Shown here: piece by piece, positions 1 through 64,000 of the stretch
Layout of the letters: the number at the start of each line of letters is the position of its first letter
Numbering within the stretch: the stretch's first letter is position 1
NCBI GenBank assembly: GCA_964466835.1
Contig: CAYXNV010000001.1
Span: forward strand, 7,870 to 71,869
Direction of reading: 5' to 3'
Length of the DNA stretch: 64,000 nt
Source: an uncultured Gammaproteobacteria bacterium
GTDB lineage: Bacteria; Patescibacteriota; Patescibacteriia; Patescibacteriales; UBA12465
Notes under the pieces: model-generated
What the model was told of the DNA's origin: nothing
What the model saw: only the letters and a program-made list of their open reading frames with translations
Database searches by the model: none
Made by a program: the position numbers and the translations under genes

Positions 1-541
1 TCTCAGCAATCTCTTCTACAGTGCCTATACCATTAATGGTTTTTAGGATTCCCATTGATTGATAAAAGTTTAACAATGGTTCGGTTTCTTCTCTATATAC
101 TTGAAATCTTTTTTTAATAGTTTCTTCATTATCATCTGATCTCCCAGATGTTTCTGCTCTTAATAATAATCTTTTCAGAGCCTCCTCTTCATCTGTTTCT
201 AGATTTATAACTCCATTCAATTTTAAATCATTTTTTTCTAAAATATCATTTAATATCTCTGCTTGTTCTAATGATCTTGGATAGCCGTCAAAGATAAAGC
301 CGGCGCCATCTTTATTTTTTTCAATATTAATTCTCATTATATCAGTAATGAGTTCATCGGGAACTAAAGTTCCTTCTTCTACCCACTTTTTTATTTTTTC
401 CCCTAATTCACTGTCAGAATTTATTTCTTCCCGAAGAAGACTCCCAATAGAAAGATGGGTTAAATTATGATTTTCTACTATCAAGTCAGCTTGTGTTCCT
501 TTGCCGGCTCCGGGTGAGCCAAAGATGATGATATTTTTCAT
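1..541 (-). CDS. adk: adenylate kinase (3' end cut by window edge; not in ORF track)
   Basis: Own translation from ATG at 541-539 gives MKNIIIFGSPGAGKGTQADLIVENHNLTHLSIGSLLREE...FDGYPRSLEQAE. It has the P-loop GxPGxGKGT and the FDGYPR motif of adenylate kinases. The frame stays open to position 1. Confidence 0.85.
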   Translation of the reverse strand, partial: MKNIIIFGSPGAGKGTQADLIVENHNLTHLSIGSLLREEINSDSELGEKIKKWVEEGTLVPDELITDIMRINIEKNKDGAGFIFDGYPRSLEQAEILNDILEKNDLKLNGVINLETDEEEALKRLLLRAETSGRSDDNEETIKKRFQVYREETEPLLNFYQSMGILKTINGIGTVEEIAE

Positions 542-557
542 AAATTAATTATATTTG

Positions 558-630
558 TGCCTCGTGTAGGGTTCGAACCTACGACCGTCTCCTTAAGAGG
601 GAGCCGCTCTACCAGCTGAGCTAACGAGGC
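558..630 (-). tRNA. tRNA-Lys (anticodon CTT)
   Basis: The reverse complement folds as a cloverleaf. Acceptor is gcctcgt/acgaggc, T arm is gtagg-ttcgaac-cctac, and the anticodon loop is ctCTTaa. No encoded CCA. Confidence 0.9.
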
Positions 631-1319
631 TGATTATTTATTATTGTTTTGTTATATATTTCATCAATCCAGGTCATAATTCTATGTCTAAGATTTTCCA
701 TTCCTTTCCCTTGCACCCTTATTCTAATAATTCCATATTCTAAAATTTTTTTTCTATGTCCAGTCCCCTTTGGCTTAATAGAACTTTTGCCGAAATTTTC
801 TAAAGGTATGCCAGTGATAGTCGACCAGTGTTTTTTTATTTTTAAATCATTGTTACCTGAATGTATGTGTAAATGAGCTTTTATCTGTTTTGAAATATCT
901 ATATTTAAAAATTTTTCAAACCATTTTATCATAAATATTATGATTTTTTCATCAGAATTAGTAACAGAAAGTCCTACAGTTTTGCAACCTTCGCCCCAAT
1001 AAATCATTGCTCCAGCTATTAAAAAAGAAGATTCACTAATCTCTTTATTTTTCATTTCTTTTCTAGCTAATTTTTTAACATTTTCAATTTCTAATAATCT
1101 TTTCTCGTGCAGCCTCTTCGATCCTAACTTTAAAATTTTTAATTTATTTAAATTTAAATTACTATATTGTTTGGGTGATAATTTTATATCTCTACACCAT
1201 AAACTCACATTACTTTTTGATATATTGCAATGATTAGCTATTTTTCTGTAGCTTAATCCCTTTTTTCTTAATTTTCTTGCAGTATTATATATTTTTTTAT
1301 TTTTTGGATTTCGAACCAT
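621..1319 (-). CDS. HTH domain + LAGLIDADG-type homing-endonuclease-like protein
   Basis: An N-terminal HTH-like segment reads GLSYRKIANHCNISKSNVSLWCRDI. A single LAGLIDADG-like motif reads LIAGAMIYWGEGCK. The gene lies between tRNA genes, and its stop codon TAG is formed by nt 8-10 of tRNA-Lys. Confidence 0.6.
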   Translation of the reverse strand: MVRNPKNKKIYNTARKLRKKGLSYRKIANHCNISKSNVSLWCRDIKLSPKQYSNLNLNKLKILKLGSKRLHEKRLLEIENVKKLARKEMKNKEISESSFLIAGAMIYWGEGCKTVGLSVTNSDEKIIIFMIKWFEKFLNIDISKQIKAHLHIHSGNNDLKIKKHWSTITGIPLENFGKSSIKPKGTGHRKKILEYGIIRIRVQGKGMENLRHRIMTWIDEIYNKTIINNQPR

Positions 1320-1368
1320 ACAATTATGTTATATAGCAATTATACCATAAAAACAAAAAAATAAATAG

Positions 1369-1442
1369 TGGCGGGGGCGGGGATTGAACCCGCGACCTTG
1401 GCGTTATGAGTGCCACGCTCTAACCAACTGAGCTACCCAGCC
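1369..1442 (-). tRNA. tRNA with CAT anticodon (elongator Met or Ile2; not the initiator)
   Basis: The reverse complement is ggctgggtagctcagttggttagagc...ctCATaa...gcgggttcaatccccgc. It forms a cloverleaf with one acceptor-stem mismatch. Confidence 0.8.
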
Positions 1443-1461
1443 GTATTTTTCAATTACAACG

Positions 1462-1535
1462 CGCGCCCGGCAGGACTCGAACCTACAACCCCTTGGTCCG
1501 AAGCCAAGTGCTCTATCCAATTGAGCTACGGGCGC
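1462..1535 (-). tRNA. tRNA-Arg (anticodon TCG)
   Basis: The reverse complement is gcgcccgtagctcaattggatagagc, with anticodon stem-loop cttgg-ctTCGga-ccaag and T arm gtagg-ttcgagt-cctgc. Confidence 0.9.
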
Positions 1536-1541
1536 CTATTT

Positions 1542-1829
1542 CTATCGGTTTCCCTTTAGAGCTTGTTTAAGATGATAGCCAGTTTTAAATTTGGCTACTT
1601 TTACTTCAGGGATAGTGATTCTTTCGCTTGGTTTTTGAGGATTAACACCACCACGAGCATAACGAACACGAGAAAGGAAAGTGCCAAAACCAGCAATTGT
1701 CACTTCTCGGTCGTTCTTGAGCTCATCAATAATAGTGTCGGTTAGGACATCTATCATCTTTTCAGCCTGTTTTTTGTTGAGGCCATCGACTTTTTTATAG
1801 ATTCGGTCGATGAGTTGAGCTTTGTTCAT
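1542..1829 (-). CDS. hup: HU/IHF-family DNA-binding protein
   Basis: This 95-aa protein contains MNKAQLIDRIYKK...TIAGFGTF...RGGVNPQKPSERITIPEVKVAKFKTG, the typical HU fold signature. Confidence 0.9.
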   Translation of the reverse strand: MNKAQLIDRIYKKVDGLNKKQAEKMIDVLTDTIIDELKNDREVTIAGFGTFLSRVRYARGGVNPQKPSERITIPEVKVAKFKTGYHLKQALKGNR

Positions 1830-1856
1830 ATATTTGTATATATTAGTTATTTTTAT

Positions 1857-3380
1857 CTAGCGAGCATATTCTGTTACTCTCATTTCTCGGATTACATTCA
1901 CTTTTATCTCCCCTGGGTATTTTAACTCATTTTCTATCTTTTTTGCAATATCTCTAGCCAAATTATGGGCTTTTAGGTCATCAATCTCTTCCGGCTCTAC
2001 AAACACCCTAACTTCGCGTCCAGCCTGGATAGCATAGGCTTTTTCAATGCCTTCAAAGGTGGTAGCGATCTTTTCTAGTTCTTCTAGTCGTTGAAGATAG
2101 TTTTCATAGTTATCATTTCTAGCTCCTGGTCGAGCAGAAGAGATAGCGTCAGCTACTTTTACAATTACCGATATCAAAGAAGCTGGTTTATCATCATGAT
2201 GAGTAGCAATTGGAGCAATAATTTCTTCAGAGAGATTGAATTTTTTAGCAATATCACGTCCAATTTCAGTGTGATTACCCTGAACTTCATGATCAACTGC
2301 TTTCCCAATATCGTGTAATAGTCCGCCCTTTTTAGCTAAAGTAATATCGGCTCCTAGTTCTTCAGCTAGCATAGCTGATAGATGAGACACTTCAATTGAG
2401 TGTCGTAGAGCATTTTGCCCGTAACTAGTTCGATATTTTAAGCGACCTAAAATTTGAATTAGCTTAGGATCAAATCCAGTTACACCAACTTCATAGGTAG
2501 CTTCTTCTCCAGCCTTCTTAATATCTAAAGAAATATCTTTTTTAGCAGTTTCAACTGCTTCTTCAATTTTAGTGGGATGAATACGACCATCTTTAATCAA
2601 ATAATCTAAAGTTTTTTTAGCAATATGACGACGAATTAGAGAAAAACCGGAAATAGTTATAGCATTGGGAGTGTCGTCAACAATAATTTCAACTCCAGTC
2701 ATTTGTTCGATTGCTTTAATATTTCGTCCTTCACGGCCAATAACTCGACCCTTCATTTCATCGTTAGGTAAATCAACGGTGGTAGTAGTTAATTCAACAG
2801 TATAGGCTGATACCATTCTTTGCATAGCTAAGGCCATCAGATCTTTGGCTTTTTCATTTATTTTTTCTTCTGATTCCTCTTCTAATTTTTTAATTCTCAC
2901 CATTAAATCTTCAGCATTTTTTTCTTCAGTAATTTTTAATAGAGTTTCTTTAGCTTCTTCTTGGTTTAATTTAGCAACTTCTTCTAATTTTTTAAGTTGG
3001 TCTTCTTTAATGCTTTTAATTTTTTCTTTGATCTCTTGGACCTCGTTAACTTTATCATAGAGCTTTTGTTGTTTCTCTTGGAGATCTAACAATTTTTGCG
3101 AAAAAGCGGTCTCTCTTTTTTCTAAACGTTTTTGTAGATTATTGATTTCATTGCGTCGTTGAGCTTCATCTTTTTTTGAATCTTCTAACACTTTCAAAGC
3201 TTTGTCCTGAGCTTTTAATAATAGTTCTTTTTCTTTAGTTTTGGCGTCGTTAATAATCTTTTCTGCTCTTTCAGCGGCACTATTGGCTCTAGTAGCGGCA
3301 CTTTTTTTATAGAATAGATAACCAACAAAAAAACCACCAATCGCTAGGGCAACATATAAAACATACTGTAGGTATTCCAT
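1857..3380 (-). CDS. rny: ribonuclease Y
   Basis: It has an N-terminal TM helix, a coiled-coil region, a KH domain (GRVIGREGRNIKAIEQMTGV) and an HD domain (LLHDIGKAVDHE). Confidence 0.9.
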   Translation of the reverse strand: MEYLQYVLYVALAIGGFFVGYLFYKKSAATRANSAAERAEKIINDAKTKEKELLLKAQDKALKVLEDSKKDEAQRRNEINNLQKRLEKRETAFSQKLLDLQEKQQKLYDKVNEVQEIKEKIKSIKEDQLKKLEEVAKLNQEEAKETLLKITEEKNAEDLMVRIKKLEEESEEKINEKAKDLMALAMQRMVSAYTVELTTTTVDLPNDEMKGRVIGREGRNIKAIEQMTGVEIIVDDTPNAITISGFSLIRRHIAKKTLDYLIKDGRIHPTKIEEAVETAKKDISLDIKKAGEEATYEVGVTGFDPKLIQILGRLKYRTSYGQNALRHSIEVSHLSAMLAEELGADITLAKKGGLLHDIGKAVDHEVQGNHTEIGRDIAKKFNLSEEIIAPIATHHDDKPASLISVIVKVADAISSARPGARNDNYENYLQRLEELEKIATTFEGIEKAYAIQAGREVRVFVEPEEIDDLKAHNLARDIAKKIENELKYPGEIKVNVIREMRVTEYAR

Positions 3381-3684
3381 ATAAGTTTATTGCCTGTTTT
3401 AGGAATTAAAGGTGGCCAGAAAAGGTATTAAATTTTGAAAAACAATAACCACTTATTTAAGTGTTATTTGAGAAGATGTAATGACTGATTATTTTTAATT
3501 TTTTTAGCTAATTTTAGATTAAAAAATAGTAATAACATAACTAATTAATCTTCAAAAATAAGTTTCAGACGACCATTGATGGTGGTTAATTTTCCGTATT
3601 ATTCCTAAAAACAGATTTTAATTAATTTATAATTTTACGAATTTACTTTAGCATTTATTTTTTGGTTTGTAAAGGGTTTTTAAA

Positions 3685-3713
3685 TTTACTATTTTAGATT
3701 TTTTTGCTATAAT
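3685..3713 (+). promoter_or_regulatory. sigma70-like promoter (TTTACT-17-TGcTATAAT)
   Basis: An extended -10 TGcTATAAT lies at 3705-3713 and a -35-like TTTACT at 3685-3690. The element is about 45 nt upstream of a perfect SD (AAGGAGG) and the ATG at 3758. Confidence 0.55.
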
Positions 3714-3757
3714 TAACTCATATTTAACCCTGTTCTTTATTTAAAAAAGGAGGAAAA

Positions 3758-3958
3758 ATGAGCTATCATCACATAACTGATTTATATCTTGAAAATAATA
3801 ATCCCCCTACCTGTGTTTGCGGTGAAGAAATGTTTGCTGAAGACGATCATGGGCGTTTTAGATGTATTTGTGGTAAAAGGAAAACAGTTACTATTGGTGA
3901 ATCATCATCAGTAACAGCAGTTTTTGGTCCAAGAAAATTTTCGTTTTTTGGGCAATAA
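3758..3958 (+). CDS. small zinc-ribbon-like protein (66 aa), function unknown
   Basis: It contains CVCGEE...x13...CICGK (two CxC pairs). It has the strong SD aaggaggaaaaATG, its own promoter and its own terminator. Confidence 0.6.
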   Translation: MSYHHITDLYLENNNPPTCVCGEEMFAEDDHGRFRCICGKRKTVTIGESSSVTAVFGPRKFSFFGQ

Positions 3959-3982
3959 GAATTAAATTAAAGTGTATATAAT

Positions 3983-4012
3983 AACGAAGAGGTTATCCCC
4001 TTCGTTTTTTAT
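3983..4012 (+). terminator. rho-independent terminator
   Basis: The stem is acgaag(a)gg / cc(c)cttcgt, followed by tttttt. Confidence 0.7.
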
Positions 4013-4028
4013 ATTTTTTAATCTTTCA

Positions 4029-4057
4029 TTGACTAAACGCTAAAAATAGAGTAATAT
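4029..4057 (+). promoter_or_regulatory. sigma70-like promoter (TTGACT-17-TAATAT) upstream of infB
   Basis: TTGACT lies at 4029-4034, followed by a 17-nt spacer and TAATAT at 4052-4057. Confidence 0.55.
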
Positions 4058-4106
4058 TAATAAATAATATTAGCTAAGGTTGTAATAACCTTTTTATTTT
4101 ATCTCT

Positions 4107-6080
4107 ATGAATATTACTGAACTAGCTAGAATTTTAAAGATTAATCCTCAGGAGTTGCGTGATTTATTACCACAACTCGGTTTTAGTATTGGTCAAAAAG
4201 CAATTAAAGTTGATAATAATACTGCTAAGACAATTATTAAAAATTGGCCAATGTATAGACGTCAATTAGAAGAGAAAAGAAGGGTAGAAGAGATAAAAAA
4301 ACAAGATGAAGTTTTGCCCAAGGAAACTAAGACTATTTCTATTCCTCAGATTATTACAGTTAGAGCTTTTGCTGAAACAGCTCAAATTCCAGTTAATCGA
4401 GTTTTAGCAGAATTAATGAAGAATGGTGTTTTTGCTTCTATTAATGAAAAAATTGATTTTGATACCGCCCTAATTATTGGTTCCGATCTTAATTTAGATG
4501 TTAAATTGGCCGCTGATGATTTAGATGAAGATGATAAAGAAGATAAAAAATTAGAAACTATTTTAGGAAAAGAAAAATCTAAAGACCTAAAAAGTCGTCC
4601 AGCTGTGATTGTAGTCATGGGTCATGTTGATCATGGTAAGACTAAGTTATTAGATTCCATTAGAGAAACAGATGTAATAGCCGGAGAGGCTGGCGGGATT
4701 ACTCAACATATTGGTGCTTATCAGGTTCATCGAAAAGATCAACTTATCACCTTTATTGATACTCCTGGGCATGAAGCTTTTACCGCTATGCGTAGCCGAG
4801 GAGCTAAGGTAGCTGATATTGCTATTTTAGTGGTAGCGGCCGATGATGGAGTCAAGCCTCAAACAGTCGAAGCTTATAGAATTATTGAAGCGGCCAAGAT
4901 TCCTTTTATTGTTGCAATTAATAAAATTGATAAACCAGCGGCTGATGTTAATAAAACCAAACAAGAATTATCCTCTCAACTTAAAATTACTCCAGAAGAT
5001 TGGGGCGGTAAAACAATTTGTGTACCTATTTCTGCTAAAGAGGGTCAAGGGATTGAAGAGTTATTAGATATGGTGTTATTAGTAGCCGAAACTGAAGCTT
5101 CAAATCTAAAAGCTAACGCTGATACTTCGGCTGCGGGCACAGTTGTTGAATCTAATGTTGATAAAACTGCTGGCCCCATTGCTACAATTTTAGTACAAAA
5201 TGGAACTTTACGAGTTGGTGATCAGCTTTGTTTTAATGATGTAATTTACGGTAAAGTAAAATCACTGAAGGATTATAAGGGCGAGGATATAACAGAAGCA
5301 ATTCCTTCTACTCCAGCTAAAATTCTTGGCTTAAAAATTTCTCCAGCTGTAGGTGATATTTTAACAGTTGGTGATGGACGTAAGGTAAAAGCTAAAAAAA
5401 TTAAAACTTCTCTTTCAGTTCCTGAAATAACACCAACAGAAACAGAAGAAGGGAAAGAAGATGATATTCCTAAGATAAACTTAATTATTAAGAGTGACTT
5501 TTTAGGTTCAGCTGAAGCAATTGAAGAATCTCTATTGAAGTTAAATAATGAAAAAGTTAAAGTAAAAATTATTTCTAAAGCTTTAGGTAACATAACAGAA
5601 GGAGACATTAAACGAGCCGAAGATTCAGACGCCAAAATACTTGGTTTTCATATTAAAATATCACCAGCAATTGAAACTTTAATTAGAGAAAGAAAAGTGG
5701 ATGTCAAAACTTTTTCAGTCATCTATGATTTAATTGAGTTTGTTAGAAATGAAATGCAATTATTAGTTAAACCAGAGATTAATCGAGTTGATTTGGGAAG
5801 GGTTAAAGTATTAGCTATTTTTAGAACAGAAAATAATAATCAAATTGTGGGCGGCAAAGTATTGGATGGCTCCATTAAAAATAATAGTTTAGTAGAAATA
5901 GAGCGAGATGGTAATTTTGTTGATCGAGGAAAATTAACTCAATTACAGACTGGTAAACAGGATGTTAGTGAGATTAATAAGGATGAAGAGTGTGGCTTAA
6001 AGTATGAAGGTAAGCCAATAATTCAAGAAGGCGATGTTTTGAAAATTTATCAAGAGGAAAGAATCGTTGATAAATTATAA
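4107..6080 (+). CDS. infB: translation initiation factor IF-2
   Basis: G-domain motifs are [13 protein letters not shown] and NKID. The C-terminal IF-2 domains are present. Confidence 0.95.
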
Positions 6081-6081
6081 T

Positions 6082-6408
6082 ATGTCTAAATCAGAACGTA
6101 TTAATGAACTTATTCTTGAAGAATTGGCTTCAGCAGTTAATAAAGAAGTAGCTTTAGAGAATGCTTTAATTACAGTTACTTATGTTGACTGCTCTCCAGA
6201 CCTAAAACAAGCTAAAGTTGGAATTTCAGTTTTGCCAGATAATTTAGCCGGCACTGCCTTAAAGATGATGAAGGCAAAAACTGGGGCAATTGTTGGTATA
6301 TTAAAGAAAAAAACTCGTTTACGCCGTTTTCCCCATCTTAATTGGGAATTTGACTCAACCGAGAAAGAGGCTGATAAAATTGATAAATTAATAAAGGGAA
6401 TTGAATAA
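6082..6408 (+). CDS. rbfA: ribosome-binding factor A
   Basis: The sequence MSKSERINELILEELASAV... is RbfA-like. I prefer the ATG at 6082, just after the infB stop, over the track's TTG at 6067. Confidence 0.8.
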   Translation: MSKSERINELILEELASAVNKEVALENALITVTYVDCSPDLKQAKVGISVLPDNLAGTALKMMKAKTGAIVGILKKKTRLRRFPHLNWEFDSTEKEADKIDKLIKGIE

Positions 6409-6431
6409 AAATTGAATAAATTAAGTATATA

Positions 6432-6462
6432 GAAAAAATCCAGCTAGGTCTGGACTTTTTTA
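6432..6462 (+). terminator. putative rho-independent terminator
   Basis: The short stem tccag-ctaggt-ctgga is followed by cttttttatt. Confidence 0.45.
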
Positions 6463-6487
6463 TTATTTTCTATTAGAATAATAGGCT

Positions 6488-7489
6488 ATGGATTTAGAAA
6501 ACAGATTACAATCAGCTTGTCAAAAGATAAAAAAGGCGAAAAAAATCTTGATCGTCGGTCATATTGCGCCCGATGCTGATGCTTTAGCCTCGGTTGGCGC
6601 TATGATTGAAGTTGCGCAAAGTTTTGATATAGAAGTATTTGCCTATAGTGGACAAAAGCCGGCTACAGCTTATAACTTTATCCCTAATGAAAGTAAAATA
6701 TCTAAACAGCCTCCATCAGACTTGGCGTCTTTTGATGTTATTCTGATTCTTGATTGTGGCCAAATGTCTCGAACTGGCCTAGAGAAGGAAATTAAAGAAT
6801 TACTATTAAAACCAATTGACTCTAGACCTTGTCTAATTGAATTTGATCATCATCAGTCTCAATCAACCTATGCTGATTTAGAGATTCGTTCCCCGGAAAA
6901 AGCTTCAACTACAGAAATTATTTATAATTTTCTTAAAGCAAACGATTTAGAGATAACAAAACCGTTAGCTGATTGTATATTAATTGGCCTCATTACTGAT
7001 ACTGGTAATTTTTTTCACGCTAATGCCTCTCGTGATGCTTTAGCTATCTCTTCAGAGATGCTTTTATTAGGTGCGTCTTTACCTCGCATAATTAGCCACA
7101 CAGTTTATAATAGGAATTTTATATCAATGAAAGTTTGGGGCAGAGTATTAGAAAATATGGTGTTTAATTCTGAAACAGGCTTAATCGTTTCTGCTTTAAC
7201 CAAAAAAGAATTAGACGAATTTTTATTAATTGATGAAATTGAATCTCAAGCTGACTTATTTGGCGATATTGTTTCTTTTTTAAACTCTTTGTCTGGCGTG
7301 AAGGTTGCCTTGCTTTTACGAGAGAAGGGGGGAGAGGTAAAAGGAAGCCTACGCACTAGTTCAAATAAGATAGATGTTGCTAAAATTGCCCAAAACTTCA
7401 ATGGTGGTGGTCATCAAAAAGCAGCTGGCTTTACTGTAAAAGGATATCTAGAAAGAACTAAAACTGGTTGGAATGTTGTTAAAAATTAA
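6488..7489 (+). CDS. nrnA: DHH/DHHA1 phosphoesterase (NrnA-like oligoribonuclease/pAp phosphatase)
   Basis: Motifs are GHIAPDADALAS, FDHHQS and the C-terminal GGGHQKAAG. Confidence 0.8.
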   Translation: MDLENRLQSACQKIKKAKKILIVGHIAPDADALASVGAMIEVAQSFDIEVFAYSGQKPATAYNFIPNESKISKQPPSDLASFDVILILDCGQMSRTGLEKEIKELLLKPIDSRPCLIEFDHHQSQSTYADLEIRSPEKASTTEIIYNFLKANDLEITKPLADCILIGLITDTGNFFHANASRDALAISSEMLLLGASLPRIISHTVYNRNFISMKVWGRVLENMVFNSETGLIVSALTKKELDEFLLIDEIESQADLFGDIVSFLNSLSGVKVALLLREKGGEVKGSLRTSSNKIDVAKIAQNFNGGGHQKAAGFTVKGYLERTKTGWNVVKN

Positions 7490-7506
7490 TAGGACATAAA
7501 TATAAC

Positions 7507-7537
7507 AAAAAAGACTCAGATTAATCTGAGTCTTTTT
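7507..7537. terminator. bidirectional rho-independent terminator
   Basis: The sequence aaaaaaGACTCAGAttaaTCTGAGTCttttt has an 8-bp stem flanked by an A-run and a T-run. It lies between convergent genes. Confidence 0.75.
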
Positions 7538-8002
7538 CTATTTAATCTTTTTTAAGTCTTTTTTCAGAAATACAAAGTGATAATTGGGGTCGTTATTGGT
7601 AGTATTGATTTTTGTAAGATAATAATTTCTTTTTAACATTAAGCAAATCATTTCCCTGGAAACATTGTATACTTTTACAGTTACTTCTTTGTACCCTTTT
7701 TTTGTGGCATACTTTTCGGTTAAGTTTAGGAGTTTAGTGGCTATTTTTTGCTTTCTATATTTTTTATCAACTCCTAAAACCCATAAATACCAAGAATCCT
7801 TTTGCGGGAAAGATATTAAATTACCGACTAAGCAATCATCTACTTTAGCTAAATATATTAAAGAATTTTTATTAATCTTTTTTTGATATTGTTTTAGAGA
7901 GTATGGTTCAGTTTGGTAAATTTTTTTGAAAATATGGTAGTTAAAAGAAACTATTTCTTCTAAATCGTTTTCATTTCCTTGTATTATTTTTATTTTTTCC
8001 AT
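7538..8002 (-). CDS. GNAT-family N-acetyltransferase
   Basis: This 154-aa protein carries the acetyl-CoA motif-A-like segment LGVDKKYRKQKIATKLL. Confidence 0.7.
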   Translation of the reverse strand: MEKIKIIQGNENDLEEIVSFNYHIFKKIYQTEPYSLKQYQKKINKNSLIYLAKVDDCLVGNLISFPQKDSWYLWVLGVDKKYRKQKIATKLLNLTEKYATKKGYKEVTVKVYNVSREMICLMLKRNYYLTKINTTNNDPNYHFVFLKKDLKKIK

Positions 8003-8020
8003 ATTTACAAGTAGTAAAGA

Positions 8021-8692
8021 TTAACTTTTTTGGCTCTTTAAATTTTTTTGTTTCCATTTTTCTATTTCTTTATGATTTCCAGAGAGTAGCACTTTGGGGA
8101 CAGAATATTTTTTTTTGTTGATTGTAAATGTTTCTGGGCGAGTATATTGAGGATATTCAATAGAATTTTCTTTTGAGTGGGATTCATCGGTTAGGCTGTC
8201 TTTGTTTCCTAAGACATTAGGGAGTAGTCTAGTGATGGAGTCAATCATAGTTAGGGCTGGTAATTCACCACCAGTTAAAACGTAATCACCAACTGATATT
8301 TTTTCATCAATAAATTTTTCTATTCTCGCATCCACTCCTTCATATCTTCCGCAGATAAATATTACTTCTTCTAGTTTAGAATATTTCTTAGCTAAGTTTT
8401 GATTCCATTTTTTACCTCCAGGGGATAATAGGACGATTTTTCTTTTTTTATTTACTTTTTTCTTCTTAATAATATGTTGTATCGCTTTATAGACTGGCTC
8501 TACCTTCATTAACATTCCCGCCCCACCACCATAGGGAGTATCATCAACTGTTTTGTGTTTGTCAGTTGCCCATTTACGTAGGTTGTGGATTTTAATATTA
8601 ATTTGTTTCTTTTCTTGGGCACGCTTAAGAATGCTTTCATTCAAATATGAATCAAATATTTTAGGAAAAATTGTTATTAGATGAAATTTCAT
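8021..8692 (-). CDS. trmD: tRNA (guanine37-N1)-methyltransferase
   Basis: It contains MKFHLITIFPKIF, DDTPYGGGAGMLMK and DYVLTGGELPA. Confidence 0.95.
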   Translation of the reverse strand: MKFHLITIFPKIFDSYLNESILKRAQEKKQINIKIHNLRKWATDKHKTVDDTPYGGGAGMLMKVEPVYKAIQHIIKKKKVNKKRKIVLLSPGGKKWNQNLAKKYSKLEEVIFICGRYEGVDARIEKFIDEKISVGDYVLTGGELPALTMIDSITRLLPNVLGNKDSLTDESHSKENSIEYPQYTRPETFTINKKKYSVPKVLLSGNHKEIEKWKQKNLKSQKS

Positions 8693-8708
8693 ATATATAT
8701 TATAACAA

Positions 8709-8736
8709 AAAGGTCGTGGTTTAGCACGACCTTTTT
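8709..8736 (-). terminator. rho-independent terminator between the KH gene and trmD
   Basis: The stem is GGTCGTG-gtttag-CACGACC. On the minus strand it is followed by tttttgtta. Confidence 0.65.
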
Positions 8737-8754
8737 GTTTATTCTAATGTTGTC

Positions 8755-9072
8755 TTAGATTTTTAAATCATCAATCGCAGAAGTGTCAACCTCTTCCTGG
8801 CGAGGAGCGCTAGGACGGTTACCTCCTTCTGGATCATAAATTTTTAAGTTAACACGAGAGTTGTTCTTTGCACCAACGATTTTCAATAAAGTTCTGATCG
8901 CTTGCGCAGTTTGACCTTTACGGCCAATAACGTAACCCATGTCGGCTGGATTGATTTTAAGGGTCAATAGGACGCCTCTTTCATCAATCGTTCTTTCTAC
9001 GGCCACATCGTTTGGATTACCAACAATGTTTTTTACAATGGTTTCTAGAAACTGCTTGTCTTGATCTTCCAT
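8755..9072 (-). CDS. KH-domain RNA-binding protein (YlqC-like) with C-terminal extension
   Basis: The KH core reads VIGRKGQTAQAIRTLLKIVG. The gene sits in the conserved position after rpsP. Confidence 0.8.
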   Translation of the reverse strand: MEDQDKQFLETIVKNIVGNPNDVAVERTIDERGVLLTLKINPADMGYVIGRKGQTAQAIRTLLKIVGAKNNSRVNLKIYDPEGGNRPSAPRQEEVDTSAIDDLKI

Positions 9073-9079
9073 AATTTTG

Positions 9080-9123
9080 TTTCTCCTTCAAATTTCGGCT
9101 GAGATTAGTCTGTCAAATTTGAA
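9080..9123 (-). promoter_or_regulatory. 5' leader hairpin overlapping the SD of the KH-protein gene
   Basis: In the minus-strand RNA, ttcaaattt (9123-9115) pairs with aaatttgaa (9095-9087). The 3' arm runs into the SD GAAGGAG. Confidence 0.4.
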
Positions 9124-9169
9124 AGAAATTTCTTATTAAATTACTACTTATAGTAGTTCTATGTTAAAT

Positions 9170-9197
9170 ATTATAACATAAATTGTAAATTTGTCAA
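9170..9197 (-). promoter_or_regulatory. near-consensus sigma70 promoter (TTGACA-16-TGtTATAAT)
   Basis: The minus strand reads cTTGACAaatttacaatttaTGtTATAATatt, located between rpsP and the KH gene. Confidence 0.65.
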
Positions 9198-9201
9198 GGT
9201 C

Positions 9202-9651
9202 TTAAGATTTATCTTCTTCTTTAGGGTCTTCTTTTTTTTCTTCAGTTTCAACTGGAGCTTCAGCTTTTTCTTCGACTTTTACCTCTTCTTCCTTAGAAGT
9301 ATTTTCTGGTTTTTCTTCAGTTGTTTTTTCCTCTGATTTTTCTTCTTTCTTATCAGCTTTCTCTTCGCCCTTCTTTTTCTTTGGCTTACCAACTTTAGAA
9401 GCTTTTACTTTTTCTCCTTCAATAACCTTTTGATCAATCAAAAGATTATTAACAGTTGGAGTCATTTGAGCGCCCTGAGATAACCAATACTTAATCCTAT
9501 CAGTTTTTCCCTGGAATTCTTTAGAATAGGGGTTATATGAACCCAGAATTTCTAAGGAATCACCAAATGGATCACGTCCTTTTTCCGAAACTATTAGTCG
9601 GAACATTTTTTTATTAGTTTTTCCTACTTTTGACAATTTAATGGCTAACAT
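9202..9651 (-). CDS. rpsP: 30S ribosomal protein S16 with long K/E-rich C-terminal tail
   Basis: The N-terminus MLAIKLSKVGKTNKKMFRLIVSEKGRDPFG...SYNP is S16. About 65 aa of KKEEK-type low complexity follow. Confidence 0.9.
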   Translation of the reverse strand: MLAIKLSKVGKTNKKMFRLIVSEKGRDPFGDSLEILGSYNPYSKEFQGKTDRIKYWLSQGAQMTPTVNNLLIDQKVIEGEKVKASKVGKPKKKKGEEKADKKEEKSEEKTTEEKPENTSKEEEVKVEEKAEAPVETEEKKEDPKEEDKS

Positions 9652-9720
9652 AATTTTCTGAAATTAATAATAGAGAATAATAACTAATGTAATAACAAAA
9701 GTCAAGAATAATTATTTATT

Positions 9721-11976
9721 TTATGATCTACGATTATTAAAGCGATTAGGTTTTCGAGAATCATTGAAACGACTAGGACGACCAGGGCTAAAACCATTGC
9801 CGTTAGATTTACCTTTCTCATCTTTCCATAAGCTTTGATTTTCCTTTAAACCTTTCATGGTCAGATTGACTCTACCTTGATCATCAATTTCTTTAATTTT
9901 CACAGTTACCTCATCTCCTTCGTTTAGGAAGTCACTTGGTTTTTCAATGCGATATGGAGCCAACTCGCTAACATGAACCATACCATCTTGATTGGCGTTT
10001 AACTGGACAAAGGCACCGAAGTCTAAAATACGAACTACTTTACCTTTAACAATTTCACCGGGCTCAAATTCATGAACTATCTCTTTAATTTGTTTAACTG
10101 CTTCTTCTACTTTTTCTACTTCAGTTCCACAGACCATCACTAAACCATCATCTTCAATATCAATACTTACTCCAGTCTCATCAATAATTTTATTAATTAT
10201 CTTTCCTCCTGGTCCAATAATCATACCAATCTTTTCCGAATCAACACTAAAGCTAGTGATTCGAGGAGCATATGGAGATAATTCCGCTCGAGGAGCAGGA
10301 ATAGCTTTTTTTATTACTCCTAAAATTTGATTTAGAGCTTCACGTCCCTGGGTTAGGGTTTTATTAATCATCTCTTCATTTATACCATTAGTTTTAGTAT
10401 CTAATTGAATAGCAGTTAGTCCAGTCTCGGTTCCAGTCATTTTAAAGTCCATACCACCATTACCATCTTCTAGGTCTTGGATATCAGTTAGGATTTCCCA
10501 TTTACTCATATCTTCGTTAGAGGCGATGCCCATCGCGATTCCAGCCACTGGCCTCTTAATTGGGACACCAGCGTCCATAAGAGCTAGTGTAGAGGCGCAG
10601 GTAGCAGCCATTGAAGATGAACCATTAGAGCCTAAGGTTTCACTAACAACTCGAATTGTGTATGGAAAGTCTTCTTTGCTAGGAAGCATTGGGAAGATAG
10701 CTTTTTCAGCTAAAGCACCATGACCAACTTCACGTCTTCCAGTCCCTCTTAGTGGAGAAACTTCTCCGACTGAATAGGGAAGGAAATTATAATGATGCAT
10801 ATATCTTTTTGTGCTTTGTCCCTCTAACCCCTCTAAAGATTGTTCCATTCCTGATGAACCCAGAGTTACTACTGATAGGGTTTGAGTTTCTCCTCTGGAG
10901 AATAGAGATGTACCATGATTACGAGGCAAAATAGCTACATCAGATAATAGGTCTCTGATTTCGGTTAGTTTTCTGCCATCTACCCTTCTTTTGTCATTAA
11001 TAATAGCGTTAGTAACTTCGGCATCTACCATATCTTCAACTAGGTTTTTAATTACATGATTACGTTTGTCAGAATTTAATCCTTTTTCAAACAAGAAAGC
11101 ATCTAATTGATCTTTAATAGCACTTACAGCTGCTTTTCTTTCACCTTTGGTGTTATATGTTTTGTCAAATAAAATATTCTTAATATTATCATTTAACCAA
11201 GCTTCACCAATTTTAATAGCCTCTTCTCTTTCAGCTTCCTCTTTCTTTTCTTCTTCACTTTTACGATCTGGTTTAACTTCTTCTTTTGTCTTTGGAGTTA
11301 ATTGTTTAGCTGCTTTTTCAATTAAACTAATTGCCCCTTGCAGTTCTTTTTGTCCAGCCATAATAGCTTTCCCCACCACATCTTCTGGAACATCATTCAT
11401 ATCAGCATCAAGCATGATAACTTTTTCTTTGGTTCCAGCAACAATAATATTCATATCACTTTCTTCTTGTTGTTCTAGAGTTGGGTTGAAAATAAATTCG
11501 TTATTAATCATTCCTACCCTAACACCACCAATAGGTCCAGCAAATTCAATCCCAGAGATTGATAGTACTGCTGAAGCAGCAATCATTCCCACGATATCGT
11601 GATCATTTTCTTTATCAATTGTAAGGACAGTCATGATTAATTGGATATCACGTCTATCTTTTTGATTGAATAATGGACGGATAGCTCTATCAATCATCCG
11701 TCCAGTTAGAACAGCTTGATCACTAGGCCTACCTTCACGTTTAATCCAACGTGATCCTTTAATCATCCCAGCGGCATATAGTTTCTCCTCAAAGTCAACC
11801 ATAAGGGGGAAGAAGTTAACTCCATCCCTTTCTTGTTTAGCCTGAACAACTGTAGCCATAACTACAGTTTCTCCGTATTGTACTAAAACTGAAGCATCAG
11901 CCTGTAGAGCTAAGCGTCCAGTTTTTATAATGAGAGGACGGCCAAGCCACTCTCCGGAAAATATTTTTTCTTCCAT
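9721..11976 (-). CDS. pnp: polynucleotide phosphorylase
   Basis: It has two RNase PH domains, a KH domain and an S1 domain (GEIVKGKVVRILDFGAFVQL). A basic N/R/S-rich tail follows. Confidence 0.95.
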   Translation of the reverse strand: MEEKIFSGEWLGRPLIIKTGRLALQADASVLVQYGETVVMATVVQAKQERDGVNFFPLMVDFEEKLYAAGMIKGSRWIKREGRPSDQAVLTGRMIDRAIRPLFNQKDRRDIQLIMTVLTIDKENDHDIVGMIAASAVLSISGIEFAGPIGGVRVGMINNEFIFNPTLEQQEESDMNIIVAGTKEKVIMLDADMNDVPEDVVGKAIMAGQKELQGAISLIEKAAKQLTPKTKEEVKPDRKSEEEKKEEAEREEAIKIGEAWLNDNIKNILFDKTYNTKGERKAAVSAIKDQLDAFLFEKGLNSDKRNHVIKNLVEDMVDAEVTNAIINDKRRVDGRKLTEIRDLLSDVAILPRNHGTSLFSRGETQTLSVVTLGSSGMEQSLEGLEGQSTKRYMHHYNFLPYSVGEVSPLRGTGRREVGHGALAEKAIFPMLPSKEDFPYTIRVVSETLGSNGSSSMAATCASTLALMDAGVPIKRPVAGIAMGIASNEDMSKWEILTDIQDLEDGNGGMDFKMTGTETGLTAIQLDTKTNGINEEMINKTLTQGREALNQILGVIKKAIPAPRAELSPYAPRITSFSVDSEKIGMIIGPGGKIINKIIDETGVSIDIEDDGLVMVCGTEVEKVEEAVKQIKEIVHEFEPGEIVKGKVVRILDFGAFVQLNANQDGMVHVSELAPYRIEKPSDFLNEGDEVTVKIKEIDDQGRVNLTMKGLKENQSLWKDEKGKSNGNGFSPGRPSRFNDSRKPNRFNNRRS

Positions 11977-11989
11977 AAGTTTATTGCTT

Positions 11990-12043
11990 GACCGTTAAAT
12001 TACAGAACTGTAATCATTTTACAGCGCTATTTATTTAACGGCC
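11990..12043 (-). promoter_or_regulatory. long nested hairpin in the pnp 5' leader
   Basis: The minus-strand RNA reads GGCCGUUAAAU...CUGUAA-aauga-UUACAG...AUUUAACGGUC. The outer stem is 11 bp and the inner stem 6 bp. Confidence 0.5.
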
Positions 12044-12057
12044 AGGCGTTTGATAAA

Positions 12058-12555
12058 TTAATTTATTAAAAATCTTTTATTAGTGCTTAAATCAATAAAG
12101 TCATCTGCTTCTTCAATTAGGCGAGAAGAACAGGTTTTGCGGAAAGCCATTATTTCCACTAAACAACCTTTGTTGTTTTGTAAGTAGGAAACTAAAGGTA
12201 AATAATCACCGTCACCAGACACTAGAATTATTACGTCTAGTTTATCAGCTAATTTAATAGCGTCAATAGCAATACCAACGTCCCAATCAGCTTTCTTGGC
12301 TCCACCAGCAAAGATTTGCAAGTCTTTCATTTTAACTTCAAAACCTTGCTTTTCCAAAGCCTCAATAAAAGGAGCTTCATCTTTATTTTCGGTTCGGATA
12401 GCATAAGCAGTGGCCCGAATTAGTTTTCTGCTAGCCACTGCCTTATTTAATATTTCCTTAAAATTGACTTTTCGGTTATATAAATTCTTAGCAGAGTGAT
12501 ACATGTTGGAAACATCCACCAAAATTCCTATCCGTTGTTCCTTGTGTTTTATCAT
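12058..12555 (-). CDS. NYN/LabA-like domain protein (predicted RNase fold)
   Basis: It contains IGILVDVSNMYHSAKN...VILVSGDGDYLPLV. I prefer the ATG at 12555 (MIKHKEQRIG), 2 nt after the rpsO stop, over the track start at 12612, which overlaps rpsO. Confidence 0.7.
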   Translation of the reverse strand: MIKHKEQRIGILVDVSNMYHSAKNLYNRKVNFKEILNKAVASRKLIRATAYAIRTENKDEAPFIEALEKQGFEVKMKDLQIFAGGAKKADWDVGIAIDAIKLADKLDVIILVSGDGDYLPLVSYLQNNKGCLVEIMAFRKTCSSRLIEEADDFIDLSTNKRFLIN

Positions 12556-12559
12556 ATTT

Positions 12560-12928
12560 TTATTTTTCCTCTGATTTTTCTTCCTCTTCAACATCTTCTT
12601 CGGGTTCAACAAATTTCTTTTCCTTTTTTTGTTCTTCCTCTTCCTCCTCTTCCATTTTTTGAGCGATTTTCAGTTTTAGCTTTCCAGCTAATTCTTTGAA
12701 ATCTTTCTCGCTTTCTTTTTGTAGGTATTTTAGAAGTTTTCGTCTTTCCCCAACCTTTTTTAATAGGCCACGTCGAGAAGAAAAATCATGTTTATGTTGT
12801 TTTAGGTGTTCAGTTAATTCCTTGATCTCTTCGGTTAAGATAGCAATTTGTACTTGGGGAGAGCCAGTATCAGTTTCATGAACACGAAATTTTTTAATAA
12901 TTCTTTCTTTTCTTTTTTTATCTAACAT
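12560..12928 (-). CDS. rpsO: 30S ribosomal protein S15 with acidic C-terminal tail
   Basis: The S15 core reads [53 protein letters not shown]. An EEEEEEE-rich tail follows. Confidence 0.9.
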
Positions 12929-12936
12929 AGTTTTTC

Positions 12937-12979
12937 GCTCTATCCGAGAAGTGGGTTTTAGCCCTCATCCCAGAAAGAG
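12937..12979 (-). promoter_or_regulatory. structured rpsO 5' leader (candidate S15 autoregulatory hairpin)
   Basis: The minus-strand RNA CUCUUUCUGGGAUGAGGGCUAAAACCCACUUCUCGGAUAGAG folds with 14 of 18 positions paired. The pairs include G-U wobbles next to G-C pairs. The wobbles only form in the minus sense. Confidence 0.45.
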
Positions 12980-13001
12980 TGCAATAAATTATAATATTCA
13001 C

Positions 13002-13262
13002 TTATTTTAAAGTGTTAATTTTTTTAGTTAATTTTGATTTTTTACGATTAGCAGTATTTTTTTTGATAATTCCTTTTTTGGTTGCCTTATCAATTGCTTT
13101 AATTATTTTTGGCAAATCTTCTTTAACATTCTTATCTTTAGCTTGGACTTTTTTAACGCTAGTCTTGATTAATCGTTTTAGATCGCCTTTTTGCTTGTTA
13201 TTAGCTTTTTGACGTTTAGCGCTTTTTCTTAGGTCTTTCTTAGCAGCTTTCTTGTTTGGCAT
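13002..13262 (-). CDS. rpsT: 30S ribosomal protein S20
   Basis: This 86-aa, highly basic protein reads MPNKKAAKKDLRKSAKRQKANNKQK, which is S20-like. Confidence 0.85.
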   Translation of the reverse strand: MPNKKAAKKDLRKSAKRQKANNKQKGDLKRLIKTSVKKVQAKDKNVKEDLPKIIKAIDKATKKGIIKKNTANRKKSKLTKKINTLK

Positions 13263-13380
13263 AAACAGTAATTAAGTAATAAATTTATTAAAAGTAATAA
13301 GATGTTAACATAAACTTAAATGAAAATCAAGGGCTTAGTATAATCAAAGAATTAATATGATTTTAGCTAATATTAGTAGT

Positions 13381-13412
13381 TAAATAAAAAATCCAAGATA
13401 TTCTCTTGGATT
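13381..13412 (-). terminator. rho-independent terminator
   Basis: The 9-bp stem aatccaaga/tcttggatt is followed on the minus strand by ttttttattta. Confidence 0.7.
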
Positions 13413-13434
13413 GTCACAATGAATTCATATTAGC

Positions 13435-13770
13435 TTATTTCAAGTATACTCTGGTTCCTTCATCAATTTTTTCCAGGCCTCCTATTTCTTCAAAACCAAA
13501 AGTGACTTCTGCATTACTATTATCAGGGAGGTCGTCATGGCAAACAAAGCTTTTTCCTTCTTCCGCCATACGTGCTTCGCCTAATTGAATAGTAAAAGTT
13601 ATTTCAGTAGCTTTTCCTTTAATTTGATTTAGGTTAAAAGATATCACTTCTTCACCGGAAAAAGTAAATTTTACTCTTTTTATTGTTTCACGCTTGGGGA
13701 CACCGAGGACCCCATTGTTGAAATAATTAAAAGCATTTTGGAGTGATACATATACTTCAATTTTTTTCAT
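13435..13770 (-). CDS. hypothetical protein (111 aa)
   Basis: The intact ORF has its own terminator. I recognise no family and see no signal peptide. Confidence 0.5.
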   Translation of the reverse strand: MKKIEVYVSLQNAFNYFNNGVLGVPKRETIKRVKFTFSGEEVISFNLNQIKGKATEITFTIQLGEARMAEEGKSFVCHDDLPDNSNAEVTFGFEEIGGLEKIDEGTRVYLK

Positions 13771-13845
13771 TTTTACTAATTTTGGTTAACATTTAAATGA
13801 ACATTAGAGAATTATATTAATTTTTAGAGAAGATGTCAATAAAAC

Positions 13846-13869
13846 AAAAAACACTATATAGTGTTTTTA
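13846..13869 (-). terminator. terminator downstream of the tRNA operon
   Basis: The palindrome aaaaacactatatagtgttttt is followed by a T-run on the minus strand, right after tRNA-Pro. Confidence 0.55.
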
Positions 13870-13871
13870 TG

Positions 13872-13947
13872 TCGGGGTGGTGGGATTTGAACCCACGATC
13901 TCCTGGTCCCAAACCAGGCGCCTTAGACCGAACTGGGCCACACCCCG
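13872..13947 (-). tRNA. tRNA-Pro (anticodon TGG)
   Basis: The reverse complement is cggggtgtggcccagttcggtc...cctgg-ttTGGga-ccagg...gtgggttcaaatcccac. Confidence 0.9.
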
Positions 13948-13985
13948 GTAAAAAATTAAAGCCCATCAGGCTCATAGTGTGATAC

Positions 13986-14060
13986 TGGTGCCTCGGGTCA
14001 GAATCGAACTGACGACACAAAGATTTTCAGTCTTTTGCTCTACCACTGAGCTACCGAGGC
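13986..14060 (-). tRNA. tRNA-Phe (anticodon GAA), CCA encoded
   Basis: The reverse complement is gcctcggtagctcagtggtagagc...ctGAAaa...gtcagttcgattctgac-ccgaggc-a-cca. Confidence 0.9.
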
Positions 14061-14072
14061 TTGTTAAATATG

Positions 14073-14145
14073 TTGCGGGAGTCGGACTCGAACCGACGAC
14101 CTCCAGGTTATGGGCCTGGCGAGCTGCCAACTGCTCTATCCCGCG
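14073..14145 (-). tRNA. initiator tRNA-fMet (anticodon CAT)
   Basis: The reverse complement cgcgggatagagcagttggcagctcgccaggcccataacctggaggtcgtcggttcgagtccgactcccgcaa has a C1xA72 mismatch. It closely resembles the E. coli tRNA-fMet layout. Confidence 0.85.
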
Positions 14146-14170
14146 CTACCCCCGTTAATAACGGGTAAGG

Positions 14171-14244
14171 TGGGCAATGGAGGATTCGAACCTCCGACCT
14201 CAACATTATCAGTGTTGCGCTCTAACCAACTGAGCTAATTGCCC
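14171..14244 (-). tRNA. tRNA-Ile (anticodon GAT)
   Basis: The reverse complement is gggcaattagctcagttggttagagc...ctGATaa...ggaggttcgaatcctcc. Confidence 0.9.
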
Positions 14245-14284
14245 AATAAATTAGTTGGTTTGTCCTGAAAAAAATCTGAGTTAG

Positions 14285-14313
14285 ACTATAACAAATATTA
14301 GATAAAAAAGCAA
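14285..14313 (-). promoter_or_regulatory. sigma70-like promoter of the tRNA operon (TTGCTT-17-TGtTATAGT)
   Basis: The minus strand reads cTTGCTTttttatctaatatttgtTATAGTc, about 35 nt upstream of tRNA-Ile. Confidence 0.55.
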
Positions 14314-14317
14314 GAAA

Positions 14318-15289
14318 TTATAATCCAGAAATAAGAATGGTAAGTTCGGTTTTTAGGTTAGCTTGTCCTTTTTTATTTAAAAAGTCTAATTCAACTAATC
14401 GATTAAGATAATTATTTAAACTTTCAATTGAGAAGTTTTTAGCCTGTTGATATCCTTTTTTAATGACAAATGGATGAAGCTTTAATTTTTTAGCTATTTC
14501 GGCTTGACTAGTTTTGGCTTCTAAAGCCTTTTTCATTTGTAGCAGTATTTTAAATTGTCTGATTAACATCGTTAATAAATATTCATCACTTAAACCAGCA
14601 GCTGTTTGTTCTTCCAAAAGTTTAATCGCTAATTCTTTGTTTTTTATACTTAAGGCATCAGTCAGGGCAAAAATATCTTCATCAAAAGAGCTGGTTACTA
14701 ATTCTTTCACACTTTCTATAGAGATTTCTTTATTATCTTTTTCTCGAAAAGATAGTTTTTTAATTTCTTTAGTTAATAACCAAAGATTTCCAGTAGTTAG
14801 GTTAAGTAGCAGAGAAGCGGTGGGCAGTTTAATGTCTTTGTTATATATCTTAGCTTCCTTTTTGATAAAAGACAATAATTGACTGCTGGTTAGTGGTTTA
14901 AATTCTTGAACAAATTTTTGTTTACTTAAAAAAGTGAATAATTTTTTTTGATTAACTTTAAGGGGGACATTTTTAGTATTTAATTCTTCGTCCCAGAAGA
15001 TAATAATGTTGTCAGAATCTTTAGAGAAGCTTTTTAAGTAATTAATTAGCTCAATAAATATATTATCTTTTTTATTATCAAATATATTTTCGATTACTAT
15101 TAATCTTTTTTTTACAAATAATGATCCGGTGCTTATTTTTTCGCTAATTTCCCCTAAATTAGTATCTTGACCATTAATCACGTTCAAACTATTAGATTCA
15201 GCATCTATTTTTTTAACGAATTCACTTTTTAGTTCGTTTAATTTTCGTCGGCTAGAAAAAGTATTGCCGCCGTATAAAAAAATAATCAT
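14318..15289 (-). CDS. holA: DNA polymerase III delta subunit
   Basis: This 323-aa protein has the HolA-like N-terminus MIIFLYGGNTFSSRRKLNELK and a helical C-domain. It overlaps murI by 4 nt. Confidence 0.7.
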   Translation of the reverse strand: MIIFLYGGNTFSSRRKLNELKSEFVKKIDAESNSLNVINGQDTNLGEISEKISTGSLFVKKRLIVIENIFDNKKDNIFIELINYLKSFSKDSDNIIIFWDEELNTKNVPLKVNQKKLFTFLSKQKFVQEFKPLTSSQLLSFIKKEAKIYNKDIKLPTASLLLNLTTGNLWLLTKEIKKLSFREKDNKEISIESVKELVTSSFDEDIFALTDALSIKNKELAIKLLEEQTAAGLSDEYLLTMLIRQFKILLQMKKALEAKTSQAEIAKKLKLHPFVIKKGYQQAKNFSIESLNNYLNRLVELDFLNKKGQANLKTELTILISGL

Positions 15290-16122
15290 AGTTCAGTAAT
15301 TTTTACTTTTTCAACTTTCTTAACTTTTTGTTCTAAAAATTTTTCCGCCATTTTTTTAAATTGGCCTGGATTATCAGTTGTATAAAGTTTATATGATGGC
15401 TTAGTAACTGATTTTATATTTAATTCAGCATGTCGTTGCAGATAGTCTTTTAAACTTTTGGTAATTATTTCACCTGGATGGGGAACCTCAATTTGATTAC
15501 CCATTATTTTTTTAATTTCTTTATACAAAAAGGGATAGTGGGTGCAAGCCAGGATCAAAGATTTAATTTGCTTTATTTTTAATGGTCGTAGATATTTTTT
15601 TAATATCATTTTAGTTTCGGGTTTTTTTATCCACCCCTCTTCTATTAGGGGGACTAATAAAGGGGTGCTTTGTTGATAAACTTTTAGCTTTGGATTGAGT
15701 TTATTTATTTCCAAAGGATAAGAATTGGATTCTATGGTTGCTTTAGTACCAATTACTCCAACCGGACCAGTTTTATCATTACCCACCTCTTCCACTAGAG
15801 GCCTGATTACCCCTAAAATTCTTCGATCAGGATATTTAGTAGGAAGATATTTTTGTTGCAGAGTACGTAAAGCTTGAGCAGAAGCAGTATTACAAGCAAC
15901 AATAATTAAGCCACAGCCCTGCTTAAACAAAAATTCAACTGCTTCACGAGTATAATTATAAATAGTCTCGGGAGATTTTTCTCCATAGGGCACTCGAGCA
16001 TTATCACCCAAATAAATATAATTATAATTAGGTAATTCTTTTAGGAAGTGTTTAAAAATACTTAATCCGCCCAAGCCAGAATCAAAAACACCAATTATAT
16101 TTTTATGTGATTTTTTTAACAT
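15286..16122 (-). CDS. murI: glutamate racemase
   Basis: Motifs are VFDSGLGGLS and LACTHYP. I prefer the ATG at 16122 (MLKKSHKNIIGVFDSG) over the track's extended start at 16230, which lies inside murD. Confidence 0.85.
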   Translation of the reverse strand: MLKKSHKNIIGVFDSGLGGLSIFKHFLKELPNYNYIYLGDNARVPYGEKSPETIYNYTREAVEFLFKQGCGLIIVACNTASAQALRTLQQKYLPTKYPDRRILGVIRPLVEEVGNDKTGPVGVIGTKATIESNSYPLEINKLNPKLKVYQQSTPLLVPLIEEGWIKKPETKMILKKYLRPLKIKQIKSLILACTHYPFLYKEIKKIMGNQIEVPHPGEIITKSLKDYLQRHAELNIKSVTKPSYKLYTTDNPGQFKKMAEKFLEQKVKKVEKVKITEL

Positions 16123-17431
16123 ATTCTTTAAACAAATTACCCCTCTCTTTATAGTTTTTAAATAGGCCAAAACTAGCGCAAGCAGTAGAAAGAAGGACGA
16201 TATCACCTGACTCAGCTTTAGATTTAGCAATTCTAACGGCTCTATTCATGTTTTTAACTTCTTTCATCTTATCTTTAGGAAAATTTATCCTAATTAATTC
16301 ATCTTTAATTCGTGAGGTGCCCCCACCTCCTAATAGGATTAGAAATTTAACTCTTTTTTTAATCTCATTAGCTAAACTTCTGAAATTTGCCCCCTTATCA
16401 GCCCCGCCAGCAATTTGAATGATTGGCTCAGAAAACGATTTTAAATCCAAAATAGTGCTCTCAGGGGTGGTAGAGAAACTATTATCAAAATACTTCACGC
16501 CATCAAGCTCAGTAACAAATTCTAGGCGATGTTCTAGGTTAGAAAAGTTAGCAATTGTTTTTTTATAGATATCGGGTTTTATTTTTAATATCTGAGCCAC
16601 CTTAACTGCAGCCGCTATATTTTCTTGATTAAAATCTCCCATCAATCTTGATTTTAAATTGCTTTTGTTAAAATAAGTGATTTGGCTTAGTGGTTTTTCT
16701 TTGTTCAAGCGTTCTTTTAAACTACTGTTAATAACCAAATGATCAGTCTTTTGTTGTTTTTTAGTAATATTCAATTTAGCTTGCCAATATTTTTCTAGAG
16801 AATAATGAAAATTGGGGTTATAGGGGTCAGCCGGAACAAGATGTTCTTTATATAAGTTTGTGAACACACTGATATGAGGAGAATAGTCCATATCTTCCAA
16901 TTGGAAACTAGATATTTCTAAAACAACATAATCATTAGACTCAATTTTTTCTAAAAAAGATAGAGGAGCTACCCCAATATTACCTCCCAGCCAAACCTTA
17001 TGGCCAGCCGCCTTTATTATTTCATAAATCAAGCTAGCAGTTGTCCCTTTTCCTTTAGTGCCAGTTACGCCGATGATTTTTTTACTAGGACAAAGAGAAA
17101 AGAAAAGATTAAAGGGGCTACTAAGCTCCACACCTCCTGATTTAATGGCTTGTTCCACTCCCACACAGAATAGGGGCCAGCCAGGTGAACGGAATAATAT
17201 ATCAAATTTATAGAGATCTTTATTAAAGTTTGTGCCTAGTTGATAATTAACTTTAAGATTTTTTAGTTTTGGCAAATTTAATCTCTTTTTTGAACGTTTA
17301 TCACAAATTGTTATTTCTGCCTTAATGTTCTTTTTATCTAACAAAGCTAACAAAGCTTGGTTTTCTAACCCTAAGCCTAAAAGAGCAATCTTTTTATTTG
17401 ATAATTTTTTTAATTGTTCTATTCTAGCCAT
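16103..17431 (-). CDS. murD: UDP-N-acetylmuramoylalanine--D-glutamate ligase
   Basis: It has the Mur ligase P-loop GVTGTKGKGTT and MurD-like N- and C-domains. I prefer the ATG at 17431 (MARIEQL) over the track's TTG at 17452. Confidence 0.85.
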   Translation of the reverse strand: MARIEQLKKLSNKKIALLGLGLENQALLALLDKKNIKAEITICDKRSKKRLNLPKLKNLKVNYQLGTNFNKDLYKFDILFRSPGWPLFCVGVEQAIKSGGVELSSPFNLFFSLCPSKKIIGVTGTKGKGTTASLIYEIIKAAGHKVWLGGNIGVAPLSFLEKIESNDYVVLEISSFQLEDMDYSPHISVFTNLYKEHLVPADPYNPNFHYSLEKYWQAKLNITKKQQKTDHLVINSSLKERLNKEKPLSQITYFNKSNLKSRLMGDFNQENIAAAVKVAQILKIKPDIYKKTIANFSNLEHRLEFVTELDGVKYFDNSFSTTPESTILDLKSFSEPIIQIAGGADKGANFRSLANEIKKRVKFLILLGGGGTSRIKDELIRINFPKDKMKEVKNMNRAVRIAKSKAESGDIVLLSTACASFGLFKNYKERGNLFKEYVKKIT

Positions 17432-17433
17432 AG

Positions 17434-20172
17434 TTATTTTAATTCTCCCCAATTATTACCCTGACTTTGATCTACTATGATAGGAGTTTTCAATTTAATT
17501 ACTTCTTCCATGATTTTTTTTATTTTTTTACTATAAAAAGGAATCTTATCCTTTTTTATTTCAAAAATCAACTCATCATGAACTTGTAGTATCATTTTAA
17601 TTTCTTTTTCCTGATCAGCAATTAATTCGTTTACTTTTACCATTGCCATTTTTATTAAATCAGCTGCTGTCCCTTGGATAGGAGTATTAATAGCCATTCT
17701 TTCTGCTCCTTTTCTTACGGGAACAATATTAGAGTTGATTTCTGGTAAGGGCCGCTTTCTTCCAAACAGGGTGATAGCATAACCGTTTTTTTGTGCTTCT
17801 TTAACAAATTTATCCACCATTCTTTTTATGCCAGGGTAGATGGTAAAGTATTTTTTGATAAATTCATTAGCTTGCCAATAAGGGATAGATGCACTTTGAC
17901 TAAGACCGTGAGGCCCTTGTCCGTACAGAATGCCAAAATTAACTGCTTTAGCTTCTCGGCGCATATTTTTACTCACCTTATCTAATTTTACCCCATTTAT
18001 TTCAGCAGCGGTGGTAGAGTGAATATCTTCATTATTTTTAAAAGCAGCAATCATCTTTTTATCATTAGACATGTGAGCGGCCAAACGTAATTCAATTTGT
18101 GAGTAATCAAAGCCAACTAATTGATAATCCTTTTTGGCCACAAAAGCTTCTCTGATCTTTCTACCCTCATCGGTTTTAGTGGGAATATTTTGTAAATTAG
18201 GTTCGGTTGAAGATAGTCGTCCAGTAGCAGTGATAGTTTGGTTAAAATTACTATGAATTCGTTTGGTTTTAGAATTGATCATGGTTGGTAGGGCATTTAA
18301 ATAAGTGGTTTGAAGTTTGTTTAGCTCACGATATGATTGGATTAAAGAAATAATAGGGTGTAGTTCAAATAATTTAACTAATTCTTCTTCAGCGGTAGAA
18401 AAGCCAGTTTTAGTTTTCTTTATTCCTTCGGTAGGGATCTCCAATTTATCAAATAAAATTCCTTGAAGTTGTTTGGGGGAGTTGATATTAAATTTAGTTT
18501 TAGCTAGACGATATATGTCTTTTTCTAATTTATTAAGTTTAGTGCTTACTATTTTATTTAAATTAACAATTGGTTTACTACTAAAACCAATGCCACTGTT
18601 TTCCATTTTACCCAGAACTGTAATCAGAGGTATTTCTATTTTATTCAATAGATCAATTAAATTTTCAGTTTGGATTTTTTTCTTTAATATATTGACTAGA
18701 CGATTAGAGAAGTCAGCATCTTCACAGGCATATAAACTTAGTTTATCAGGATCTAATTCTTTAAAGTCTAAAGTTAATTGTTTCGGTTGACTGTCAGCTA
18801 AATTATTTTTATTAATTTTTTCAAAACCAAGCTCAGAAAAGACTAGAGAATCTAAATTGTGTTGGCGATTACTAGGATTGAGGAGATAGGAGGCGACCAT
18901 TGTATCAAAAGCTATGCCTTTTAATTCTATGTTCTGATTTTTCAATACTCGCCAATCAAATTTTAGATTGTGTCCATATTTTTTTATCTTGGGATTAGCT
19001 AAAATTGGGGCTAATTTTTTAAGCCAAGTTTTTTTAGCTAGCACAAAGTAGGCTTCACCTTTTTGCCAAGAAAAACTAATGCCCAAAAGTTCAACCGTAA
19101 TTGGGTCTAAGCCAGAAGTTTCTGTATCTAGAGTAAAGGCCTTTTGAATTTTTAATTTTTTTAAGAAAACATTAAATTTTTTATCATTATCAATTAATTG
19201 GTACTTAAAATCTTTTGCATTACGAGCAAATTTATCTTCTTTTTCTTCTTGACTATCAGGATTAGCTTTATCCATTCTATCTCTCAGTTCTTTTACTTTA
19301 TTTAATAGAGATTTAAAGTTTAGATCACTAAATATATTTAAAACTTTATCAACGGGGAAAGAGGCAAAGGCAGCTTCGGGCAGAGAAAATTTAAAAGCAA
19401 TTTTACGCTGGATGGTTGCTAGTTTTTTACTTAAGTAAACATTCTTTTTTGAGGTTTTTAACAATTCTGAAGTCCGGGGTTTTATTCTCTGGTCATTTTT
19501 AGCAACAGCCTTATAGATATTTTCAATATTTTTGAAATTAATTAATAACTCAATCGCTGTTTTCTCGCCAATACCTTTAGCGCCAGGAATATTATCACTA
19601 GGATCACCTCGTAGAGCCTTGTAGTCAATAATTTGTTCTGGACTTAAATTATATCTTTCTCCTACTTTATCTTCATCATAGAGGATGCTATCTGATAAAC
19701 CCCGGCTCATGGTGTATACTTTAGTTTTTTTATCTATTAATTGCAGGGTGTCAAGATCGCCAGTTATGATAATCCGCTCTAATTTTTTTTCTTCTTTAGT
19801 TTTTTCACAAATAGCACCAATCAAATCATCAGCTTCATAGCCACTTTTTTCAAAAATGGGAATATTAAAAGCTTTAACCACCTCTTTTACTAAAGGAATT
19901 TGTTCATATAGCTCATCAGGCGCTTTTGTTCTAGTGGCTTTATAATCTTCATATTCTTCATGGCGAAAAGTTGGACCAGCTTTATCCAAAGTCAAAACAA
20001 CGAATTCTGGTTTAAATTCGTTTAATGATTTTAACAGGAAAGAGGTAAAACCATAGACAGCGTTCACTAATTGTCCTTTGCGTGTCCTAAGAGTAGGAGG
20101 TAAAGCGTGAAAACTACGATGAATTAAGGCATTTCCGTCAATAATTATTAACTTTGGTTTAGTTTTAGACAT
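17434..20172 (-). CDS. polA: DNA polymerase I (5'-3' exo, 3'-5' exo-like and polymerase domains)
   Basis: This 912-aa protein contains LIIIDGNALIHRSFHA, DYSQIELRLAA and LQVHDELIFE. Confidence 0.95.
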   Translation of the reverse strand: MSKTKPKLIIIDGNALIHRSFHALPPTLRTRKGQLVNAVYGFTSFLLKSLNEFKPEFVVLTLDKAGPTFRHEEYEDYKATRTKAPDELYEQIPLVKEVVKAFNIPIFEKSGYEADDLIGAICEKTKEEKKLERIIITGDLDTLQLIDKKTKVYTMSRGLSDSILYDEDKVGERYNLSPEQIIDYKALRGDPSDNIPGAKGIGEKTAIELLINFKNIENIYKAVAKNDQRIKPRTSELLKTSKKNVYLSKKLATIQRKIAFKFSLPEAAFASFPVDKVLNIFSDLNFKSLLNKVKELRDRMDKANPDSQEEKEDKFARNAKDFKYQLIDNDKKFNVFLKKLKIQKAFTLDTETSGLDPITVELLGISFSWQKGEAYFVLAKKTWLKKLAPILANPKIKKYGHNLKFDWRVLKNQNIELKGIAFDTMVASYLLNPSNRQHNLDSLVFSELGFEKINKNNLADSQPKQLTLDFKELDPDKLSLYACEDADFSNRLVNILKKKIQTENLIDLLNKIEIPLITVLGKMENSGIGFSSKPIVNLNKIVSTKLNKLEKDIYRLAKTKFNINSPKQLQGILFDKLEIPTEGIKKTKTGFSTAEEELVKLFELHPIISLIQSYRELNKLQTTYLNALPTMINSKTKRIHSNFNQTITATGRLSSTEPNLQNIPTKTDEGRKIREAFVAKKDYQLVGFDYSQIELRLAAHMSNDKKMIAAFKNNEDIHSTTAAEINGVKLDKVSKNMRREAKAVNFGILYGQGPHGLSQSASIPYWQANEFIKKYFTIYPGIKRMVDKFVKEAQKNGYAITLFGRKRPLPEINSNIVPVRKGAERMAINTPIQGTAADLIKMAMVKVNELIADQEKEIKMILQVHDELIFEIKKDKIPFYSKKIKKIMEEVIKLKTPIIVDQSQGNNWGELK

Positions 20173-20241
20173 ATATTAATTTTATCATTTTTAGGGAGTG
20201 GGAGCAAAAGGAATTTATAAAAAATTATCATAAGATAAAAT

Positions 20242-20269
20242 AAAGGCGCCGAATAGGGGCGCCTTTTTT
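20242..20269. terminator. GC-rich terminator-like hairpin upstream of polA
   Basis: The sequence aaaGGCGCC-gaatagg-GGCGCCtttttt has T-runs on both strands. Confidence 0.5.
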
Positions 20270-20339
20270 ATACGCTTGCGCGTGGGAAGTTTTATTCACT
20301 CTTGTGAAAAACAAAAAATAGAAATTTGTCTTTACCTAA

Positions 20340-20508
20340 GTAGGCCATAACGTCCTTCTCCAGGTATCCATCTTTGATTTCAAAGGGGAGAAAACGTTAG
20401 CGTGGATACTCATTAAGGTTAACCATGCTTTTTGCCTGCAACCCTCTTCGCTTAGTTCAAGGCTGTCGAAACAACCAGGAAGGAGCCAAGGAGGGACAGG
20501 AAGCCTAC
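20340..20508. ncRNA. unassigned structured RNA candidate A (family not recognised)
   Basis: The segment is GC-enriched and ORF-free. A closing helix forms between 20340-45 and 20503-08. An 11-bp hairpin spans 20349-20398. Its loop (20364-70) is complementary to 20403-09, giving a possible pseudoknot. A second 16-bp arm spans 20435-20500. Confidence 0.45.
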
Positions 20509-20629
20509 AAAATAAAGATCTTAGAAAACAATAGATTGTCTCCATCACGATCTTGTTTTTGTAAAAGAAAATGAGTTTGTGTCGTTAAACGACAAATAGT
20601 CTAGCTACCTTGTAGCTTTTCTGTGAAAC

Positions 20630-20910
20630 TAGATAGGGTTGAGATTAAGTCGCCAAGTCCGTAAAACCAAAATTATCTTTATGGTTTTTCTCTTTTGCCT
20701 TTTTATGCAAGCAAATGGATGCGAAAACGAATCGCAAATGGTCGCTTTCGGTTTAGGCAGTAGAGTTAATGGATTTGACGGTATAATTGCGGCGAGCGCA
20801 TCTAATTCCACAGAAGGGAATAACAATGAACGAATATAGATCATAACCCCTCTGTTTTGGTGTAATTAAATTATACATAGAAATAATTAAAAGTCAATTA
20901 TCTTTATATA
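20630..20910. ncRNA. unassigned structured RNA candidate B (some RNase P-like motifs; not confirmed)
   Basis: The segment is GC-enriched. Helices form at 20663-69/20682-88, 20720-24/20732-36, 20788-91/20797-800 and 20810-18/20848-55. There is no credible ORF. Confidence 0.35.
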
Positions 20911-20916
20911 AAAGAA

Positions 20917-20936
20917 GCGCCTCAAATATGAGGCGC
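20917..20936. terminator. GC-rich terminator-like hairpin
   Basis: The stem-loop is GCGCCTCA-aata-TGAGGCGC. On the minus strand it is followed by ttcttttatat. On the plus strand it is followed by ctttaggtttgtt. Confidence 0.5.
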
Positions 20937-21012
20937 CTTTAGGTTTGTTAGATCTTTTTGTAAGTTTTTTAAAAAGATAATTTCCGCAATAGTCGCGGTA
21001 GGGGCATTTTAG

Positions 21013-21187
21013 TTCTGTTTACCAGAATCGGGCTTATAGTCTGTCACTCTATCAAGCCCTCAAGCTAGCCGAATTTAGTTTTGCGGCTAGAGTTGAGTGA
21101 TGATCCGGCAAATACCAGCCCATTCATGCAATTGTTTTTTTGGTGAAATAGTTTTACGGGCAGGTAGCCTATCAATGGTAAACAGAA
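21013..21187. ncRNA. unassigned structured RNA candidate C (or MITE-like element)
   Basis: A perfect 12-bp closing helix forms between 21013-24 and 21176-87. Nested helices lie at 21030-34/21166-70, 21065-71/21084-90 and 21114-21/21158-65. Confidence 0.45.
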
Positions 21188-21347
21188 GGTTTCGGGCTCC
21201 CTTAAAAACGGGAATGGTAAAGTACTATTCATGATCCTCCTGTTTGATTATGCTTCTATATTGGCAAATTATTCAAAAAAAGTCAATATTAGGAGTTTAT
21301 TTAACATTTCTTTGTTTTCTGGTAGAATTAGAGGGAAGATAAAATAT

Positions 21348-22337
21348 ATGAAAAAAGTAGGATTATTTTTTGGCGGATTAAGTAATGAAGCTGAAGTTTC
21401 AATTATGTCCGCTAAAAATATAGTTAAAAGTTTTGATTATAAAAAATATAAATTAGTCTTAATCTATTGGCATAAGCAAGATGGTTATTTTTATAGAGTA
21501 AAGAATATTAATAATTTGAAGGTTGTTAAAAAAGATAGAATTCAAATTGAAAATTTTTCTAAAATTTTTGATGTTGCCCTATTAATGACTCATGGCCGTT
21601 ATGGTGAAGATGGTGTTTTGCAAGCAATGTTAGAGGGCCAGGGGATTAAATATTGTGGTTGTCGTGTTTTAAGTTCAGCTGTTTGCATGGACAAAGGAGT
21701 TTTTAAAGATTTATTAATTTCTAAAAATATCAGACAAACTAAATACTCAGTTTTGGATTATAAAAAATTTAGTGAAAGAGAAATACAAGCAGAAAAGAGT
21801 AGAGTTAGAAAGAATTTTAAACTTCCGTTATATGTTAAGCCGGCTAATTCAGGCTCTTCGGTTGGCATAAGTAAAGTAGAGAAGTATAAAGATTTAGATT
21901 CAGGTATTAAGCTAGCTTTGAAGCATGATTCTAAAATTGTAATTGAAGAAGGTTTTATAAATGCTAGAGAGATAGAGGTGGCGGTGTTAGGGAATAATAA
22001 ATTAAGAATTTCTAAGCCTGGTGAATTGAAATTAGTTAAAGATTTTTATAATTACGATGATAAATATAAATTAGGACAAGCCCAAAGCATTATTCCTGCT
22101 AAATTAACTCCTGCTCAAGTCAAAGAAATACATAAAATTGCCAAAGAAGCTTATCAGCTTTGTAATTGTCAGGGATTTGCTCGAATAGATTTTTTTGTTC
22201 ATCGAAATAAAATATATCTTAACGAAATTAATACTTTGCCCGGCTTCACTGATATCTCTATGTATCCAATGTTGATGATGAGTACGGGTATGAGTTACAA
22301 AGAACTAATTAATGCGATTATAAAGCTGGGATATTAA
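21348..22337 (+). CDS. ddl: D-alanine--D-alanine ligase
   Basis: The start MKKVGLFFGGLSNEAEVS is preceded by the SD gagggaag. Further motifs are HGRYGEDGVLQ and EINTLPGFT. The track's start at 21231 is an unsupported extension. Confidence 0.9.
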   Translation: MKKVGLFFGGLSNEAEVSIMSAKNIVKSFDYKKYKLVLIYWHKQDGYFYRVKNINNLKVVKKDRIQIENFSKIFDVALLMTHGRYGEDGVLQAMLEGQGIKYCGCRVLSSAVCMDKGVFKDLLISKNIRQTKYSVLDYKKFSEREIQAEKSRVRKNFKLPLYVKPANSGSSVGISKVEKYKDLDSGIKLALKHDSKIVIEEGFINAREIEVAVLGNNKLRISKPGELKLVKDFYNYDDKYKLGQAQSIIPAKLTPAQVKEIHKIAKEAYQLCNCQGFARIDFFVHRNKIYLNEINTLPGFTDISMYPMLMMSTGMSYKELINAIIKLGY

Positions 22338-22357
22338 CTAATTTATATAAATTGAAA

Positions 22358-22392
22358 TAAAAAAGACTACTTTAATATAGTAGTCTTTTTTG
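22358..22392. terminator. bidirectional rho-independent terminator
   Basis: The sequence aaaaaaGACTACTttaatatAGTAGTCtttttt lies between ddl (+) and tRNA-Ala (-). Confidence 0.7.
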
Positions 22393-22466
22393 TGGACCAT
22401 AAGGGACTCGAACCCTTGACCCCCTGCTTGCAAAGCAGGTGCTCTAGCCAACTGAGCTAATGGCCC
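22393..22466 (-). tRNA. tRNA-Ala (anticodon TGC)
   Basis: The reverse complement is gggccattagctcagttggctagagc...ttTGCaa... A G3-U70 pair is present. Confidence 0.9.
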
Positions 22467-22490
22467 ATTAACAGGTTTTTTTATTATACA

Positions 22491-22739
22491 CTATTTATTG
22501 TATTTGAAAAGAGGACTTAGTAGCCATTCGCCAAAGGCTGATCCACTGCCGGTCATTACAATAATTCCGATGACAATGAGTAGAATACCAACAATTTTAT
22601 AACCTAAACGTGAACCACCTTCAGATCCTAGTTTATCCTCAAACCAACCAATCCGACCGAAGTTTTGCAAAAACCATTCGGTCTTAATTACTAGGAAGCA
22701 ACCAGCCACGGTCATTAATATCCCTATAAATATATTCAT
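22491..22739 (-). CDS. small two-TM membrane protein (82 aa)
   Basis: It has two hydrophobic helices. Its start is 1 nt from the stop of the upstream LysM/M23 gene. Confidence 0.55.
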   Translation of the reverse strand: MNIFIGILMTVAGCFLVIKTEWFLQNFGRIGWFEDKLGSEGGSRLGYKIVGILLIVIGIIVMTGSGSAFGEWLLSPLFKYNK

Positions 22740-22740
22740 A

Positions 22741-24045
22741 TTATTTTATATAGTTTAAAGGATTATATTTTTTTCCATTAATAATAACTTCAAAGTGAAT
22801 GTGTGGCCCAGTTGACCAACCAGTTGAGCCCATAGCAGCAATGTGTTCACCCTTATCAACATAATCACCCACTTTAACAAATAATTTAGAAGCATGAGCA
22901 TAGCGAGTTTTTTTACCACCACCATGATCAATCACTACATTATAACCATAACCTCGACTCCAGCCAGAATAGGTAACCTTTCCCGCGTCAGCCGCATAGA
23001 GAGGAGTGCCACTCTTATTACCAATATCTAGACCAGAGTGACGCCAAGAGAAATACTGGGTGATGCGATGGCCTTCAGTTGGCCAAGCCATTTTATTACC
23101 ACTAACTTGTTTGCTTGGAGATTTAACTAAATCTTTAATAACCGAGACTCCAGTATAACTACGACTAGTAGTTCGAGCATAACTAATCTTTTTTCCACCT
23201 GGAATCATTAATTTTTCACCGATTCGTAGAATTGAACCTAAGTTATTATAATTTCTAATTTTATCTTCAGTAACACCATAGGTGCGAGCAATTCTCGCTA
23301 AAGTATCCCCTCTCTTTACTGTATATTGAATACCACTATAAGGCAAGATGGTCAGCTTATCACCTGGCCTAATTAGACTAAATGAACTTAAATTATTAGC
23401 CCAGAGAATTGTATTAACACTAATGCCAAATTTTCTAGCAATCGTACTAACAGTATCTCCTCTCTGAACTGTATAATGTACTATTTCAGTTCGTTGGGGT
23501 TGGTCGCCCCCATCAATAGTGGTAGTAATAGTTTTTGGCTTTAAAACAGCATCTTGATTTTCAGCAAAGATCATTTGGTCAAGATCTTCAAGCTCCTGAT
23601 TGATGCTTAAACTATCTTCCTTGGACAGGGAATAGGATTCCTCAATATATTTATCTTGTTCCATTATTATTAAACTATCCAAATCAATTCCTTCTTCAAT
23701 TAATTCTTCTTCAACAACGCTAAAATCTCTTTTAACTAAATCAGACATAACAGTGGAAGAAATTTTAGTTTCCAGAGCGCTAGCTTTATTATGGCTGGCG
23801 ATATTGATAAAAACAATTAGAAATGAAAGAACAAAAACAAAGAAAATAGCTGATTGTTCTTTTATTATCCTATCTGGTGATTTTTGAACTATTTCATTTT
23901 TTTTTAAACGAAAAAGTTCATAATATATTTTAACTAATATTCGATAAAAAAGTAGTTTAAAGATGAAACGGAAAAGATTAGCTAATAATTCGAAAAGCTT
24001 AGTTAATAGGGTTTTTATTAATAATAGGAATTTTATAGCAATCAA
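22741..24045 (-). CDS. LysM-domain M23 family metallopeptidase (membrane-anchored)
   Basis: Two LysM repeats are present (YTVQRGDTVSTIARKFG and YTVKRGDTLARIARTYG). M23 motifs are HSGLDIG and GPHIHFEV. Confidence 0.85.
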   Translation of the reverse strand: MIAIKFLLLIKTLLTKLFELLANLFRFIFKLLFYRILVKIYYELFRLKKNEIVQKSPDRIIKEQSAIFFVFVLSFLIVFINIASHNKASALETKISSTVMSDLVKRDFSVVEEELIEEGIDLDSLIIMEQDKYIEESYSLSKEDSLSINQELEDLDQMIFAENQDAVLKPKTITTTIDGGDQPQRTEIVHYTVQRGDTVSTIARKFGISVNTILWANNLSSFSLIRPGDKLTILPYSGIQYTVKRGDTLARIARTYGVTEDKIRNYNNLGSILRIGEKLMIPGGKKISYARTTSRSYTGVSVIKDLVKSPSKQVSGNKMAWPTEGHRITQYFSWRHSGLDIGNKSGTPLYAADAGKVTYSGWSRGYGYNVVIDHGGGKKTRYAHASKLFVKVGDYVDKGEHIAAMGSTGWSTGPHIHFEVIINGKKYNPLNYIK

Positions 24046-24190
24046 ACCAAGTTCAACTGCTATTTTTTTAAGTTGGTTCTTTTTATTATTACTAATATGA
24101 TTATAACTAGATGTAATTATACTATCATTTTTAAACTTTTATAGTCAATTTGTGGTATAATATAAAAAAATAATTAAAATATATTATTAT

Positions 24191-24898
24191 ATGTATAAAA
24201 TTGTTTTGATTCGTCATGGGCAAACTGCTTGGAATAAAAAAGGAATATTTTGTGGTTGGTCAGATATCAATTTAACTAAAAAGGGGAGAGAAGAGGCGAT
24301 TGAGGCAGGTAAAGAATTAAGAAGAAATAAATTTACTTTTGATTATTCCTTTACTTCTTTGCTTAAACGAGCTTCCATAACTTTAAAGTTAATTTTGAAA
24401 GAATTAAAATCACCCAAAATTCCAGTAGAGATTGATTGGCGATTAAATGAAAGACATTATGGTGATCTTCAAGGTATTAAGCATAGTGACATGGCAAAAA
24501 AAGTAGGAGAGGAACAAGTTTTTATTTGGCGACGCAGTTATGATGTCCGACCCCCCAAGATGAGGAAGAATCATCCTTATAGTTCTAAAAATGATCCCAG
24601 GTATAAAGGAATAAAAGTACCGGACTCAGAAAGTTTAAAAGATGTAGTAGAAAGAGTAGTCCCTTTTTGGAAGGAAGAAGTTATTCCAAAAATCAAAAAA
24701 GGGAAAAAAATTATTATTTCTGCTTCAGGTAATAGCATGAGAGCATTAATAAAATATTTAGATAAAATTTCCTCCAAAGATATTAGAAAGCTAAACATAC
24801 CAACTGGCGTTCCCTTGGTGTATGAATTAGATCAAAAATGTAAACCTATTAAAAGTTACTATTTAATAAAGGGAAAGAAAATAAAAAAGAAATATTAA
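24191..24898 (+). CDS. gpmA: 2,3-bisphosphoglycerate-dependent phosphoglycerate mutase
   Basis: It contains LIRHGQTAWNKKGIFCGW, ERHYGDLQG and SGNSMRAL. Confidence 0.85.
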   Translation: MYKIVLIRHGQTAWNKKGIFCGWSDINLTKKGREEAIEAGKELRRNKFTFDYSFTSLLKRASITLKLILKELKSPKIPVEIDWRLNERHYGDLQGIKHSDMAKKVGEEQVFIWRRSYDVRPPKMRKNHPYSSKNDPRYKGIKVPDSESLKDVVERVVPFWKEEVIPKIKKGKKIIISASGNSMRALIKYLDKISSKDIRKLNIPTGVPLVYELDQKCKPIKSYYLIKGKKIKKKY

Positions 24899-24907
24899 TT
24901 AATATAT

Positions 24908-24941
24908 AAAAAAGACTCTTTGAATAAAAGAGTCTTTTTTA
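24908..24941. terminator. bidirectional rho-independent terminator
   Basis: The sequence aaaaaaGACTCTTTgaataAAAGAGTCtttttt lies between convergent genes. Confidence 0.75.
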
Positions 24942-24952
24942 TATTATATAAT

Positions 24953-25864
24953 CTATTTTACTATTACATCAAAAGGTTTAGTATTACCGTATGCTTTGGG
25001 GCCTTCTTGGCAAAACTTTTTTATATTCTTTTTAAAATAAGGCGGCTTAGATTTTTGAATTTTACCAATTAAGTAATAAGTCAGAGCCATCACTAAACTA
25101 TTATTAATCTTTTTGGGTAGATTTATTTCCCAACGGTGCTTAGACTCACCAAAATATTTGTTTTTACCCAGACTAATAACCAATTCTTTTTCCCAGGGGA
25201 TAACGAATTTAGCATGGCGAGCCTCTCCATAGGTAAAAGCTCTAACATTTAGATGAGGGCCAAACAATTCATTCTTTTTAATATCTAGCATTGGCACTAT
25301 TTCTGCAAATTCATCAGGAAGGACAAAAGAATAGGCTTTATATTTTTTAAAATTCCTTGGCAATTTTTGTTTTTTTACAAAAGTTTTAATTTTTTTTACT
25401 TCTTCCTTCTCGGTTGATAACACCATTCCCAGATAAGTGGAAATATTATAAGTATATGGCTCTGGTATTTTTTTATAATTAATTACTTCATCGGCTACTT
25501 TAGCTCCACTAGAATCTGGATTACAAGTTAATAAAGTTGTTTTCAATCCTTTTTTCTTTGCTAGTTTCAATTCCCAGACGGCATCTTTCTCTCCAGAAGC
25601 CGAAATAATAAGTGCCTGTTTAATAGCTTTATTTTTAATAAGTGGAGAATATGATTTAATAATGTTTTTAAAATTACTTTCATTAGCAAAGATAGCTAGT
25701 TGTTTAGAAAAGATAATTTTACCAGTATTATAGGCATTACCACTGCCAACCACAATTGGAAACTGAAATTTTTTTAAATCCAATCTTGGTGGTTTATTTT
25801 TCATAAAAAAATTTAGAGCGGAAATAACTCCTTGATCTAAATTTATTAATTTATCTTTATTCAT
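24953..25864 (-). CDS. SIS-like (sugar isomerase-type) domain protein, function uncertain
   Basis: The pattern VVGSGNAYNTG ... IISASGEKDAVWELKLAKKKGLKTTLLTCN resembles SIS domains. I see no firm family match. Confidence 0.35.
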   Translation of the reverse strand: MNKDKLINLDQGVISALNFFMKNKPPRLDLKKFQFPIVVGSGNAYNTGKIIFSKQLAIFANESNFKNIIKSYSPLIKNKAIKQALIISASGEKDAVWELKLAKKKGLKTTLLTCNPDSSGAKVADEVINYKKIPEPYTYNISTYLGMVLSTEKEEVKKIKTFVKKQKLPRNFKKYKAYSFVLPDEFAEIVPMLDIKKNELFGPHLNVRAFTYGEARHAKFVIPWEKELVISLGKNKYFGESKHRWEINLPKKINNSLVMALTYYLIGKIQKSKPPYFKKNIKKFCQEGPKAYGNTKPFDVIVK

Positions 25865-26011
25865 ATTTTTGCTTTATTTTATTAACTAATTACATTATAA
25901 ATTAGATTGATTTTTATTTCAATTTGCGTTAAGATTAACTTGCTAATCTAAGATAAATTAAAGGCCAAAAATAAATTGGTTTAAGTTTTTGGATAACATT
26001 TTTTATTACCT

Positions 26012-26731
26012 ATGTCAGGACATTCTAAGTGGTCAACAATTAAAAGGGCTAAGGCTGCTACTGATGCTAAGCGAGGAGCTATCTTCACTAAATTGGGGAA
26101 TGCTATTGTTATAGCTGCTAAAAATGGCGGAGATCCAGAGATGAACCCTAGCCTAAAGGTGGCGATTGATAAAGCCAAGGGGGCAAACATGCCCAAGGAT
26201 AATATTGAAAGAGCAATTAAAAAAGGTACAGGGGAGTTAGAAGGAGCTCAAATAGAAGAATTATATTATGAAGGCCTGGGGCCACTCAATGTTCAGTTTG
26301 TGGTTAAGTGTTTAACTGATAATAAGAACAGAAGTGCTTCCACTGTCCGCCATGCTTTTACTAAGGCTGGTGGGAGTTTAGGTTCGGTAATGTGGAATTT
26401 TGATCAATTTGGTGTAATTCGAATTAGCAATGAAGAAATTGATAAACAAAATATTGATAAAGAGGAGTTAGAATTAGAATTAATTGATCAAGATATTATT
26501 GATTTAGAAAAAGAAGAAGAGGGTGTTACTATTTATACTGGCAATAAAGATTTACATAAAATCAAAGAATTTTTAGGAGAGAAGAAAATAATAACTGAAT
26601 CGGCCGAGATAGAATACGTTGCTAAAGAAAAAATTGAATTAGAAGCTGATAATCAAGCCAAGATTGAGAAATTTATGGAAGAGCTAGAAGATAATGAAGA
26701 TGTTAGTGATTACTATACTAATTTAAAGTAG
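26012..26731 (+). CDS. yebC: YebC/PmpR-family transcriptional regulator
   Basis: The N-terminus reads MSGHSKWSTIKRAKAATDAKRGAIFTKL. Confidence 0.9.
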   Translation: MSGHSKWSTIKRAKAATDAKRGAIFTKLGNAIVIAAKNGGDPEMNPSLKVAIDKAKGANMPKDNIERAIKKGTGELEGAQIEELYYEGLGPLNVQFVVKCLTDNKNRSASTVRHAFTKAGGSLGSVMWNFDQFGVIRISNEEIDKQNIDKEELELELIDQDIIDLEKEEEGVTIYTGNKDLHKIKEFLGEKKIITESAEIEYVAKEKIELEADNQAKIEKFMEELEDNEDVSDYYTNLK

Positions 26732-26732
26732 T

Positions 26733-27221
26733 ATGACAAAAATTATTTTAGGAATTGATCCTGGAATTGCCGATACTGGCTATGGCATTATCAAGGAGGA
26801 AGGAAGTAAACTAACCTGTTTAACTTATGGTACTATCAAAACTAATTCTAAGTCAGATTTAATTAGTCGTTTAGAAATTTTACACAAAGAACTGGATAAA
26901 ATAATAAAAAAGTATAAACCAAAATTAGTAGCAGTTGAACAATTATTTTTTAATAAGAATGTTAGAACTGCTTTAATTGTTGGGCAAGCTAGAGGAGTGG
27001 CTTTGTTAACCATCAAGCAGAATAAATTACCAATTATTGAATTTACTCCCTCACAAGTTAAGCAAGCTGTCTCTGCTTATGGCCAGGCCTCTAAAAATCA
27101 AGTTCAAAAAATGGTTAAGTTGATGCTTAATCTTAAAGAGTTGCCCAAGCCAGATGATGCTGCCGATGCGTTGGCAACAGCCATCTGTGCTTTAAACTCA
27201 AAACTATGTCAAAAAAATTAA
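26733..27221 (+). CDS. ruvC: crossover junction endodeoxyribonuclease RuvC
   Basis: It contains ILGIDPGIADTGYGII and DDAADALATAIC. Confidence 0.9.
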   Translation: MTKIILGIDPGIADTGYGIIKEEGSKLTCLTYGTIKTNSKSDLISRLEILHKELDKIIKKYKPKLVAVEQLFFNKNVRTALIVGQARGVALLTIKQNKLPIIEFTPSQVKQAVSAYGQASKNQVQKMVKLMLNLKELPKPDDAADALATAICALNSKLCQKN

Positions 27222-28666
27222 AAATCGTTCATATTGCCTCAGAAGTTGCCCCGTTTTCTAAAACAGGTGGTTTAGCTGATGTTTCTCGTAGTCTACCCAA
27301 AGCTTTAAAGAGATTAGGGCATGATTTAATAGTTATTACCCCTTTGTATAGTAAAGTAATTGATACTAAAAAGAATGATTTAGAATTAATATTTAAAGAC
27401 GTTAGTCTTCGTCTTAATTCTAAAGAAAGTATTAAAGTAAATTATTGGAAAGGCTATTTAATGGACGGTTTACCAATTTATTTTATTGAATATAAGCGAT
27501 TTTTTTCTAAATATAAAAGAATCTACGGTTCATCTCATGAGAATGCTCGTTTTTTGGTTTTTAATGTTGCTGCCTTAAAATTAATTTCTTTACTAAAATT
27601 CTCGGCCGATATTGTTCATTGTCATGATTGGCAAACTGGTTTAATTCCTCATTATTTGAAAACTGATTTCCGTTATTCTAAAACTTTAAAGAAAGCTAAG
27701 ACTGTTTTCACTATTCATAATTTAATCTTTCAATTAGGTCGCAATTGGTGGGAAATTCCTCCAGAAGATAAAGATTATGGTCGTGGTAAAATTCCTCACA
27801 TCAGTGACCCAAAATTAGAATATATTAATTTTTCCAAACGAGCCATTCTTTCGGCTGATGTTATCAATACTGTCAGTGAACAATATCGGGAAGAGATACT
27901 TACCAAACATTTTGGTCAGGATTTACATCGGATATTAAAAAATAGATCCGATCGTCTTTATGGAATTATTAATGGGATTGACTATAACACCTATAATCCC
28001 AAAAAAGATGAATTACTTCATAAAAATTATTCTCCTTTTGACTATAAGGATAGGGTCAAGAATAAAACTTATCTACAAAAGAAACTTGGACTAGCCGTTG
28101 ATGAAAACACTCCTATCATCTGCAACACTTCTCGCATTACCTATCAAAAAGGTTTCCATTTAATTTTGGAGATACTACCTTCACTTTTAAAATTAAATGT
28201 TCAATTTATGTTTATGGGCGATGGCAGTAAGGAATATATTAAAGAGATTAAGAAGCTACAGAAGAAATTTCCTAAACAAATAGTTTGGTTACCATTTGAT
28301 CAAAAGTTGGAAACTTTATTTTATGCCGCTTCTGATTTTTTTATCTTACCCTCCAATCATGAGCCTTGCGGTATCAACCAATTAATTGCTATGCGCTATG
28401 GAGCAGTGCCAATCGTCAGAGAAATTGGTGGTCTGTATGATACGGTTGAAAACTTTAATCCAATCACTGAAAAGGGGACAGGCTTTACCTTTAATGATGA
28501 TGACAAAATGTTGCTTTATACCACCATCATTCGAGCCTTGGAGAATTATAAACATAAAAAGATTTGGAACAGATTAGTTAAAAGAATAATGAGGCGATCT
28601 AATAGTTGGGAGATTCCGGCTAAAAAATATGTTGAACTCTATAAACGAGCTTCAGATAAAAAATAA
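27206..28666 (+). CDS. glgA: glycogen/starch synthase (GT5)
   Basis: It contains EVAPFSKTGGLADV and the C-terminal motif PSNHEPCGINQL. Confidence 0.85.
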   Translation: MSKKLKIVHIASEVAPFSKTGGLADVSRSLPKALKRLGHDLIVITPLYSKVIDTKKNDLELIFKDVSLRLNSKESIKVNYWKGYLMDGLPIYFIEYKRFFSKYKRIYGSSHENARFLVFNVAALKLISLLKFSADIVHCHDWQTGLIPHYLKTDFRYSKTLKKAKTVFTIHNLIFQLGRNWWEIPPEDKDYGRGKIPHISDPKLEYINFSKRAILSADVINTVSEQYREEILTKHFGQDLHRILKNRSDRLYGIINGIDYNTYNPKKDELLHKNYSPFDYKDRVKNKTYLQKKLGLAVDENTPIICNTSRITYQKGFHLILEILPSLLKLNVQFMFMGDGSKEYIKEIKKLQKKFPKQIVWLPFDQKLETLFYAASDFFILPSNHEPCGINQLIAMRYGAVPIVREIGGLYDTVENFNPITEKGTGFTFNDDDKMLLYTTIIRALENYKHKKIWNRLVKRIMRRSNSWEIPAKKYVELYKRASDKK

Positions 28667-28667
28667 T

Positions 28668-29864
28668 ATGGTTTGGATTAATTTTTTACATCTATATCAG
28701 CCAGCCAATACTGAATTTAGTAATATTAGAGAGGCTTTAGATAAGAGCTATTGGCGTTTAATTCGTTTACTGGATGAACATCCAGATTTAAAGTTCACTC
28801 TCAATATTAGTGGTTGTCTTTTAGAGCGACTCTGGGAAGAAGGAGAAAAAGAATTTACTAGACGTCTCAAGGTACTATTAGACAAGAGTCAGATTGAGTT
28901 AGTCGGATCAGCTGCTTATCATGCCTTCTTACCTTTATTGCCAAAAGATGAAGTGATTAAACAAATTAAGGATAATGAGAGAATATTAAGAGAACATTTT
29001 GGCAAGAAAGTTAAACTCAGAGGGTTTTTCTTGCCCGAAATGGCCTATTCTTCAGAAGTAGCTAAAATAATCAAAAAAATGGGTTATGAATGGCTTATTT
29101 TAGATGAAATTGCCTACAGTGGGGTTAGTCGAAAACGACCTAGATTTGATCGTTATTATCTAGATAAAAATAGTGGTTTAAAGATAGTTTTTAGAGATCG
29201 TCAGCTATCAAGTGCTTATGCCCCCAAAGAGTTAGCTCCAATTTTGAAAAAGATTAAAGTAGCTAGAAAAAAGAAACAGACAAAAGAAAAATCTATTTTT
29301 ATTACCGCCACCGACAGCGAGCTCTATGGTTTGCGCCACGAAGACCCAACAGCTGAATTAGAGAAGATAGTGAAAGTAAAAGAAATAGGGACTGAGTTGA
29401 TTTCAAATTTTATTAAACAGGTTGATGATAGCAAGGTGGAAAAAATTAAACTATTTCCTTCTTCATGGGAAACCACTCCTAAAGACATGAAAAAAAATCA
29501 ACCTTTTAATCTCTGGCTTGATAAAAAAAATAAAATTCAAGTTAATCTTTGGAAAATGGCTAATCTGTGTTTAGAAGCTGGTCAAAAATTCAAAAAAGAT
29601 AAAAATTATTATTGGTATCGTTGGCACTTGAATCGAGGCCTAGCTAGTTGTACTTTTTGGTGGGCCAGTGCTCATGATTTCTCCTATATTTTTGGTCCCT
29701 ATGCTTGGAATCCTGATATGATCGAAAAGGGCTTAGAAGATCTAGTGCGCTCGATTCGTTCCTTGTCCAGCTCTAAATCAAAAAAATATAAATTATTAAT
29801 TGAAAAATATTATGCTAAGACCAAGGGTTTAGTTTGGGAAGAGCATTGGAAAAAACATTGGTAA
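28668..29864 (+). CDS. glycoside hydrolase family 57-like protein
   Basis: It contains FLHLYQPAN, AAYHAFLPLL, FFLPEMAYS and TDSELYG. I prefer the ATG at 28668, directly after the glgA stop. Confidence 0.65.
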   Translation: MVWINFLHLYQPANTEFSNIREALDKSYWRLIRLLDEHPDLKFTLNISGCLLERLWEEGEKEFTRRLKVLLDKSQIELVGSAAYHAFLPLLPKDEVIKQIKDNERILREHFGKKVKLRGFFLPEMAYSSEVAKIIKKMGYEWLILDEIAYSGVSRKRPRFDRYYLDKNSGLKIVFRDRQLSSAYAPKELAPILKKIKVARKKKQTKEKSIFITATDSELYGLRHEDPTAELEKIVKVKEIGTELISNFIKQVDDSKVEKIKLFPSSWETTPKDMKKNQPFNLWLDKKNKIQVNLWKMANLCLEAGQKFKKDKNYYWYRWHLNRGLASCTFWWASAHDFSYIFGPYAWNPDMIEKGLEDLVRSIRSLSSSKSKKYKLLIEKYYAKTKGLVWEEHWKKHW

Positions 29865-29868
29865 AAAT

Positions 29869-30897
29869 ATGAGTAAAATTTTACAACTCTTTGATCAAAA
29901 ATTTGCTTTAGATTTATTAAAACAAAAAGCCCTGCCTTTGTATTCAGATTATCAGGACATAAAGGGTGTTGAAATAAAGGCGTATAAGAAAATGATTTGG
30001 GATGATAGATATCATGTAGTAATTGAATTTAAAACTAATTTTATTAAAACTAATTCAGAAGAAGAATTAATTTCTATTTTTTGTTCTGCTCATCATGAAG
30101 AACCAAGAAAGAATGTTTATTCAGCTTTAAAATATTTATGGGATAAAGGTTTTCCTGGTGAAGGAGTTGATTTACCACGCCCCTTATTTTTTTCCGACGA
30201 ATTTAATGGTGTTTTTTATCAAGGCATTCAAGGTGATAATTTGTATCAATATATTAAGCGTAAAGATTTAGCAGTGGTAGAGAAAATGGTGGTGCAAACA
30301 GCTAAAATGTTTGCTAAATTACATCAATTACCAACTAGTCCAGAGGCTAATTTTAATCCGATTAATAGTCGAATTGAAACTTCAGTTCCGGGTGTGCAAG
30401 TTATCTATCAAAAAATGACTGAACATTATGGTGAAGACAACCAATATAATCCAGTTTTGAAAAAAATGTATGATTATTTTATAGCTCAAGAAGAAAAATT
30501 TATGGCTGATAATCAACAACGCTATCTAATTCATGGTGATGCTCATTCCGAGAATGTTATTAGAACCGGAGAAAATCAAATTGGTTTAATTGATTTTACG
30601 GATATTTGTCTAGGTGATTTTGCCCGCGACCTTGGCACATTTTTGCAACAGTTTGAGTATAAGATGATTCTAAAAGTGATGGATCAGAAAAAAACTCAAG
30701 AATTAAAAAAATTATTTCTAAATACTTATTTGGAAACAACTGGAATAGAGCTTAATAACGATTTGCAAAAACGAATTGATCTATATTATAACTGGACGGC
30801 TATTCGTTCCGCCGTCTTTTTATTTTTAAAACATGATAATGATCCTAGTGGTGGTGAAGCTTTATTTCAAGCGGTTAAAACTAAATTAAATTTATAG
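29869..30897 (+). CDS. APH/choline-kinase-fold phosphotransferase (possible sugar/maltose kinase)
   Basis: It carries the Brenner-type catalytic loop LIHGDAHSENVI and DFTD. It is tightly linked to the glgA and GH57 genes. Confidence 0.55.
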   Translation: MSKILQLFDQKFALDLLKQKALPLYSDYQDIKGVEIKAYKKMIWDDRYHVVIEFKTNFIKTNSEEELISIFCSAHHEEPRKNVYSALKYLWDKGFPGEGVDLPRPLFFSDEFNGVFYQGIQGDNLYQYIKRKDLAVVEKMVVQTAKMFAKLHQLPTSPEANFNPINSRIETSVPGVQVIYQKMTEHYGEDNQYNPVLKKMYDYFIAQEEKFMADNQQRYLIHGDAHSENVIRTGENQIGLIDFTDICLGDFARDLGTFLQQFEYKMILKVMDQKKTQELKKLFLNTYLETTGIELNNDLQKRIDLYYNWTAIRSAVFLFLKHDNDPSGGEALFQAVKTKLNL

Positions 30898-30898
30898 T

Positions 30899-31471
30899 AT
30901 GTCGCATCATATTATTTTTGAAGGAGCCGAACTAAGTGGAAAGAGCTGGGTGATGTCTCAAATTTATAATCACTTAGAGCCAAAATATAATACTAATAAA
31001 AATCTATTGGATGGTTGCTATTGGTTTAATTGTGATCTCGGCTATTTCGGCACTAAGTCAGCTCCTAAGATTATTGAAAAATATTTAGATATTTTTAAAG
31101 AGTTAAAAGACAAAAATATTATTGTTGAGAAATTTAATTTATCTAATTTAGTTTATGATAAATTATATTCTCAAATTAATCAGTCATTTTTTAATAAGAT
31201 AGACAAAAAATTAAAAAAATTAAATTTTAAAGTCATCTTATTAACCTTTCCCGAGAATAAAGAATTGCTAGAGAAAAGACTTAGAGATCGTTTGAATTTA
31301 TATCCTAATTATGAGCGGATTGCCAAAACACCAGATTTTTATATTAATCAGCAAAAGGAATATAAAGAAATGATTAAGAGTAGTAATTTAGATTATCTAA
31401 TATTAGAATCAGATCATTTTCCCAATCAAGAATTAGTTGATAAGATATTGGAATGGTTAGGAGAAAAATAG
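30899..31471 (+). CDS. P-loop (d)NMP-kinase-like protein, function unknown
   Basis: It has the Walker-A-like segment IIFEGAELSGKSWV. At 190 aa it is the last gene of the cluster. Confidence 0.45.
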   Translation: MSHHIIFEGAELSGKSWVMSQIYNHLEPKYNTNKNLLDGCYWFNCDLGYFGTKSAPKIIEKYLDIFKELKDKNIIVEKFNLSNLVYDKLYSQINQSFFNKIDKKLKKLNFKVILLTFPENKELLEKRLRDRLNLYPNYERIAKTPDFYINQQKEYKEMIKSSNLDYLILESDHFPNQELVDKILEWLGEK

Positions 31472-31513
31472 ACAAGTATTTATCATTAACAGAAAAAATG
31501 TTAACTTATATAT

Positions 31514-33991
31514 ATGGGTAGAAAAAAGAAGAAGGAACCGGATTATATTAACTTTCCGGGATTAGAATTAAATGAACACGCTAGACGGAGCATAACGATT
31601 GTTATATTCCTAGTTTTAGGATTGGTTAGTTTTTTAGGATTATTTAATCTTTCTGGTCATTTTGGTTCATTTTTATCAGAAAAGCTAACTTGGATTTTTG
31701 GTTTTGGTAAATGGTTAGTCCCATTTATATTTTTATATTGGGCCTTAGTTTTAATTAGAAAAAATAAACGTCCATTGAAATTCAATGATTATTTAGGCTT
31801 GGGCTTATTATTTGTTTCCTATCAAACCCTTTTCCACTATTTTTTCAAGCAGGAAAATTGGCAAGCTATTATTGAAGTAGGTAAAGGTGGTGGTTATGTT
31901 GGACTATATTTAAGCAAAGCCTTCTTATATCTTTTTGGTTTCTGGGGAGGAGTAGTGGTCTTAGTTGCTTTTTTATTAATTTCACTAGTTCTGGTTTTCA
32001 ACACGTCATTATCTAAAATTATTGGTCGAGAAAGTTTTTTGATTAAAATTTTTAAACCTTTTTCAATATTTTTTAGAAATCTGTTTTCTTCTGAGGAAAG
32101 TAGAGAGGGAAGAGAGTTTGTTGATCAGGCTCGTCAAGAAATATTAGATACTTGGGATGAAAGGGATTTAGAGGAAGACGAAGAAGAAGATGAGGAAGAT
32201 GAAGAAGAAGAGGACGAGGAAGAAGATGATGATATGCCACTATTAAAAAAGAAGGGAACTGGAATTCAAGAAAAAATTGTTTGGTCAAAGCGAAAGATTA
32301 GGATTGATTTACCACTTGAACTTTTAGGAAGCGCTACTGGAAAAGCAATTGGTGGCGATATTAGTGAGAATGCTATAAAAATTCAGAAGACTTTAGAAAA
32401 TTTTGGAGTTGATGTTGACATGGGAGAAACAAAAGTTGGTCCAACTGTTACTCAATATACTTTTAAACCAGCTGAAGGAGTAAAATTGTCTCGAATAACT
32501 ACTTTAAACAATGATCTTTCTTTAGCGTTAGCTGCTCACCCAATTAGAATTGAAGCTCCTATTCCAGGGAAATCTTTAGTGGGGATTGAAGTTCCTAATA
32601 AAGCTAAAGCAATTGTTGGTCTAAAAGATATTCTGGAGAGCAAAGAGTTTAAAGGTAGAAAAAGTAATTTAATGGTAGCTCTAGGCAAGGATGTGGCTGG
32701 GTCAGCTTGGCTCTATGATGTTAATCGAATGCCTCATTTATTAGTGGCCGGGGCAACTAATTCTGGTAAATCAGTTTGTTTGAACGCTATTATTGTTAGT
32801 TTGTTATATCAAAATAACCCTGAAGATCTTCGCTTTATCATGGTTGATCCCAAAAGAGTAGAGTTGCCAGTTTATAATGGTATTCCTCACTTATTAACTC
32901 CGGTTATTACTGAGGTTGCTAAAACTATTAATGCTCTAAAATGGTGCCTCAATGAAATGGATCGGCGCTATGATGTATTAAATAAAGCTAGCAAAAAAAA
33001 TATTCAATCATATAATGCTACCGCTAAGGAGAAATTACCTTATATTATTTTTATTATTGATGAATTAGCTGATTTTATGATGACTTCGGGCAGAGAAATG
33101 GAAGCAGCTATTATTAGATTAGCTCAAATGTCTCGAGCAATTGGCATTCACCTTATTCTTGCTACTCAAAGACCTAGTGTTAATGTTATTACTGGCTTAA
33201 TCAAAGCTAACATTCCAACTAGAATTGCTTTTTCAGTTGCTTCATTAGTTGATTCAAAAACTATTTTGGATATGTCAGGAGCAGAAAAACTTCTCGGTCA
33301 AGGTGATATGTTATTTGTGACAGCTGAATTATCTAAGCCAAAAAGAATTCAAGGAGCCTATCTTAGTGATAATGAAATAAATGATGTTGTTAACTATATA
33401 AAAGATAAAAGTGGACCGGCTGAATATTTAGAGGGAATCACTGACAGACAAAAGGTGAGTGGTAATGCGGGAGTTGGCTTAGATGGCACCCATGGTGATG
33501 AAGATGAATTATTTGAAGAAGCTAAAGAAATTATTGTTAAGGCTGGAAAAGCTTCGACCTCTATGCTTCAACGTCGTCTTTCTATCGGCTATGGTCGGGC
33601 TGCCAAAATTCTTGATATGTTAGAGGATGCTGGCATAATTGGTCCTCCCAATGGCTCTAAACCAAGAGAAGTTTTAATTAGTCAGCAACAATTTGAGGCC
33701 TTAAATGAACAAGGTGTCAGTTCGGTTTCTCTTCATGATCGTGAAGAAACATCAGCTCCTGATAGTTATTTTTCTGATGATGACGAAGAAGAAGATGAAG
33801 AGGATGATGATGAAGATAGTTCATTAGATTTAAGTCGAGATGAAGAAGAGGAAGAAGAAGGAATTGATGAAGAAGATGATGAGGGAGAAGAAGAGATTGA
33901 GGAGGAGGAAGAAGAAGAGGAAGAGGAGGAAGAAACTCCAAAGAGTAAACCAACCTTTGAAGATGATGATGAGATGTTTTTTTCTAAATAA
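31514..33991 (+). CDS. ftsK: DNA translocase FtsK with two poly-acidic tracts
   Basis: It has N-terminal TM helices, the Walker A motif VAGATNSGKS, the motor motif LILATQRPS and the gamma domain LQRRLSIGYGRAAKILD. Confidence 0.9.
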   Translation: MGRKKKKEPDYINFPGLELNEHARRSITIVIFLVLGLVSFLGLFNLSGHFGSFLSEKLTWIFGFGKWLVPFIFLYWALVLIRKNKRPLKFNDYLGLGLLFVSYQTLFHYFFKQENWQAIIEVGKGGGYVGLYLSKAFLYLFGFWGGVVVLVAFLLISLVLVFNTSLSKIIGRESFLIKIFKPFSIFFRNLFSSEESREGREFVDQARQEILDTWDERDLEEDEEEDEEDEEEEDEEEDDDMPLLKKKGTGIQEKIVWSKRKIRIDLPLELLGSATGKAIGGDISENAIKIQKTLENFGVDVDMGETKVGPTVTQYTFKPAEGVKLSRITTLNNDLSLALAAHPIRIEAPIPGKSLVGIEVPNKAKAIVGLKDILESKEFKGRKSNLMVALGKDVAGSAWLYDVNRMPHLLVAGATNSGKSVCLNAIIVSLLYQNNPEDLRFIMVDPKRVELPVYNGIPHLLTPVITEVAKTINALKWCLNEMDRRYDVLNKASKKNIQSYNATAKEKLPYIIFIIDELADFMMTSGREMEAAIIRLAQMSRAIGIHLILATQRPSVNVITGLIKANIPTRIAFSVASLVDSKTILDMSGAEKLLGQGDMLFVTAELSKPKRIQGAYLSDNEINDVVNYIKDKSGPAEYLEGITDRQKVSGNAGVGLDGTHGDEDELFEEAKEIIVKAGKASTSMLQRRLSIGYGRAAKILDMLEDAGIIGPPNGSKPREVLISQQQFEALNEQGVSSVSLHDREETSAPDSYFSDDDEEEDEEDDDEDSSLDLSRDEEEEEEGIDEEDDEGEEEIEEEEEEEEEEEETPKSKPTFEDDDEMFFSK

Positions 33992-34076
33992 ATTTATGCA
34001 ACAGAATAGGTATCCCTTCGTATTCTATATTGAGGGGTTGTAACTAGTTGAAATATAATTGATAAAAATCAAAAAT

Positions 34077-34109
34077 CACTCCAGGAATCCGGAGTGGTTT
34101 TTGTTTTTT
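34077..34109 (+). terminator. rho-independent terminator after ftsK
   Basis: The stem CACTCC(a)GG-aat-CCGGAGTG is followed by gtttttgtttttt. Confidence 0.7.
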
Positions 34110-34114
34110 AATGA

Positions 34115-34143
34115 TTGACGGCAATAATTTTAGGTAGTATTAT
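34115..34143 (+). promoter_or_regulatory. sigma70-like promoter (TTGACG-17-TATTAT)
   Basis: TTGACG lies at 34115-20 and TATTAT at 34138-43. The SD aaaggagg precedes the ATG at 34177. Confidence 0.55.
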
Positions 34144-34176
34144 TTAAGTATAGTATTTTTAACAAAAGGAGGTACC

Positions 34177-34539
34177 ATGAGACTACTTTTACTTTTCTTT
34201 ATTTTTTCTGCTATTTTTTCAAATAGTGTTTTTGCTCAGAGTAATGCCCTAGATAGTATTCCAAGCGATACTCTGAAAATATCTGAAAAAAATGAGGCTG
34301 AAATTATCTTCCCGAACCCCTTTGAAGATCAATTAACAATTGTTTGTCAGGAAGCAGACATTGAAATTGTTAGTCTGGTTGGCAAAAAAATTTACACCGG
34401 CAAGGTCAAGAAAAGGTTAATTATTAAAACTACAGATTCTAAATGTCAACGAGGCTTATATTTCATAGTAATTTATATGCCTAGTAAAAAGGGAATAGTT
34501 GTTCCTAAAGTTGTCACCCGAAAAATTATTAAAAAATAG
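34177..34539 (+). CDS. small secreted protein with T9SS-type C-terminal sorting-domain-like sequence
   Basis: The signal peptide reads MRLLLLFFIFSAIFSNSVFA. The segment FPNPFEDQLTI...IEIVSLVGKKIY...RGLYFIVI...KIIKK matches the Por-secretion-tail pattern. Confidence 0.55.
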   Translation: MRLLLLFFIFSAIFSNSVFAQSNALDSIPSDTLKISEKNEAEIIFPNPFEDQLTIVCQEADIEIVSLVGKKIYTGKVKKRLIIKTTDSKCQRGLYFIVIYMPSKKGIVVPKVVTRKIIKK

Positions 34540-34555
34540 CCTCATAAAATTATTT

Positions 34556-34590
34556 AAAAAGGGCCTCGGTCTTGACCAGCCCTTTTTTAT
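34556..34590 (+). terminator. rho-independent terminator
   Basis: The imperfect stem gggc(c)t(c)ggt-cttg-accagccc is followed by ttttttat. Confidence 0.6.
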
Positions 34591-34620
34591 TTTCTATTAT
34601 TATTTGCTATAATAATTTAT

Positions 34621-36063
34621 ATGTTAGAAAGAATAAAAAGATTGATCCCTACTAAAATATTTAAATTTTTACAGCCGATTTACCATTTTTTATTAAGTTT
34701 CTCGTCGGCTATTTTTTATCGTTTTCCAAGCGGACGTCTAATTGTAATTGGTGTAACTGGTACAGCTGGAAAGACTTCCACAGTCTATTTAATTGTTAAA
34801 ATGTTAGAAGAAGCTGGCTATAAAACTGGTTTTACCTCAACTACAATTTTTTCTGATGGTAAAAAAGAACAATTAAATGACAAAAAGATGACTATGCCTG
34901 GTCGTTTTTTTATTCAGAAAATTTTACGAAGAATGGTGAAGAATGGTTGCCGTTATGCTGTGATTGAAACCACTTCCGAGGGAATAAAACAATTCCGCCA
35001 TCGCTTCATTGACTATGATTCTTTAATATTTACCAGTTTATACCCCGAGCATATTGAATCACATGGTAGTTTTGAGAAATATAAAGAAACTAAAGGAAGG
35101 TTATTTCGCCACCTCAGAACTTGTCCGACTAAATATGTTGATGATCAAAAAATTGTACGTTATCCTAAGAGTGAATTAGAAAAATTAGATTTACATCGAA
35201 TTAAAAAAACCATCATTGTTAATGGTGATGATGATCTAGCTAATTATTATCTTAATTTTTGGAGTGAAGCTAAAATAGTTTATTCAGTTTCTGCAAAAAT
35301 TAGCCCTGAATCTATTTTAAGAGGATTGCATAGTGATCTAGTAGTTAAAGATTTGAGAATTGTAGAGGGCAGGGGAGTAGAAACTAATTCAACTGGCACC
35401 AAAGTAATTATTAACAATCAATTAGTTAATCTAAGGCTATTAGGTGAGTTTAATGCTCTCAACGCTCTAGCAGCCTATAGTATTGGCTTAGATCAGAATT
35501 TAGATCCAATTATTATTAAAACTGGACTAGAGAAAGTGAGGGGGCTGGCCGGCAAGATAGAAATGATTGAAGCTGGTCAAGACTTTGTCGCAATTGTTGA
35601 TTATTCTTTTGAACCAAAAGCTCTAGAGAAGCTATATCAAGTTGTAAAACTTATTCCTCATAATCGTATTATTCATCTTTTAGGCTCAACTGGTGGCGGC
35701 CGGGACAAGGCTCGAAGACCGATTTTAGGGAAAATAGCTGGTCAAAAAGCAGATTTAGTTATTGTTACCAATGAAGATCCTTATGATGAAGATCCACAAG
35801 CTATTATTGAGCAAGTAGCCATTGGAGCTGAAGAAGTTGGCAAAACTATTGATAAAAATCTGTTTAAGATATTAGATCGTCGTCAGGCTATTAAAAAAGC
35901 ACTAGAATTAGCCAAAAAAGATGATATAATTCTATTTACTGGCAAAGGATCTGAACAGTATATTTGCTTAGCCAAGGGTCAAAAAACACCTTGGGATGAA
36001 AGGGAAGAGGTAGAAAAGGCAATTAAAGATAAATTGAGTATTGACAGAAAACAAACAATATAA
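34621..36063 (+). CDS. murE: Mur ligase, MurE-like (UDP-MurNAc-L-Ala-D-Glu:diamino acid ligase)
   Basis: It has the P-loop GVTGTAGKTST and Mur ligase middle and C-terminal domains. Confidence 0.7.
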   Translation: MLERIKRLIPTKIFKFLQPIYHFLLSFSSAIFYRFPSGRLIVIGVTGTAGKTSTVYLIVKMLEEAGYKTGFTSTTIFSDGKKEQLNDKKMTMPGRFFIQKILRRMVKNGCRYAVIETTSEGIKQFRHRFIDYDSLIFTSLYPEHIESHGSFEKYKETKGRLFRHLRTCPTKYVDDQKIVRYPKSELEKLDLHRIKKTIIVNGDDDLANYYLNFWSEAKIVYSVSAKISPESILRGLHSDLVVKDLRIVEGRGVETNSTGTKVIINNQLVNLRLLGEFNALNALAAYSIGLDQNLDPIIIKTGLEKVRGLAGKIEMIEAGQDFVAIVDYSFEPKALEKLYQVVKLIPHNRIIHLLGSTGGGRDKARRPILGKIAGQKADLVIVTNEDPYDEDPQAIIEQVAIGAEEVGKTIDKNLFKILDRRQAIKKALELAKKDDIILFTGKGSEQYICLAKGQKTPWDEREEVEKAIKDKLSIDRKQTI

Positions 36064-36277
36064 TATTATTTAAGTATTAACACTTTTTTATTTTTTAAAG
36101 AGTGATTTATAAAAAGACAAGTTAATTTAATATTTTTTAAACTCAAGCCAATTTGGGATTGGGATTTTTTTGTTAACGAAAATTTTTTCTTGGTTTTTTC
36201 CTGTCCAAAATGGCAATAATTTTACTCTAATTGTTTTGTTATTCCCCAGGATCAATTAGGGTATATATAAACTTCTT

Positions 36278-39200
36278 ATGCCTAGTACAAAATCCGCCGG
36301 TAAAAAAAATATCGAGCGTCAAGCTTTTATTGACCTCAAGAAAATTTACCCCATGCCTGACTTAATAGAAATCCAAAAAGATTCTTATGATTGGTTTCTA
36401 AAAGAAGGCTTAACAGAGTTGTTTGATGAGATTAACCCCATTACTGATTTTATCGGTCGTGATTTAGAATTACATTTTGATGACTATTATTTAGACGAAC
36501 CAAAATTTTCCGAAATAGAAAGTCGTGAAAAAAATATTACCTATGAAGCGCCTTTGCGCGTCAAGGCTAGACTACTCAATAAAAAAACAAATGAGGCCTC
36601 AGTCCAAGAAGTTTTTCTTGGCGATTTTCCTTTAATGACTGACAAGGGCACTTTTATTATCAATGGAATTGAAAGAGTAGTTGTTTCTCAATTAATCCGT
36701 AGTGCGGGAGTAATGTTCACTGCGGATTTTATTAAAGGTAAAAAATGTTATGGTGCTAAAATTATTCCTAATCGTGGTGCTTGGCTAGAGATTGAAACTG
36801 ATGCCAATAAAGTAATTTGGGTAAGAATTGATCGTAAAAGAAAAGTGGCTGTCACTTCATTATTGCGAGCTTTTGGTTATTCAACCGATGATGAGATTAT
36901 TAAGCTCTTTCAAGATATTGATATTGTTGGTGACAAGGAGGAAAACACTTATATCGGAGCTACCATTGAAAAAGATGTTGCTAAAGATGAAGCTGAGGGC
37001 TTACAAGAAGTATATCGTCGTATTCGCCCCGGTGATTTAGCTTCAGTTGATAATGCTCGTCAGTTAATCTATTCTATGTTTTTCCGATTTGACCGTTATG
37101 ATTTTGGTCGAGTTGGACGTTATAAACTAAATCGTCGTTTTGATTTAGATTTACCTTCTAATCAAAAAGAAAATAGAATTTTACGCAAAGAAGATTTGGT
37201 TGCCATTATCAGAGAGGTTATTAGATTGAATATCACTAAAGAACCAGAAGATGATATTGATCATCTTGGTAATCGTCGTATTCGAGCAATTGGTGGTTTA
37301 GTTCAAAATCGTTTTCGAGTTGGTTTAGCTCGCATGGAACGTATTACTAAAGATCGAATGTCAACCTCTGACATTGCTTCACTAACTCCAAGTAAATTAA
37401 TTAATGCTCGGCCTGTTATTGGTGTGGTGCGAGAGTTTTTTATGTCCTCTCAATTATCACAGTTTATGGACCAAACCAACCCCTTAGCTGAGTTAGAACA
37501 TAAAAGAAGGTTGTCTGCTATGGGACCCGGTGGCTTAACCAGGGAAAGAGCTGGCTTTGATGTTCGTGATGTGCATTCTACTCACTATGGTCGTATTTGT
37601 CCGATTGCTACCCCTGAAGGCCCAAATATTGGCTTAGTTGGTCATTTAGCTAGCTATGCTCGTTTAAATACCTATGGTTTCCTGGAAACACCTTATAAAA
37701 AAGTTGTTCATGATAAAAAAGGTAGTCGGGTTACTGATGAAGTAGTTTATTTAGATGCTTTTGAAGAAGAAAAATATATTACTTCTGACTCTACCATTCC
37801 CGTTGATGATAATGGCTATTTTTTAGTTAGCAAATATGAAGTAAGGAAATTTGGTCAGCCAGGAGTAGAGGAGGTTAATAAAGTTGATTTTGTTGGTGTA
37901 GCTGCTAATCAAATTATTTCAATCGCTACTTCATTAATTCCATTTATGGAACATAATGATGGTCAGAGATCATTAATGGGAACAAACATGCAACGTCAAG
38001 CAGTTCCATTAGTTAAGAGTGAAGCTCCAGTTGTTGGCACGGGCATGGAAGAAAGAGCTGCTCGTGATAGTGGTCATGTAATTATTTCTGAGGCTGAAGG
38101 AACCGTTGTTAAAGCTGATGCTGCCGCAATTGAAGTAAAAGATAAAAAAGGACAAATTACCAAATACGATTTAAATAAATTTTTGCGATCTAATTCTTCT
38201 ACTTGTATTAATCAACATCCAGTAGTAGAGGTTGGTCAAAAAGTTAAGAAGAATCAAATTCTATCCGATGGCCCCGCAATTGACAAAGGAGAGCTCTCTT
38301 TGGGTCGTAATGTAATTGTTGCTTTCATGACTTGGGAAGGCTTCAACTATGAAGATGCAGTTATTATTTCCGAACGTTTAGTTAGAGAAGATATTTACTC
38401 CTCAATTCATATTGAAAATTATACTATTGATGTTCGTGATACTAAGTTGGGTCCAGAAATGATTACTAATGATATTCCTAATATCAGTGAAGAGAAATTG
38501 AAGAATTTAGATGAGAATGGAATTATTAGAATTGGTGCGGAAATTTCTTCAGGCGATATTTTGGTTGGTAAGATTACCCCTAAAGGTGAAACCACTTTGT
38601 CAGCCGAGGAAAAATTATTACGAGCTATTTTTGGTGAAAAAGCCAAAGATGTTCGTGACTCCTCTTTATATTTAGAGCATGGTGAGCATGGCAAGGTGGT
38701 TGATATTAAAATCTTTTCTCGTGAAGAAGGAGATAAATTAGCGGCTGGAGTTCTTCAGTCTATTCAAGTTTCAGTCGCCAATCTTAGGAAGATTCAAGTA
38801 GGAGATAAAATGTCTGGCCGTCATGGTAATAAAGGAGTTATTTCTCAGGTTGTTCCTATAGAAAATATGCCTTACATGGCTGATGGTACTCCGGTTGATG
38901 TTATTCTTTCCCCTCTAGGAATTATTTCCCGTATGAACCTTGGTCAGCTTTTAGAAACTCATTTAGGTTTTGCTGCCAAGAAATTAGGTTATCGAGTAGC
39001 CACCCCAGCCCTAAATGGTATTACTGAAGATCAGATTAAGGGAGAATTGAAAAAGGCTGGCTTGCCTGAAGATGGTAAAGTAGATTTATTTGATGGTAAA
39101 ACTGGTCAAATCTATGATCATAAGATTACCGTTGGTTATAAATACATGTTGAAACTTAATCACATGGTTGAGGACAAAATTCACCAACGATCAATTGGCC

Positions 39201-39613
39201 CTTATTCTTTAATTACCCAGCAACCTTTAGGTGGTAAAGCTCAGTTTGGTGGTCAAAGATTCGGAGAAATGGAAGTTTGGGCATTAGAAGGCTATGGAGC
39301 CGCTCATACCCTACAAGAAATGCTGACAATTAAATCTGATGATGTCCCTGGTCGTAGTAAAGCCTATGAGGCGATTATTAAAGGTGAAGAAATTGAAAAG
39401 TTGAATGTTCCAGAATCATTCAATGTTTTGATTCGTGAATTAAAGGGCCTAGGTTTAAATGTTGAACTTTTAAGTGATAAAATTGATCAACCTGCCTCAG
39501 AAGTTGATACAGGAATTAATGATGAAGAAGAAAAGAAAGATAAAAAATTTGATTATGACAAGCCAGAAATAATTGCTAAAGCGGATTCAACTGAATCAGA
39601 GCGGAAAGAATAA
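36278..39613 (+). CDS. rpoB: DNA-directed RNA polymerase subunit beta
   Basis: This 1111-aa protein contains GRHGNKGVISQ and GGQRFGEMEVWALEGYGAAH. Confidence 0.95.
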   Translation: MPSTKSAGKKNIERQAFIDLKKIYPMPDLIEIQKDSYDWFLKEGLTELFDEINPITDFIGRDLELHFDDYYLDEPKFSEIESREKNITYEAPLRVKARLLNKKTNEASVQEVFLGDFPLMTDKGTFIINGIERVVVSQLIRSAGVMFTADFIKGKKCYGAKIIPNRGAWLEIETDANKVIWVRIDRKRKVAVTSLLRAFGYSTDDEIIKLFQDIDIVGDKEENTYIGATIEKDVAKDEAEGLQEVYRRIRPGDLASVDNARQLIYSMFFRFDRYDFGRVGRYKLNRRFDLDLPSNQKENRILRKEDLVAIIREVIRLNITKEPEDDIDHLGNRRIRAIGGLVQNRFRVGLARMERITKDRMSTSDIASLTPSKLINARPVIGVVREFFMSSQLSQFMDQTNPLAELEHKRRLSAMGPGGLTRERAGFDVRDVHSTHYGRICPIATPEGPNIGLVGHLASYARLNTYGFLETPYKKVVHDKKGSRVTDEVVYLDAFEEEKYITSDSTIPVDDNGYFLVSKYEVRKFGQPGVEEVNKVDFVGVAANQIISIATSLIPFMEHNDGQRSLMGTNMQRQAVPLVKSEAPVVGTGMEERAARDSGHVIISEAEGTVVKADAAAIEVKDKKGQITKYDLNKFLRSNSSTCINQHPVVEVGQKVKKNQILSDGPAIDKGELSLGRNVIVAFMTWEGFNYEDAVIISERLVREDIYSSIHIENYTIDVRDTKLGPEMITNDIPNISEEKLKNLDENGIIRIGAEISSGDILVGKITPKGETTLSAEEKLLRAIFGEKAKDVRDSSLYLEHGEHGKVVDIKIFSREEGDKLAAGVLQSIQVSVANLRKIQVGDKMSGRHGNKGVISQVVPIENMPYMADGTPVDVILSPLGIISRMNLGQLLETHLGFAAKKLGYRVATPALNGITEDQIKGELKKAGLPEDGKVDLFDGKTGQIYDHKITVGYKYMLKLNHMVEDKIHQRSIGPYSLITQQPLGGKAQFGGQRFGEMEVWALEGYGAAHTLQEMLTIKSDDVPGRSKAYEAIIKGEEIEKLNVPESFNVLIRELKGLGLNVELLSDKIDQPASEVDTGINDEEEKKDKKFDYDKPEIIAKADSTESERKE

Positions 39614-39640
39614 TTAATAATAGATAAAATATTAAAATAT

Positions 39641-42600
39641 ATGCTTAATCCAATAAGAACCAGTGACTTTGACGCCGTTCGTCTCAGATTAGCCTCACCA
39701 GATGAAATTTCTGGTTGGTCTAACGGAGAGGTAGTTCGTCCCGAAACTATTAATTATCGCACTCAGAAGCCAGAAAAAGATGGCTTGTTTTGCGAAAAGA
39801 TTTTTGGTCCCACCAAGGACTGGGAATGTGCTTGCGGGAAATATAAAAAAATTCGTTATAAAGGAATTATTTGTGATAAATGTGGCGTCGAAGTAACTCG
39901 CAGTGTAGTTCGACGTGAACGTTTAGGACATATCGGTTTGCAAGTTCCAGCTTCTCATATCTGGTTTTTGCGCGGTCTATCATCTAAGATCGGCCTGCTC
40001 TTAAATCTAGGTATTCAATCATTAGAAAAGGTTATCTACTATGCTAGTTTTGTTGTAATTGATGTGGATGAAAATTTAAAACAAGCAACAATTGATCAAA
40101 TTAAACAAGAATATAAATCTAAGACCAAAAGCATTACTAGTGATTATAATAATCAGGTTAAAACGATTAAAGCTAAGGCTAAAAAAGGTGAAATTAAAAA
40201 TGAAGCCAAAGAAACTAAAGAGGCTCTTAAAAATAAAGAAGAAAAACTAGCTGATCTAGAGGAAGACTATACTCAAACTCAAAAAGAATTAAAAGATTTA
40301 AAAGCCCTATCAATCCTATCTGAACAACAATATCAAAGTTTAAGTTTGAAATTTGGTCATGTATTTGAGGCCGGAATCGGTGCTGATGCTATTCGCAAGC
40401 TATTAGCTAAGATTGATTTAGAAAAAAGTATTAAAATTTTAGAAGAGAAATTACAAGGAGCAGTTGATTCTAAAAAAGATAAATTAATTAAACGTTTAAA
40501 ATTATTAAAGAGTTTCCGTAATAATAATCTTCGTCCTGAATGGATGATTATGACTACTTTGCCAGTAGTTCCACCAGATCTAAGGCCAATGGTCGCTTTA
40601 GATGGTGGTCGTTTCGCTGCTTCTGATTTAAATGATTTATATCGTCGAGTTATTAATCGTAATAATCGTTTAAAACAATTAATTGAACTTAATGCCCCAG
40701 AAGTTATTTGTCGAAATGAAAAAAGAATGCTTCAAGAAGCAGTTGATGCCTTGATTGATAATTCTGCTCGCCACACTAAAACAGTTACTGCCTCTACTGG
40801 CCAAAAACGACAGTTAAAATCTTTGGCTGATGCTTTAAAGGGTAAGCAGGGAAGATTCCGCCAGAATTTATTAGGAAAAAGAGTTGATTATTCTGGTCGT
40901 AGTGTAATTGTGGTTAATCCAAAATTAAATCTTGACCAGTGTGGTTTGCCTAAGATAATGGCTTTAGAATTATTCAAACCATTTATTATTTCTCAATTAA
41001 TAAAACAGGAAATTGTTCATAATGTTCGTAGCGCTTCTCGTTATATTGAAGCCGGTCATGATGAGGTTTGGGATATTTTAGAAGAAACAGTAAAGGGATC
41101 CTATGTTCTATTAAATCGAGCCCCAACCCTTCATCGTCTTGGTATTCAGGCTTTCCGTCCAGTTTTGATTGAGGGTAAAGCAATTCAAATTCATCCTTTA
41201 GTCTGTACTGCTTTTAACGCTGACTTTGATGGTGATCAAATGGCTGTCCATGTACCTTTAACCAAGGAAGCTCGTAAGGAAGCAAAGGAGATTATGTTAT
41301 CAACTCATAATTTACTCAAACCTGCTACTGGTGATCCAATTGTTGCTCCTGCCCAAGACATTGTTTGGGGAACTTATTATATCACTTTAGCTGATAAAGA
41401 TTTTGATAAAAAAGAAGATAAGGATATTCGCCATTTCTATAGTGAGGATGAGGCTCTGTTAGCTCATGAAAGTGAATTTATTGCCTTGCATGAGCCAATC
41501 AGAGTAAAGTATGATGGGGAATTAATAAGAACTACAGTTGGACGTTTAATTTTTAATTCATTATTACCAGAAAAATTACGTTTCATTAACGAAGTTATTG
41601 GCAAGGGGCGCCTTAAAGATTTGATTCGTGAATGCCTACGTCTCTATAGTGAAGAAGATACAGTTAAATTTATTGATGATTTAAAAAATCGTAGTTTTGC
41701 TTTCATTACTAAATCTGGTCTATCTTGGGGCTTTGGTGATTTACCTGGTCTACCAGAAAAAGATCGTTTAATTAAAGAGGCCAATGAAAAGGTTGAATTA
41801 ATTCAAGAACAATATGAAGAAGGTTTGCTAACTGAAAGTGAGCGCTACGCTAAAGTAATTGAAGAATGGACAAATACTAAAGATAAGATTGCTGATATTT
41901 GCAAACAAGGTTTAACAGATATTTTACCAGTTTATTCTATGATTGACTCTGGTGCTCGAGGTTCTTGGGCTCAGCCAGTACAAATTTTAGGCATGAAAGG
42001 TTTAGTGACTTCACCATCTGGAGCAATTATTGAATTACCAGTTAAAGGTAATTTCAAGCAGGGATTTGGAGTATTAGAATACTTTATCTCCACTCATGGT
42101 GTGCGTAAAGGTCTATCTGATACTGCCCTAAGAACTGCTAATGCTGGTTATTTAACCCGTCGCCTAGTTGATGTTTCTCAGGATATTATTGTCTCCGAAG
42201 AAGATTGTGGTGATAAAGAGGGGGTGGTAGTTGATCGCCCAACAGCCGAAAAAACTGGAGAAGACTTCTATAAAAAAATTACTGGACGTTATTTAATTAA
42301 AGATGTGGTTGATGCTAAGGGGAAAGTGATTGTTAAAGCAGGAAAAATTTTAGATGAAGATAATATTAAATTACTGAAAGCTAAGGATATTGCTGATGTG
42401 ACCATTAGATCTATTTTGAATTGTAAATTACATAAAGGAGTTTGCGCTAAGTGTTATGGTCGAGATTTAGCTTATAATAAATTAGTTAAATTAGGAGCAA
42501 CCGTTGGCACAATTGCAGCTCAATCTATTGGTGAGCCAGGAACTCAGCTAACAATGAGAACTTTTCATACCGGTGGTGTAGCTGGTCAAGATGATATTAC

Positions 42601-43582
42601 CCAGGGTTTGCCTCGAGTTGAAGAAATTTTTGAAGCTCGTAGTCCAAAGAAAAAAGCTTTAATCTCTGATGTGGCTGGTCGAGTAAAAATTGAATTTGCT
42701 CAGAAAACAATTAAAGATAAAGATGGTAAAGAAATTTTAGTTAACAATCCTCAGGCAAAAGTACTTAGCATCTTCTATCGAGGTGAAGATCATGATAAAT
42801 ATTATTTTTCTGAAAAGATAAATGAGATCAAATTAACCCAAGGCTTGACTGCTAAGGACAAGAAAAAGTTAGAAATTAAAGTTTTAGTTAAAGATGGCGA
42901 CGTAGTTAAAAAGAATTCTGATTTATTCAAAGTCCATGGTGAAATAGTAAAAGCTAAAGAGGGTGGCAAGGCTTCAGTAACAGAGAAATATATTAGTGTT
43001 GCCAAAGAAGTAGAAAAGGTAAAAGAATTTTCTATTTTAAAAGGTACTATGTTATTAGTTAAAGATGGCGACGAAATTGAAAAAGGAACTCAATTAACTG
43101 AAGGCAGCCTTGATTTAAGAGAATTATATAAATTAAAAGGACGTCTAGAAACTCAAAAATATATTATTCAAGAAATTCAATACGTATATTCCTCTCAGGG
43201 ACAACCATTAAATGATAAGCATGTAGAAATTATTGCTCGTCAAATGTTTTCTCGTCATTTAATTAAAGATGCTGGTGACGCTGCTTTATTGCCAGGCGAA
43301 ACAGTTGAAGAAGAAGTTTTGGCTCAAGCTAATAAAGGTCTAAAGAAGCCAGCTAAATCTGAACAATTATTATTAGGTATTACCAAAGCTTCTTTAACCA
43401 CTGATAGCTTTTTGTCAGCTGCTTCATTCCAAGAAACTCCACGTGTCCTTATTGAAGCGGCTGTTAATGGTAAAATTGATTACCTTGAGGGTCTAAAGGA
43501 GAATGTAATTATTGGTTGTTTAATTCCAGCTGGAACTGGTTATAAAGGCAAAAAAAAGAGAATGGATTATGATGATAAATAA
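39641..43582 (+). CDS. rpoC: DNA-directed RNA polymerase subunit beta'
   Basis: This 1313-aa protein has a zinc finger (CACGKY...CDKCGVEV) and the catalytic motif NADFDGDQM. Confidence 0.95.
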   Translation: MLNPIRTSDFDAVRLRLASPDEISGWSNGEVVRPETINYRTQKPEKDGLFCEKIFGPTKDWECACGKYKKIRYKGIICDKCGVEVTRSVVRRERLGHIGLQVPASHIWFLRGLSSKIGLLLNLGIQSLEKVIYYASFVVIDVDENLKQATIDQIKQEYKSKTKSITSDYNNQVKTIKAKAKKGEIKNEAKETKEALKNKEEKLADLEEDYTQTQKELKDLKALSILSEQQYQSLSLKFGHVFEAGIGADAIRKLLAKIDLEKSIKILEEKLQGAVDSKKDKLIKRLKLLKSFRNNNLRPEWMIMTTLPVVPPDLRPMVALDGGRFAASDLNDLYRRVINRNNRLKQLIELNAPEVICRNEKRMLQEAVDALIDNSARHTKTVTASTGQKRQLKSLADALKGKQGRFRQNLLGKRVDYSGRSVIVVNPKLNLDQCGLPKIMALELFKPFIISQLIKQEIVHNVRSASRYIEAGHDEVWDILEETVKGSYVLLNRAPTLHRLGIQAFRPVLIEGKAIQIHPLVCTAFNADFDGDQMAVHVPLTKEARKEAKEIMLSTHNLLKPATGDPIVAPAQDIVWGTYYITLADKDFDKKEDKDIRHFYSEDEALLAHESEFIALHEPIRVKYDGELIRTTVGRLIFNSLLPEKLRFINEVIGKGRLKDLIRECLRLYSEEDTVKFIDDLKNRSFAFITKSGLSWGFGDLPGLPEKDRLIKEANEKVELIQEQYEEGLLTESERYAKVIEEWTNTKDKIADICKQGLTDILPVYSMIDSGARGSWAQPVQILGMKGLVTSPSGAIIELPVKGNFKQGFGVLEYFISTHGVRKGLSDTALRTANAGYLTRRLVDVSQDIIVSEEDCGDKEGVVVDRPTAEKTGEDFYKKITGRYLIKDVVDAKGKVIVKAGKILDEDNIKLLKAKDIADVTIRSILNCKLHKGVCAKCYGRDLAYNKLVKLGATVGTIAAQSIGEPGTQLTMRTFHTGGVAGQDDITQGLPRVEEIFEARSPKKKALISDVAGRVKIEFAQKTIKDKDGKEILVNNPQAKVLSIFYRGEDHDKYYFSEKINEIKLTQGLTAKDKKKLEIKVLVKDGDVVKKNSDLFKVHGEIVKAKEGGKASVTEKYISVAKEVEKVKEFSILKGTMLLVKDGDEIEKGTQLTEGSLDLRELYKLKGRLETQKYIIQEIQYVYSSQGQPLNDKHVEIIARQMFSRHLIKDAGDAALLPGETVEEEVLAQANKGLKKPAKSEQLLLGITKASLTTDSFLSAASFQETPRVLIEAAVNGKIDYLEGLKENVIIGCLIPAGTGYKGKKKRMDYDDK

Positions 43583-43601
43583 AATTTAGCTAAGTTTAAA
43601 T

Positions 43602-43645
43602 AAAAAATACCTTAATTTTATTGATAGATTAAGGTATTTTTTATT
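43602..43645 (+). terminator. rho-independent terminator after rpoC
   Basis: A 10-bp stem ataccttaat/attaaggtat is followed by ttttttatt. Confidence 0.7.
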
Positions 43646-43679
43646 TGTTTTTTCGGTTAAAATAGCGTAAAATATAGGT

Positions 43680-45140
43680 ATGAATAAGCTTTCTAAAATC
43701 AGGAAATTTTTAATTATCCTGTTGGTTTTGATAATAGCTGTCTTTTTATATTTTAAAGTGGTTCCTTTTGGTAAGATCAGCTATGAGCGATCTTGGCCAG
43801 AAACTTTAAAATCCGGCAAAGGTTTTATCAATAATTTTACTCCAGCCGATAGAATTGATTTGGAAAATAATGATTTTCCTAGAATAGTCGGTGATCCTAT
43901 TTATTTTTCAATATTTACGCCCCGAACCTTTAATAGGGCTAAATTAATAATCAAGTATCGTGATAATTTATCAGAGCAGACACCGATTATTGAAGGCGGT
44001 GTTTTAGTTGATAATTTGGTTTGGCGCTATAATCTGAAACCAATTGAAAATAAAATAATAGAACAATTAAAATTTGATTGGAAGTTCATTCAAGCTAATA
44101 ATAATTTATTATTACAAAGAGAAAAAAATTATGATAATCTAGAAAGTTTTATAGAAGATTTGGAGTTAGAAAAAGCAGTTAATTGTAATGGGCTATTAAT
44201 TGAATGTGTTGCCTTCTATAATTATCCTTTTGATTTTGATTATCATTTAATTAATTGGCGACCTCAGTCTCTAGTGATTGATAAACCATTACGAGGACTA
44301 CATCAATTCTATCTCTACATAAATAATAGTCAGCTGGAATTAGATTTTGAATTTGTTGACCTCAACCAAGACAAGGGACAAGATCCAATTACGGTTAATG
44401 TGTATAAAAATGATGAATTAATTATTCAAAAATATCTAGATGATAATAATCCCAATCCAACTAGTGGGGAGCTAGAAGAAAAAAGCATAGCTATTAGGGA
44501 AAATAATTTGAAAGAAGGGGTTTATAAAGTTGAAGTAAAGATTAGTGATGATGTAGTGATTAAAAAAATTAATAGTTCAACCAATAAATTATCTTTTTTA
44601 AATAAAATCTGGCCAGTATCAGTTAATAGCGGTATCACTTTATTCACTGATGCTAATTATCTTCAAGTTAAAGCTCTAAATCCAGCTAGTCGACAAACAA
44701 TTAATTTTGCTAATCAAGATTTTGCCATTGATGAAATTTATAAACAATTTGATTTTCAATCATCAGTTAATTATTTGATAAAAAGAATAGATTTAGTAAA
44801 AGATGATCTTATCTTAGAAAATAATGGAATATTTGCTTGGTCAACTTCTAGTTTCTTTAATCCAAAAACAAAAGAGATTGACCGTTATTTTAAGTTGTCT
44901 GACCAAATCAATTATATTTTAACTGATTATCAATCACCTCAACAAGAAGGTAATTGGAAAGTGGCGGTGTTAGAATTTGATTTAAAATCTGCCTATCGCG
45001 AAAAGGGCAAATATAGTTTTATTATCTCCATTCCTGGCCTAAAAGCTGAAGACAATATTGATGATTATTTAGAGATAAAGGAAATAGAAATTAAATTAGA
45101 AGGTCGAACTCTTTGGCAAAAGGTTAAATCTTGGTTTTAA
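43680..45140 (+). CDS. membrane-anchored hypothetical protein (486 aa)
   Basis: It has an N-terminal TM helix (FLIILLVLIIAVFLYF) and a large extracytoplasmic domain. I recognise no family. Confidence 0.55.
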   Translation: MNKLSKIRKFLIILLVLIIAVFLYFKVVPFGKISYERSWPETLKSGKGFINNFTPADRIDLENNDFPRIVGDPIYFSIFTPRTFNRAKLIIKYRDNLSEQTPIIEGGVLVDNLVWRYNLKPIENKIIEQLKFDWKFIQANNNLLLQREKNYDNLESFIEDLELEKAVNCNGLLIECVAFYNYPFDFDYHLINWRPQSLVIDKPLRGLHQFYLYINNSQLELDFEFVDLNQDKGQDPITVNVYKNDELIIQKYLDDNNPNPTSGELEEKSIAIRENNLKEGVYKVEVKISDDVVIKKINSSTNKLSFLNKIWPVSVNSGITLFTDANYLQVKALNPASRQTINFANQDFAIDEIYKQFDFQSSVNYLIKRIDLVKDDLILENNGIFAWSTSSFFNPKTKEIDRYFKLSDQINYILTDYQSPQQEGNWKVAVLEFDLKSAYREKGKYSFIISIPGLKAEDNIDDYLEIKEIEIKLEGRTLWQKVKSWF

Positions 45141-45143
45141 TTT

Positions 45144-45311
45144 ATGAAAAGAATTATTATCAAAGAAATATTTTATTTCTTAACAGCATTATTATTAGCT
45201 TTTTGTTTATTAGAAATAATTTTTCCTAATATAATTTTAGTTTATTTTAATATAAATTACCTTTTCCTATTATGGTTTGTGATTGGTTTAATTTTATTAA
45301 CTAAAAAATAA
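45144..45311 (+). CDS. putative small two-TM membrane protein (55 aa; below the ORF-track cutoff)
   Basis: Own translation gives MKRIIIKEIFYFLTALLLAFCLLEIIFPNIILVYFNINYLFLLWFVIGLILLTKK. It starts 3 nt after the upstream stop and fills the gap before the next gene. Confidence 0.4.
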   Translation: MKRIIIKEIFYFLTALLLAFCLLEIIFPNIILVYFNINYLFLLWFVIGLILLTKK

Positions 45312-45317
45312 ATATAT

Positions 45318-47303
45318 ATGTCTTTAAATTCATTTTTTAACCCTAAAGCTATTGCGGTGATTGGCGCTTCTAATAAGAAGCATAAATTGGGACGACAAAT
45401 TTTAGATAATATTATTAAGGGTGGTTTTGGGGGAAACATCTATCCCATTAATTTAAAAGAAAAAAGAATTGCTAATCTAAAAGCTTATACCAACATAAAC
45501 GAGGTTCCTATTTCTAGACCCACCTCTTTATTAGTCGTCATTGCTATTCCGGCTAAATTTGTTGTGGCGGAAGTAAAAAAATGTGCTGATTTAGGGATAA
45601 AGAATTTGATTATTATTAGTGCTGGCTTTAAAGAATCAGGATCAACTGGTGAAAAACTAGAAAAAGAAATTTCTCAGATTGCTAAAAAGTTTGAGATGAA
45701 TATTTTAGGACCCAATTGTTTAGGCTTTGTTAATACCATCAGCAACTTAAACGCCACTTTTGCCAAGACTGGTAATCAAACTGGTAATATTGCTCTTTTG
45801 TCTCAATCAGGAGCAATTGGGAGCGCAATGTTAGATTGGTTACAAGAAAAAAATATTAATCTAGGATATTTTTTAAGCTTAGGGAATAAAACAGTGACAA
45901 ATGAAAATGATATTCTAGAATATTTAATCAATGATCCTAAAGTTGATTTAGTTGGTATTTATTTAGAGGAAATATCAGCTGGTCAGGAATTTATGAACCT
46001 AGCATCTCGTCTAGCTAAAAAGAAGCCAGTAGTAGTGTTAAAGGCTGGGCAAAGTTTGTCTGGTAAAAAATTAGCTCAATCCCATACTGGCTCTTTGGCT
46101 GGCTCTAATAAAGCAATTAAAGCAGGTTTAACTAGGGCCGGAGCAATTTATTTAGAGAGTTTGGAGGAATTATTTAATCTTTGTTTATTATCTAAAAAGA
46201 ATTATTGGCGCAAACAAGGATCATCTGATTTACATTTAATTACTAATGCGGGTGGATTAGCAGTTATAAGTGCTGATGAAATTAGTCGGCAGAACTTAAC
46301 CATGGGTGATAGTTTTGATGTTTTAGGGGACGCCCCAGCCTCCCATTATCAGAAAGTTTTAAAAAGTTTATTAGACAATAGAAGAGTTAATAATGTTTTG
46401 GTAATGTTAACCCCTCAAACCTCAACTGAGCCCCTAAAAACAGCTCAAGTGATAGTCAGGTTAGCTAAAAAATATCCTAATAAACTAATTATGACTAGTT
46501 TTGTTGGTGGTCAGGCAATTACTAAAGCAAAAAAAACATTACTTCAAAATAATATTCCAAGCTTTGATTTTCCTGAAGAAGCGATCCAAGGCTTTAAAAG
46601 GTTAATAGACTATAGAAAATCTAATGTTGATCTAAAAACATATTATTTACCAACCACAAAACCTAAAAGGAAAATTAAGGATACAGATTATTTAAAATCT
46701 TTAGCCTTATTAAAAAAATATAATATAAAAACGGTTAAGACTCTTAGATTTAGTCCTAAAATTTTTAAGTCTCTAAAATATCCAGTAGTCGCTAAAGTGG
46801 TTGGCCCTAATTTTATTCATAAGTCCGACAAGAAGGCAGTGGTAGTAGGGATTGAAAATAAAAATGAATTAAAGAAGACCATAAATAAATTAAATAAAGA
46901 TCATAGAAAGAAATTAATTAATCAAGATAATTATTTAGTAGTTCAACCAGAAATTAATAAGGCTCAGGAAATCATTTTAGGGATTAAAAGAGATTCTTCT
47001 TTTGGGCCCTTGGTTGTAATTGGCCTAGGAGGAATTTACGCAGAGATATTTAAAGAAATAAAAATAGAAATTGCTGATTTAAATTTAAATAAAGCCAAAG
47101 AAATTATTAAGAGCCTAAAGATTTATCCAATTTTAAATGGAGCGCGTGGTCAAAAGAAATATGATGTCTCAGAATTAGCTAGAGCTTTAGTTAAACTAGC
47201 TCGTTTAGCTAATGAACATCCTGAAATAAAAGAATTAGATATTAATCCTTTATTTATTAGAGAGAAGGGAGTTTTAGCCGGAGATGTAAGAATAATAGTT
47301 TAA
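45318..47303 (+). CDS. ADP-forming acetyl-CoA synthetase (fused CoA-binding/ligase and ATP-grasp domains)
   Basis: The CoA-binding N-terminus reads [17 protein letters not shown]. It also has [15 protein letters not shown] and a C-terminal ATP-grasp domain. Confidence 0.75.
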
Positions 47304-47305
47304 TT

Positions 47306-48019
47306 ATGTATAAAGACAAAAAAATCATTGTTGTTTTACCTGCTTATAATGCTGAAAAAACGTTAGAGCAGACAGTTAATGATTTACCAGAAATGGTTGA
47401 TAAGATTATTTTGGTTGATGATAAAAGCAATGATAAAACAGTTACTTTAGCTAAAAAATTAGGTTTATTTGTTTCCCAACATGAAAAAAATAAAGGCTAT
47501 GGCGGTAATCAAAAAACTTGCTATCGCTTAGCCCTAGAAGAGGGAGCTGATATTATTGTTATGATTCACCCCGATTATCAATATGATCCGAAATTGGTTA
47601 AATATTTTGCTGAATTTTTAGTTGATGATTATTTTGATGTAATGCTAGGCACCAGAATTAGATCTCGCCGGGAAGCTCTAGCTGGCGGTATGCCCTTCTA
47701 TAAGTATTTTTTTAATCGTCTATTAACTATTTTTGAAAATTTTGTCAGTGGTTATAATTTATCAGAGTGGCACACCGGTATGAGAGCTTACAAAAAAGAA
47801 GTTTTGGAAAATATAAACTGGCAAAAAAATTCTGATGACTTTGTTTTTGATTCTCAAGTTTTGTTTCAGATAGTAGCTAACAAATATCGAATTGGTGAAA
47901 TACCAGCTCCAGTAAGGTATTTTAAAGAAGCTTCTTCAATTAATTTTTGGCGGAGCACTAAGTATGGCCTGGGAACAATTTGGACTGGTTTAAAATATTT
48001 ATTTGGTTTTATTAAATAA
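47306..48019 (+). CDS. family 2 glycosyltransferase (polyprenol-phosphate sugar transferase-like)
   Basis: It contains [24 protein letters not shown] and a DxD-type region. Confidence 0.75.
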
Positions 48020-48022
48020 TCT

Positions 48023-49573
48023 ATGTTAAAAGGTTGGCGCCCCTACTTTATTATTTTTGTTTTAGGATTTTTACTCTTTTATCAAACTTTATTTTTTGAT
48101 CTTACTTTTTTAGACGATCAAACTTTAATTTTAGAGAATTCAATTCAATTAGAGTCTCAGGGGCCAGAAGGCATCTTTCTTAATGATGCTTTTTTTTCTG
48201 ACTCTAATATTTATTATCGCCCCATCCTCAATTTATCATTCTGGCTAGAAATGAAAATTGATGGAGCAAATTATTTTATTTTTCATCTTTTTAATATCCT
48301 GTTTCATGTTATAGCAACTTGGTTAATCTTTTTGATTCTAAAGAAAATGAAGGTCAAAAAGCATTTAGCTTTTTTCTTTTCCTTGATTTTTCTTGTTCAT
48401 CCTGCTCTCACTCAAGCAGTCGCCTGGATACCAGGGCGCAATGATTCTTTGTTGACAGTATTTGTTTTAGCCAGTTTTTTGTTATTGCTTAATTTTTTAG
48501 AGAAAGAGAAATTGATAAATTACCTAGGACATTTTTTATTATTGTTGTTAGCTTTATTCACAAAAGAAACAGCTGTTTTTGCTCCAGCTATTTTCTTTTT
48601 ATTTATCATTCTCATTAATAGGAAAAAAATATTTTCAACTGACAATCTTCTCTTATATTTAAATTGGGGAGCAGCTTTATTTATTTACCTACTAATTAGA
48701 GGCTTAGCCTTGTCGGGAGGTATTTCTTTTCAAATTAATGAATTATTAATTTCGGTAAAAGAAAATCTAGTCGCTTTCGTAATTGCTAGTGGCAAAGTAT
48801 TCTTTCCTTTTAATTTAAAAGTTCTACCGATTATAACTAATTCAACCCTGTGGTATGGTTGGCTCACTTTCGCTATTATTATTTTATTATTTATCTTTTT
48901 AGCTAGAAAAAATTGGCGTCAATTTTTATTTGGCTTAGTTTGGTTCATAGTTTTTCTTTTACCAACCCTTTTATTACACAATAAAGAATTGGGGGTTGAT
49001 TTTCATTTAGAGCATCGGATTTATTTACCAATTGTTGGTATAATTTTTCTATTTGCTAGTTTTATTAATACAAAGGTTTTAGAAGAGAATAAAAAATTAG
49101 TAAAAGTAGTTGCCATAATTTTAATTATTGGTTTAGCAACTTTAAACTTTATTCATAGTCGTAATTTTAAAGATAGACTTACTTTCTGGCAATCAGCCGT
49201 TAAAACCTCACCTGATTCTCCCTTGGCTCATCGTAATCTAGGGGTAATGTATTATTTTAATAAAAATAATGATTTAGCTATTCAACATTACAAACAAGCT
49301 CTAAAATTAAACAATGAAGAGGTAATGGCTCATAATAATATAGGAATAATTTATTTAGAACGAAAAGAATTTGCTAAAGCAGAGATTGAGTTTAAAAAAG
49401 AGCTAGAAATTAATCCCTATTATGACAAAGCCTTATTTAATTTGGGGAATTTATACTATAAGCAGGGTAATATAGAAAAAGCGGCTCAATTTTGGCAAGA
49501 AACCCTGCGAATTAGCCCAAATCACTTTGAGGCTTATCAATACTTGCTTATTTCACAAAACCAGCTAAGATAG
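48023..49573 (+). CDS. polytopic membrane protein with C-terminal TPR repeats (PMT/ArnT-like glycosyltransferase candidate)
   Basis: About 10 hydrophobic helices are followed by TPR-like repeats (AHRNLGVMYY..., AHNNIGIIYL..., ALFNLGNLYY...). Confidence 0.6.
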   Translation: MLKGWRPYFIIFVLGFLLFYQTLFFDLTFLDDQTLILENSIQLESQGPEGIFLNDAFFSDSNIYYRPILNLSFWLEMKIDGANYFIFHLFNILFHVIATWLIFLILKKMKVKKHLAFFFSLIFLVHPALTQAVAWIPGRNDSLLTVFVLASFLLLLNFLEKEKLINYLGHFLLLLLALFTKETAVFAPAIFFLFIILINRKKIFSTDNLLLYLNWGAALFIYLLIRGLALSGGISFQINELLISVKENLVAFVIASGKVFFPFNLKVLPIITNSTLWYGWLTFAIIILLFIFLARKNWRQFLFGLVWFIVFLLPTLLLHNKELGVDFHLEHRIYLPIVGIIFLFASFINTKVLEENKKLVKVVAIILIIGLATLNFIHSRNFKDRLTFWQSAVKTSPDSPLAHRNLGVMYYFNKNNDLAIQHYKQALKLNNEEVMAHNNIGIIYLERKEFAKAEIEFKKELEINPYYDKALFNLGNLYYKQGNIEKAAQFWQETLRISPNHFEAYQYLLISQNQLR

Positions 49574-49577
49574 TATT

Positions 49578-51218
49578 ATGTTTAGAAACATTTTTCGTCG
49601 CCAAATTAATAGTATTACAGTAGCGGCTGCCTTGGTGGCTCTATCATCCTTAGCTTCTCGATTACTGGGGATTATTCGTGATCGCATTTTGGCTGGTCAA
49701 TTTGGTGCTGGCACAACTTTGGATATATATTATGCTGCTTTTCGTATTCCTGATTTAATTTTTAATTTAATTATTCTTGGTGCTCTTTCAGCTGGCTTTA
49801 TTCCTATTTTTACTTCTTTGATCAAAGATTTTAAATGTGATAAAGAATGTGGCTTGAGAAATCATAACAAAGAAGCCTGGGGATTGGTTAGTAATGTTTT
49901 GAATATATTATTATTAGCATTGATTATTATTTCTGCAATTGGAATTATTTTTGCTGGGAAATTAACTGGACTAATTACCCCTGGATTTAGCCCTGAAGAT
50001 CAAGCGCTAACAGCTACTTTAACTAGGATAATGTTTTTGTCACCTTTATTTTTAGGTATCTCAGGAATTTTTGGAGGAGTGCTACAATCATTTAAAAGAT
50101 TTTTGGTTTATTCTTTAGCTCCAATTCTCTATAATATCGGTATTATTATTGGTGCTTTATACTTTGTTGATATTTGGGGGGTATCTGGCTTAGCCTGGGG
50201 CGTTATTTTAGGTGCTTTTTTACACATGATTATTCAGATACCAACTGTTTATCATTTAGGTTGGCGTTATTGTTTTAAAATAGCTTGGCGAGATGTAAAT
50301 ACCTGGAGAATAGGTCGAATGATGATTCCTCGTACTTCAAGCTTAGCTATTTCACAAATTAATTTAGTAGTGATAACTATTATTGCTTCGGGTTTATCAA
50401 GTGGTTCTTTAACTGTTTTTAATTTTGCTAATAATCTCCAATCTTTTCCGATTGGTATTTTTGGAATTTCCTTTGCCATTGCTGCTTTTCCAGTCTTATC
50501 TAAATTCGCCTTTAATCTAAAAGAATTAGCTAGTAATTTTTCCTCAACTATTCGCCAGATATTATTTTTTATTATTCCCGCCACTGTTTTAATTATTATT
50601 CTTCGCGCTCAGATTATTAGGGTGGTTTTGGGAACAGGTAGTTTTGATTGGCAAGATACAATCCTGACCATGAACACTCTTGCTTTCTTTGCTCTAAGTC
50701 TTTTTGCTCAAGCAACAATACCGTTATTAGTTAGGGTTTTTTATGCTCGTCATAATTCAGCTACCCCTTTCTATATTGGTTTAATTTCAGTTTTCGCTAA
50801 CATTATCTTATCTTTTACCCTGGCTGAAAGAATGGGAGTAGCTGGACTAGCTCTAGCTTTCTCTATTGCTAATATTTTAAACTTTATATTATTATGGCTT
50901 TGGCTTCACTTTAAGGTTGGTTATCTAGATATCTATAATATCCTTATTTCCTCTCTAAAATTTATTGTCGCCGCTGTTGCCGCCGGTCTAACCGCTCAAA
51001 TTATGAAGGTGGTGGTTTGGCCCATAGTTGATATGACTAAATTCTCCGGAGTCTTTATTCAATTATTAGTTTCAGCTTTGGCTGGCATGTTGATATATGC
51101 TTTCTTTTGCTACTTATTTAAAAGTGAAGAATTTTTTAACTTTATATCAGCTCTGAAAAAGCGTTGGCCCTTTAGAAAAGTTGGGGTTGATGATCAGGGA
51201 GAAGCTAGAGGAATGTAA
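49578..51218 (+). CDS. murJ: lipid II flippase MurJ
   Basis: It contains SRLLGIIRDRILAGQFGAG...DIYYAAFRIPDLIFNL and has about 14 TM helices. Confidence 0.85.
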   Translation: MFRNIFRRQINSITVAAALVALSSLASRLLGIIRDRILAGQFGAGTTLDIYYAAFRIPDLIFNLIILGALSAGFIPIFTSLIKDFKCDKECGLRNHNKEAWGLVSNVLNILLLALIIISAIGIIFAGKLTGLITPGFSPEDQALTATLTRIMFLSPLFLGISGIFGGVLQSFKRFLVYSLAPILYNIGIIIGALYFVDIWGVSGLAWGVILGAFLHMIIQIPTVYHLGWRYCFKIAWRDVNTWRIGRMMIPRTSSLAISQINLVVITIIASGLSSGSLTVFNFANNLQSFPIGIFGISFAIAAFPVLSKFAFNLKELASNFSSTIRQILFFIIPATVLIIILRAQIIRVVLGTGSFDWQDTILTMNTLAFFALSLFAQATIPLLVRVFYARHNSATPFYIGLISVFANIILSFTLAERMGVAGLALAFSIANILNFILLWLWLHFKVGYLDIYNILISSLKFIVAAVAAGLTAQIMKVVVWPIVDMTKFSGVFIQLLVSALAGMLIYAFFCYLFKSEEFFNFISALKKRWPFRKVGVDDQGEARGM

Positions 51219-51222
51219 ATAT

Positions 51223-53037
51223 ATGACAAAATTAATGAATAAAATTAGAAATTTTTGTATTATCGCTCACATCGATCATGGTAAATCAACTTTAGCGGAT
51301 CGAATGTTGGAAATTACCAATACAGTTGAGGAGAGAAAGATGAAAGATCAAATTCTTGATGGCATGGATATTGAGCGGGAACGCGGTATTACTATTAAGC
51401 TACAACCAGTTACCATGGAATATAAAGAATATCAATTGAATTTAATTGACACTCCTGGTCATGTAGATTTTTCCTATGAGGTCTCTCGGTCTTTAGCGGC
51501 CGTAGAGACAGCTGTTTTATTGGTTGATGCTACTCAAGGTATTCAGGCGCAGACTCTGGCTAATTTATATTTAGCTCTGGAACAAAATTTAAAGATTATT
51601 CCTGTAGTTAATAAGATTGATTTGCCAGCTGCTGATGTTCCTAAAACAAAAAAAGAAATTATTGAACTTTTAGGTTGTCAGGAAGAAGAAATTCTTTGTG
51701 CTTCTGGTAAAACCGGAGAAGGAATAGCTGAAATATTAGGAGCGGTTATTAATAGCTCTCCTGCTCAGTCTGATATTGATGACAAAGCTACTCGAGCTTT
51801 AATTTTTGATTCCAAATATGACTCCTATCGAGGCGTAGTAGCTTATGTCAGGGTTTTTAATGGTTCTATTAAAAAAGGTGACAAAATAAAATTATTAACT
51901 ACTAAAGTAGAGAGCGAAGCTTTAGATGTTGGTGTTTTTAAACCAAATTACTTTTCTACCGGTGAATTAAAATCTGGTGAAATTGGTTATGTAGTTACTG
52001 GCTTTAAGCAAGTAGCTGATTGTCGAGTTGGTGATACTCTTACTGCTGGTGCAAAAGTATCTAATTCAGAATCAATTATACCTCTGGCCGGCTATGAAGA
52101 AGTAAAGCCAATGGTTTTTGCTGGTATTTTTCCTCGCGAAGGCAATGACTTTAAAGAATTAAGAGAAGCAATGGAAAAATTAAAACTTAACGATGCCGCT
52201 TTATCATATGAACCAGAAAGATCAGATGCTTTAGGGTTTGGTTTCCGTTGTGGATTTCTGGGCTTATTACATTTAGAAGTGTTTCAAGAAAGATTACGCC
52301 GAGAATATAATTTAGATCTTATAGTGACTGTCCCCAGTGTTGCCTATAAGGTTTTTAAAAGTAATGGTGAAGAAGATATTATTCGCACTCCCCAAAAATT
52401 GCCGGACCCAACATTAATAGATAAAATTGAAGAGCCCTGGGTTAAATTAGATATAATTTCTCCTAAAAATTATATGGGAAATATTATTGAATTAGCTCAA
52501 GAAAAAAGAGGAATCTATAAAAATACTGAATATATTTCGGCAGAAAATAATGACAGTCGGGTTATTCTTCATTATGAAATTCCTTTATCAGCTATTTTGA
52601 CTGACTTTTATGATAAGATAAAAAGTGTTTCCGCTGGTTATGCTTCCATTAATTATGAATATTTAGATTATCGCCCAGCTGATGTTGTCAAAATGGATAT
52701 CTTAGTGGCGGAAGAGATTATTGAGGCCTTGGCAACTATTGTTTATCGTGATGACGCCTATCGTCAGGGTCGGGAAGTAGTTGGAATATTAAAAAAGAAT
52801 TTGCCTAAACAGATGTTTGTTGTTAAAATTCAAGCGGCAGTTAATAGTAAGGTGATTGCCGCTGAAAGACTTTCAGCTTTACGCAAGGATGTGACCGCCA
52901 AACTATATGGAGGTGATGTTACCAGGAAAAGAAAATTGTTAGAAAAACAGAAGAAAGGTAAGAAAAAGATGATGCAAGCTGGTAAAGGCAGTGTCGAAAT
53001 TCCTCCTGATACTTTTGTTAAAATTTTAAAAAGATAA
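51223..53037 (+). CDS. lepA: elongation factor 4 (LepA)
   Basis: It contains IRNFCIIAHIDHGKSTLADR, DTPGHVDF and NKIDL. I prefer the ATG at 51223 over the track's TTG at 51181, which lies inside murJ. Confidence 0.95.
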   Translation: MTKLMNKIRNFCIIAHIDHGKSTLADRMLEITNTVEERKMKDQILDGMDIERERGITIKLQPVTMEYKEYQLNLIDTPGHVDFSYEVSRSLAAVETAVLLVDATQGIQAQTLANLYLALEQNLKIIPVVNKIDLPAADVPKTKKEIIELLGCQEEEILCASGKTGEGIAEILGAVINSSPAQSDIDDKATRALIFDSKYDSYRGVVAYVRVFNGSIKKGDKIKLLTTKVESEALDVGVFKPNYFSTGELKSGEIGYVVTGFKQVADCRVGDTLTAGAKVSNSESIIPLAGYEEVKPMVFAGIFPREGNDFKELREAMEKLKLNDAALSYEPERSDALGFGFRCGFLGLLHLEVFQERLRREYNLDLIVTVPSVAYKVFKSNGEEDIIRTPQKLPDPTLIDKIEEPWVKLDIISPKNYMGNIIELAQEKRGIYKNTEYISAENNDSRVILHYEIPLSAILTDFYDKIKSVSAGYASINYEYLDYRPADVVKMDILVAEEIIEALATIVYRDDAYRQGREVVGILKKNLPKQMFVVKIQAAVNSKVIAAERLSALRKDVTAKLYGGDVTRKRKLLEKQKKGKKKMMQAGKGSVEIPPDTFVKILKR

Positions 53038-53038
53038 T

Positions 53039-53137
53039 ATGAAACGTCGCAAAACAATTAAAATTTTTTGGGTTATTATGGCCGTCTTGATCTCGGTATC
53101 TATGGTATTTTGGTCACTTGGTCCAATGTTCTACTAA
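53039..53137 (+). CDS. putative 32-aa single-TM peptide (below the ORF-track cutoff)
   Basis: Own translation gives MKRRKTIKIFWVIMAVLISVSMVFWSLGPMFY. It has a basic N-terminus followed by a TM helix. Its ATG lies 1 nt after the lepA stop. Confidence 0.35.
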   Translation: MKRRKTIKIFWVIMAVLISVSMVFWSLGPMFY

Positions 53138-53157
53138 TAAAAAATTAAAATATCGCC

Positions 53158-54948
53158 ATGAAAGAATGGCAACTCTATCCTAAGATCACAACTGATTTTA
53201 TTAAACAAAATCCGGAGATATCGCCGGTGGTTTTGCAATTGCTTTTTAATCGAGACCTAACCAAGAAAGAAGAAATAAGTTCCTTTTTGGAAAATAAACT
53301 TGATTCTAAGAAAACTATCAATATTGGTGTCAATGAAGAATATTCTTTTTATAATCCGTTTTTATTTAAAGACATGAAGAAAGCAGTTGATTTGATTATT
53401 TCTCATATTAAGAAAGGAAGTAAAATTGTTATTTATGGTGATTATGATGTAGACGGGGTAACCTCATCAGTAATATTATTTGAAGTTTTGCAAATCCTGA
53501 AAGCTGAAGCAGAGGTTTATCTCCCTGATCGGGTAGAAGAAGGCTATGGTTTGAATCAATCAGCCATTGATCAGATTTTAGAACAAGGATTTGGTCTAAT
53601 TATCACAGTTGATAATGGTGTTAGGAATAAATCAGAAGTTGCCTATGCCAAATCTAGGGGAATAGATGTTATTATCACTGATCATCATGTTCTGCCGGAA
53701 GAAGATGAATTGCCTGATTGTCCGATTATAGATCCGGCCAACCCAAAAGATAATTACCCTTGGCCTTATTTGGCAGGAGTGGGAGTATCTTTTAAATTGA
53801 TCAGTGCTTTATTAGAAAAGTCTAATTTACCAGCTAGTCAGAAAGAGTTGATTTTAGAAAAAAGCTTAGATTTAGTAGCGGTTGGTACAATTGCTGATAT
53901 GGTTAATCTTTTGGGAGAGAATAGGTTACTAGTTAAGAGCGGTTTAAAGATTTTAAATAAAAATAAGCGCTTAGGACTGAATGAACTAATAAAAGTTTCT
54001 AAGATTAATGGTAGTAAAAAATTAGAGGCTTGGAATATTGGTTGGCAACTTGCTCCTCGTTTAAACGCTGCTAGTCGTTTAAGTCATGCTAATAGTGCTT
54101 TTGCATTATTATCAACCGATAATTTATCTGAAGCTAAAAATTTAGCAACAGAATTAAATCAAAGAAATATTAGTCGTCAACAAATTACTGCTGAAATAAT
54201 AGCTCAAGTTGAGGAACAAATTGATCCTGATAATTTACCCGCCCTGATTATTGGTTTAGCTGGCGAAGATCAAGTTTGGAATGAAGGTGTAATTGGTTTA
54301 GTGGCGGGACGAATTTCTGAAAAATATTATCGCCCCACCCTAATTATCACTCGTTTAATTGAAGAGGCTGAATTTGATTCAGAAACTAATAAATTAGTTC
54401 CTAAAAAAATGGCTTTTAAGGGATCAGGTCGTTCAGTTGAAGAGTTAAATTTGATTAAAGCGGTTGAAAATTCAGCTAAATTTTTAAATAAGCATGGAGG
54501 ACATCCAATGGCTTGTGGTTTTTCCATTATTGATGAAAAGAATTTAATTGATTTTAAGAAAGATATAACTGCTTTTGTTAATAAAAAATTAACTGGGGTT
54601 GATTTAAAACCAACATTAAAAATTGAAGCCGAATTAATGATAAATGAGATTAATTTAGAGCTAGCTAAACAAGTTTCTCTATTATCTCCTTTTGGGCAAA
54701 ATAATCCTCAACCACGTTTTGTCACCTATGATCTCAGGATAGATGATATACTAACAATGGGATTTGATAATCAACATATTAAATTTCGTCTTAATGGAAT
54801 TTGGGCAATTGCCTTCGGAGCTGCTGAAAGGTATAAAGATTTTCAAGTTGGTGATAAAATAAATTTAGTATATTATTTAGAAATCAATGATTTTAACGGT
54901 CGGCAAGAAGTTCAATTTAAAATTATTGATATAAAAAAATATGAATAA
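53158..54948 (+). CDS. recJ: single-stranded-DNA-specific exonuclease RecJ
   Basis: DHH motifs are GDYDVDGVTS, DNG and ITDHH. A DHHA1 motif GGHPMACG is also present. Confidence 0.9.
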   Translation: MKEWQLYPKITTDFIKQNPEISPVVLQLLFNRDLTKKEEISSFLENKLDSKKTINIGVNEEYSFYNPFLFKDMKKAVDLIISHIKKGSKIVIYGDYDVDGVTSSVILFEVLQILKAEAEVYLPDRVEEGYGLNQSAIDQILEQGFGLIITVDNGVRNKSEVAYAKSRGIDVIITDHHVLPEEDELPDCPIIDPANPKDNYPWPYLAGVGVSFKLISALLEKSNLPASQKELILEKSLDLVAVGTIADMVNLLGENRLLVKSGLKILNKNKRLGLNELIKVSKINGSKKLEAWNIGWQLAPRLNAASRLSHANSAFALLSTDNLSEAKNLATELNQRNISRQQITAEIIAQVEEQIDPDNLPALIIGLAGEDQVWNEGVIGLVAGRISEKYYRPTLIITRLIEEAEFDSETNKLVPKKMAFKGSGRSVEELNLIKAVENSAKFLNKHGGHPMACGFSIIDEKNLIDFKKDITAFVNKKLTGVDLKPTLKIEAELMINEINLELAKQVSLLSPFGQNNPQPRFVTYDLRIDDILTMGFDNQHIKFRLNGIWAIAFGAAERYKDFQVGDKINLVYYLEINDFNGRQEVQFKIIDIKKYE

Positions 54949-55345
54949 ATTAATTATTTATACTGATGGTGGCGCTCGTGGTAATCCTGGCCCAGCTGGA
55001 CTAGGAGTTATTATTTATGATGAAGATAAAAAAGTGGTAGCTGAAATTTCAGAGTATTTAGGGACAGCTACTAATAATCAAGCCGAATATCAAGCAATCA
55101 TTGCTGGGCTTAAAAAAGCAGTTGAACTAAAGGCAGACGAGTTAGAATTTTATCTAGATAGTGAGTTGGCAGTTAAACAGTTGAATCATGAATACAAAGT
55201 AAAAAACAAAGACTTAGCGCCTTTGTTTTTACAAATTTATAATTTATCTTTAAATTTTAAAAAGATTACCTATACTCACATTAGTCGAGAAAGAAATCAA
55301 GAAGCTGATCGCTTAGCTAATGAAGCCATGGATAAAGCTAAATAG
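54941..55345 (+). CDS. rnhA: ribonuclease HI
   Basis: It contains IYTDGGARGNPGPAG, NNQAEY and EADRLANEA. Confidence 0.85.
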   Translation: MNKLIIYTDGGARGNPGPAGLGVIIYDEDKKVVAEISEYLGTATNNQAEYQAIIAGLKKAVELKADELEFYLDSELAVKQLNHEYKVKNKDLAPLFLQIYNLSLNFKKITYTHISRERNQEADRLANEAMDKAK

Positions 55346-56389
55346 TTAGTATACATGTAAGTGTGTTCCAGTTGTTTGAGGTGTTTTAGCACCATTGCAA
55401 TCATAAAATTCATTAAAGACTTTCATTCCAGCATCTTCTATAATTTTTATTAAACTATCTACATCTTTACACTTATAGCTAACAGTAAAATCAATATCAA
55501 CGCACATGCCATTATTATGGCATTTTGCTTTATGCTTTATTACTGGTGGATAAGCTTCAGTTATCATCCAACGAAGATTGTTTGGAGTATTATTCCAGGC
55601 TTTCTGCAATTTATTATATAAACCAGAATTAACTAGGCCACCATCTTTGTAGGGAATATTTTCTATTTTTACACAATCATTACATTCTATACTATTGTCA
55701 GGATTTCCTTCATAGGATAATGGCTCTAAATCATTTTCTTTTATTGTCCCAATCATTATTGGATCAAAAGTGGTAAATTTAGGATTTAACTGATTAAGCA
55801 ATAAGAAAGAAACCGCTAATATCAATAAACCGACTATTGCACCGACAATAATTTCTCTGGCCTGAGTAATTTTAGAGACATCACCCCCAGATACCAGCCA
55901 GAGCAACCCACCTATCATTAACATCACGGCAGCTAGAATACCAGCAATACTTAAAGCATAATCATATATCATGACGATATATTCTCCTATCCAGGGAATA
56001 CTACAAAAATAACTGCCATCGTCGTTTGGAAAACAACTTACCTTACTAAGTTTTTCATTATTAATTTTAACTTGAAATTCAGGAATTTCAAATTTAGGGG
56101 TAGTAATGCTCCTAGAACTACCAGCTAACGTACTATTACAACAACAAACAGGTTTAGAATACATAGAGCAATTATGAGTTTGTCCGGCACAAGTTGCAGC
56201 AGCGTGACCGCCTAGATTAATAACTGCACCAACAGTTCCGCCAAAGCCAGCGCAAAAAGAAGCATCATCTTCATGTACGCTCATATCATTGCAAGCATAA
56301 GTACAATCTTGAGCTGATGCTGATAATGGCGCTATTATTAATATAAATAATGGAATAACCATTATTTTTTTTATAATTTTAAATCTCAT
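55346..56389 (-). CDS. secreted Cys-rich membrane protein: TrbC/VirB2-like hydrophobic hairpin + LAS/M15-like metallopeptidase motifs
   Basis: The signal peptide reads ...IIAPLSASAQ. The protein has 16 Cys. The hairpin reads IYDYALSIAGILAAVMLMIGGLLWLVSGG...IVGLLILAVSFLLLNQLNP. The C-terminus carries HNNGMCVD (H-x6-D) and THLHV (HxH). Confidence 0.6.
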   Translation of the reverse strand: MRFKIIKKIMVIPLFILIIAPLSASAQDCTYACNDMSVHEDDASFCAGFGGTVGAVINLGGHAAATCAGQTHNCSMYSKPVCCCNSTLAGSSRSITTPKFEIPEFQVKINNEKLSKVSCFPNDDGSYFCSIPWIGEYIVMIYDYALSIAGILAAVMLMIGGLLWLVSGGDVSKITQAREIIVGAIVGLLILAVSFLLLNQLNPKFTTFDPIMIGTIKENDLEPLSYEGNPDNSIECNDCVKIENIPYKDGGLVNSGLYNKLQKAWNNTPNNLRWMITEAYPPVIKHKAKCHNNGMCVDIDFTVSYKCKDVDSLIKIIEDAGMKVFNEFYDCNGAKTPQTTGTHLHVY

Positions 56390-57265
56390 CTATTTTAGAT
56401 TATACTTCTTTATGCTATCTTTAGCTAGTTTTTGAATAGCTAAAATAGAACTATTTTTTAAATGCTTGAAACGTCCTTGTTTTTTTAGATATTCATTAAC
56501 AGATTTAGCTTTAAAATTAAGAGTAATACTAGAAGATGTTAATTGGCCATTAGTATATTCTAATAATGGATATAGTCCAGTTTGAACAGCTAGTTTTCCC
56601 ATTAAAACTGCTTCATTGCTATTAATTTCCCAGCCAGGCACGCAAGGAGAAAGTATCTGAATATAGGCTGGACCTTTAATGGTTAAAGCTTTTTTTACTT
56701 TATTAGTAATGTCATCAGGAAAACCAGCTGTACTTTGAGCAACATATTTAACGCCATGAGCCAAAGCAATCTCTAGCATATCCTTTTTTCTTTGGGTAGA
56801 ACCAATTGCTTTTAATCCATCAGGAGTAGTAGTAGTGCTAGCACCGTAAGGGGTGGCGCCAGAAGCTTGAATGCCAGTATTAGAGTAAGCTTCAGTGTCA
56901 TAGCAAATATATAAGATATTTTCATCTCTTTCCCACATTCCACTAATTAAACCTAGCCCAATATCATAAGTGCCACCATCACCAGCTTGAATTACTACTT
57001 TTGTTTTTTTATTTTTATTATTATCTAAAGCCGCTTTTATTCCTGAGCCAACTGCAGCTGCATTTTCAAATAGAGAATGAATCCAAGGCAAGCCCCAAGC
57101 ACTTTGAGGATGAGCAGTAGTAGTCACTTCTAAACAACCAGTAGCATTGGCGATGATTACATTTTTATTTAATCCCCGCATCACTGCTTGCACGGCCACT
57201 AATTGGCCACAGCCAGCACAAGCATTATGACCAGGGGAGATGAATTGTTTGTTTTTTTGTTTCAT
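56390..57265 (-). CDS. porB: pyruvate/2-oxoacid:ferredoxin oxidoreductase beta subunit (TPP-binding)
   Basis: It contains GHNACAGCGQ and GDGGTYDIGLG. Confidence 0.9.
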   Translation of the reverse strand: MKQKNKQFISPGHNACAGCGQLVAVQAVMRGLNKNVIIANATGCLEVTTTAHPQSAWGLPWIHSLFENAAAVGSGIKAALDNNKNKKTKVVIQAGDGGTYDIGLGLISGMWERDENILYICYDTEAYSNTGIQASGATPYGASTTTTPDGLKAIGSTQRKKDMLEIALAHGVKYVAQSTAGFPDDITNKVKKALTIKGPAYIQILSPCVPGWEINSNEAVLMGKLAVQTGLYPLLEYTNGQLTSSSITLNFKAKSVNEYLKKQGRFKHLKNSSILAIQKLAKDSIKKYNLK

Positions 57266-57271
57266 ATTATT

Positions 57272-58258
57272 TTACCAACTACCCCCGCTAGGTAACTCTT
57301 CATTTTCACAAGTATTTGCCATCGCATTCCCACCTTTACATTGAAAAGGTCCCCATTTAAATTCAATTCCAGCATTAGAATCTTGTCCCTTACATATTGA
57401 TTTGCAAGTTTCTAAACTAATATTATGTCCAGATATTTTTTTATCAGTGCAATTAGTTGTTTCTATTGCTAAGGCAGCTGAACCACTTCTAACTGTACAG
57501 AGACAGCATCCACTGGCAGCGCAATAATCATATATTCCTGAAGATTGAGTAATCATAACAGCATCATTATAAAAAGTGCCTCCACCTGCTTCACAATCTT
57601 CTTGTGAAATGTTTTCTTTAGCATTATCTTTCCCTCCGGGATTATTATATTCACAACAACTGTTGAGAATTATTTTATTTATATCTGAGATTCCTGGTAT
57701 TTTAAAATTAACTAAACTAGGGTTAATAGTATTTAATATTATCCAAGAGCAAAATAAAATGATCAAGCCGATAACACCACCAGCAATTATTCCTTTTGAT
57801 CTAGCAATAATTGTCGGACTACCGCCAGATGTAACCCAGAGATAACCTCCGATCATTACTACAATAGCTGCTAAAATTCCCGCAATTCCCAGACCATAAT
57901 CATAGATTGCCTTTATATATTTACCGATATAACTAATGTCTCTTTCAGTGAATTCAATCGTCTTATCAAAATCAGAATTAGGAATACCAATTTGAGGAGT
58001 ATATTTAATATTGTCACTATTATTATCTTTTATTTTTTGTTCTTCTGCTAACTTTTGAATTTTAGCATATACCTGAATATCAATCGCACAAAGATTAGTA
58101 GATGGATCACAAAAAACTCCTTGTCCAAAGCATTCATAATTATTCTGACAAGGTTGGCCCACATTGGTTTGGGCATTTATACCTAGGGGTAAAATAAATA
58201 GAGAAGTTATTATCAATAACTTACATAAAGAAAATAATTTTATTCTACTATTACCCAT
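57272..58258 (-). CDS. secreted Cys-rich membrane protein with TrbC/VirB2-like hydrophobic hairpin; C-domain unassigned
   Basis: The signal peptide reads ...FILPLGINAQ. The protein has 18 Cys. The hairpin reads IYDYGLGIAGILAAIVVMIGGYLWVTSGG...VIGLIILFCSWIILNTINP. Its start overlaps the porA stop by 8 nt. Confidence 0.6.
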   Translation of the reverse strand: MGNSRIKLFSLCKLLIITSLFILPLGINAQTNVGQPCQNNYECFGQGVFCDPSTNLCAIDIQVYAKIQKLAEEQKIKDNNSDNIKYTPQIGIPNSDFDKTIEFTERDISYIGKYIKAIYDYGLGIAGILAAIVVMIGGYLWVTSGGSPTIIARSKGIIAGGVIGLIILFCSWIILNTINPSLVNFKIPGISDINKIILNSCCEYNNPGGKDNAKENISQEDCEAGGGTFYNDAVMITQSSGIYDYCAASGCCLCTVRSGSAALAIETTNCTDKKISGHNISLETCKSICKGQDSNAGIEFKWGPFQCKGGNAMANTCENEELPSGGSW

Positions 58259-59393
58259 AGAATTTTATTTGATTATTGTTTTTGCTGGCATCTTTGATTA
58301 TTTCAGTGATTATTTTTTTAGTAATATCACGACCGCCTAAGCCAACAATATAATTCTTTATATTTAAATTGTTTTTCACTAGAGATGTTTTAGCATCACC
58401 ATACAGTGGCCCTGCTTGACCAGGACTAATTGCTTTTTCAATTACAGCAATATTTTTTACTCTATTTATTATTTTAGCAACCTCTTCTCTGGGGAAGGGA
58501 CGATATGTTTTTATTTTTAATAGACCAACTTTTTTATAGCTTTTAATTGTTTCTTGAATAGTGCCGGTCATTGATCCCATGGCAATAATAATTGTTCTGG
58601 GGTTTTTAGGACCGATGTATTCAACCAGGCCATCATCATTAGTGTTAATATTAAAAGATTTTTTCATCAATTGGTATTCTTTTTTAATAATTTTTAGACT
58701 AGCAATTAGATCATTATGTAATTGTTCTCTAGTTTCTAAATAGTCATCGGGAGTGAAGAAGGCACCTAAAGTAATTGGTTTTTTAGGATTTAAATAAGTG
58801 CCCAGATTTGGTTTATAATCAGGTAAATATTTTTTAATTAAACTAGAGCTAGGAATAGCCACAGGCTCATAGGAGTGAGTAAGAATAAAGCCATCAACAT
58901 TTACTAAAACAGGTAGTTCTAATTGCTCAGCTATTTTATAAGCTAGAATATGATAATAGGCAGCTTCCTGGTGGTTGCTGGTAAAAAATTGTATCCAACC
59001 AGAATCTCTAATCGCCATAGCATCACTATGGTCATTCCAAATGCTAATTGGAGCAGAAATAGCTCGGTTAGCACAAGTAATAACGACTGGGAGGCGCATA
59101 CCAGAAATATTAAATAAAACCTCAGTCATTAATAATAATCCTTGAGAACTGGTGGCGCTATAAGTACGCGCGCCAGTAGCGCTAGAGCCAAGAACAATTG
59201 AAGCAGCAGCAAATTCACTTTCTGCTCGAACATATTCATAGCTTGTTTTACCATCAGCTTTAAACTTAGCTAAATCTTCCACAATATGAGTTTGAGGGGT
59301 GATAGGGTAGGCGGAAATAACATTAGGTTTAATGTTTTTAATAGTTAGAGCGATTGCTCTTGAGCCTTCTAAAATTTGTAGATTCTTTTTCAT
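58251..59393 (-). CDS. porA: pyruvate/2-oxoacid:ferredoxin oxidoreductase alpha subunit
   Basis: It contains MKKNLQILEGSRAIA...AYPITPQT...SEFAAASIVLGSSATGARTYSATSSQGL. Confidence 0.9.
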   Translation of the reverse strand: MKKNLQILEGSRAIALTIKNIKPNVISAYPITPQTHIVEDLAKFKADGKTSYEYVRAESEFAAASIVLGSSATGARTYSATSSQGLLLMTEVLFNISGMRLPVVITCANRAISAPISIWNDHSDAMAIRDSGWIQFFTSNHQEAAYYHILAYKIAEQLELPVLVNVDGFILTHSYEPVAIPSSSLIKKYLPDYKPNLGTYLNPKKPITLGAFFTPDDYLETREQLHNDLIASLKIIKKEYQLMKKSFNINTNDDGLVEYIGPKNPRTIIIAMGSMTGTIQETIKSYKKVGLLKIKTYRPFPREEVAKIINRVKNIAVIEKAISPGQAGPLYGDAKTSLVKNNLNIKNYIVGLGGRDITKKIITEIIKDASKNNNQIKFYG

Positions 59394-59394
59394 A

Positions 59395-59676
59395 TCAATA
59401 ATCTTTTTTCATGGTTATTGCTTTCACTGGACATTCATTGGCACACAAACCACAGCCTTTACAATATTTATAATTAGTCTTTGGTCGATTATTTTTATTT
59501 ATAATCTTCATTTCAATGCAACCTTCTGGACAAACTTTGACACAATTTTCACAACCAATACATTTTTTATAGTCAGTGATTGGTTTATGGGTACGCCAAG
59601 AGCCAGTTAGATTAGCTAGGGAAGAATTAGCTTTGGTGATCGGTTTTTTTATTTTATTCTTCATAGGCTTGCTCAA
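59395..59676 (-). CDS. porD: pyruvate/2-oxoacid:ferredoxin oxidoreductase delta subunit (2x[4Fe-4S])
   Basis: It carries two cluster motifs: CIGCENCVKVCP and CKGCGLCANECP. Confidence 0.9.
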   Translation of the reverse strand: MSKPMKNKIKKPITKANSSLANLTGSWRTHKPITDYKKCIGCENCVKVCPEGCIEMKIINKNNRPKTNYKYCKGCGLCANECPVKAITMKKDY

Positions 59677-60208
59677 TTGCTTTTATATTCTTCTCTATAA
59701 TTATTTTTCCCTTGTCTTTGAATTTTTCTTTGATAGCTTTTTTTAGTGATTCTAAACTTACTAAGCCAGTTTTTTTAGCAAAGGTGCCAAGGATAACAGT
59801 GTTGACAATATTTTTTTTGAAAATATTCAAAGCAATTGCTGTTGCTGAAGAAAAATATATTTTTTTTGTCTTTATTTTTAGTTCTTTTTTTTCAGAAGCA
59901 TTAATGATTATTTTGGTGTTTTTATTAATTCCTTGAAAAATTTCTGGCATATTGAGTAAAGTGGGGTCTTGGATTATGAGAATAGTTGGTTGATAGATTT
60001 GTTCACGAGTAATAATTTCTTTATCATCAATTCGGGCAAAAGATTGAATTGGAGCACCAGTTCTTTCTACACCAAAATGAGGAAAAGCTTGAGCATATTT
60101 TCCCTCGTAAAAAGCGGCTAGAGCAATTAGTTCGGCCGCAGTTACCACTCCTTGACCACCACGACCATGAATTCTAATTTGTTCCATATTGTTGTAGTAA
60201 TCCTTCAA
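59654..60208 (-). CDS. porG: pyruvate/2-oxoacid:ferredoxin oxidoreductase gamma subunit
   Basis: It contains IRIHGRGGQGVVTAAELIALAA. An alternative start lies at 60187 (MEQIRIHG). Confidence 0.85.
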   Translation of the reverse strand: MKDYYNNMEQIRIHGRGGQGVVTAAELIALAAFYEGKYAQAFPHFGVERTGAPIQSFARIDDKEIITREQIYQPTILIIQDPTLLNMPEIFQGINKNTKIIINASEKKELKIKTKKIYFSSATAIALNIFKKNIVNTVILGTFAKKTGLVSLESLKKAIKEKFKDKGKIIIEKNIKAIEQAYEE

Positions 60209-60932
60209 TTAGCTCTTCAAATTGATCCTCAGTAATATGACCAGTAATACGATAATTATTAATAAACCAAGTTGGCGTTCCTTCAATCTGGAGATTTTCG
60301 CCATCTTCAAAATCAGCCCTAATTGAATTTAAATATTTTTTGTCGTCTAGACAACTATTAAATTGTTCAATATTTAATCCAAGATTTTGAGCCAAAGCTG
60401 ATAACCTTGTTTTTAATTCCTCATCAGTTACCGTTAAATTATCTTGTTCAGCAAATAATTTATCATGCATTGGCCAGAATTTATTTTGTTCACCAGAGCA
60501 GCGAGCAGCTAAAGCTAAATCAATTGAATTTTCATGAAGAGGATAGTCTCGAAAGATAAATTTTATTTCATTCCTATTCTCGGTGACTATATTTTTAATT
60601 ACTTCAGCTGACTTTTGGCAGAAAGGGCAAGCGAAATCAGAAAATTCAACAATTGTTATTTTTGAATTATTAGTTCCCAGGTAATAGGGATTAACACCAA
60701 GAACAGCTTTCTCATAAGCTAATCGTTGATTTAATTGAGTGTTTTGATCTTGACCCTGTCGAATCTTTCTAACTTTATCAACCACATAAAAACTGGAAGT
60801 AACTATTAATATTAACAATAAAGCAGAAATTATTAAGATTAAAAGTCCCCACCATTTCCTATACCAGGGTTTAAGAGTTTTTTTGTGACGCGTTTTCATT
60901 TCCGCGTATTTCATTCTATCTTCTAAGCTCAT
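60174..60932 (-). CDS. membrane-anchored DsbA/thioredoxin-fold thiol:disulfide oxidoreductase
   Basis: It has an N-terminal TM helix (WWGLLILIISALLLILIV) and the CxxC active site FACPFCQ. Its stop overlaps the porG start. Confidence 0.8.
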   Translation of the reverse strand: MSLEDRMKYAEMKTRHKKTLKPWYRKWWGLLILIISALLLILIVTSSFYVVDKVRKIRQGQDQNTQLNQRLAYEKAVLGVNPYYLGTNNSKITIVEFSDFACPFCQKSAEVIKNIVTENRNEIKFIFRDYPLHENSIDLALAARCSGEQNKFWPMHDKLFAEQDNLTVTDEELKTRLSALAQNLGLNIEQFNSCLDDKKYLNSIRADFEDGENLQIEGTPTWFINNYRITGHITEDQFEELIEGLLQQYGTN

Positions 60933-60978
60933 TGTAAAATGATTTAAATTTAATTATACTTTTATTATAACACAAAAT

Positions 60979-61743
60979 ATGAAAATAATCTCTTGGAATG
61001 TTAATGGAATTCGGGCAATTACTAAAAAAGGCTTTAAGAAATTTTTAGATAAAGAAAAGCCAGATATTTTGTGTTTGCAGGAGATAAAAATTTCTGAAAT
61101 AGCTAGATCTAAAACAGAATTTGATTTCTCTGGTTATCAAGAATATTGGAATTCTGCTCAGAGACCAGGTTATAGCGGAACCGCTATTCTAGTTAAAGAT
61201 AAATTTAAAGGAATTTTAGGAGTAAAAAATGGTTTTGGTATTAAAAAATTTGACAATGAAGGCAGGGCGCAGTTTATGGAATTACCCAAATTTTATCTAG
61301 TAAATGTTTATTTTCCCAATGCTAACCATGAATTAAGTCGATTAGGTTATAAAATTGATTTTAATAATAGTTTATTAAAGTATTTAAAAAAAATAGAGAA
61401 GAATAAACCAATTATTATTACTGGGGATTTTAATGTTGCTCACCAGGAAATAGACTTGGCTCGACCCAAAGAAAATATAGGCAATCCTGGTTTTACCACA
61501 GAAGAAAGAAATTGGATGTCAAAACTTCTTCAGGCTAATTATATTGATACTTTTCGGGAGTTAAATGGTGATAAAATTCAATACTCTTGGTGGAGTTATC
61601 GTGCCAATGCTAGGGCTCGTAATATTGGTTGGCGGATTGACTATTTCTGTGTTTCCGATAAACTAAAGAATGCGATCAAAAAAGCCTATATTTTAGATAA
61701 AACTAAGGGTTCGGACCATGCGCCCGTAGGTTTAGAAATATAA
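60979..61743 (+). CDS. xth: exodeoxyribonuclease III
   Basis: It contains MKIISWNVNGIRA, LCLQEIK and GSDHAPV. Confidence 0.9.
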   Translation: MKIISWNVNGIRAITKKGFKKFLDKEKPDILCLQEIKISEIARSKTEFDFSGYQEYWNSAQRPGYSGTAILVKDKFKGILGVKNGFGIKKFDNEGRAQFMELPKFYLVNVYFPNANHELSRLGYKIDFNNSLLKYLKKIEKNKPIIITGDFNVAHQEIDLARPKENIGNPGFTTEERNWMSKLLQANYIDTFRELNGDKIQYSWWSYRANARARNIGWRIDYFCVSDKLKNAIKKAYILDKTKGSDHAPVGLEI

Positions 61744-61745
61744 TT

Positions 61746-64000
61746 ATGTATAATCATCAAACAATAGAAAAAAAGTGGCAGGAAAAATGGCGGGAAAGTG
61801 GTTTGTATGAAACCAATCAAGATAATAAAAAGCCAAAATATTATATTTTAGATATGTTCCCATATCCTTCGGGAGCTGGTCTTCATGTTGGCCATCCTAA
61901 GGGATATATTGCTACTGATATTCTAACTAGAATGAGAATGATGCAGGGTTATAATGTTCTACATCCAATGGGTTTTGATGCTTTTGGTTTGCCAACTGAG
62001 AACTATGCTATTGAAAATAAAATTAATCCCAAGAAGGCAGTGGAAAAAAATATAGCTGTTTTTAAAAAGCAGTTAGAAATTTTAGGTTTTTCCTATGACT
62101 GGGACAGGGAAGTAAATACAACCGACCCCGATTATTATAAATGGACCCAATGGACTTTTTTACAGATGTTTAAAAAAGGCTTAGCCTATGAATCTAGTGA
62201 GCCAATTAATTGGTGTCCTTCCTGTCAAACAGGATTAGCTAATGAAGACTTAGAAAATGGTTTGTGTGAGCGTTGTGACAGTGAAGTTGAGCAAAAACCA
62301 ATGCGACAGTGGGTTTTGGAAATAACTAAATATGCCGATCGTCTTTTAGATGATTTGGATAAATTATCAGACTGGGATGAATCAACTAAAGACATGCAAA
62401 GAAATTGGATTGGTCGAAGTGAAGGAGCAGAAATTGATTTTAAAGTTAATAGAACGGACAGAATTTTTTCAGTTTTTACCACTCGCTTAGACACCATCTT
62501 TGGTTGTACCTATGTTGTCTTAGCTCCAGAGCATGAATTAATCCAAGAATTTAAAAATGAAATTACAAACTGGAAAGCAGTTGAAAAATATATAGAAGAA
62601 TGCAAGGATAAAACAGACTTGGAGAGAACCGATCTAAACAAAGAAAAGACAGGAATTTGCTTAAAGGGAACCAAAGCAATTAATCCTTTCAACAATGAAG
62701 AAGTTGATATTTTTATCACTGACTATGTCTTAGCTTCATATGGTACTGGAGCAGTAATGGCTGTGCCAGCTCATGATGAACGTGATTTTGAGTTTGCTAA
62801 TAAGTTCGCTTTACGAATGAAAGCCGTGGTGTTGCCTAAAGGAGAGACAGAATTTGAAGGCGAAGAAGCAATAATTGAAGATGGTATTCTTCATAATTCT
62901 GGTAGCTTTAATGGTTTAGATTCAGTTAAAGCTAGGAAAAAAATGCTTAAATGGTTAGAAAAGGAAAAGCTTGGGCGAAGAAAAGTGAATTATCGAATTA
63001 AAGATTGGGTATTTTCCCGTCAAAGATATTGGGGAGAACCAATCCCAGTTGTCCATTGTGAAAAGTGTGGAGTAGTACCAGTCCCAGAAAAAGATTTACC
63101 AATCACTCTACCCGAAGTAGATAGTTATGAGCCAACTGGAACAGGGGAGTCTCCTTTAGCAGCAATTGAAGATTGGGTTAATACCACTTGTCCTAAATGT
63201 AAGGGGTCAGCTAAACGAGAAACTAATACTATGCCTCAATGGGCTGGATCTTGTTGGTATTATTTGCGCTATATTGATCCTGATAATGATAAGAAATTAG
63301 TTGATAAGAAAAAAGAAAAGTATTGGTCACCGGTTGATTTCTATGTGGGCGGAGCTGAGCATGCTACTCGTCATTTAATTTATGCTCGCTTTTGGCACAA
63401 ATTCCTCTACGATATTAAGGTAGTTAATTATAAAGAGCCATTTACTAAATTAAAACATGTTGGTTTAATAATGGGAGAAGATGGTCGCAAGATGAGCAAA
63501 CGCTGGGGTAATGTTATAAATCCAGATGAAATAGTAATGAAATTTGGGGCTGACTCTATGAGAATCTATGAAATGTTCATGGGCCCATTTGAACAAGCGT
63601 GTAATTGGAACACTAATGGCTTAATTGGTGTCAGAAAATTTTTAGAGAAAATTATTTTGTTAGCAGAAATAGAAAAAGTTGTAGAAGACAAAAAAATAAT
63701 TTCTCTATTACATAAAACAATCAAAAAAGTAACTGAAGATATTGAAAATTTTCATTTTAACACCGCTGTCTCATCTCTAATGATTTTAGTAAACGCAATC
63801 ACTGATTATAAGAACAAAAAACAGGCTTTGCCTTTTGATAAAGAGGTGTTAGCGAAGTTTTTTCAGATTTTAGCACCATTTGCTCCTCATCTCAGTGAAG
63901 AGCTTTGGGAAAAATTAAATACTCAAGAAAGTATTTTTAATTCAAGTTGGCCAGGATATGATCAGGAATTAATAAAAGATGAAGTTGTTAATTTAGTTAT
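61746..64000 (+). CDS. leuS: leucyl-tRNA synthetase (3' end beyond window; not in ORF track)
   Basis: Own translation from ATG 61746 gives MYNHQTIEKKWQEKWRESGLYE...PYPSGAGLHVGHPKGY (HIGH motif). DGRKMSKRWGN (KMSKS motif) lies near 63490. The frame is open to the window end. Confidence 0.9.
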   Translation, partial: MYNHQTIEKKWQEKWRESGLYETNQDNKKPKYYILDMFPYPSGAGLHVGHPKGYIATDILTRMRMMQGYNVLHPMGFDAFGLPTENYAIENKINPKKAVEKNIAVFKKQLEILGFSYDWDREVNTTDPDYYKWTQWTFLQMFKKGLAYESSEPINWCPSCQTGLANEDLENGLCERCDSEVEQKPMRQWVLEITKYADRLLDDLDKLSDWDESTKDMQRNWIGRSEGAEIDFKVNRTDRIFSVFTTRLDTIFGCTYVVLAPEHELIQEFKNEITNWKAVEKYIEECKDKTDLERTDLNKEKTGICLKGTKAINPFNNEEVDIFITDYVLASYGTGAVMAVPAHDERDFEFANKFALRMKAVVLPKGETEFEGEEAIIEDGILHNSGSFNGLDSVKARKKMLKWLEKEKLGRRKVNYRIKDWVFSRQRYWGEPIPVVHCEKCGVVPVPEKDLPITLPEVDSYEPTGTGESPLAAIEDWVNTTCPKCKGSAKRETNTMPQWAGSCWYYLRYIDPDNDKKLVDKKKEKYWSPVDFYVGGAEHATRHLIYARFWHKFLYDIKVVNYKEPFTKLKHVGLIMGEDGRKMSKRWGNVINPDEIVMKFGADSMRIYEMFMGPFEQACNWNTNGLIGVRKFLEKIILLAEIEKVVEDKKIISLLHKTIKKVTEDIENFHFNTAVSSLMILVNAITDYKNKKQALPFDKEVLAKFFQILAPFAPHLSEELWEKLNTQESIFNSSWPGYDQELIKDEVVNLV

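Follow-up and report, generated by a model that had tools for sequence, protein, structure and literature searches.

What fills the long space between polA and ddl in this Patescibacteria genome? The two genes start 1175 nt apart (polA at 20172 on the minus strand, ddl at 21348 on the plus strand), and no neighbouring ORFs of 90 aa or more lie farther apart in the window, that is, the whole 64,000-nt stretch of DNA analysed, where the median gap is 80 nt. The ddl start is borne out by the 329-aa Ddl read from 21348, which matches its database homologues end to end. An earlier note on this DNA had described the locus as an unusually long, ORF-free and G+C-enriched stretch of about 1.17 kb, broken into three blocks that might be structured and partly unclassified RNA genes. 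Much of this physical portrait is confirmed. Indeed, besides the spacing, the ddl start and the unusual length, the G+C content of blocks 1, 2 and 3 is 0.46, 0.39 and 0.42, whereas the window as a whole has 0.33 and the linkers have 0.30-0.31; each block is closed by a terminal helix at the positions first proposed (20340-46/20502-08, 20619-34/20800-15 and 21013-24/21176-87); and the two strong GGCGCC hairpins that were said to separate the blocks are both present and score as intrinsic terminators, of which five were found where 0.9 are expected. The statements on coding content do not stand. Three minus-strand ORFs of 55-71 codons are found, one per block, and two of them carry the Shine-Dalgarno (SD) sequence that all ORFs were said to lack, AGGAGG before 21232-21065(-) and GAGGGG before 20844-20629(-). 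The inference to non-coding RNA genes thus fails in its premise, because credible ORFs exist in the blocks. What remains of it is conserved, covarying RNA structure, in blocks that each coincide with a minus-strand ORF. Most likely, the blocks are small-ORF mRNAs with a high degree of structure, which may have a dual function; classical ncRNA genes are the less likely reading.

The note had also failed to place any standard housekeeping RNA on the blocks, and in this respect Rfam and ARAGORN agree with it, as none of the blocks is a tmRNA, SRP RNA, 6S RNA or RNase P RNA. In particular, Rfam 15 at gathering threshold returned 8 tRNAs over the whole window, all of them elsewhere, while at E<=10 the region 20100-21450 gave only weak terminator-driven matches (best 25.9 bits, gathering threshold 46) and none to RF00023, RF00010/RF00011, RF00169 or RF00013. 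ARAGORN found no tRNA or tmRNA in the polA-ddl locus, and Rfam searches of four homologous loci (L054, L055, L058 and L061) returned tRNAs only. No family therefore explains any block in the Rfam search that the note had called for. Two resemblances noticed by eye were rejected: an RNase P P4-like AAGUCCG/CGGGCUU pairing is matched by no covariance model and has its pieces in two separate units, and an SRP-like GGAAGGAGCCAAGG motif has no covariance-model support and its pieces also lie in different units. A literature search for a described RNA motif at the polA-ddl locus returned none.

Architecture of the candidate units

On balance, we read the gap as three tandem minus-strand transcription units carrying members of a small-ORF family (Table 1). 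Three covarying segments of each unit, of which S2 is complementary to both others, are central to the switch proposed below: S1 is a leader of about 17 nt with the SD, S2 is a CU-rich segment within codons 8-20, and S3 resembles the SD and lies at the stop codon or immediately past it.

Unit 3, the nearest to ddl, stands alone, outside the two-ORF module formed by the others. Its -35 element is clear and its -10 ambiguous, being either CAATAT after 17 nt or part of an alternative pair, TTGAAT-18-CATAAT. Its S2 is able to pair with S1 or with S3 of the same unit, the S2:S3 pairing being the 12-bp closing helix of block 3. Orthologous ORFs of 59 aa and 50 aa are found in L054 and L111, respectively, where the hairpin past the stop codon is also present and equivalent terminators show a clear T6 run on the same strand.

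The ORF of unit 2 is of the b-type, like those of L061b, L068b, L119b and L120b, and its S2:S3 pairing is a 16-bp closing helix with two G.U pairs that are valid only on the minus strand. Unit 1 carries an a-type ORF related to L061a, L068a, P0126, P0128 and P0129, and its leader is kept as UUUUACAAAAACUA in a-type homologues. The a-type units, unit 1 included, have neither an SD nor a separate promoter, and translation of the unit 1 ORF is uncertain. Because the hairpins between units 2 and 1 lack a T run, the two units are probably co-transcribed, and we rather favour their being a conserved b+a module, in which two ORFs share a single promoter and a single terminator. Beyond it, polA has its own promoter, with a conserved extended -10 directly 5' of the polA ATG. 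The predicted minus-strand transcripts would measure about 340 nt for unit 3 (21250 to 20910) and about 620 nt for units 2 and 1 (20862 to 20240).

Table 1. Features of the polA-ddl gap, listed from ddl towards polA (window coordinates; promoters, ORFs and terminators are predicted)
Feature	Position	Strand	Details
ddl promoter	21301-21328	plus	TTAACA-16-TAGAAT; back to back with the unit 3 promoter
Unit 3 promoter region	21247..21287	minus	-35 TTGACT at 21286-21281
Unit 3 S1, 5' leader with SD	21236..21245	minus	AAACAGGAGG; ATG at 21232-21230
Unit 3 small ORF, 55 aa	21065..21232	minus	MNSTLPFPFLREPETFCLP...KFG; AGGAGG-N3-ATG
Unit 3 S2, CU-rich anti-SD	21176..21189	minus	CCUUCUGUUUACCA; within codons 15-19
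Conserved hairpin right after unit 3 stop codon	21030..21059	minus	GGGCUUGAUAG...CUAUAAGCCC
Unit 3 S3, SD-like 3' segment	21013..21024	minus	UGGUAAACAGAA; pairs with S2
Small terminator-like hairpin after unit 3	20984..20998	minus	terminator scan
Unit 3 intrinsic terminator	20915..20938	minus	GGCGCC hairpin, then T run
Unit 2 promoter	20870..20897	minus	TTGACT-16-TATAAT, 11/12 matches
Unit 2 S1, leader with SD	20847..20857	minus	AAACAGAGGGG; ATG at 20844-20842
Unit 2 small ORF, 71 aa	20629..20844	minus	MIYIRSLLFPSVELD...; GAGGGG 2 nt before ATG
Unit 2 S2, anti-SD	20800..20818	minus	CCCUUCUGUGGAAUUAGAU; codons 9-15
Unit 2 S3	20619..20634	minus	AUCUAGUUUCACAGAA; overlaps stop codon
Two small hairpins between units 2 and 1	20573..20617	minus	without T run
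Unit 1 S1, A-rich leader	20549..20563	minus	UACAAAAACAAGAUC; no SD
Unit 1 ORF (translation uncertain)	20336..20545	minus	69 aa from ATG, 70 from GTG at 20548
Unit 1 S2	20502..20520	minus	GAUCUUUAUUUUGUA pairs with S1; adjoining GUAGGCU with S3
Unit 1 S3	20340..20346	minus	GGCCUAC; overlaps stop codon; closing helix of block 1
Unit 2+1 intrinsic terminator	20242..20266	minus	GGCGCC hairpin, upstream of polA promoter

Homologous units and conserved structure

Homologues were located through ddl and polA synteny. The family is too diverged for a single-sequence DNA search; thus nhmmer and blastn with the three blocks returned no matches in 53, later about 110, fetched loci, and the blocks match neither each other nor the rest of the window. 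Homologous units adjoin ddl in L054, L055, L058, L061, L068, L071, L074, L077, L111, L115 and L117, at least 10 related Patescibacteria MAGs having such units. In L058 and L061, a helicase gene lies between the units and polA. The b+a module is also present in L119, L120 and L121, one of which has it in other genomic surroundings; indeed, the module of L120 adjoins neither polA nor ddl. A contig identical to the one studied here occurs in SRR8146440. The b-type and a-type units are about 260 nt long. All b-type units have a GGAGG-type SD at a fixed short distance from the ATG, and in 6 homologous units the ATG is preceded, at a distance of 51-55 nt, by a TTGAC(T/A/G) hexamer. The lineage has one to three copies per genome, and copy number varies between close genomes. 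L113 retains a truncated 20-codon remnant, L115 and L117 have longer ORFs of 88-115 aa at the same position with the same N-terminal motif, and a-type stop positions vary from 69 to 112 codons.

At the protein level, the family had 9 hits among 1.84 billion representative proteins; an HMM search of these representatives added only 3 real members, and a profile search of 5.8 billion proteins found nothing beyond the input members. One further candidate, P0127, is a repeat protein that looks spurious and was set aside. Several homologues are uncalled in public annotations. The small-ORF family (55-71 codons) appears, with reasonable likelihood, to be specific to one lineage of the Patescibacteria (candidate phyla radiation, CPR).

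Both the conservation and the covariation that the earlier note had proposed to look for in related genomes are seen across units. Compared with dinucleotide shuffles, the blocks fold with z-scores of -3.4 to -5.0, except for the plus strand of block 2 (-1.6), and the putative whole transcripts reach -10.7 and -5.6. Orthologue pairs show 4, 7 and 7 compensatory and 11, 6 and 10 one-sided changes. In the S1/S2/S3 alignment, which was registered by hand, S2:S3 is 93% paired, with compensatory changes at 8 of 12 pairs and none of 500 shuffles as good, and S1:S2 is 88% paired, against 47-58% in slid register. The a-type alignment contains 41 pairs, 16 of them compensatory, and is 87.7% paired (43-47% when slid; 0/500 shuffles as good). 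RNAduplex comparison of S2 with S3 over long windows was noisy (mean z -1.6), and the curated register and pair counts were used in place of its z-scores; a MAFFT alignment of unit 3 with L054 and L111, in which S1 and S3 were mis-registered, was left out of the counts. The G.U pairs favour the minus strand. Between L061b and L068b, dS is 0.58, compared with 2.1 for ddl; therefore, synonymous sites are constrained.

A putative translation switch and its alternatives

We lean towards viewing the three tandem minus-strand units as small-ORF mRNAs whose translation is gated by their own folding. Each RNA would fold into a compact multi-branched body in which two pairings compete, S1:S2, enclosing the SD and start codon, and S2:S3, the closing helix. 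In the nascent RNA, or in RNA whose 3' end has been removed, S2 would pair with S1 and hide the ribosome-binding site. Once present, S3 would compete for S2 and close the molecule end to end, with increased SD accessibility, so that only complete transcripts would be translated, and the first ribosome crossing S2 would reset the switch. Thermodynamic prediction is consistent with such S3-dependent exposure, which we infer from it: in 8 of 10 units, the SD is predicted to be more often unpaired when S3 is present, with a probability of about 0.42 as compared with about 0.2 in its absence.

It is rather unlikely that the units are instead non-coding structured small RNAs of the minus strand, in which the AUG and the segments resembling an SD or an anti-SD are structural and the frames go untranslated. 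This reading would accommodate the covariation-backed structure of every unit and the constraint on synonymous sites, as well as the a-type units, block 1 above all, with their lack of an SD, and the closest a-type pair, which shows no third-position excess (18/14/18). It also draws on how little protein-like the products are. Indeed, stop positions vary; amino-acid conservation is weak and mostly at the ends; and the conserved 'protein motifs' overlap RNA helices, FPSI and FCL being anti-SD and ECGQK a helix strand. Searches of Pfam, NCBIfam and PADLOC profiles gave no significant match for the small-ORF products, and an AlphaFold2 model of a 66-aa homologue was uninformative (pLDDT 57, pTM 0.19). 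What argues against untranslated frames, besides the fixed spacing of the b-type SD from its ATG, is that a single frame is uniquely stop-free in at least 12 diverged units: across 12 units, 0 stops were counted in the sense frame and 18-58 in the other frames, a count that is partly circular as the units were chosen by their ORFs. In addition, differences by codon position on nucleotide alignments amount to 92/89/131, a pooled third-position excess with p=0.005, and indels are multiples of three (3, 3 and 9 nt). Even in homologues too diverged for nucleotide alignment, the ORFs remain open and in frame; that of L119b, whose 5' and 3' ends are conserved, survives the replacement of about 130 nt in its middle by non-homologous sequence, and the longer ORFs of L115 and L117 keep both position and N-terminal motif. 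dN/dS values are 0.16-0.37. The SD and start, the conserved open frame and the codon-position bias are those of protein-coding small genes, with a signal that is modest overall and weak in the a-type.

Type I toxin-antitoxin-like loci, with toxic peptides held off by mRNA folding and by an unrecognised antisense or trans RNA antitoxin, are quite improbable. They would explain the tandem copies and scattered genomic positions, and the small ORFs, structured mRNAs, in-ORF anti-SD and end-to-end helix are as in aapA3 (PMC6733600). Close genomes differ in copy number and show tandem duplication as well as decay (L113); this, the second genomic context (L120) and the hydrophobic a-type N-termini, with a run of about 12-15 residues, point the same way. 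Against these stand the b-type products, which have no hydrophobic stretch of transmembrane length, and a predicted logic opposite to that of hok and aapA, the full-length RNA being here the more accessible one. A consensus scan of 13 units found no conserved antisense promoter in or next to them, defence and toxin-antitoxin profile libraries gave no match, and a literature search returned no paper tying type I systems to Patescibacteria. The conserved polA-ddl position, together with alternative pairings and with terminators that precede polA on its own strand, might also recall cis-regulatory leaders, attenuators or riboswitches of polA or ddl. This is very unlikely, as the units diverge from ddl, whose promoter lies beyond their 5' ends, and are separated from polA by strong terminators and then by its own conserved promoter, as well as by the helicase gene in L058 and L061, while the L120 module adjoins neither gene. 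The missing SD of unit 1, the truncated remnant in L113 and the varying copy number could suggest that a larger gene is decaying here or that the sequence is insertion debris without function. We regard this as extremely unlikely: at least 10 genomes have kept promoter, SD, terminator and structure, with compensatory changes, and neither similarity to any larger protein family nor an intact longer gene was found.

Under the preferred reading of gated small-ORF mRNAs, the protein products are fast-evolving and may act as small toxins or be secreted as peptides; alternatively, what counts may be that the ORFs are translated at all. A bolder form of this reading, which we hold to be improbable, is that the units are self-gating RNA-plus-peptide modules of a new class confined to one Patescibacteria lineage, the b+a pair being a small mobile two-component cassette; such a class could cover either the first type I-like toxin modules of the CPR or dual-function RNAs with a 3' SD mimic that would permit translation of complete transcripts only. 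The finding touches no long-standing open question. Genome-reduced CPR bacteria have very little spare DNA, yet the present lineage keeps these units beside essential cell-wall and replication genes, and the small genes of this phylum are largely invisible to gene callers. If correct, our reading would add to the Patescibacteria an unannotated small-protein/RNA family outside Pfam and Rfam, and would provide a compact natural three-way switch of SD, anti-SD and SD mimic in which coding and structural constraints overlap. Such units would be useful for the study of translation control and for benchmarking methods that separate structured mRNAs from ncRNAs.

Comparison with known systems

Like housekeeping RNAs, the units are G+C-enriched, helix-dense islands with closing helices in an AT-rich genome; unlike them, they match none of the housekeeping Rfam models at E<=10. 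A closer parallel may be sought among dual-function small RNAs carrying a small ORF, such as RNAIII/hld, SgrS/SgrT and SR1/SR1P. These RNAs are about 250-600 nt long, have a promoter and a terminator of their own, and combine an extensive conserved structure with a short translated ORF. The units similarly pair extensive conserved structure with a short, putatively translated ORF, but they have no predictable target pairing and no sequence or Rfam relationship to these RNAs.

In architecture, the units resemble the mRNAs of type I toxins, a putative likeness rather than membership. As in aapA3/IsoA3 of H. pylori and hok/Sok, a small ORF lies in a compact mRNA (PMC6733600), here with ORFs of 55, 71 and 69 aa on transcripts with predicted promoter and terminators. 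A type I toxin ORF usually stays below 60-70 aa. A CU-rich anti-SD near or inside the ORF would sequester the SD in the nascent RNA and a long-distance interaction would join the 5' part to the 3' end, both pairings covarying in the units; hairpins with covariation and loci that are often tandem and variable in copy number are further shared traits. The products differ, being 55-71 aa long and mostly not hydrophobic, whereas a type I toxin would be hydrophobic and membrane-active or otherwise toxic, and the consensus scan found no conserved antisense promoter for an antitoxin in these units. The direction of control differs too. In the aapA3 mRNA, the SD is paired with an anti-SD from the 3' part, and the RNA, inert at full length, becomes active on 3' trimming (PMC6733600). 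In the units, by contrast, the 3' element is itself an SD mimic and has the anti-SD as its partner, so that the full-length form is predicted to be the more translatable one. The icaR mRNA of S. aureus offers a related case, as the UCCCCUG in its 3' UTR is itself an anti-SD and represses translation by pairing with the SD (PMC3868564). In both icaR and the units, a 3'-terminal element of the same mRNA controls, or would control, access to the ribosome-binding site by pairing (PMC3868564); unlike in icaR, the element of the units is SD-like and pairs with an anti-SD inside the ORF, and would thus act as an anti-anti-SD.

The polA-ddl gap and its flanks

The 1175-nt gap between polA and ddl is real, since the ATG at the ddl start gives a 329-aa product that is already on record and matches its homologues from end to end. 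It is the longest gap of the window when ORFs of 90 aa or more are counted (median 80 nt), and its three blocks are indeed enriched in G+C (46%, 39% and 42%) with respect to the window (33%) and the linkers (30-31%). The window belongs to a Patescibacteria (CPR) genome, and its PolA and Ddl are 47-61% and 60-75% identical, respectively, to proteins from Patescibacteria, Falkowbacteria-like and Moranbacteria MAGs. Three further gaps, again counted between ORFs of this size, exceed 450 nt and contain no Rfam match.

Every block coincides with a minus-strand ORF, and the statement of the earlier note that the ORFs lack a Shine-Dalgarno sequence (SD) is wrong for units 3 and 2. The two GGCGCC hairpins that it described are present and resemble intrinsic terminators, being located 3' of unit 3 and of unit 1; intrinsic-terminator-like sites number 5 vs 0.9 expected, and the terminators of relatives carry T6 runs on the minus strand. 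The -35 promoter context and the GGCGCC terminator core each recur from unit to unit, which would fit duplication in tandem of entire transcription units. A leader or riboswitch reading was rejected on the basis of the wrong orientation, the intervening terminators and promoters, and the presence of the module elsewhere.

Features of the polA-ddl region and other gaps of the window
Feature	Position	Strand	Description
polA	17434-20172	minus	
polA upstream region	20173-20210	minus	apparent extended -10 (TGATAAAAT) ending 6 nt before ATG; no SD
GGCGCC terminator cores	20241-20272; 20907-20941		
Unit 1 ORF	20545-20336	minus	69 aa; no SD, no promoter of its own
Unit 2 ORF	20844-20629	minus	71 aa; GAGGGG-UU-AUG
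Unit 2 promoter	20897-20870	minus	TTGACT-16-TATAAT, 11/12 matches
-35 contexts	20889-20898; 21278-21287	plus	AAAAGTCAAT
Unit 3 ORF	21232-21065	minus	55 aa; AGGAGG-AUC-AUG
ddl	start 21348		
Small ORF past ddl and tRNA-Ala gene	22491-22739	minus	82 aa; no Pfam match
Gap	3381-4106		G+C 0.26
Gap	12929-13434		G+C 0.27
Gap	61744-62224		G+C 0.35

The arrangement upstream of polA (AAAAATGATAAGATTATAGT-ATG) is kept in L054, L111, L113 and L117 (L numbers denote loci fetched from related Patescibacteria) and, together with the lack of an SD, suggests that the polA mRNA has no leader or almost none. In L053, a Logan contig (SRR8146440) that is 99.99% identical to window 15092-22420 over 7330 nt, with 0 mismatches and one 1-nt gap, the annotation splits polA into two genes (758 and 140 aa), pointing to polA as the site of the gap; the difference is an assembly or strain frameshift. 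On the other side, the small ORF past ddl has counterparts of 82-87 aa at the same position in L054, L055, L058, L111 and L113, likewise without Pfam matches, and looks like a conserved small protein encoded upstream of a LysM/M23 peptidase gene.

A narrow family of units in related genomes

The polA-ddl synteny is kept in the closest MAGs, all with an unusually long spacer (390-860 nt) adjoining ddl, and collecting these regions, as the earlier note had proposed, revealed conserved units and compensatory changes in the homologous spacers. Single-sequence searches with block DNA found no matches, which indicates that the elements evolve fast. At the same position and strand, the spacers of relatives contain ORFs that start with ATG, are preceded by an SD and share the N-terminal motif S-x-x-F-P-[SF]-[ILV]: one each in L054, L071, L074 and L111, two each in L055, L058, L061 and L068, and longer ones in L115 and L117 (88 and 115 aa). 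Across about 1.4 Mb of fetched loci, this signature in a small ORF matched the family plus one chance site only.

The units of L054 and L111 are orthologues of unit 3. Unit 2, which contains FPSVE, belongs to the b-type together with L061b, L068b, L119b and L120b. Unit 1 belongs to the a-type, which also includes L061a, L068a and the database proteins P0126, P0128 and P0129 and shows a hydrophobic N-terminus and the motifs SS[LVI]FP[SF]L and E(E)CGQK. Module order is constant (promoter, b ORF, hairpins, a ORF, terminator), and the b+a module is present in the window, L061, L068, L119 and L120, and partially in L121. In the 2.5-kb contig recovered for L120, a complete module (1340-2090) follows genes for a MerR-type HTH protein and a 95-aa protein, with neither ddl nor polA adjoining; thus, the module is not tied to one intergenic site. 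These two genes are located downstream of ddl in other genomes.

In the 911-kb contig of L113, the spacer (2610-3000) holds only a 20-codon remnant (MNHSSVLSSLL...) without SD, an apparent decay, so that at least one lineage would be able to do without the unit. Two relatives, L058 (regions 2663-3251 and 5601-6151) and L061 (region 6490-9141), have a large AAA_11/AAA_12 helicase gene as an insertion between polA and ddl, and the L058 spacer on the polA side also carries a unit of the family. It may be that the units flag a variable hotspot for insertions or move along with it. P0126 (145 aa) cannot be translated from its locus (L119 480-917) with table 11, as the ORF ends after 84 codons and the original gene call read through two in-frame TGA codons. 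The family profile matches just 9 of 1.84 billion representative proteins, and the family is narrow and undescribed.

RNA structure and coding capacity

The blocks are helix-dense, with folding z-scores of -3.4 to -5.0 against dinucleotide shuffles (except the plus strand of block 2, -1.6), and their closing helices lie where the earlier note had placed them. It was also right that housekeeping RNAs do not fit: Rfam gave no family at threshold and, at E<=10, just weak terminator-driven matches with none of tmRNA, RNase P, SRP or 6S RNA, and ARAGORN found no tmRNA. In orthologue pairs, 63, 36 and 44 consensus pairs showed 4, 7 and 7 compensatory and 11, 6 and 10 one-sided changes, with none broken. 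When six a-type sequences, block 1 among them, were aligned with plain MAFFT, RNAalifold gave 41 pairs, 16 of them changed on both sides; this fold is 87.7% paired vs 43-47% with slid partners, and 0/500 shuffles were as good. Since 36 of its 214 paired cells are G.U, and pairing on the opposite strand would drop to about 74%, the minus strand is the RNA strand. The 16-bp closing helix of unit 2 likewise has two G.U pairs on the minus strand. L061b and L068b differ with a dS of 0.58 vs 2.1 for ddl, indicating constrained synonymous sites. As judged from these comparisons, RNA structure is conserved independently of the ORF.

The proposal of structured RNA holds, in that the elements are real, conserved and strongly folded. 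They are most likely small-ORF mRNAs and not ncRNA genes, a reading that we hold with moderate confidence. Pure ncRNA genes would agree with the low amino-acid identity between unit 3 and L054 (36% vs 75% for Ddl), the absence of a third-position excess in the closest a-type pair (18/14/18), the variable stop positions and missing SDs of a-type units, and products with no Pfam, NCBIfam or PADLOC match, a low-confidence AlphaFold model and so few profile matches. They are nevertheless unlikely, given that a -35 is conserved 51-55 nt upstream of the ATG in six units and SD-ATG is present in all b-type units, that nucleotide-level alignments of four orthologous pairs show 92/89/131 differences at the three codon positions (chi-square p=0.005), that indels in well-aligned orthologous pairs are of 3, 3 and 9 nt, and that dN/dS is 0.16-0.37. 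Twelve units have no stop in the sense frame vs 18-58 in total in the other five, a partly circular count as units were chosen by their ORFs. Moreover, only the first ~60 and last ~40 nt of the L119b ORF align with L061b and L068b, yet its frame stays open and in register across an unrelated middle of ~130 nt. We therefore regard translation as likely for units 3 and 2, which are of the b-type, and as uncertain for unit 1.

Alternative pairings and known systems

All units share a leader segment S1 (the SD in b-type units), a CU-rich segment S2 located within codons 8-20 and an SD-like segment S3 that coincides with or follows the stop codon (in this order, AAACAGGAGG, CCUUCUGUUUACCA and UGGUAAACAGAA in unit 3; AAACGGAAG, CUUCCGUUUGCCA and UGGCAAACG in L111; AAAUAGAAGG, CCUUCUAUUGAGGGUUG and CAACUCUCAGUAGAA in L068b). 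S2 and S3 together form the terminal helix that closes each block, and the same S2 position covaries with both partners. When six units are aligned with a register set by hand, pairing reaches 93% in S2:S3, where 8/12 pairs are compensatory and 0/500 shuffles do as well, and 88% in S1:S2 vs 47-58% when slid; as the register was picked by complementarity, these figures are supportive rather than independent. What look like protein motifs are in some cases these RNA elements seen through the codon frame: FPS[IV] and TFCL both derive from CCUUCUGU, in different frames, and ECG maps to a helix strand.

S1:S2 and S2:S3 overlap by 4-8 nt and would thus compete. In partition-function calculations, the mean unpaired probability of the SD region is ~0.2 in nascent or S3-less RNAs vs ~0.42 at full length, and predicted accessibility rises with full length in 8/10 units (0.11 to 0.51 in unit 3, 0.21 to 0.50 in unit 2), which led us to propose licensing by S3. 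The ribosome-binding site would be hidden co-transcriptionally and after 3' decay, S3 would act as an anti-anti-SD licensing complete transcripts, and a translating ribosome, S2 being inside the ORF, would melt both helices. This gating switch is a thermodynamic prediction.

The closest architecture is that of type I toxin mRNAs. In aapA3, anti-SD hairpins inside the ORF operate during transcription, and the full-length RNA is locked by a long-distance interaction between its 5' and 3' parts (PMC6733600). The units also recall icaR, in which the anti-SD that pairs with the SD lies in the 3' UTR (PMC3868564). As in icaR, the 3' element of our units is predicted to take part in SD control by pairing; unlike in both systems, it resembles the SD and not the anti-SD, which reverses the predicted polarity. 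Given these considerable differences, namely this polarity, no conserved antisense promoter in a consensus scan of 13 units, and products that, in contrast to those of type I toxin-antitoxin systems, are not typical membrane toxins, we do not claim membership in that class.

Follow-up and report, generated by a model that had tools for sequence, protein, structure and literature searches.

Translation of a small open reading frame (ORF) is gated by folding of the RNA in type I toxin mRNAs, for which hok/sok and AapA1/IsoA1 of Helicobacter were compared here, and in some dual-function small RNAs (sRNAs), for which Staphylococcus RNAIII (hld), SgrS/SgrT and SR1/SR1P were taken. The type I toxin mRNAs carry an ORF of less than about 70 codons in a very stable folded mRNA of 300-600 nt, an anti-Shine-Dalgarno (anti-SD) tract in the early coding region sequesters the SD box and a long-range helix encloses the ORF. 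They occur as tandem copies, are patchily present at a fixed intergenic site in close relatives and diverge fast. Dual-function sRNAs are long multi-hairpin RNAs with their own promoter and terminator, having a small ORF plus hairpins outside the ORF. In riboswitches and attenuator leaders, a structured RNA and then an intrinsic terminator precede a gene of the same strand, and the RNAs OLE, ROOL, GOLLD and raiA are about 600 nt long with strong predicted structure, forming GC-rich islands in AT-rich genomes.

The locus described here lies in a window of 64 kb (the whole stretch of DNA that was analysed) and shares the above traits with each of these groups. A structured domain at 20340-20508, hereafter the flagged domain, is situated inside a gene-free gap of 1058 nt between polA (17434-20172, minus strand) and ddl (plus strand). 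Our best explanation, which we hold with about even confidence, is that this domain is a structured 3' module, specific to the lineage, of a small-ORF RNA gated by its folding, called RNA-2 here. By mechanism, the closest counterparts of RNA-2 and its relatives are the type I toxin mRNAs and the dual-function sRNAs. A small ORF is placed in a stable mRNA with its SD box sequestered (predicted folds with z of -5 to -10, SD:UUCCC pairing in 4/4), as in the type I systems. However, the peptides are proline- and cysteine-rich and proline-rich by inspection, with no clean hydrophobic or transmembrane helix; they match no toxin family and nothing in Pfam, NCBIfam or PADLOC. The SD box is only weakly paired in the predicted lowest-energy fold, and the flagged 3' module has no counterpart in type I toxin mRNAs. 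Nor did the signals in the gap identify an antisense or antitoxin RNA. Membership of the units in the type I toxin-antitoxin systems is thus not established. Unlike the dual-function sRNAs, the locus shows no Rfam match and no exposed C-rich loops, and its 3' module is not conserved even in the nearest relatives. It differs from OLE, ROOL, GOLLD and raiA in having no Rfam match even at E<=10, very narrow conservation, a maintained ORF and no phage match.

Predicted transcription of the gap upstream of polA

The signals and elements of the gap that bear on RNA-2 and polA are as follows.

20870-20897, minus strand: RNA-2 promoter, TTGACT, 16-nt spacer, TATAAT
20842-20855, minus strand: RNA-2 5' motif ACAGAGGGGUUAUG, an SD-like box and then AUG
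20629-20844, minus strand: RNA-2 small ORF of 71 codons (MIYIRSLLFPSVELD...)
20810-20820, minus strand: pyrimidine anti-SD box UUCCCUUCUGU inside the RNA-2 ORF, able to pair with the SD box or to begin the long-range helix
20800-20815, minus strand: 5' strand UUCUGUGGAAUUAGAU of the long-range helix (16 bp)
20619-20634, minus strand: 3' strand AUCUAGUUUCACAGAA of the long-range helix, including the RNA-2 ORF stop codon
20506-20563, minus strand: long hairpin between the RNA-2 ORF domain and the flagged domain
20336-20545, minus strand: open frame of 69 codons (METIYCFLRSLFCRLPVPPW...; 69-70 codons from 20545/20548), no SD box
20340-20508, minus strand: flagged domain with a long arm, a weak middle hairpin (20428-20400), a 50-nt hairpin, an optional closing helix and a candidate pseudoknot
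20242-20266, minus strand: RNA-2 intrinsic terminator with a GGCGCC stem and a U-run (the hairpin reads as a terminator on the plus strand too)
20173-20207, minus strand: polA promoter, TTGCTC, 17-nt spacer, TGaTAAAAT; the polA ATG is at 20172

The RNA-2 promoter matches the sigma-70 consensus at 11/12 positions and is the best promoter-like site in 20100-21300. It would start transcription at about 20863, about 520 nt upstream of the flagged domain. The hairpin at 20269-20242, which had been pointed out earlier as lying between the domain and polA, appears to be a genuine intrinsic terminator, as judged by the minus-strand signals and by the equivalent terminators found immediately upstream of the polA promoter in relatives. 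RNA-2 is hence predicted to be an independent minus-strand transcript of about 620 nt (from about 20863 to 20240). The flagged domain begins 120 nt downstream of the RNA-2 stop codon and forms the 3' part of this RNA, with the conserved homologous part in the 5' third, which does not agree with the idea of a discrete element of 169 nt.

The original prediction left the strand undecided on the ground that it could not be deduced from the pairs of the domain, and this holds: the two strands give -56.9 and -56.7 kcal/mol with no strand preference. As the flagged domain alone has no such preference, the strand call rests on its context. The 631-nt RNA-2 folds with z = -10.0 on the minus strand and -4.2 on the plus strand, and the 16-bp helix 20815-20800/20634-20619 includes two G.U pairs, which would become A.C if read from the plus strand. 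The promoter, the terminator, the fold of the 631-nt RNA, the G.U pairs and the homology described below all favour the minus-strand option. The plus-strand option, for which a hairpin at 20602-20622 had been named, is not borne out, since that hairpin has a weak 6-bp stem and the promoter, G.U pairs and homology are all on the minus strand.

The layout of domain, intrinsic terminator and polA on the minus strand had been likened to a riboswitch, that is, a pseudoknotted aptamer controlling the 20269-20242 terminator in a leader of polA. We regard this as highly improbable, although the order of the three elements is as such a leader would have it. The promoter of polA sits downstream of the terminator, and its block is kept in every relative examined, with or without the upstream RNA; in L060, L062 and L067, where no RNA unit precedes polA, the block is the same. 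polA appears leaderless because its ATG lies about 6-7 nt after its own -10 box, with no SD box, and a read-through transcript would therefore be poorly translated. In the window, most genes do without an SD box (2/40 genes in this genome have one), and in many a -10-like box stands 6-8 nt ahead of the ATG. Most simply, polA would be a leaderless gene with its own promoter, and the upstream terminator would end a separate transcript. Unlike in riboswitches and attenuators, where the regulated gene is on the same transcript past the terminator, the element here would be the tail of an ORF-carrying transcript. The domain is separated from the terminator by about 75 nt, the folds show no alternative pairing that could act as an anti-terminator, and neither nhmmer and blastn nor a covariance model (R1) and Rfam recovered a conserved, covarying aptamer or a riboswitch match.

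Structure of the flagged domain

The four sets of pairings that had been reported for the domain were read against the sequence and all of them were found.

20340-20345/20503-20508: closing helix, GTAGGC with GCCTAC
20398-20349: 50-nt hairpin, AACGT (20349-20353) and TTCTCC (20356-20361) with GGAGAA (20387-20392) and ACGTT (20394-20398)
20372-20376/20381-20385: inner stem of the 50-nt hairpin, CTTTG with CAAAG
20364-20370/20403-20409: candidate pseudoknot, GTATCCA with TGGATAC
20500-20435: long arm, CCTG (20435-20438), CCCTC (20442-20446) and GGCT (20461-20464) with AGCCAAGGAGGGACAGG (20484-20500)

The segment 20330-20520 (191 nt) folds at -59.3 kcal/mol on the plus strand and -62.5 kcal/mol on the minus strand. 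Against 200 dinucleotide shuffles the z values are -3.67 and -3.71, with 0/200 and 1/200 shuffles folding as well, respectively. As background, 336 windows of 190 nt covering the whole 64 kb on both strands were scored by a 40-shuffle method, which gave a mean z of -0.39 (sd 1.22, minimum -4.2) and z <= -3.5 in 2.1% of the windows. By the same 40-shuffle method the flagged domain reaches -3.9 on the plus strand and -5.4 on the minus strand, and its range of -3.7 to -5.4 falls in the top 1-2% of the window. The other top segments of the scan are the tRNA cluster and two neighbours of the flagged domain in the same gap. The minimum free energy (MFE) of -62.5 kcal/mol is close to that of the tRNA cluster segment (-68), and the GC content of the domain is 48% against 33% for the window. 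The structure of the domain is beyond chance and unusual.

The helices of the domain differ in robustness. The long arm 20500-20435 and the 50-nt hairpin 20398-20349 are kept in every fold context, whereas the closing helix (6 bp) is lost in folds of 363-nt or 631-nt transcripts, where local alternatives take over. The pseudoknot pairing (7 bp) is exact, and the nested fold plus this duplex gives -59.8 against an MFE of -56.9 kcal/mol when no pseudoknot penalty is charged. The usual penalty, about 7-9 kcal/mol, would reverse this order, so that the energies do not favour the pseudoknot. We estimate the probability of finding such a 7-mer match by chance between unpaired stretches at roughly 0.01-0.09. 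The pseudoknot between 20409-20403 and 20370-20364 is possible but unsupported.

In each of the two robust arms, a pyrimidine tract resembling an anti-SD box (CCCUCCUU, UUCUCCCC) is paired with a purine tract resembling an SD box (GAAGAGGG, GGAGAAGGA). These tracts echo the 5' motif of the family described below, which suggests an origin by local duplication.

A proposed family of small-ORF RNAs upstream of polA

The polA gene places this genome in Patescibacteria, with Candidatus Falkowbacteria as the closest named relatives. The best non-self polA has 78% identity (P0002, locus L053), and a Logan contig, L065, represents the same strain at 99.99%. Syntenic loci of relatives were fetched via polA, and units at the polA-upstream site were found in L053, L056, L057 and L146. 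In the window itself, RNA-2 is accompanied by a smaller tandem paralogue, RNA-1.

20912-21276, minus strand: RNA-1, predicted transcript from about 21245 to 20912
21276-21247, minus strand: RNA-1 promoter
21243-21236, minus strand: RNA-1 SD box ACAGGAGG
21232-21065, minus strand: RNA-1 ORF of 55 codons
21187-21176/21024-21013, minus strand: RNA-1 long-range helix
20938-20915, minus strand: RNA-1 terminator

RNA-1 folds with z = -5.1. Its local alignment with the unit of L053 (L053:2656-2970) has z = 13.4 and the first ~110 nt align clearly; the values are 4.6 for RNA-1 with L056 and 3.7 for L053 with L056. The motif of an SD-like box and AUG reads ACAGGAGGAUCAUG in RNA-1, ACAGAAGGACCAUG in L053 and ACAGAAAGG..AUG in L056. 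RNA-1, the 5' third of RNA-2, L053 and L056 have in common ACAG(R)nGG followed by AUG, a UUCCC box and a CCUUCUGU box, and in the same four a long-range helix runs from the CCUUCUGU box to a distal ACAGAA about 130-165 nt downstream. L057 and L146 show a variant of this plan. The features of the family are the SD-like box with AUG, an ORF of 55-71 codons, pyrimidine anti-SD boxes in the ORF, a long-range helix around it and, for each unit, a promoter and a terminator upstream of polA. Every one of them is present in the 5' third of RNA-2 (20862-20619), whereas the flagged domain (20508-20340) is without them.

When the four 5' modules are folded jointly with RNAalifold, the SD-like box is paired with UUCCC in each of them. 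The family units fold with z = -5.1, -5.4 and -6.3, the values being weaker in L057 (-2.3) and L146 (-0.55). As MAFFT alignments of entire units break down after the 5' ~110 nt, the alignment of the long-range helix was registered by hand. In RNA-1, L053 and RNA-2, 88% of the cells of this helix pair and compensatory changes occur in 7/14 pairs, a level reached by 0/500 shuffles, with slid registers giving 36-50%. Coming from three sequences in a manual registration, this covariation is supportive but not conclusive.

No such relatives were found for the flagged domain. Searches of RNA-2 by nhmmer and blastn against all fetched loci matched only RNA-2 itself and L065, and local alignment with shuffles detected no relative of the domain. 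The covariance model R1, built on the domain, was run on 50 sources with default filters, 8 of which were repeated with filters off, and on L153 with filters off (stated total 59); the runs with filters off took in the family loci. It recovered only the self-match at 217.8 bits, the next best being 14.8 bits on the wrong strand. The homology and covariation check that had been proposed for the domain hence turned up no homologue in any relative examined, for which reason the covariation test cannot be passed, and the view of a conserved closed domain with a pseudoknot is not supported. L053, the nearest of the syntenic relatives, has only one unit, of 310 nt; RNA-2 and its 3' extension would therefore be additions specific to the present lineage. 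On the best reading of these comparisons, the flagged domain is lineage-specific and outside the conserved core of the family. Its helices stand without comparative support and could be neutral sequence.

A profile from RNA-1 and L053 matched only its own members among the fetched loci, a blastn search of phage records with the 631-nt RNA found no match, and scans of viral contigs with two family motifs gave 0 matches and 6 chance matches without the SD-AUG motif. With Rfam 15, only tRNAs were found in the whole window at gathering score, and at E<=10 the region 20100-21300 gave only terminator-driven chance matches, the best of those in the domain scoring 12-13 bits against gathering scores of 33-39. 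RNase P RNA, tmRNA, 6S RNA and SRP RNA were also considered and rejected for lack of an Rfam signal and for wrong architecture. Since no Rfam family, riboswitch or large non-coding RNA class matches, we describe the units, from their sequences in about 6 lineages, as a putative new family of structured small-ORF RNAs that is restricted to one narrow clade of Patescibacteria (CPR) and was met there upstream of polA and nowhere else. We describe the flagged domain likewise as a candidate non-conserved accessory module of one family member.

A search of the literature for non-coding or small RNAs of CPR/Patescibacteria brought up no described RNA regulator. The family appears new and is testable in an understudied phylum, the flagged domain standing without comparative support and with a presumed function. 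Genomes of the Patescibacteria (CPR) are tiny, and about 1 kb given to two tandem folded small-ORF RNAs suggests a real function. The units are easily testable as the promoters, terminators, ORFs and the covarying helix are all defined. Besides, they are rare SD-bearing transcripts in a genome whose genes are mostly leaderless or devoid of an SD box, and may serve as a probe of translation start in this lineage. The flagged domain in turn advises caution, as a stable fold and a neat pseudoknot candidate alone do not amount to a conserved functional RNA.

Coding potential and alternative readings

The ORFs of the family counted from AUG have 55, 71, 59, 62, 59 and 59 codons with chance probabilities of P=0.012-0.057 each (P=0.012 for the 71 codons of RNA-2). 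None of them is likely to have arisen by chance, and as a set they therefore look maintained. Between L057 and L146, 29/58 residues are identical in frame 0, 14 of them via synonymous differences, as compared with 16/56 (0 synonymous) in frame 1 and 20/57 (7 synonymous) in frame 2, and the indels are +3 and -3. Several findings speak against coding. The distance from the AUG to the conserved UUUCACC block differs by 8 nt in RNA-1 and L053, the codon-usage scores of the small ORFs of the window are -0.05 to -0.15 against 0.39 +/- 0.13 in real genes, and their GC3 is 0.39-0.48 against 0.18-0.29. The 71-aa ORF has no homologue among 1.84 billion representatives, its sole match being a repeat-rich protein of 1211 aa. 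A family profile searched against translated ORFs retrieved one called ORF, P0121, which led to locus L146; the 'FLFPS' ORF of L073 was set aside as a chance match. These observations are most simply reconciled by a translated ORF whose N-terminal ~25 codons alone are under constraint (peptide plus anti-SD boxes), within an RNA whose fold is under selection. A RiPP precursor was considered unlikely, as no modifying enzymes are nearby.

In the preferred reading, the conserved core is the 5' part of the RNA, with the SD-like box and AUG near the 5' end and an ORF of 55-71 codons. The anti-SD boxes (UUCCC and CCUUCUGU) lie in the first ~20 codons, and the long-range helix starts at the second of them and closes round most or all of the remaining ORF. 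The SD:CCUUCUGU pairing shares up to 6 nt with the long-range helix, so that the two compete or stack, and on account of this competition for bases, folding of the RNA may gate translation of the small ORF. The flagged module would act at the RNA level, either by stabilising the transcript or aiding its folding, or as an additional regulatory hairpin module, and roles in ligand sensing or in the control of polA seem unlikely to us. The structure, the transcription signals, the homology of the 5' part, the helix covariation, the maintained ORFs and the lack of homologues for the module are observations, whereas the transcription of RNA-2, its folding gate and the role of the module are inferred.

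The main alternatives differ in what they make of the domain. It may be a degenerate third tandem unit (2b) with its own weak promoter at 20627-20598 and the 69-codon ORF within the GUAGGC/GCCUAC helix, which we consider unlikely. The promoter-like sequence TTCACA-18-TAGACT matches at 9/12 positions, the implied RNA of about 350 nt is similar in size to RNA-1, and the open frame from AUG 20545 to UAG 20336 spans the flagged domain exactly (P=0.06 for the longest open frame of the 3' region). The AUG lies within the 20563-20506 hairpin, and the closing helix has its 5' strand at codons 13-15 and its 3' strand just before the stop, as in RNA-2a and L057, which copies the family plan of a start codon in a hairpin and an ORF closed by a helix ending at the stop. 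Against this, the AUG has no SD box, the N-terminal motif of the family is missing (hhalign probability of 0.2% against the family profile), the nucleotide similarity to any unit is not significant by local alignment and no terminator separates 2a from 2b. The frame has no protein homologue in the translated-ORF search and a codon-usage score of -0.15 (real genes, 0.39 +/- 0.13), and its coding status is doubtful. The domain has also been considered as the trans-acting part of a dual-function RNA such as RNAIII, where the 5' end encodes a peptide and the 3' hairpins pair with target mRNAs or titrate a protein. A length of about 620 nt, the many hairpins, the small ORF at the 5' end and the pyrimidine-rich CCUCC and UCCCC tracts in the domain would suit this, but these tracts are buried in stems and not exposed in loops, most genes here offer no SD box as a target and the domain is not conserved. 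We take such a role to be very unlikely.

The structure could also be fortuitous or a relic, arising in a fast-evolving, GC-enriched and duplicated spacer whose SD-like and anti-SD-like tracts happen to pair, with no function of its own. This we take to be rather unlikely, though it would agree with the absence of the domain from all relatives including L053, with the context-sensitive closing helix, with the energies that do not favour the pseudoknot and with the 2% of background windows at z <= -3.5. It is countered by the folding energy of the 191 nt, near that of the tRNA cluster, by two long near-perfect arms in a genome of 33% GC, which suggest selection for structure, and by the position of the domain within a unit having strong transcription signals. 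A bolder form of the preferred reading takes the tandem units as CPR-specific translation-gated RNAs (type I toxin-antitoxin-like or ribosome-engaging) and the flagged domain as a functional pseudoknotted 3' module that would control maturation, stability or refolding of RNA-2; in this full form it seems improbable to us. As for the antisense partner of a type I system, the gap offers only two candidates, namely a TATAAT at 20782-20787 on the plus strand that stands alone, with no -35 box, and the terminator at 20915-20938, which can be read in both directions.

Variation in the spacer upstream of polA

In this clade the polA-upstream spacer is a variation hotspot, as seen when the polA loci L053, L056, L057/L058, L146, L066, L153, L059 and L064 are set against L060, L062, L067 and L054. 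Some relatives carry one or two structured units of the small-ORF RNA family there, and in others the spacer is occupied as follows.

Other contents of the polA-upstream spacer in relatives
L067: tRNAs
L054: a small, secreted-looking protein encoded by the opposite strand
L060: a 374-aa unknown gene
L062: almost nothing

In the window this spacer bears, besides RNA-2, the small-ORF RNA whose 3' structured part is the flagged domain, a second promoter-to-terminator unit, RNA-1 (20912-21276, minus strand), which is clearly homologous to L053:2656-2970.

Features of RNA-1 (all minus strand)
SD box: ACAGGAGG
21232-21065: ORF of 55 codons
21187-76 with 21024-13: perfect long-range helix of 12 bp
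20938-20915: terminator

The mechanical ORF of the neighbouring ddl gene (region 21231-21348, plus strand) is 368 aa long against 329-339 aa in relatives, and the true start probably lies near 21348 on the plus strand. With that start, the RNA-1 promoter would be intergenic and stand back to back with that of ddl.

In L057, a relative carrying a unit of the same family, conservation of the block GCACCGGGGAGCGGUGC, directly 3' of the stop codon, exceeds that of the ORF's C-terminal half, and the block is predicted to pair with UCACUGCUCCC of codons 10-13 (~2588-2597 with ~2748-2758). Both the block and the pairing have equivalents in L146, and the pairing would form a further helix enclosing the small ORF in each of the two loci.

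The window's own strain was recognized in a Logan contig of SRR8146440 (L065; 99.986% over 7330 nt), which points to this public sample as one containing the organism. At 2249-4988 of the contig a single indel, probably an assembly error, breaks polA into pieces of 140 aa and 758 aa.

A possible antisense RNA and small features near the flagged domain

A perfect TATAAT without a good -35 box is present on the plus strand at 20782-20787, in antisense orientation to RNA-2's 5' part, and a bidirectional terminator hairpin follows downstream at 20915-20938. An antisense RNA of ~130 nt could run from one to the other across the SD and AUG of RNA-2, and in covering these the putative transcript would resemble a type I antitoxin.

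At the flagged domain's 3' edge (20343-20361, minus strand) we observed GGAGAAGGA, an SD-like box followed after 4 nt by the AUG of an 18-codon ORF (MAYLGKDKFLFFVFHKSE); the box is sequestered within the 50-nt hairpin, and the combination is probably coincidental. The stretch between the domain and the terminator contains a small hairpin (ACGCGCAAGCGU; 20272-20283, minus strand) whose GCAA loop is of the GNRA type.

Translation starts and folding across the window

At the starts of about 40 long ORFs (for example 8692, 34621 (36063-side), 43680 and 20172), an SD box precedes only 2 of 40 genes, 8755..9072 and 34177..34539. Because a TATAAT-like box sits 6-8 nt upstream of the ATG in many of them, the sequence suggests that leaderless or SD-less initiation is widespread in this Patescibacteria genome.

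When 336 segments of 190 nt across the 64 kb were folded against shuffles, two further segments, 15581-15770 and 34201-34390 (both minus strand), gave z-scores near -4; one lies in the murD/racemase overlap region and the other at the SD-bearing gene of 120 aa.

Follow-up and report, generated by a model that had tools for sequence, protein, structure and literature searches.

A candidate small-ORF mRNA with a predicted Shine-Dalgarno switch in the polA-ddl gap of a Patescibacteria genome

Background

In this work, we are asking what is encoded by a strongly folded 175-nt element located between the polA and ddl genes, and on which of the two strands it is read. The stretch of DNA analysed (64 kb, further called the window) belongs to a genome of 33% G+C, in which ddl, polA and the neighbouring genes find their nearest matches in Patescibacteria (candidate phyla radiation) metagenome-assembled genomes, e.g. 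Falkowbacteria and Moranbacteria. The polA gene (17434-20172, minus strand) and ddl (plus strand, ATG at 21348) are separated by a gap of 1176 nt, which contains the element (21013-21187), and in a public contig identical to the window gene callers annotated no gene in this gap. A preliminary description of the element offered three readings: a small RNA gene with a terminator on the minus strand, a leader of ddl on the plus strand, or a MITE-like mobile element bounded by 12-bp terminal inverted repeats. Here we present a comparative analysis of the locus, from which a fourth reading emerges as fairly probable, namely a minus-strand mRNA of an orphan small protein, equipped with a switch built of Shine-Dalgarno (SD), anti-SD and anti-anti-SD strands.

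Results

Fold of the 175-nt element

The sequence TTCTGTTTACCA (21013-21024) is, as originally described, the exact reverse complement of TGGTAAACAGAA (21176-21187). Such a 12-bp inverted repeat is by itself unremarkable in this AT-rich window, where 45 inverted repeats with arms of 12 nt or longer occur within 200 nt, and the significance of the element therefore rests on its whole fold and on comparative data. The whole fold is exceptional. Folding of positions 21013-21187 gave -59.4 kcal/mol (z = -5.3) for the plus strand and -56.7 kcal/mol (z = -5.6) for the minus strand, and for neither strand was any of 200 dinucleotide shuffles as stable.

The helix map agrees with the preliminary one only in part. 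The hairpin CTAGCCG/CGGCTAG (21065-71/21084-90) with its extension TCAA/TTGA is found in the minimum-free-energy fold, and so is the pairing of ACCAGCCC with GGGCAGGT, as TACC:GGTA plus GCCC:GGGC. The pairing postulated between GGGCT (21030-34) and AGCCT (21166-70) is absent; since GGGCTT (21030-35) forms a local hairpin with AAGCCC (21054-59), the junction is four-way and not three-way, being composed of the closing helix P1 and the arms P2, P3 and P4. Read on the minus strand, the 5' arm of P1 (21176-21190, ACC-UUCUGUUUACCA) is followed by P2 (21101-21174), a long irregular hairpin that includes the ACCAGCCC/GGGCAGGT pairing, then by P3 (21060-21096, UCAA..CUAGCCG/CGGCUAG..UUGA), P4 (21030-21059, GGGCUUG...UAAGCCC) and the 3' arm of P1 (21013-21024, UGGUAAACAGAA).

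Minus-strand unit from promoter to terminator

The element is most likely the folded core of a candidate minus-strand mRNA of about 340 nt. Upstream of it lies a promoter-like region (21258-21286, minus strand), which consists of the -35 hexamer TTGACT (21286-21281), a 17-nt spacer and the extended -10 TGc-CAATAT (21266-21258). The -10 hexamer matches the consensus at 3 of 6 positions, which is weak, and for this reason the region is described as a putative promoter in the window. The -35 motif TTGAC[T/A] is conserved in four relatives described below (L013, L014, L026 and L028), and the promoter scan returned TTGACT-16-(TG)TAAGAT in L013 and TTGACT-16-(TG)TAATAT in L026.

The putative promoter is followed by the SD region CAAACAGGAGGA (21235-21246, minus strand), with the core AGGAGG placed 5 nt before an ATG at 21232; the minus strand reads caaacAGGAGGatcATG at 21246-21230. 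This ATG opens a 55-codon ORF (21065-21232, minus strand, product MNSTLPFPFLREPETFCLPLIGYLPVKLFHQKNNCMNGLVFAGSSLNSSRKTKFG), whose stop codon TAG (21067-21065) is located inside P3, so that P3 holds the end of the ORF, P4 stands directly 3' of the stop codon and P2 lies within the coding sequence. The 5' arm of P1 is itself coding: ACC-UUCUGUUUACCA corresponds to codons 15-19 (T-F-C-L-P), of which UUC UGU UUA CCA makes up codons 16-19 (F-C-L-P). The 3' arm starts 41 nt past the stop codon, thus in the 3' UTR. Further downstream we found two small hairpins (20952-20998, minus strand), CCGCGAcuaUUGCGG at 20998-20984, which had been pointed out before, and AUCUUUUU...AAAAAGAU at 20978-20952. The unit ends with an intrinsic terminator (20905-20938, minus strand), in which a 10-bp stem (20938-20915) with six G-C pairs precedes CUUUUAUAUA; this is the GC-rich hairpin with a U-tract already recognised in the preliminary description. 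Terminators occur at the equivalent position in L013 and L026.

Of the proposed minus-strand small RNA gene, the strand and the terminator thus hold, as promoter, terminator and strand are conserved in relatives, while the label of a pure small RNA gene is less apt. Because the transcript would carry AGGAGG-N5-ATG and a 55-codon ORF with the 5' arm as its codons 16-19, a structured small-ORF mRNA is the better description. Both transcription and translation of the unit, as well as any function of its peptide, we infer.

Relatives and the site divergent from ddl

The ddl homologues (67-75% identity) were traced to their contigs and the polA-ddl neighbourhoods were compared. Five related units, further called A-type, were found at the same site divergent from ddl in four relatives, all of them Patescibacteria (one unit each in L026 and L028, two in tandem in L014, further L014_1 and L014_2, and the remaining relative being L013), which together with the window gives six units from five genomes. 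The closest relative is L013 (FLOH01000015), with a ddl 75% identical, a polA-ddl gap of 444 nt and a homologous unit detected by nhmmer at E = 5e-15. In each A-type relative TTGAC[T/A] and an SD precede an ATG that opens an ORF of 50-76 codons, and a terminator is present as well.

Other relatives hold at the ddl site a B-type unit (L001 and L018), unrelated small genes (L030 and L032), other hairpins (L027) or nothing (L029). As relatives differ in this way in what they carry there, the site divergent from ddl is a hot spot for small genes. A scan of genome contigs with ddl covered 11 loci, none with an A-type unit and one (L001) with a B-type unit. A metagenome scan with a peptide-degenerate pattern (MN..LPFP-gap-FCLP) returned only the FLOH01000015 contig and five low-complexity chance matches. 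Within-species variation for dN/dS was sought in duplicate contigs, which turned out to be identical.

Between the P1 arms the interior of the element cannot be aligned among the window, L013 and L026, except for P4. This hairpin is the best conserved internal helix and shows covariation in relatives, its counterparts being GGGCUUGAU/AUCAAGCCC in L026 and GGGCUUGG/CCAAGCCC in L013. The sequence of P2 is not conserved, although a long hairpin abutting the 5' arm is present in L013 and L026 as well.

Conservation and covariation of the closing helix

Helix P1 is part of the minimum-free-energy fold of the whole transcript in four of the six units (window, L013, L026 and L014_1), and in L014_2 it is seen in the isolated fold; in L028 no clear closing helix P1 was found. 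It is therefore kept by four of the five related units, with compensatory changes. Alignments for the covariation analysis were registered by hand to fit the helices, and in the resulting alignment of five units 86% of the cells of the 13 P1 pairs can pair, compared with 39-46% after a slide of the partner by 1-3 columns. Both sides are changed in five pairs, e.g. A-U to G-C twice and U-A to C-G twice. In L013 both changes in the coding arm (TTA to TTG and CCA to CCG) are synonymous, and each has a matching change in the arm of the 3' UTR. RNAalifold, run on three units aligned naively with MAFFT, recovered both P1 and P4. These compensatory changes argue that the closing helix P1 is under selection.

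Alternative pairing of the 5' arm with the ribosome-binding region

The part of the P1 5' arm with the sequence CCUUCUGUUU is also complementary to the ribosome-binding region of the same transcript, AAACAGGAGG, and this pairing excludes that of P1. The duplex of the SD region with CCUUCUGUUU comprises 10 bp (-13.7 kcal/mol), and a helix of 9-10 bp between the SD and the 5' arm can be formed in all six units: AAACAGGAGG/CCUUCUGUUU in the window, AACAGAAGG/CCUUCUGUU in L013, AAACGGAAG/CUUCCGUUU in L026 and ACAGAAAGG/CCUUUCUGU in L014_2, while in each of L014_1 and L028 10 of 12 positions pair. In the hand-registered alignment 87% of the cells of 11 pairs can pair, compared with 42-64% in slid registers, and four pairs are changed on both sides. 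As a control, the duplex of the SD with downstream sequence (-15.6 kcal/mol) was compared with 25 starts of long ORFs in the window, for which the mean was -8.8 kcal/mol (sd 2.4) and the minimum -13.2 kcal/mol, and it was stronger than all of them.

One position links all three strands. In L026 the SD has changed from A to G, the 5' arm from U to C, which turns a Cys codon into an Arg codon, and the 3' arm from A to G. The pairing is retained at this position and the amino acid is lost.

Partition functions were calculated for two lengths of the transcript. In the RNA truncated just after the 5' arm the SD pairs with this arm (p = 0.83-1.0 in five of the six units), and at full length this arm is predicted to find its partner downstream (p = 0.70-0.95 in four of the six), the full-length ensemble of L014_2 being divided between both states. 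For the window, p = 0.54 was obtained for pairing of the SD with the region from the ATG to the 5' arm at full length. The local partner of the SD in full-length RNA is weaker, UUCCC of the F-P codons, and the probability of the SD being unpaired is 0.15-0.32. In the window this predicted partner is the first anti-SD-like stretch CCAUUCCCGUUU (21206-21217, minus strand), at codons 6-9 (P-F-P-F), and CCUUCUGUUU doubles as the second. Since the SD is mostly still paired in the full-length prediction, the 'on' state is to be understood as a relative one.

The mechanism that we propose reads as follows. In the nascent RNA the 5' arm, acting as an anti-SD, would pair with the SD and block initiation. 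The 3' arm, once transcribed, would act as an anti-anti-SD and draw the 5' arm into the closing helix, the more stable of the two, leaving the SD free or in the weaker local hairpin with the F-P codons. Translation would then be limited to completed transcripts with an intact 3' end, or be otherwise tightly gated. The direction of this switch is a prediction of thermodynamic folding.

Neighbouring B-type unit

A second unit of the same design, with unrelated arm sequences, is located in the window at 20897-20242 and occurs also in L001 and L018. It has a separate promoter (20897-20870) downstream of the A-type unit. Its arms read UUCUGUGGAAUUAG/CUAGUUUCACAGAA in the window and UUCUAUUGAGAG/CUCUCAAUAGAA in L018, and 5 of 14 pairs of the helix are compensatory. 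The F-P-S codons of the B-type unit pair with its own SD or, alternatively, with a segment just past the stop codon of its ORF, B1. As the stop codon precedes the 3' arm in all units, the helix encloses the ORF.

Is the ORF coding?

The frame set by the SD and the ATG runs without a stop through 50-76 codons in each of the six A-type units, whereas frames +1 and +2 contain 1-7 stops each over an equal span, and the chance of such an open frame is 0.014-0.11 per unit. Because this frame stays open in all units though their interiors are too diverged to align, the open frames point to selection for an open frame. The paralogous B1 ORF, compared between L001 and L018, shows 15/7/20 differences at codon positions 1/2/3, with 13 synonymous codons in frame versus 7 and 2 out of frame.

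Other observations speak against a functional peptide. The only motifs common to the A-type units, FP[SF][LI] and [FI][CRF]LP, both coincide exactly with the anti-SD stretches, and for this reason the 'conserved peptide' may reflect constraint on the RNA, the peptide itself being maybe without function. The C-terminal parts of the A-type products are unrelated and their net charge varies from -11 to +6 among homologues. For the 55-aa product no Pfam, NCBIfam, PHROG or PADLOC match was obtained. A word-indexed profile search of 5.8 billion proteins returned only the two called genes of the family itself, and a full HMMER search across 1.84 billion representatives brought up the same two. The ORF is absent from the gene calls of both the window's own contig and L013. 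The best explanation is that the predicted product is a small protein of a Patescibacteria lineage, an orphan that evolves fast.

The same facts keep alive a serious rival, although we judge it to have a rather small chance of being correct, namely that the minus-strand transcript is a purely non-coding structured RNA in which the ORF, its ATG and the SD-like sequence occur by coincidence or as a decoy. Its pyrimidine-rich stretches, UUCCC and CCUUCUGU, would then target other mRNAs in trans at their ribosome-binding sites, in the manner of C-rich small RNAs of low-GC bacteria. The strength of the minus-strand fold and the covariation of its helices are what such an RNA would require, and it would equally account for a predicted protein with neither homologues nor conserved properties, for motifs that are solely anti-SD-like RNA stretches, for an ORF passed over by gene callers and for a tolerated Cys-to-Arg codon change with pairing kept. 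It leaves unexplained, however, why a properly spaced SD, an ATG and an open frame persist in six of six diverged units with the other frames full of stops, why the stop codon always falls just ahead of the 3' arm, and why the paralogous B1 ORF shows codon-position bias; moreover, the pyrimidine stretches are predicted in stems and not in loops.

Comparison with type I toxin mRNAs

A small ORF with its own SD on a short, terminator-ended monocistronic transcript (55 codons, AGGAGG-N5-ATG, terminator stem at 20938-20915) is also typical of type I toxin-antitoxin systems, and the unit might accordingly encode a toxic peptide restrained by SD sequestration and by an unrecognised antisense RNA. 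Several traits go well with such a toxin mRNA: an SD with an anti-SD, an ORF-embedded hairpin, a long-distance interaction and a 3' terminator (PMC8594479, PMC6733600), an orphan and fast-evolving ORF, tandem copies, and variable presence or absence in an intergenic hot spot. Of the T1TAdb descriptors (PMC8594479), sequestration by a cis anti-SD and the long-distance interaction are seen here by prediction and covariation. The hydrophobic, membrane-targeting peptide is missing in six homologues, in which the maximal Kyte-Doolittle mean over 19 residues amounts to 0.6-1.0, as against 2.2-2.5 for Hok, TisB and Fst. Consensus scans of the window, L013 and L026, which are weak evidence, placed neither a promoter nor a terminator on the plus strand of the unit, and thus predicted no antisense promoter; PADLOC, as stated above, gave no match. 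In addition, the long-range helix is predicted to free the SD from the anti-SD rather than to lock it. Membership in a type I toxin-antitoxin system is therefore not supported, and we consider this reading improbable.

Plus-strand and mobile-element readings

The possibility that the element controls ddl in cis, as a plus-strand leader or riboswitch, arose from its position, about 160 nt upstream of the gene in the preliminary description and 161 nt from the ATG (21348) by our measurement, and the plus-strand fold is nearly as good (z = -5.3), with units always adjoining ddl in relatives. An extended -10 promoter of ddl (21301-21328, plus strand, TTAACA-16-TG-TAGAAT) that is conserved in relatives lies, however, between the element and ddl, and on this account the leader reading is disfavoured. 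Upstream of the element the plus strand has no predicted promoter, the interior of the junction is not conserved, some relatives have ddl without the unit or with unrelated inserts, and in L013 the fold is weaker on the plus strand (z = -3.1) than on the minus strand (z = -4.6). Nor did Rfam provide a match: the whole 64-kb window searched at the gathering threshold yielded tRNAs only, as did the related loci, and with E up to 10 the regions 20850-21350 and 20150-20950 gave solely chance-level matches that are terminator look-alikes. A leader of ddl is thus very unlikely.

Least probable of all, and close to negligible, is a MITE-like mobile element with the 12-bp arms as terminal inverted repeats, as its perfect repeat and its varying presence among relatives are outweighed by a single copy in the 64-kb window (blastn and nhmmer of the element, and the 12-mer with one mismatch allowed), by no match in viral contigs (arm-gap-arm pattern) or in phages and plasmids (blastn), by flanks (...ttttag / ggtttc...) that form no direct repeat at 21013/21187 and so, as noticed earlier, no target-site duplication, by highly diverged homologues at the same locus which keep arm complementarity via compensatory changes, and by one arm being coding sequence.

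Several further candidates were considered and rejected. An Rfam-curated riboswitch is contradicted by the absence of conserved junction or aptamer nucleotides and by the ddl promoter located between the element and ddl. In a leader-peptide transcription attenuator, translation of the short ORF would directly govern an overlapping terminator/antiterminator ahead of a co-oriented operon; here the stop codon (21065) lies 127 nt from the terminator stem (20938), and both unit B and polA have promoters of their own. A leader or attenuator of polA is separated from that gene by the strong terminator and by a conserved polA promoter (TTGCTC-17-TAAAAT) directly abutting its ATG. Retron msr-msd, attC, omega-RNA/TnpB right end, 6S, SRP and RNase P RNA find no reverse transcriptase, integrase or TnpB neighbour, Rfam match or motif fit here.

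Discussion

The reading of the locus as a small-protein mRNA with an internal SD switch finds its nearest parallels among mRNAs whose own folding controls ribosome access. In the timP mRNA of the enterobacterial timPR system, contact between distant parts of the molecule is reported to destabilise the stem in which the ribosome-binding site is sequestered, and with an alternative pairing the mRNA is locked in the off state (PMC13000454). The timP switch, which is purely structural, is the closest match to the logic predicted here, in which the helix of the 5' and 3' arms competes with that of the SD and the 5' arm. The two share no sequence or structural homology, and our unit is known from sequence and predicted folds. 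Its anti-SD lies in codons 15-19 and the competitor in the 3' UTR, so that the helix encloses the ORF; neither a 5'-UTR pseudoknot nor a hydrophobic peptide nor an antitoxin RNA was found.

The hok mRNA, with its tac/fbi fold-back and ucb/dcb boxes, stops co-transcriptional translation by a metastable nascent structure (PMC9841398). Common to both is a small ORF in a highly folded mRNA, where a long-distance helix between the 5' and 3' regions sets the partner of the anti-SD. In hok, however, this helix silences the full-length mRNA until 3' trimming activates it, whereas the polarity predicted here is opposite; besides, there is no mok-like leader ORF, no Sok-like antisense RNA and no membrane peptide. 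In Helicobacter pylori, aapA1 and aapA3 sequester the SD in hairpins, including one within the ORF, for which successive formation in the course of transcription has been proposed (PMC6733600, PMC5416894). The two anti-SD stretches in the first 20 codons resemble this arrangement; the AapA peptides differ in being toxic and about 30 aa long, with an essential IsoA antisense RNA, and no such features were found here.

Three mutually exclusive strands, and a closing helix round a multi-helix junction that sets access to the SD, are also reminiscent of the platforms of translational riboswitches. The order is reversed here, the junction being downstream of the start codon and inside the ORF. No aptamer is evident, because the interior of the junction is not conserved, and Rfam knows no such element. 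Dual-function small RNAs such as RNAIII/hld are structured, have long-range closing helices and pyrimidine-rich anti-SD motifs and encode a small peptide. The present unit shows no homology to these, and its motifs are predicted in stems.

A broader interpretation, which we put forward tentatively and regard as more doubtful than the switch itself, is that A- and B-type units divergent from ddl form a family of 'self-licensing' small-ORF mRNAs specific to a lineage of Patescibacteria. The ORF-enclosing helix would serve as the anti-anti-SD, and the ribosome-binding site, kept paired with the ORF-internal anti-SD while transcription proceeds, would be freed only on a transcript with a complete, intact 3' end. 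The FPS and FCLP motifs would be by-products of RNA pairing, and the peptides may be near-neutral or fast-evolving effectors.

Conclusions

Almost nothing is known about post-transcriptional control in bacteria of the candidate phyla radiation, whose tiny genomes encode few regulators and contain many orphan small ORFs. Should the RNA turn out to be purely non-coding, it would still be a new conserved structured RNA absent from Rfam. For the annotation of small proteins, the locus would illustrate that RNA pairing can cast a shadow in small ORFs which is then taken for 'conserved peptide motifs'. If the small-protein mRNA reading is true, the unit would represent a compact and testable mRNA switch, independent of protein and ligand, the parts of which are defined by three-way covariation, and mRNA gating in the style of timP, hok and aapA would extend past the classical type I toxins and past the well-studied phyla.

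Turnover of the site divergent from ddl

Upstream of ddl, the gap is a turnover hot spot: across L001, L013, L014, L016, L018, L026-L030 and L032 its contents differ, the occupants including both A-type and B-type units. L030 and L032 have small genes there that are not related to these units and whose products, 112 and 88 aa long, are hydrophobic at the N-terminus; L027 has three similar GGCGC...GCGCC hairpins, and in L029 the gap is only 90 nt long.

In the window, the A-type unit is accompanied by an unannotated B unit (20242-20897, minus strand), which has homologues in L001 (3406-3948) and L018/19 (2378-2938) and gave no Rfam match. On the minus strand it has its own TTGACT-16-TATAAT promoter (20897-20870) and an SD followed by a 71-codon ORF that runs from the ATG at 20844 to a stop at 20629. 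Another ORF, roughly 70 codons long, occupies 20548-20336, and the terminator is at 20266-20242. Its design of SD, anti-SD and long-range helix is that of the A-type unit (compensatory pairs, 5/14).

A tRNA gene (22393-22466, minus strand) directly follows ddl. Upstream of the LysM-M23 peptidase gene is a conserved 82-aa ORF with no assigned function (22491-22739, minus strand), found also in L013, L014 and L026.

Start region and integrity of polA

A conserved TTGCTC-17-(TGa)TAAAAT precedes polA (20172-20240, minus strand), ending only about 6 nt before the ATG, and the same arrangement is present at the equivalent place in L013, L026, L027, L028 and L029. Since this -10-like element is so close to the start codon and the start region has no SD, the sequence suggests that polA mRNA is leaderless in this lineage.

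The polA gene of the window (17434-20172) is intact and encodes 912 aa, whereas in L012 (1-1825), a public Logan contig with an identical intergenic region, it is split into genes of 758 and 140 aa; one of the two sequences probably contains an error of assembly or consensus calling.

Pairing segments and peptide motifs

The 3' arm of the closing helix of the A-type unit together with the bases that follow (21013-21030, minus strand, CUGGUAAACAGAACUAAAAUG) is similar to the SD-to-ATG region of the same unit (AAACAGGAGGAUCAUG). The UACCA/UGGUA portion of the helix is particular to the 3' arm. The anti-anti-SD may be a remnant of a tandem copy, since lost, whose ribosome-binding site gave rise to it.

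Only two peptide motifs, F-P-S/F and F-C-L-P, are conserved in the small ORFs, and their codons are exactly the pyrimidine-rich, SD-complementary stretches (21206-21217, 21176-21190 and 20809-20822). Due to this coincidence, RNA pairing may underlie the apparent amino-acid conservation in these ORFs.
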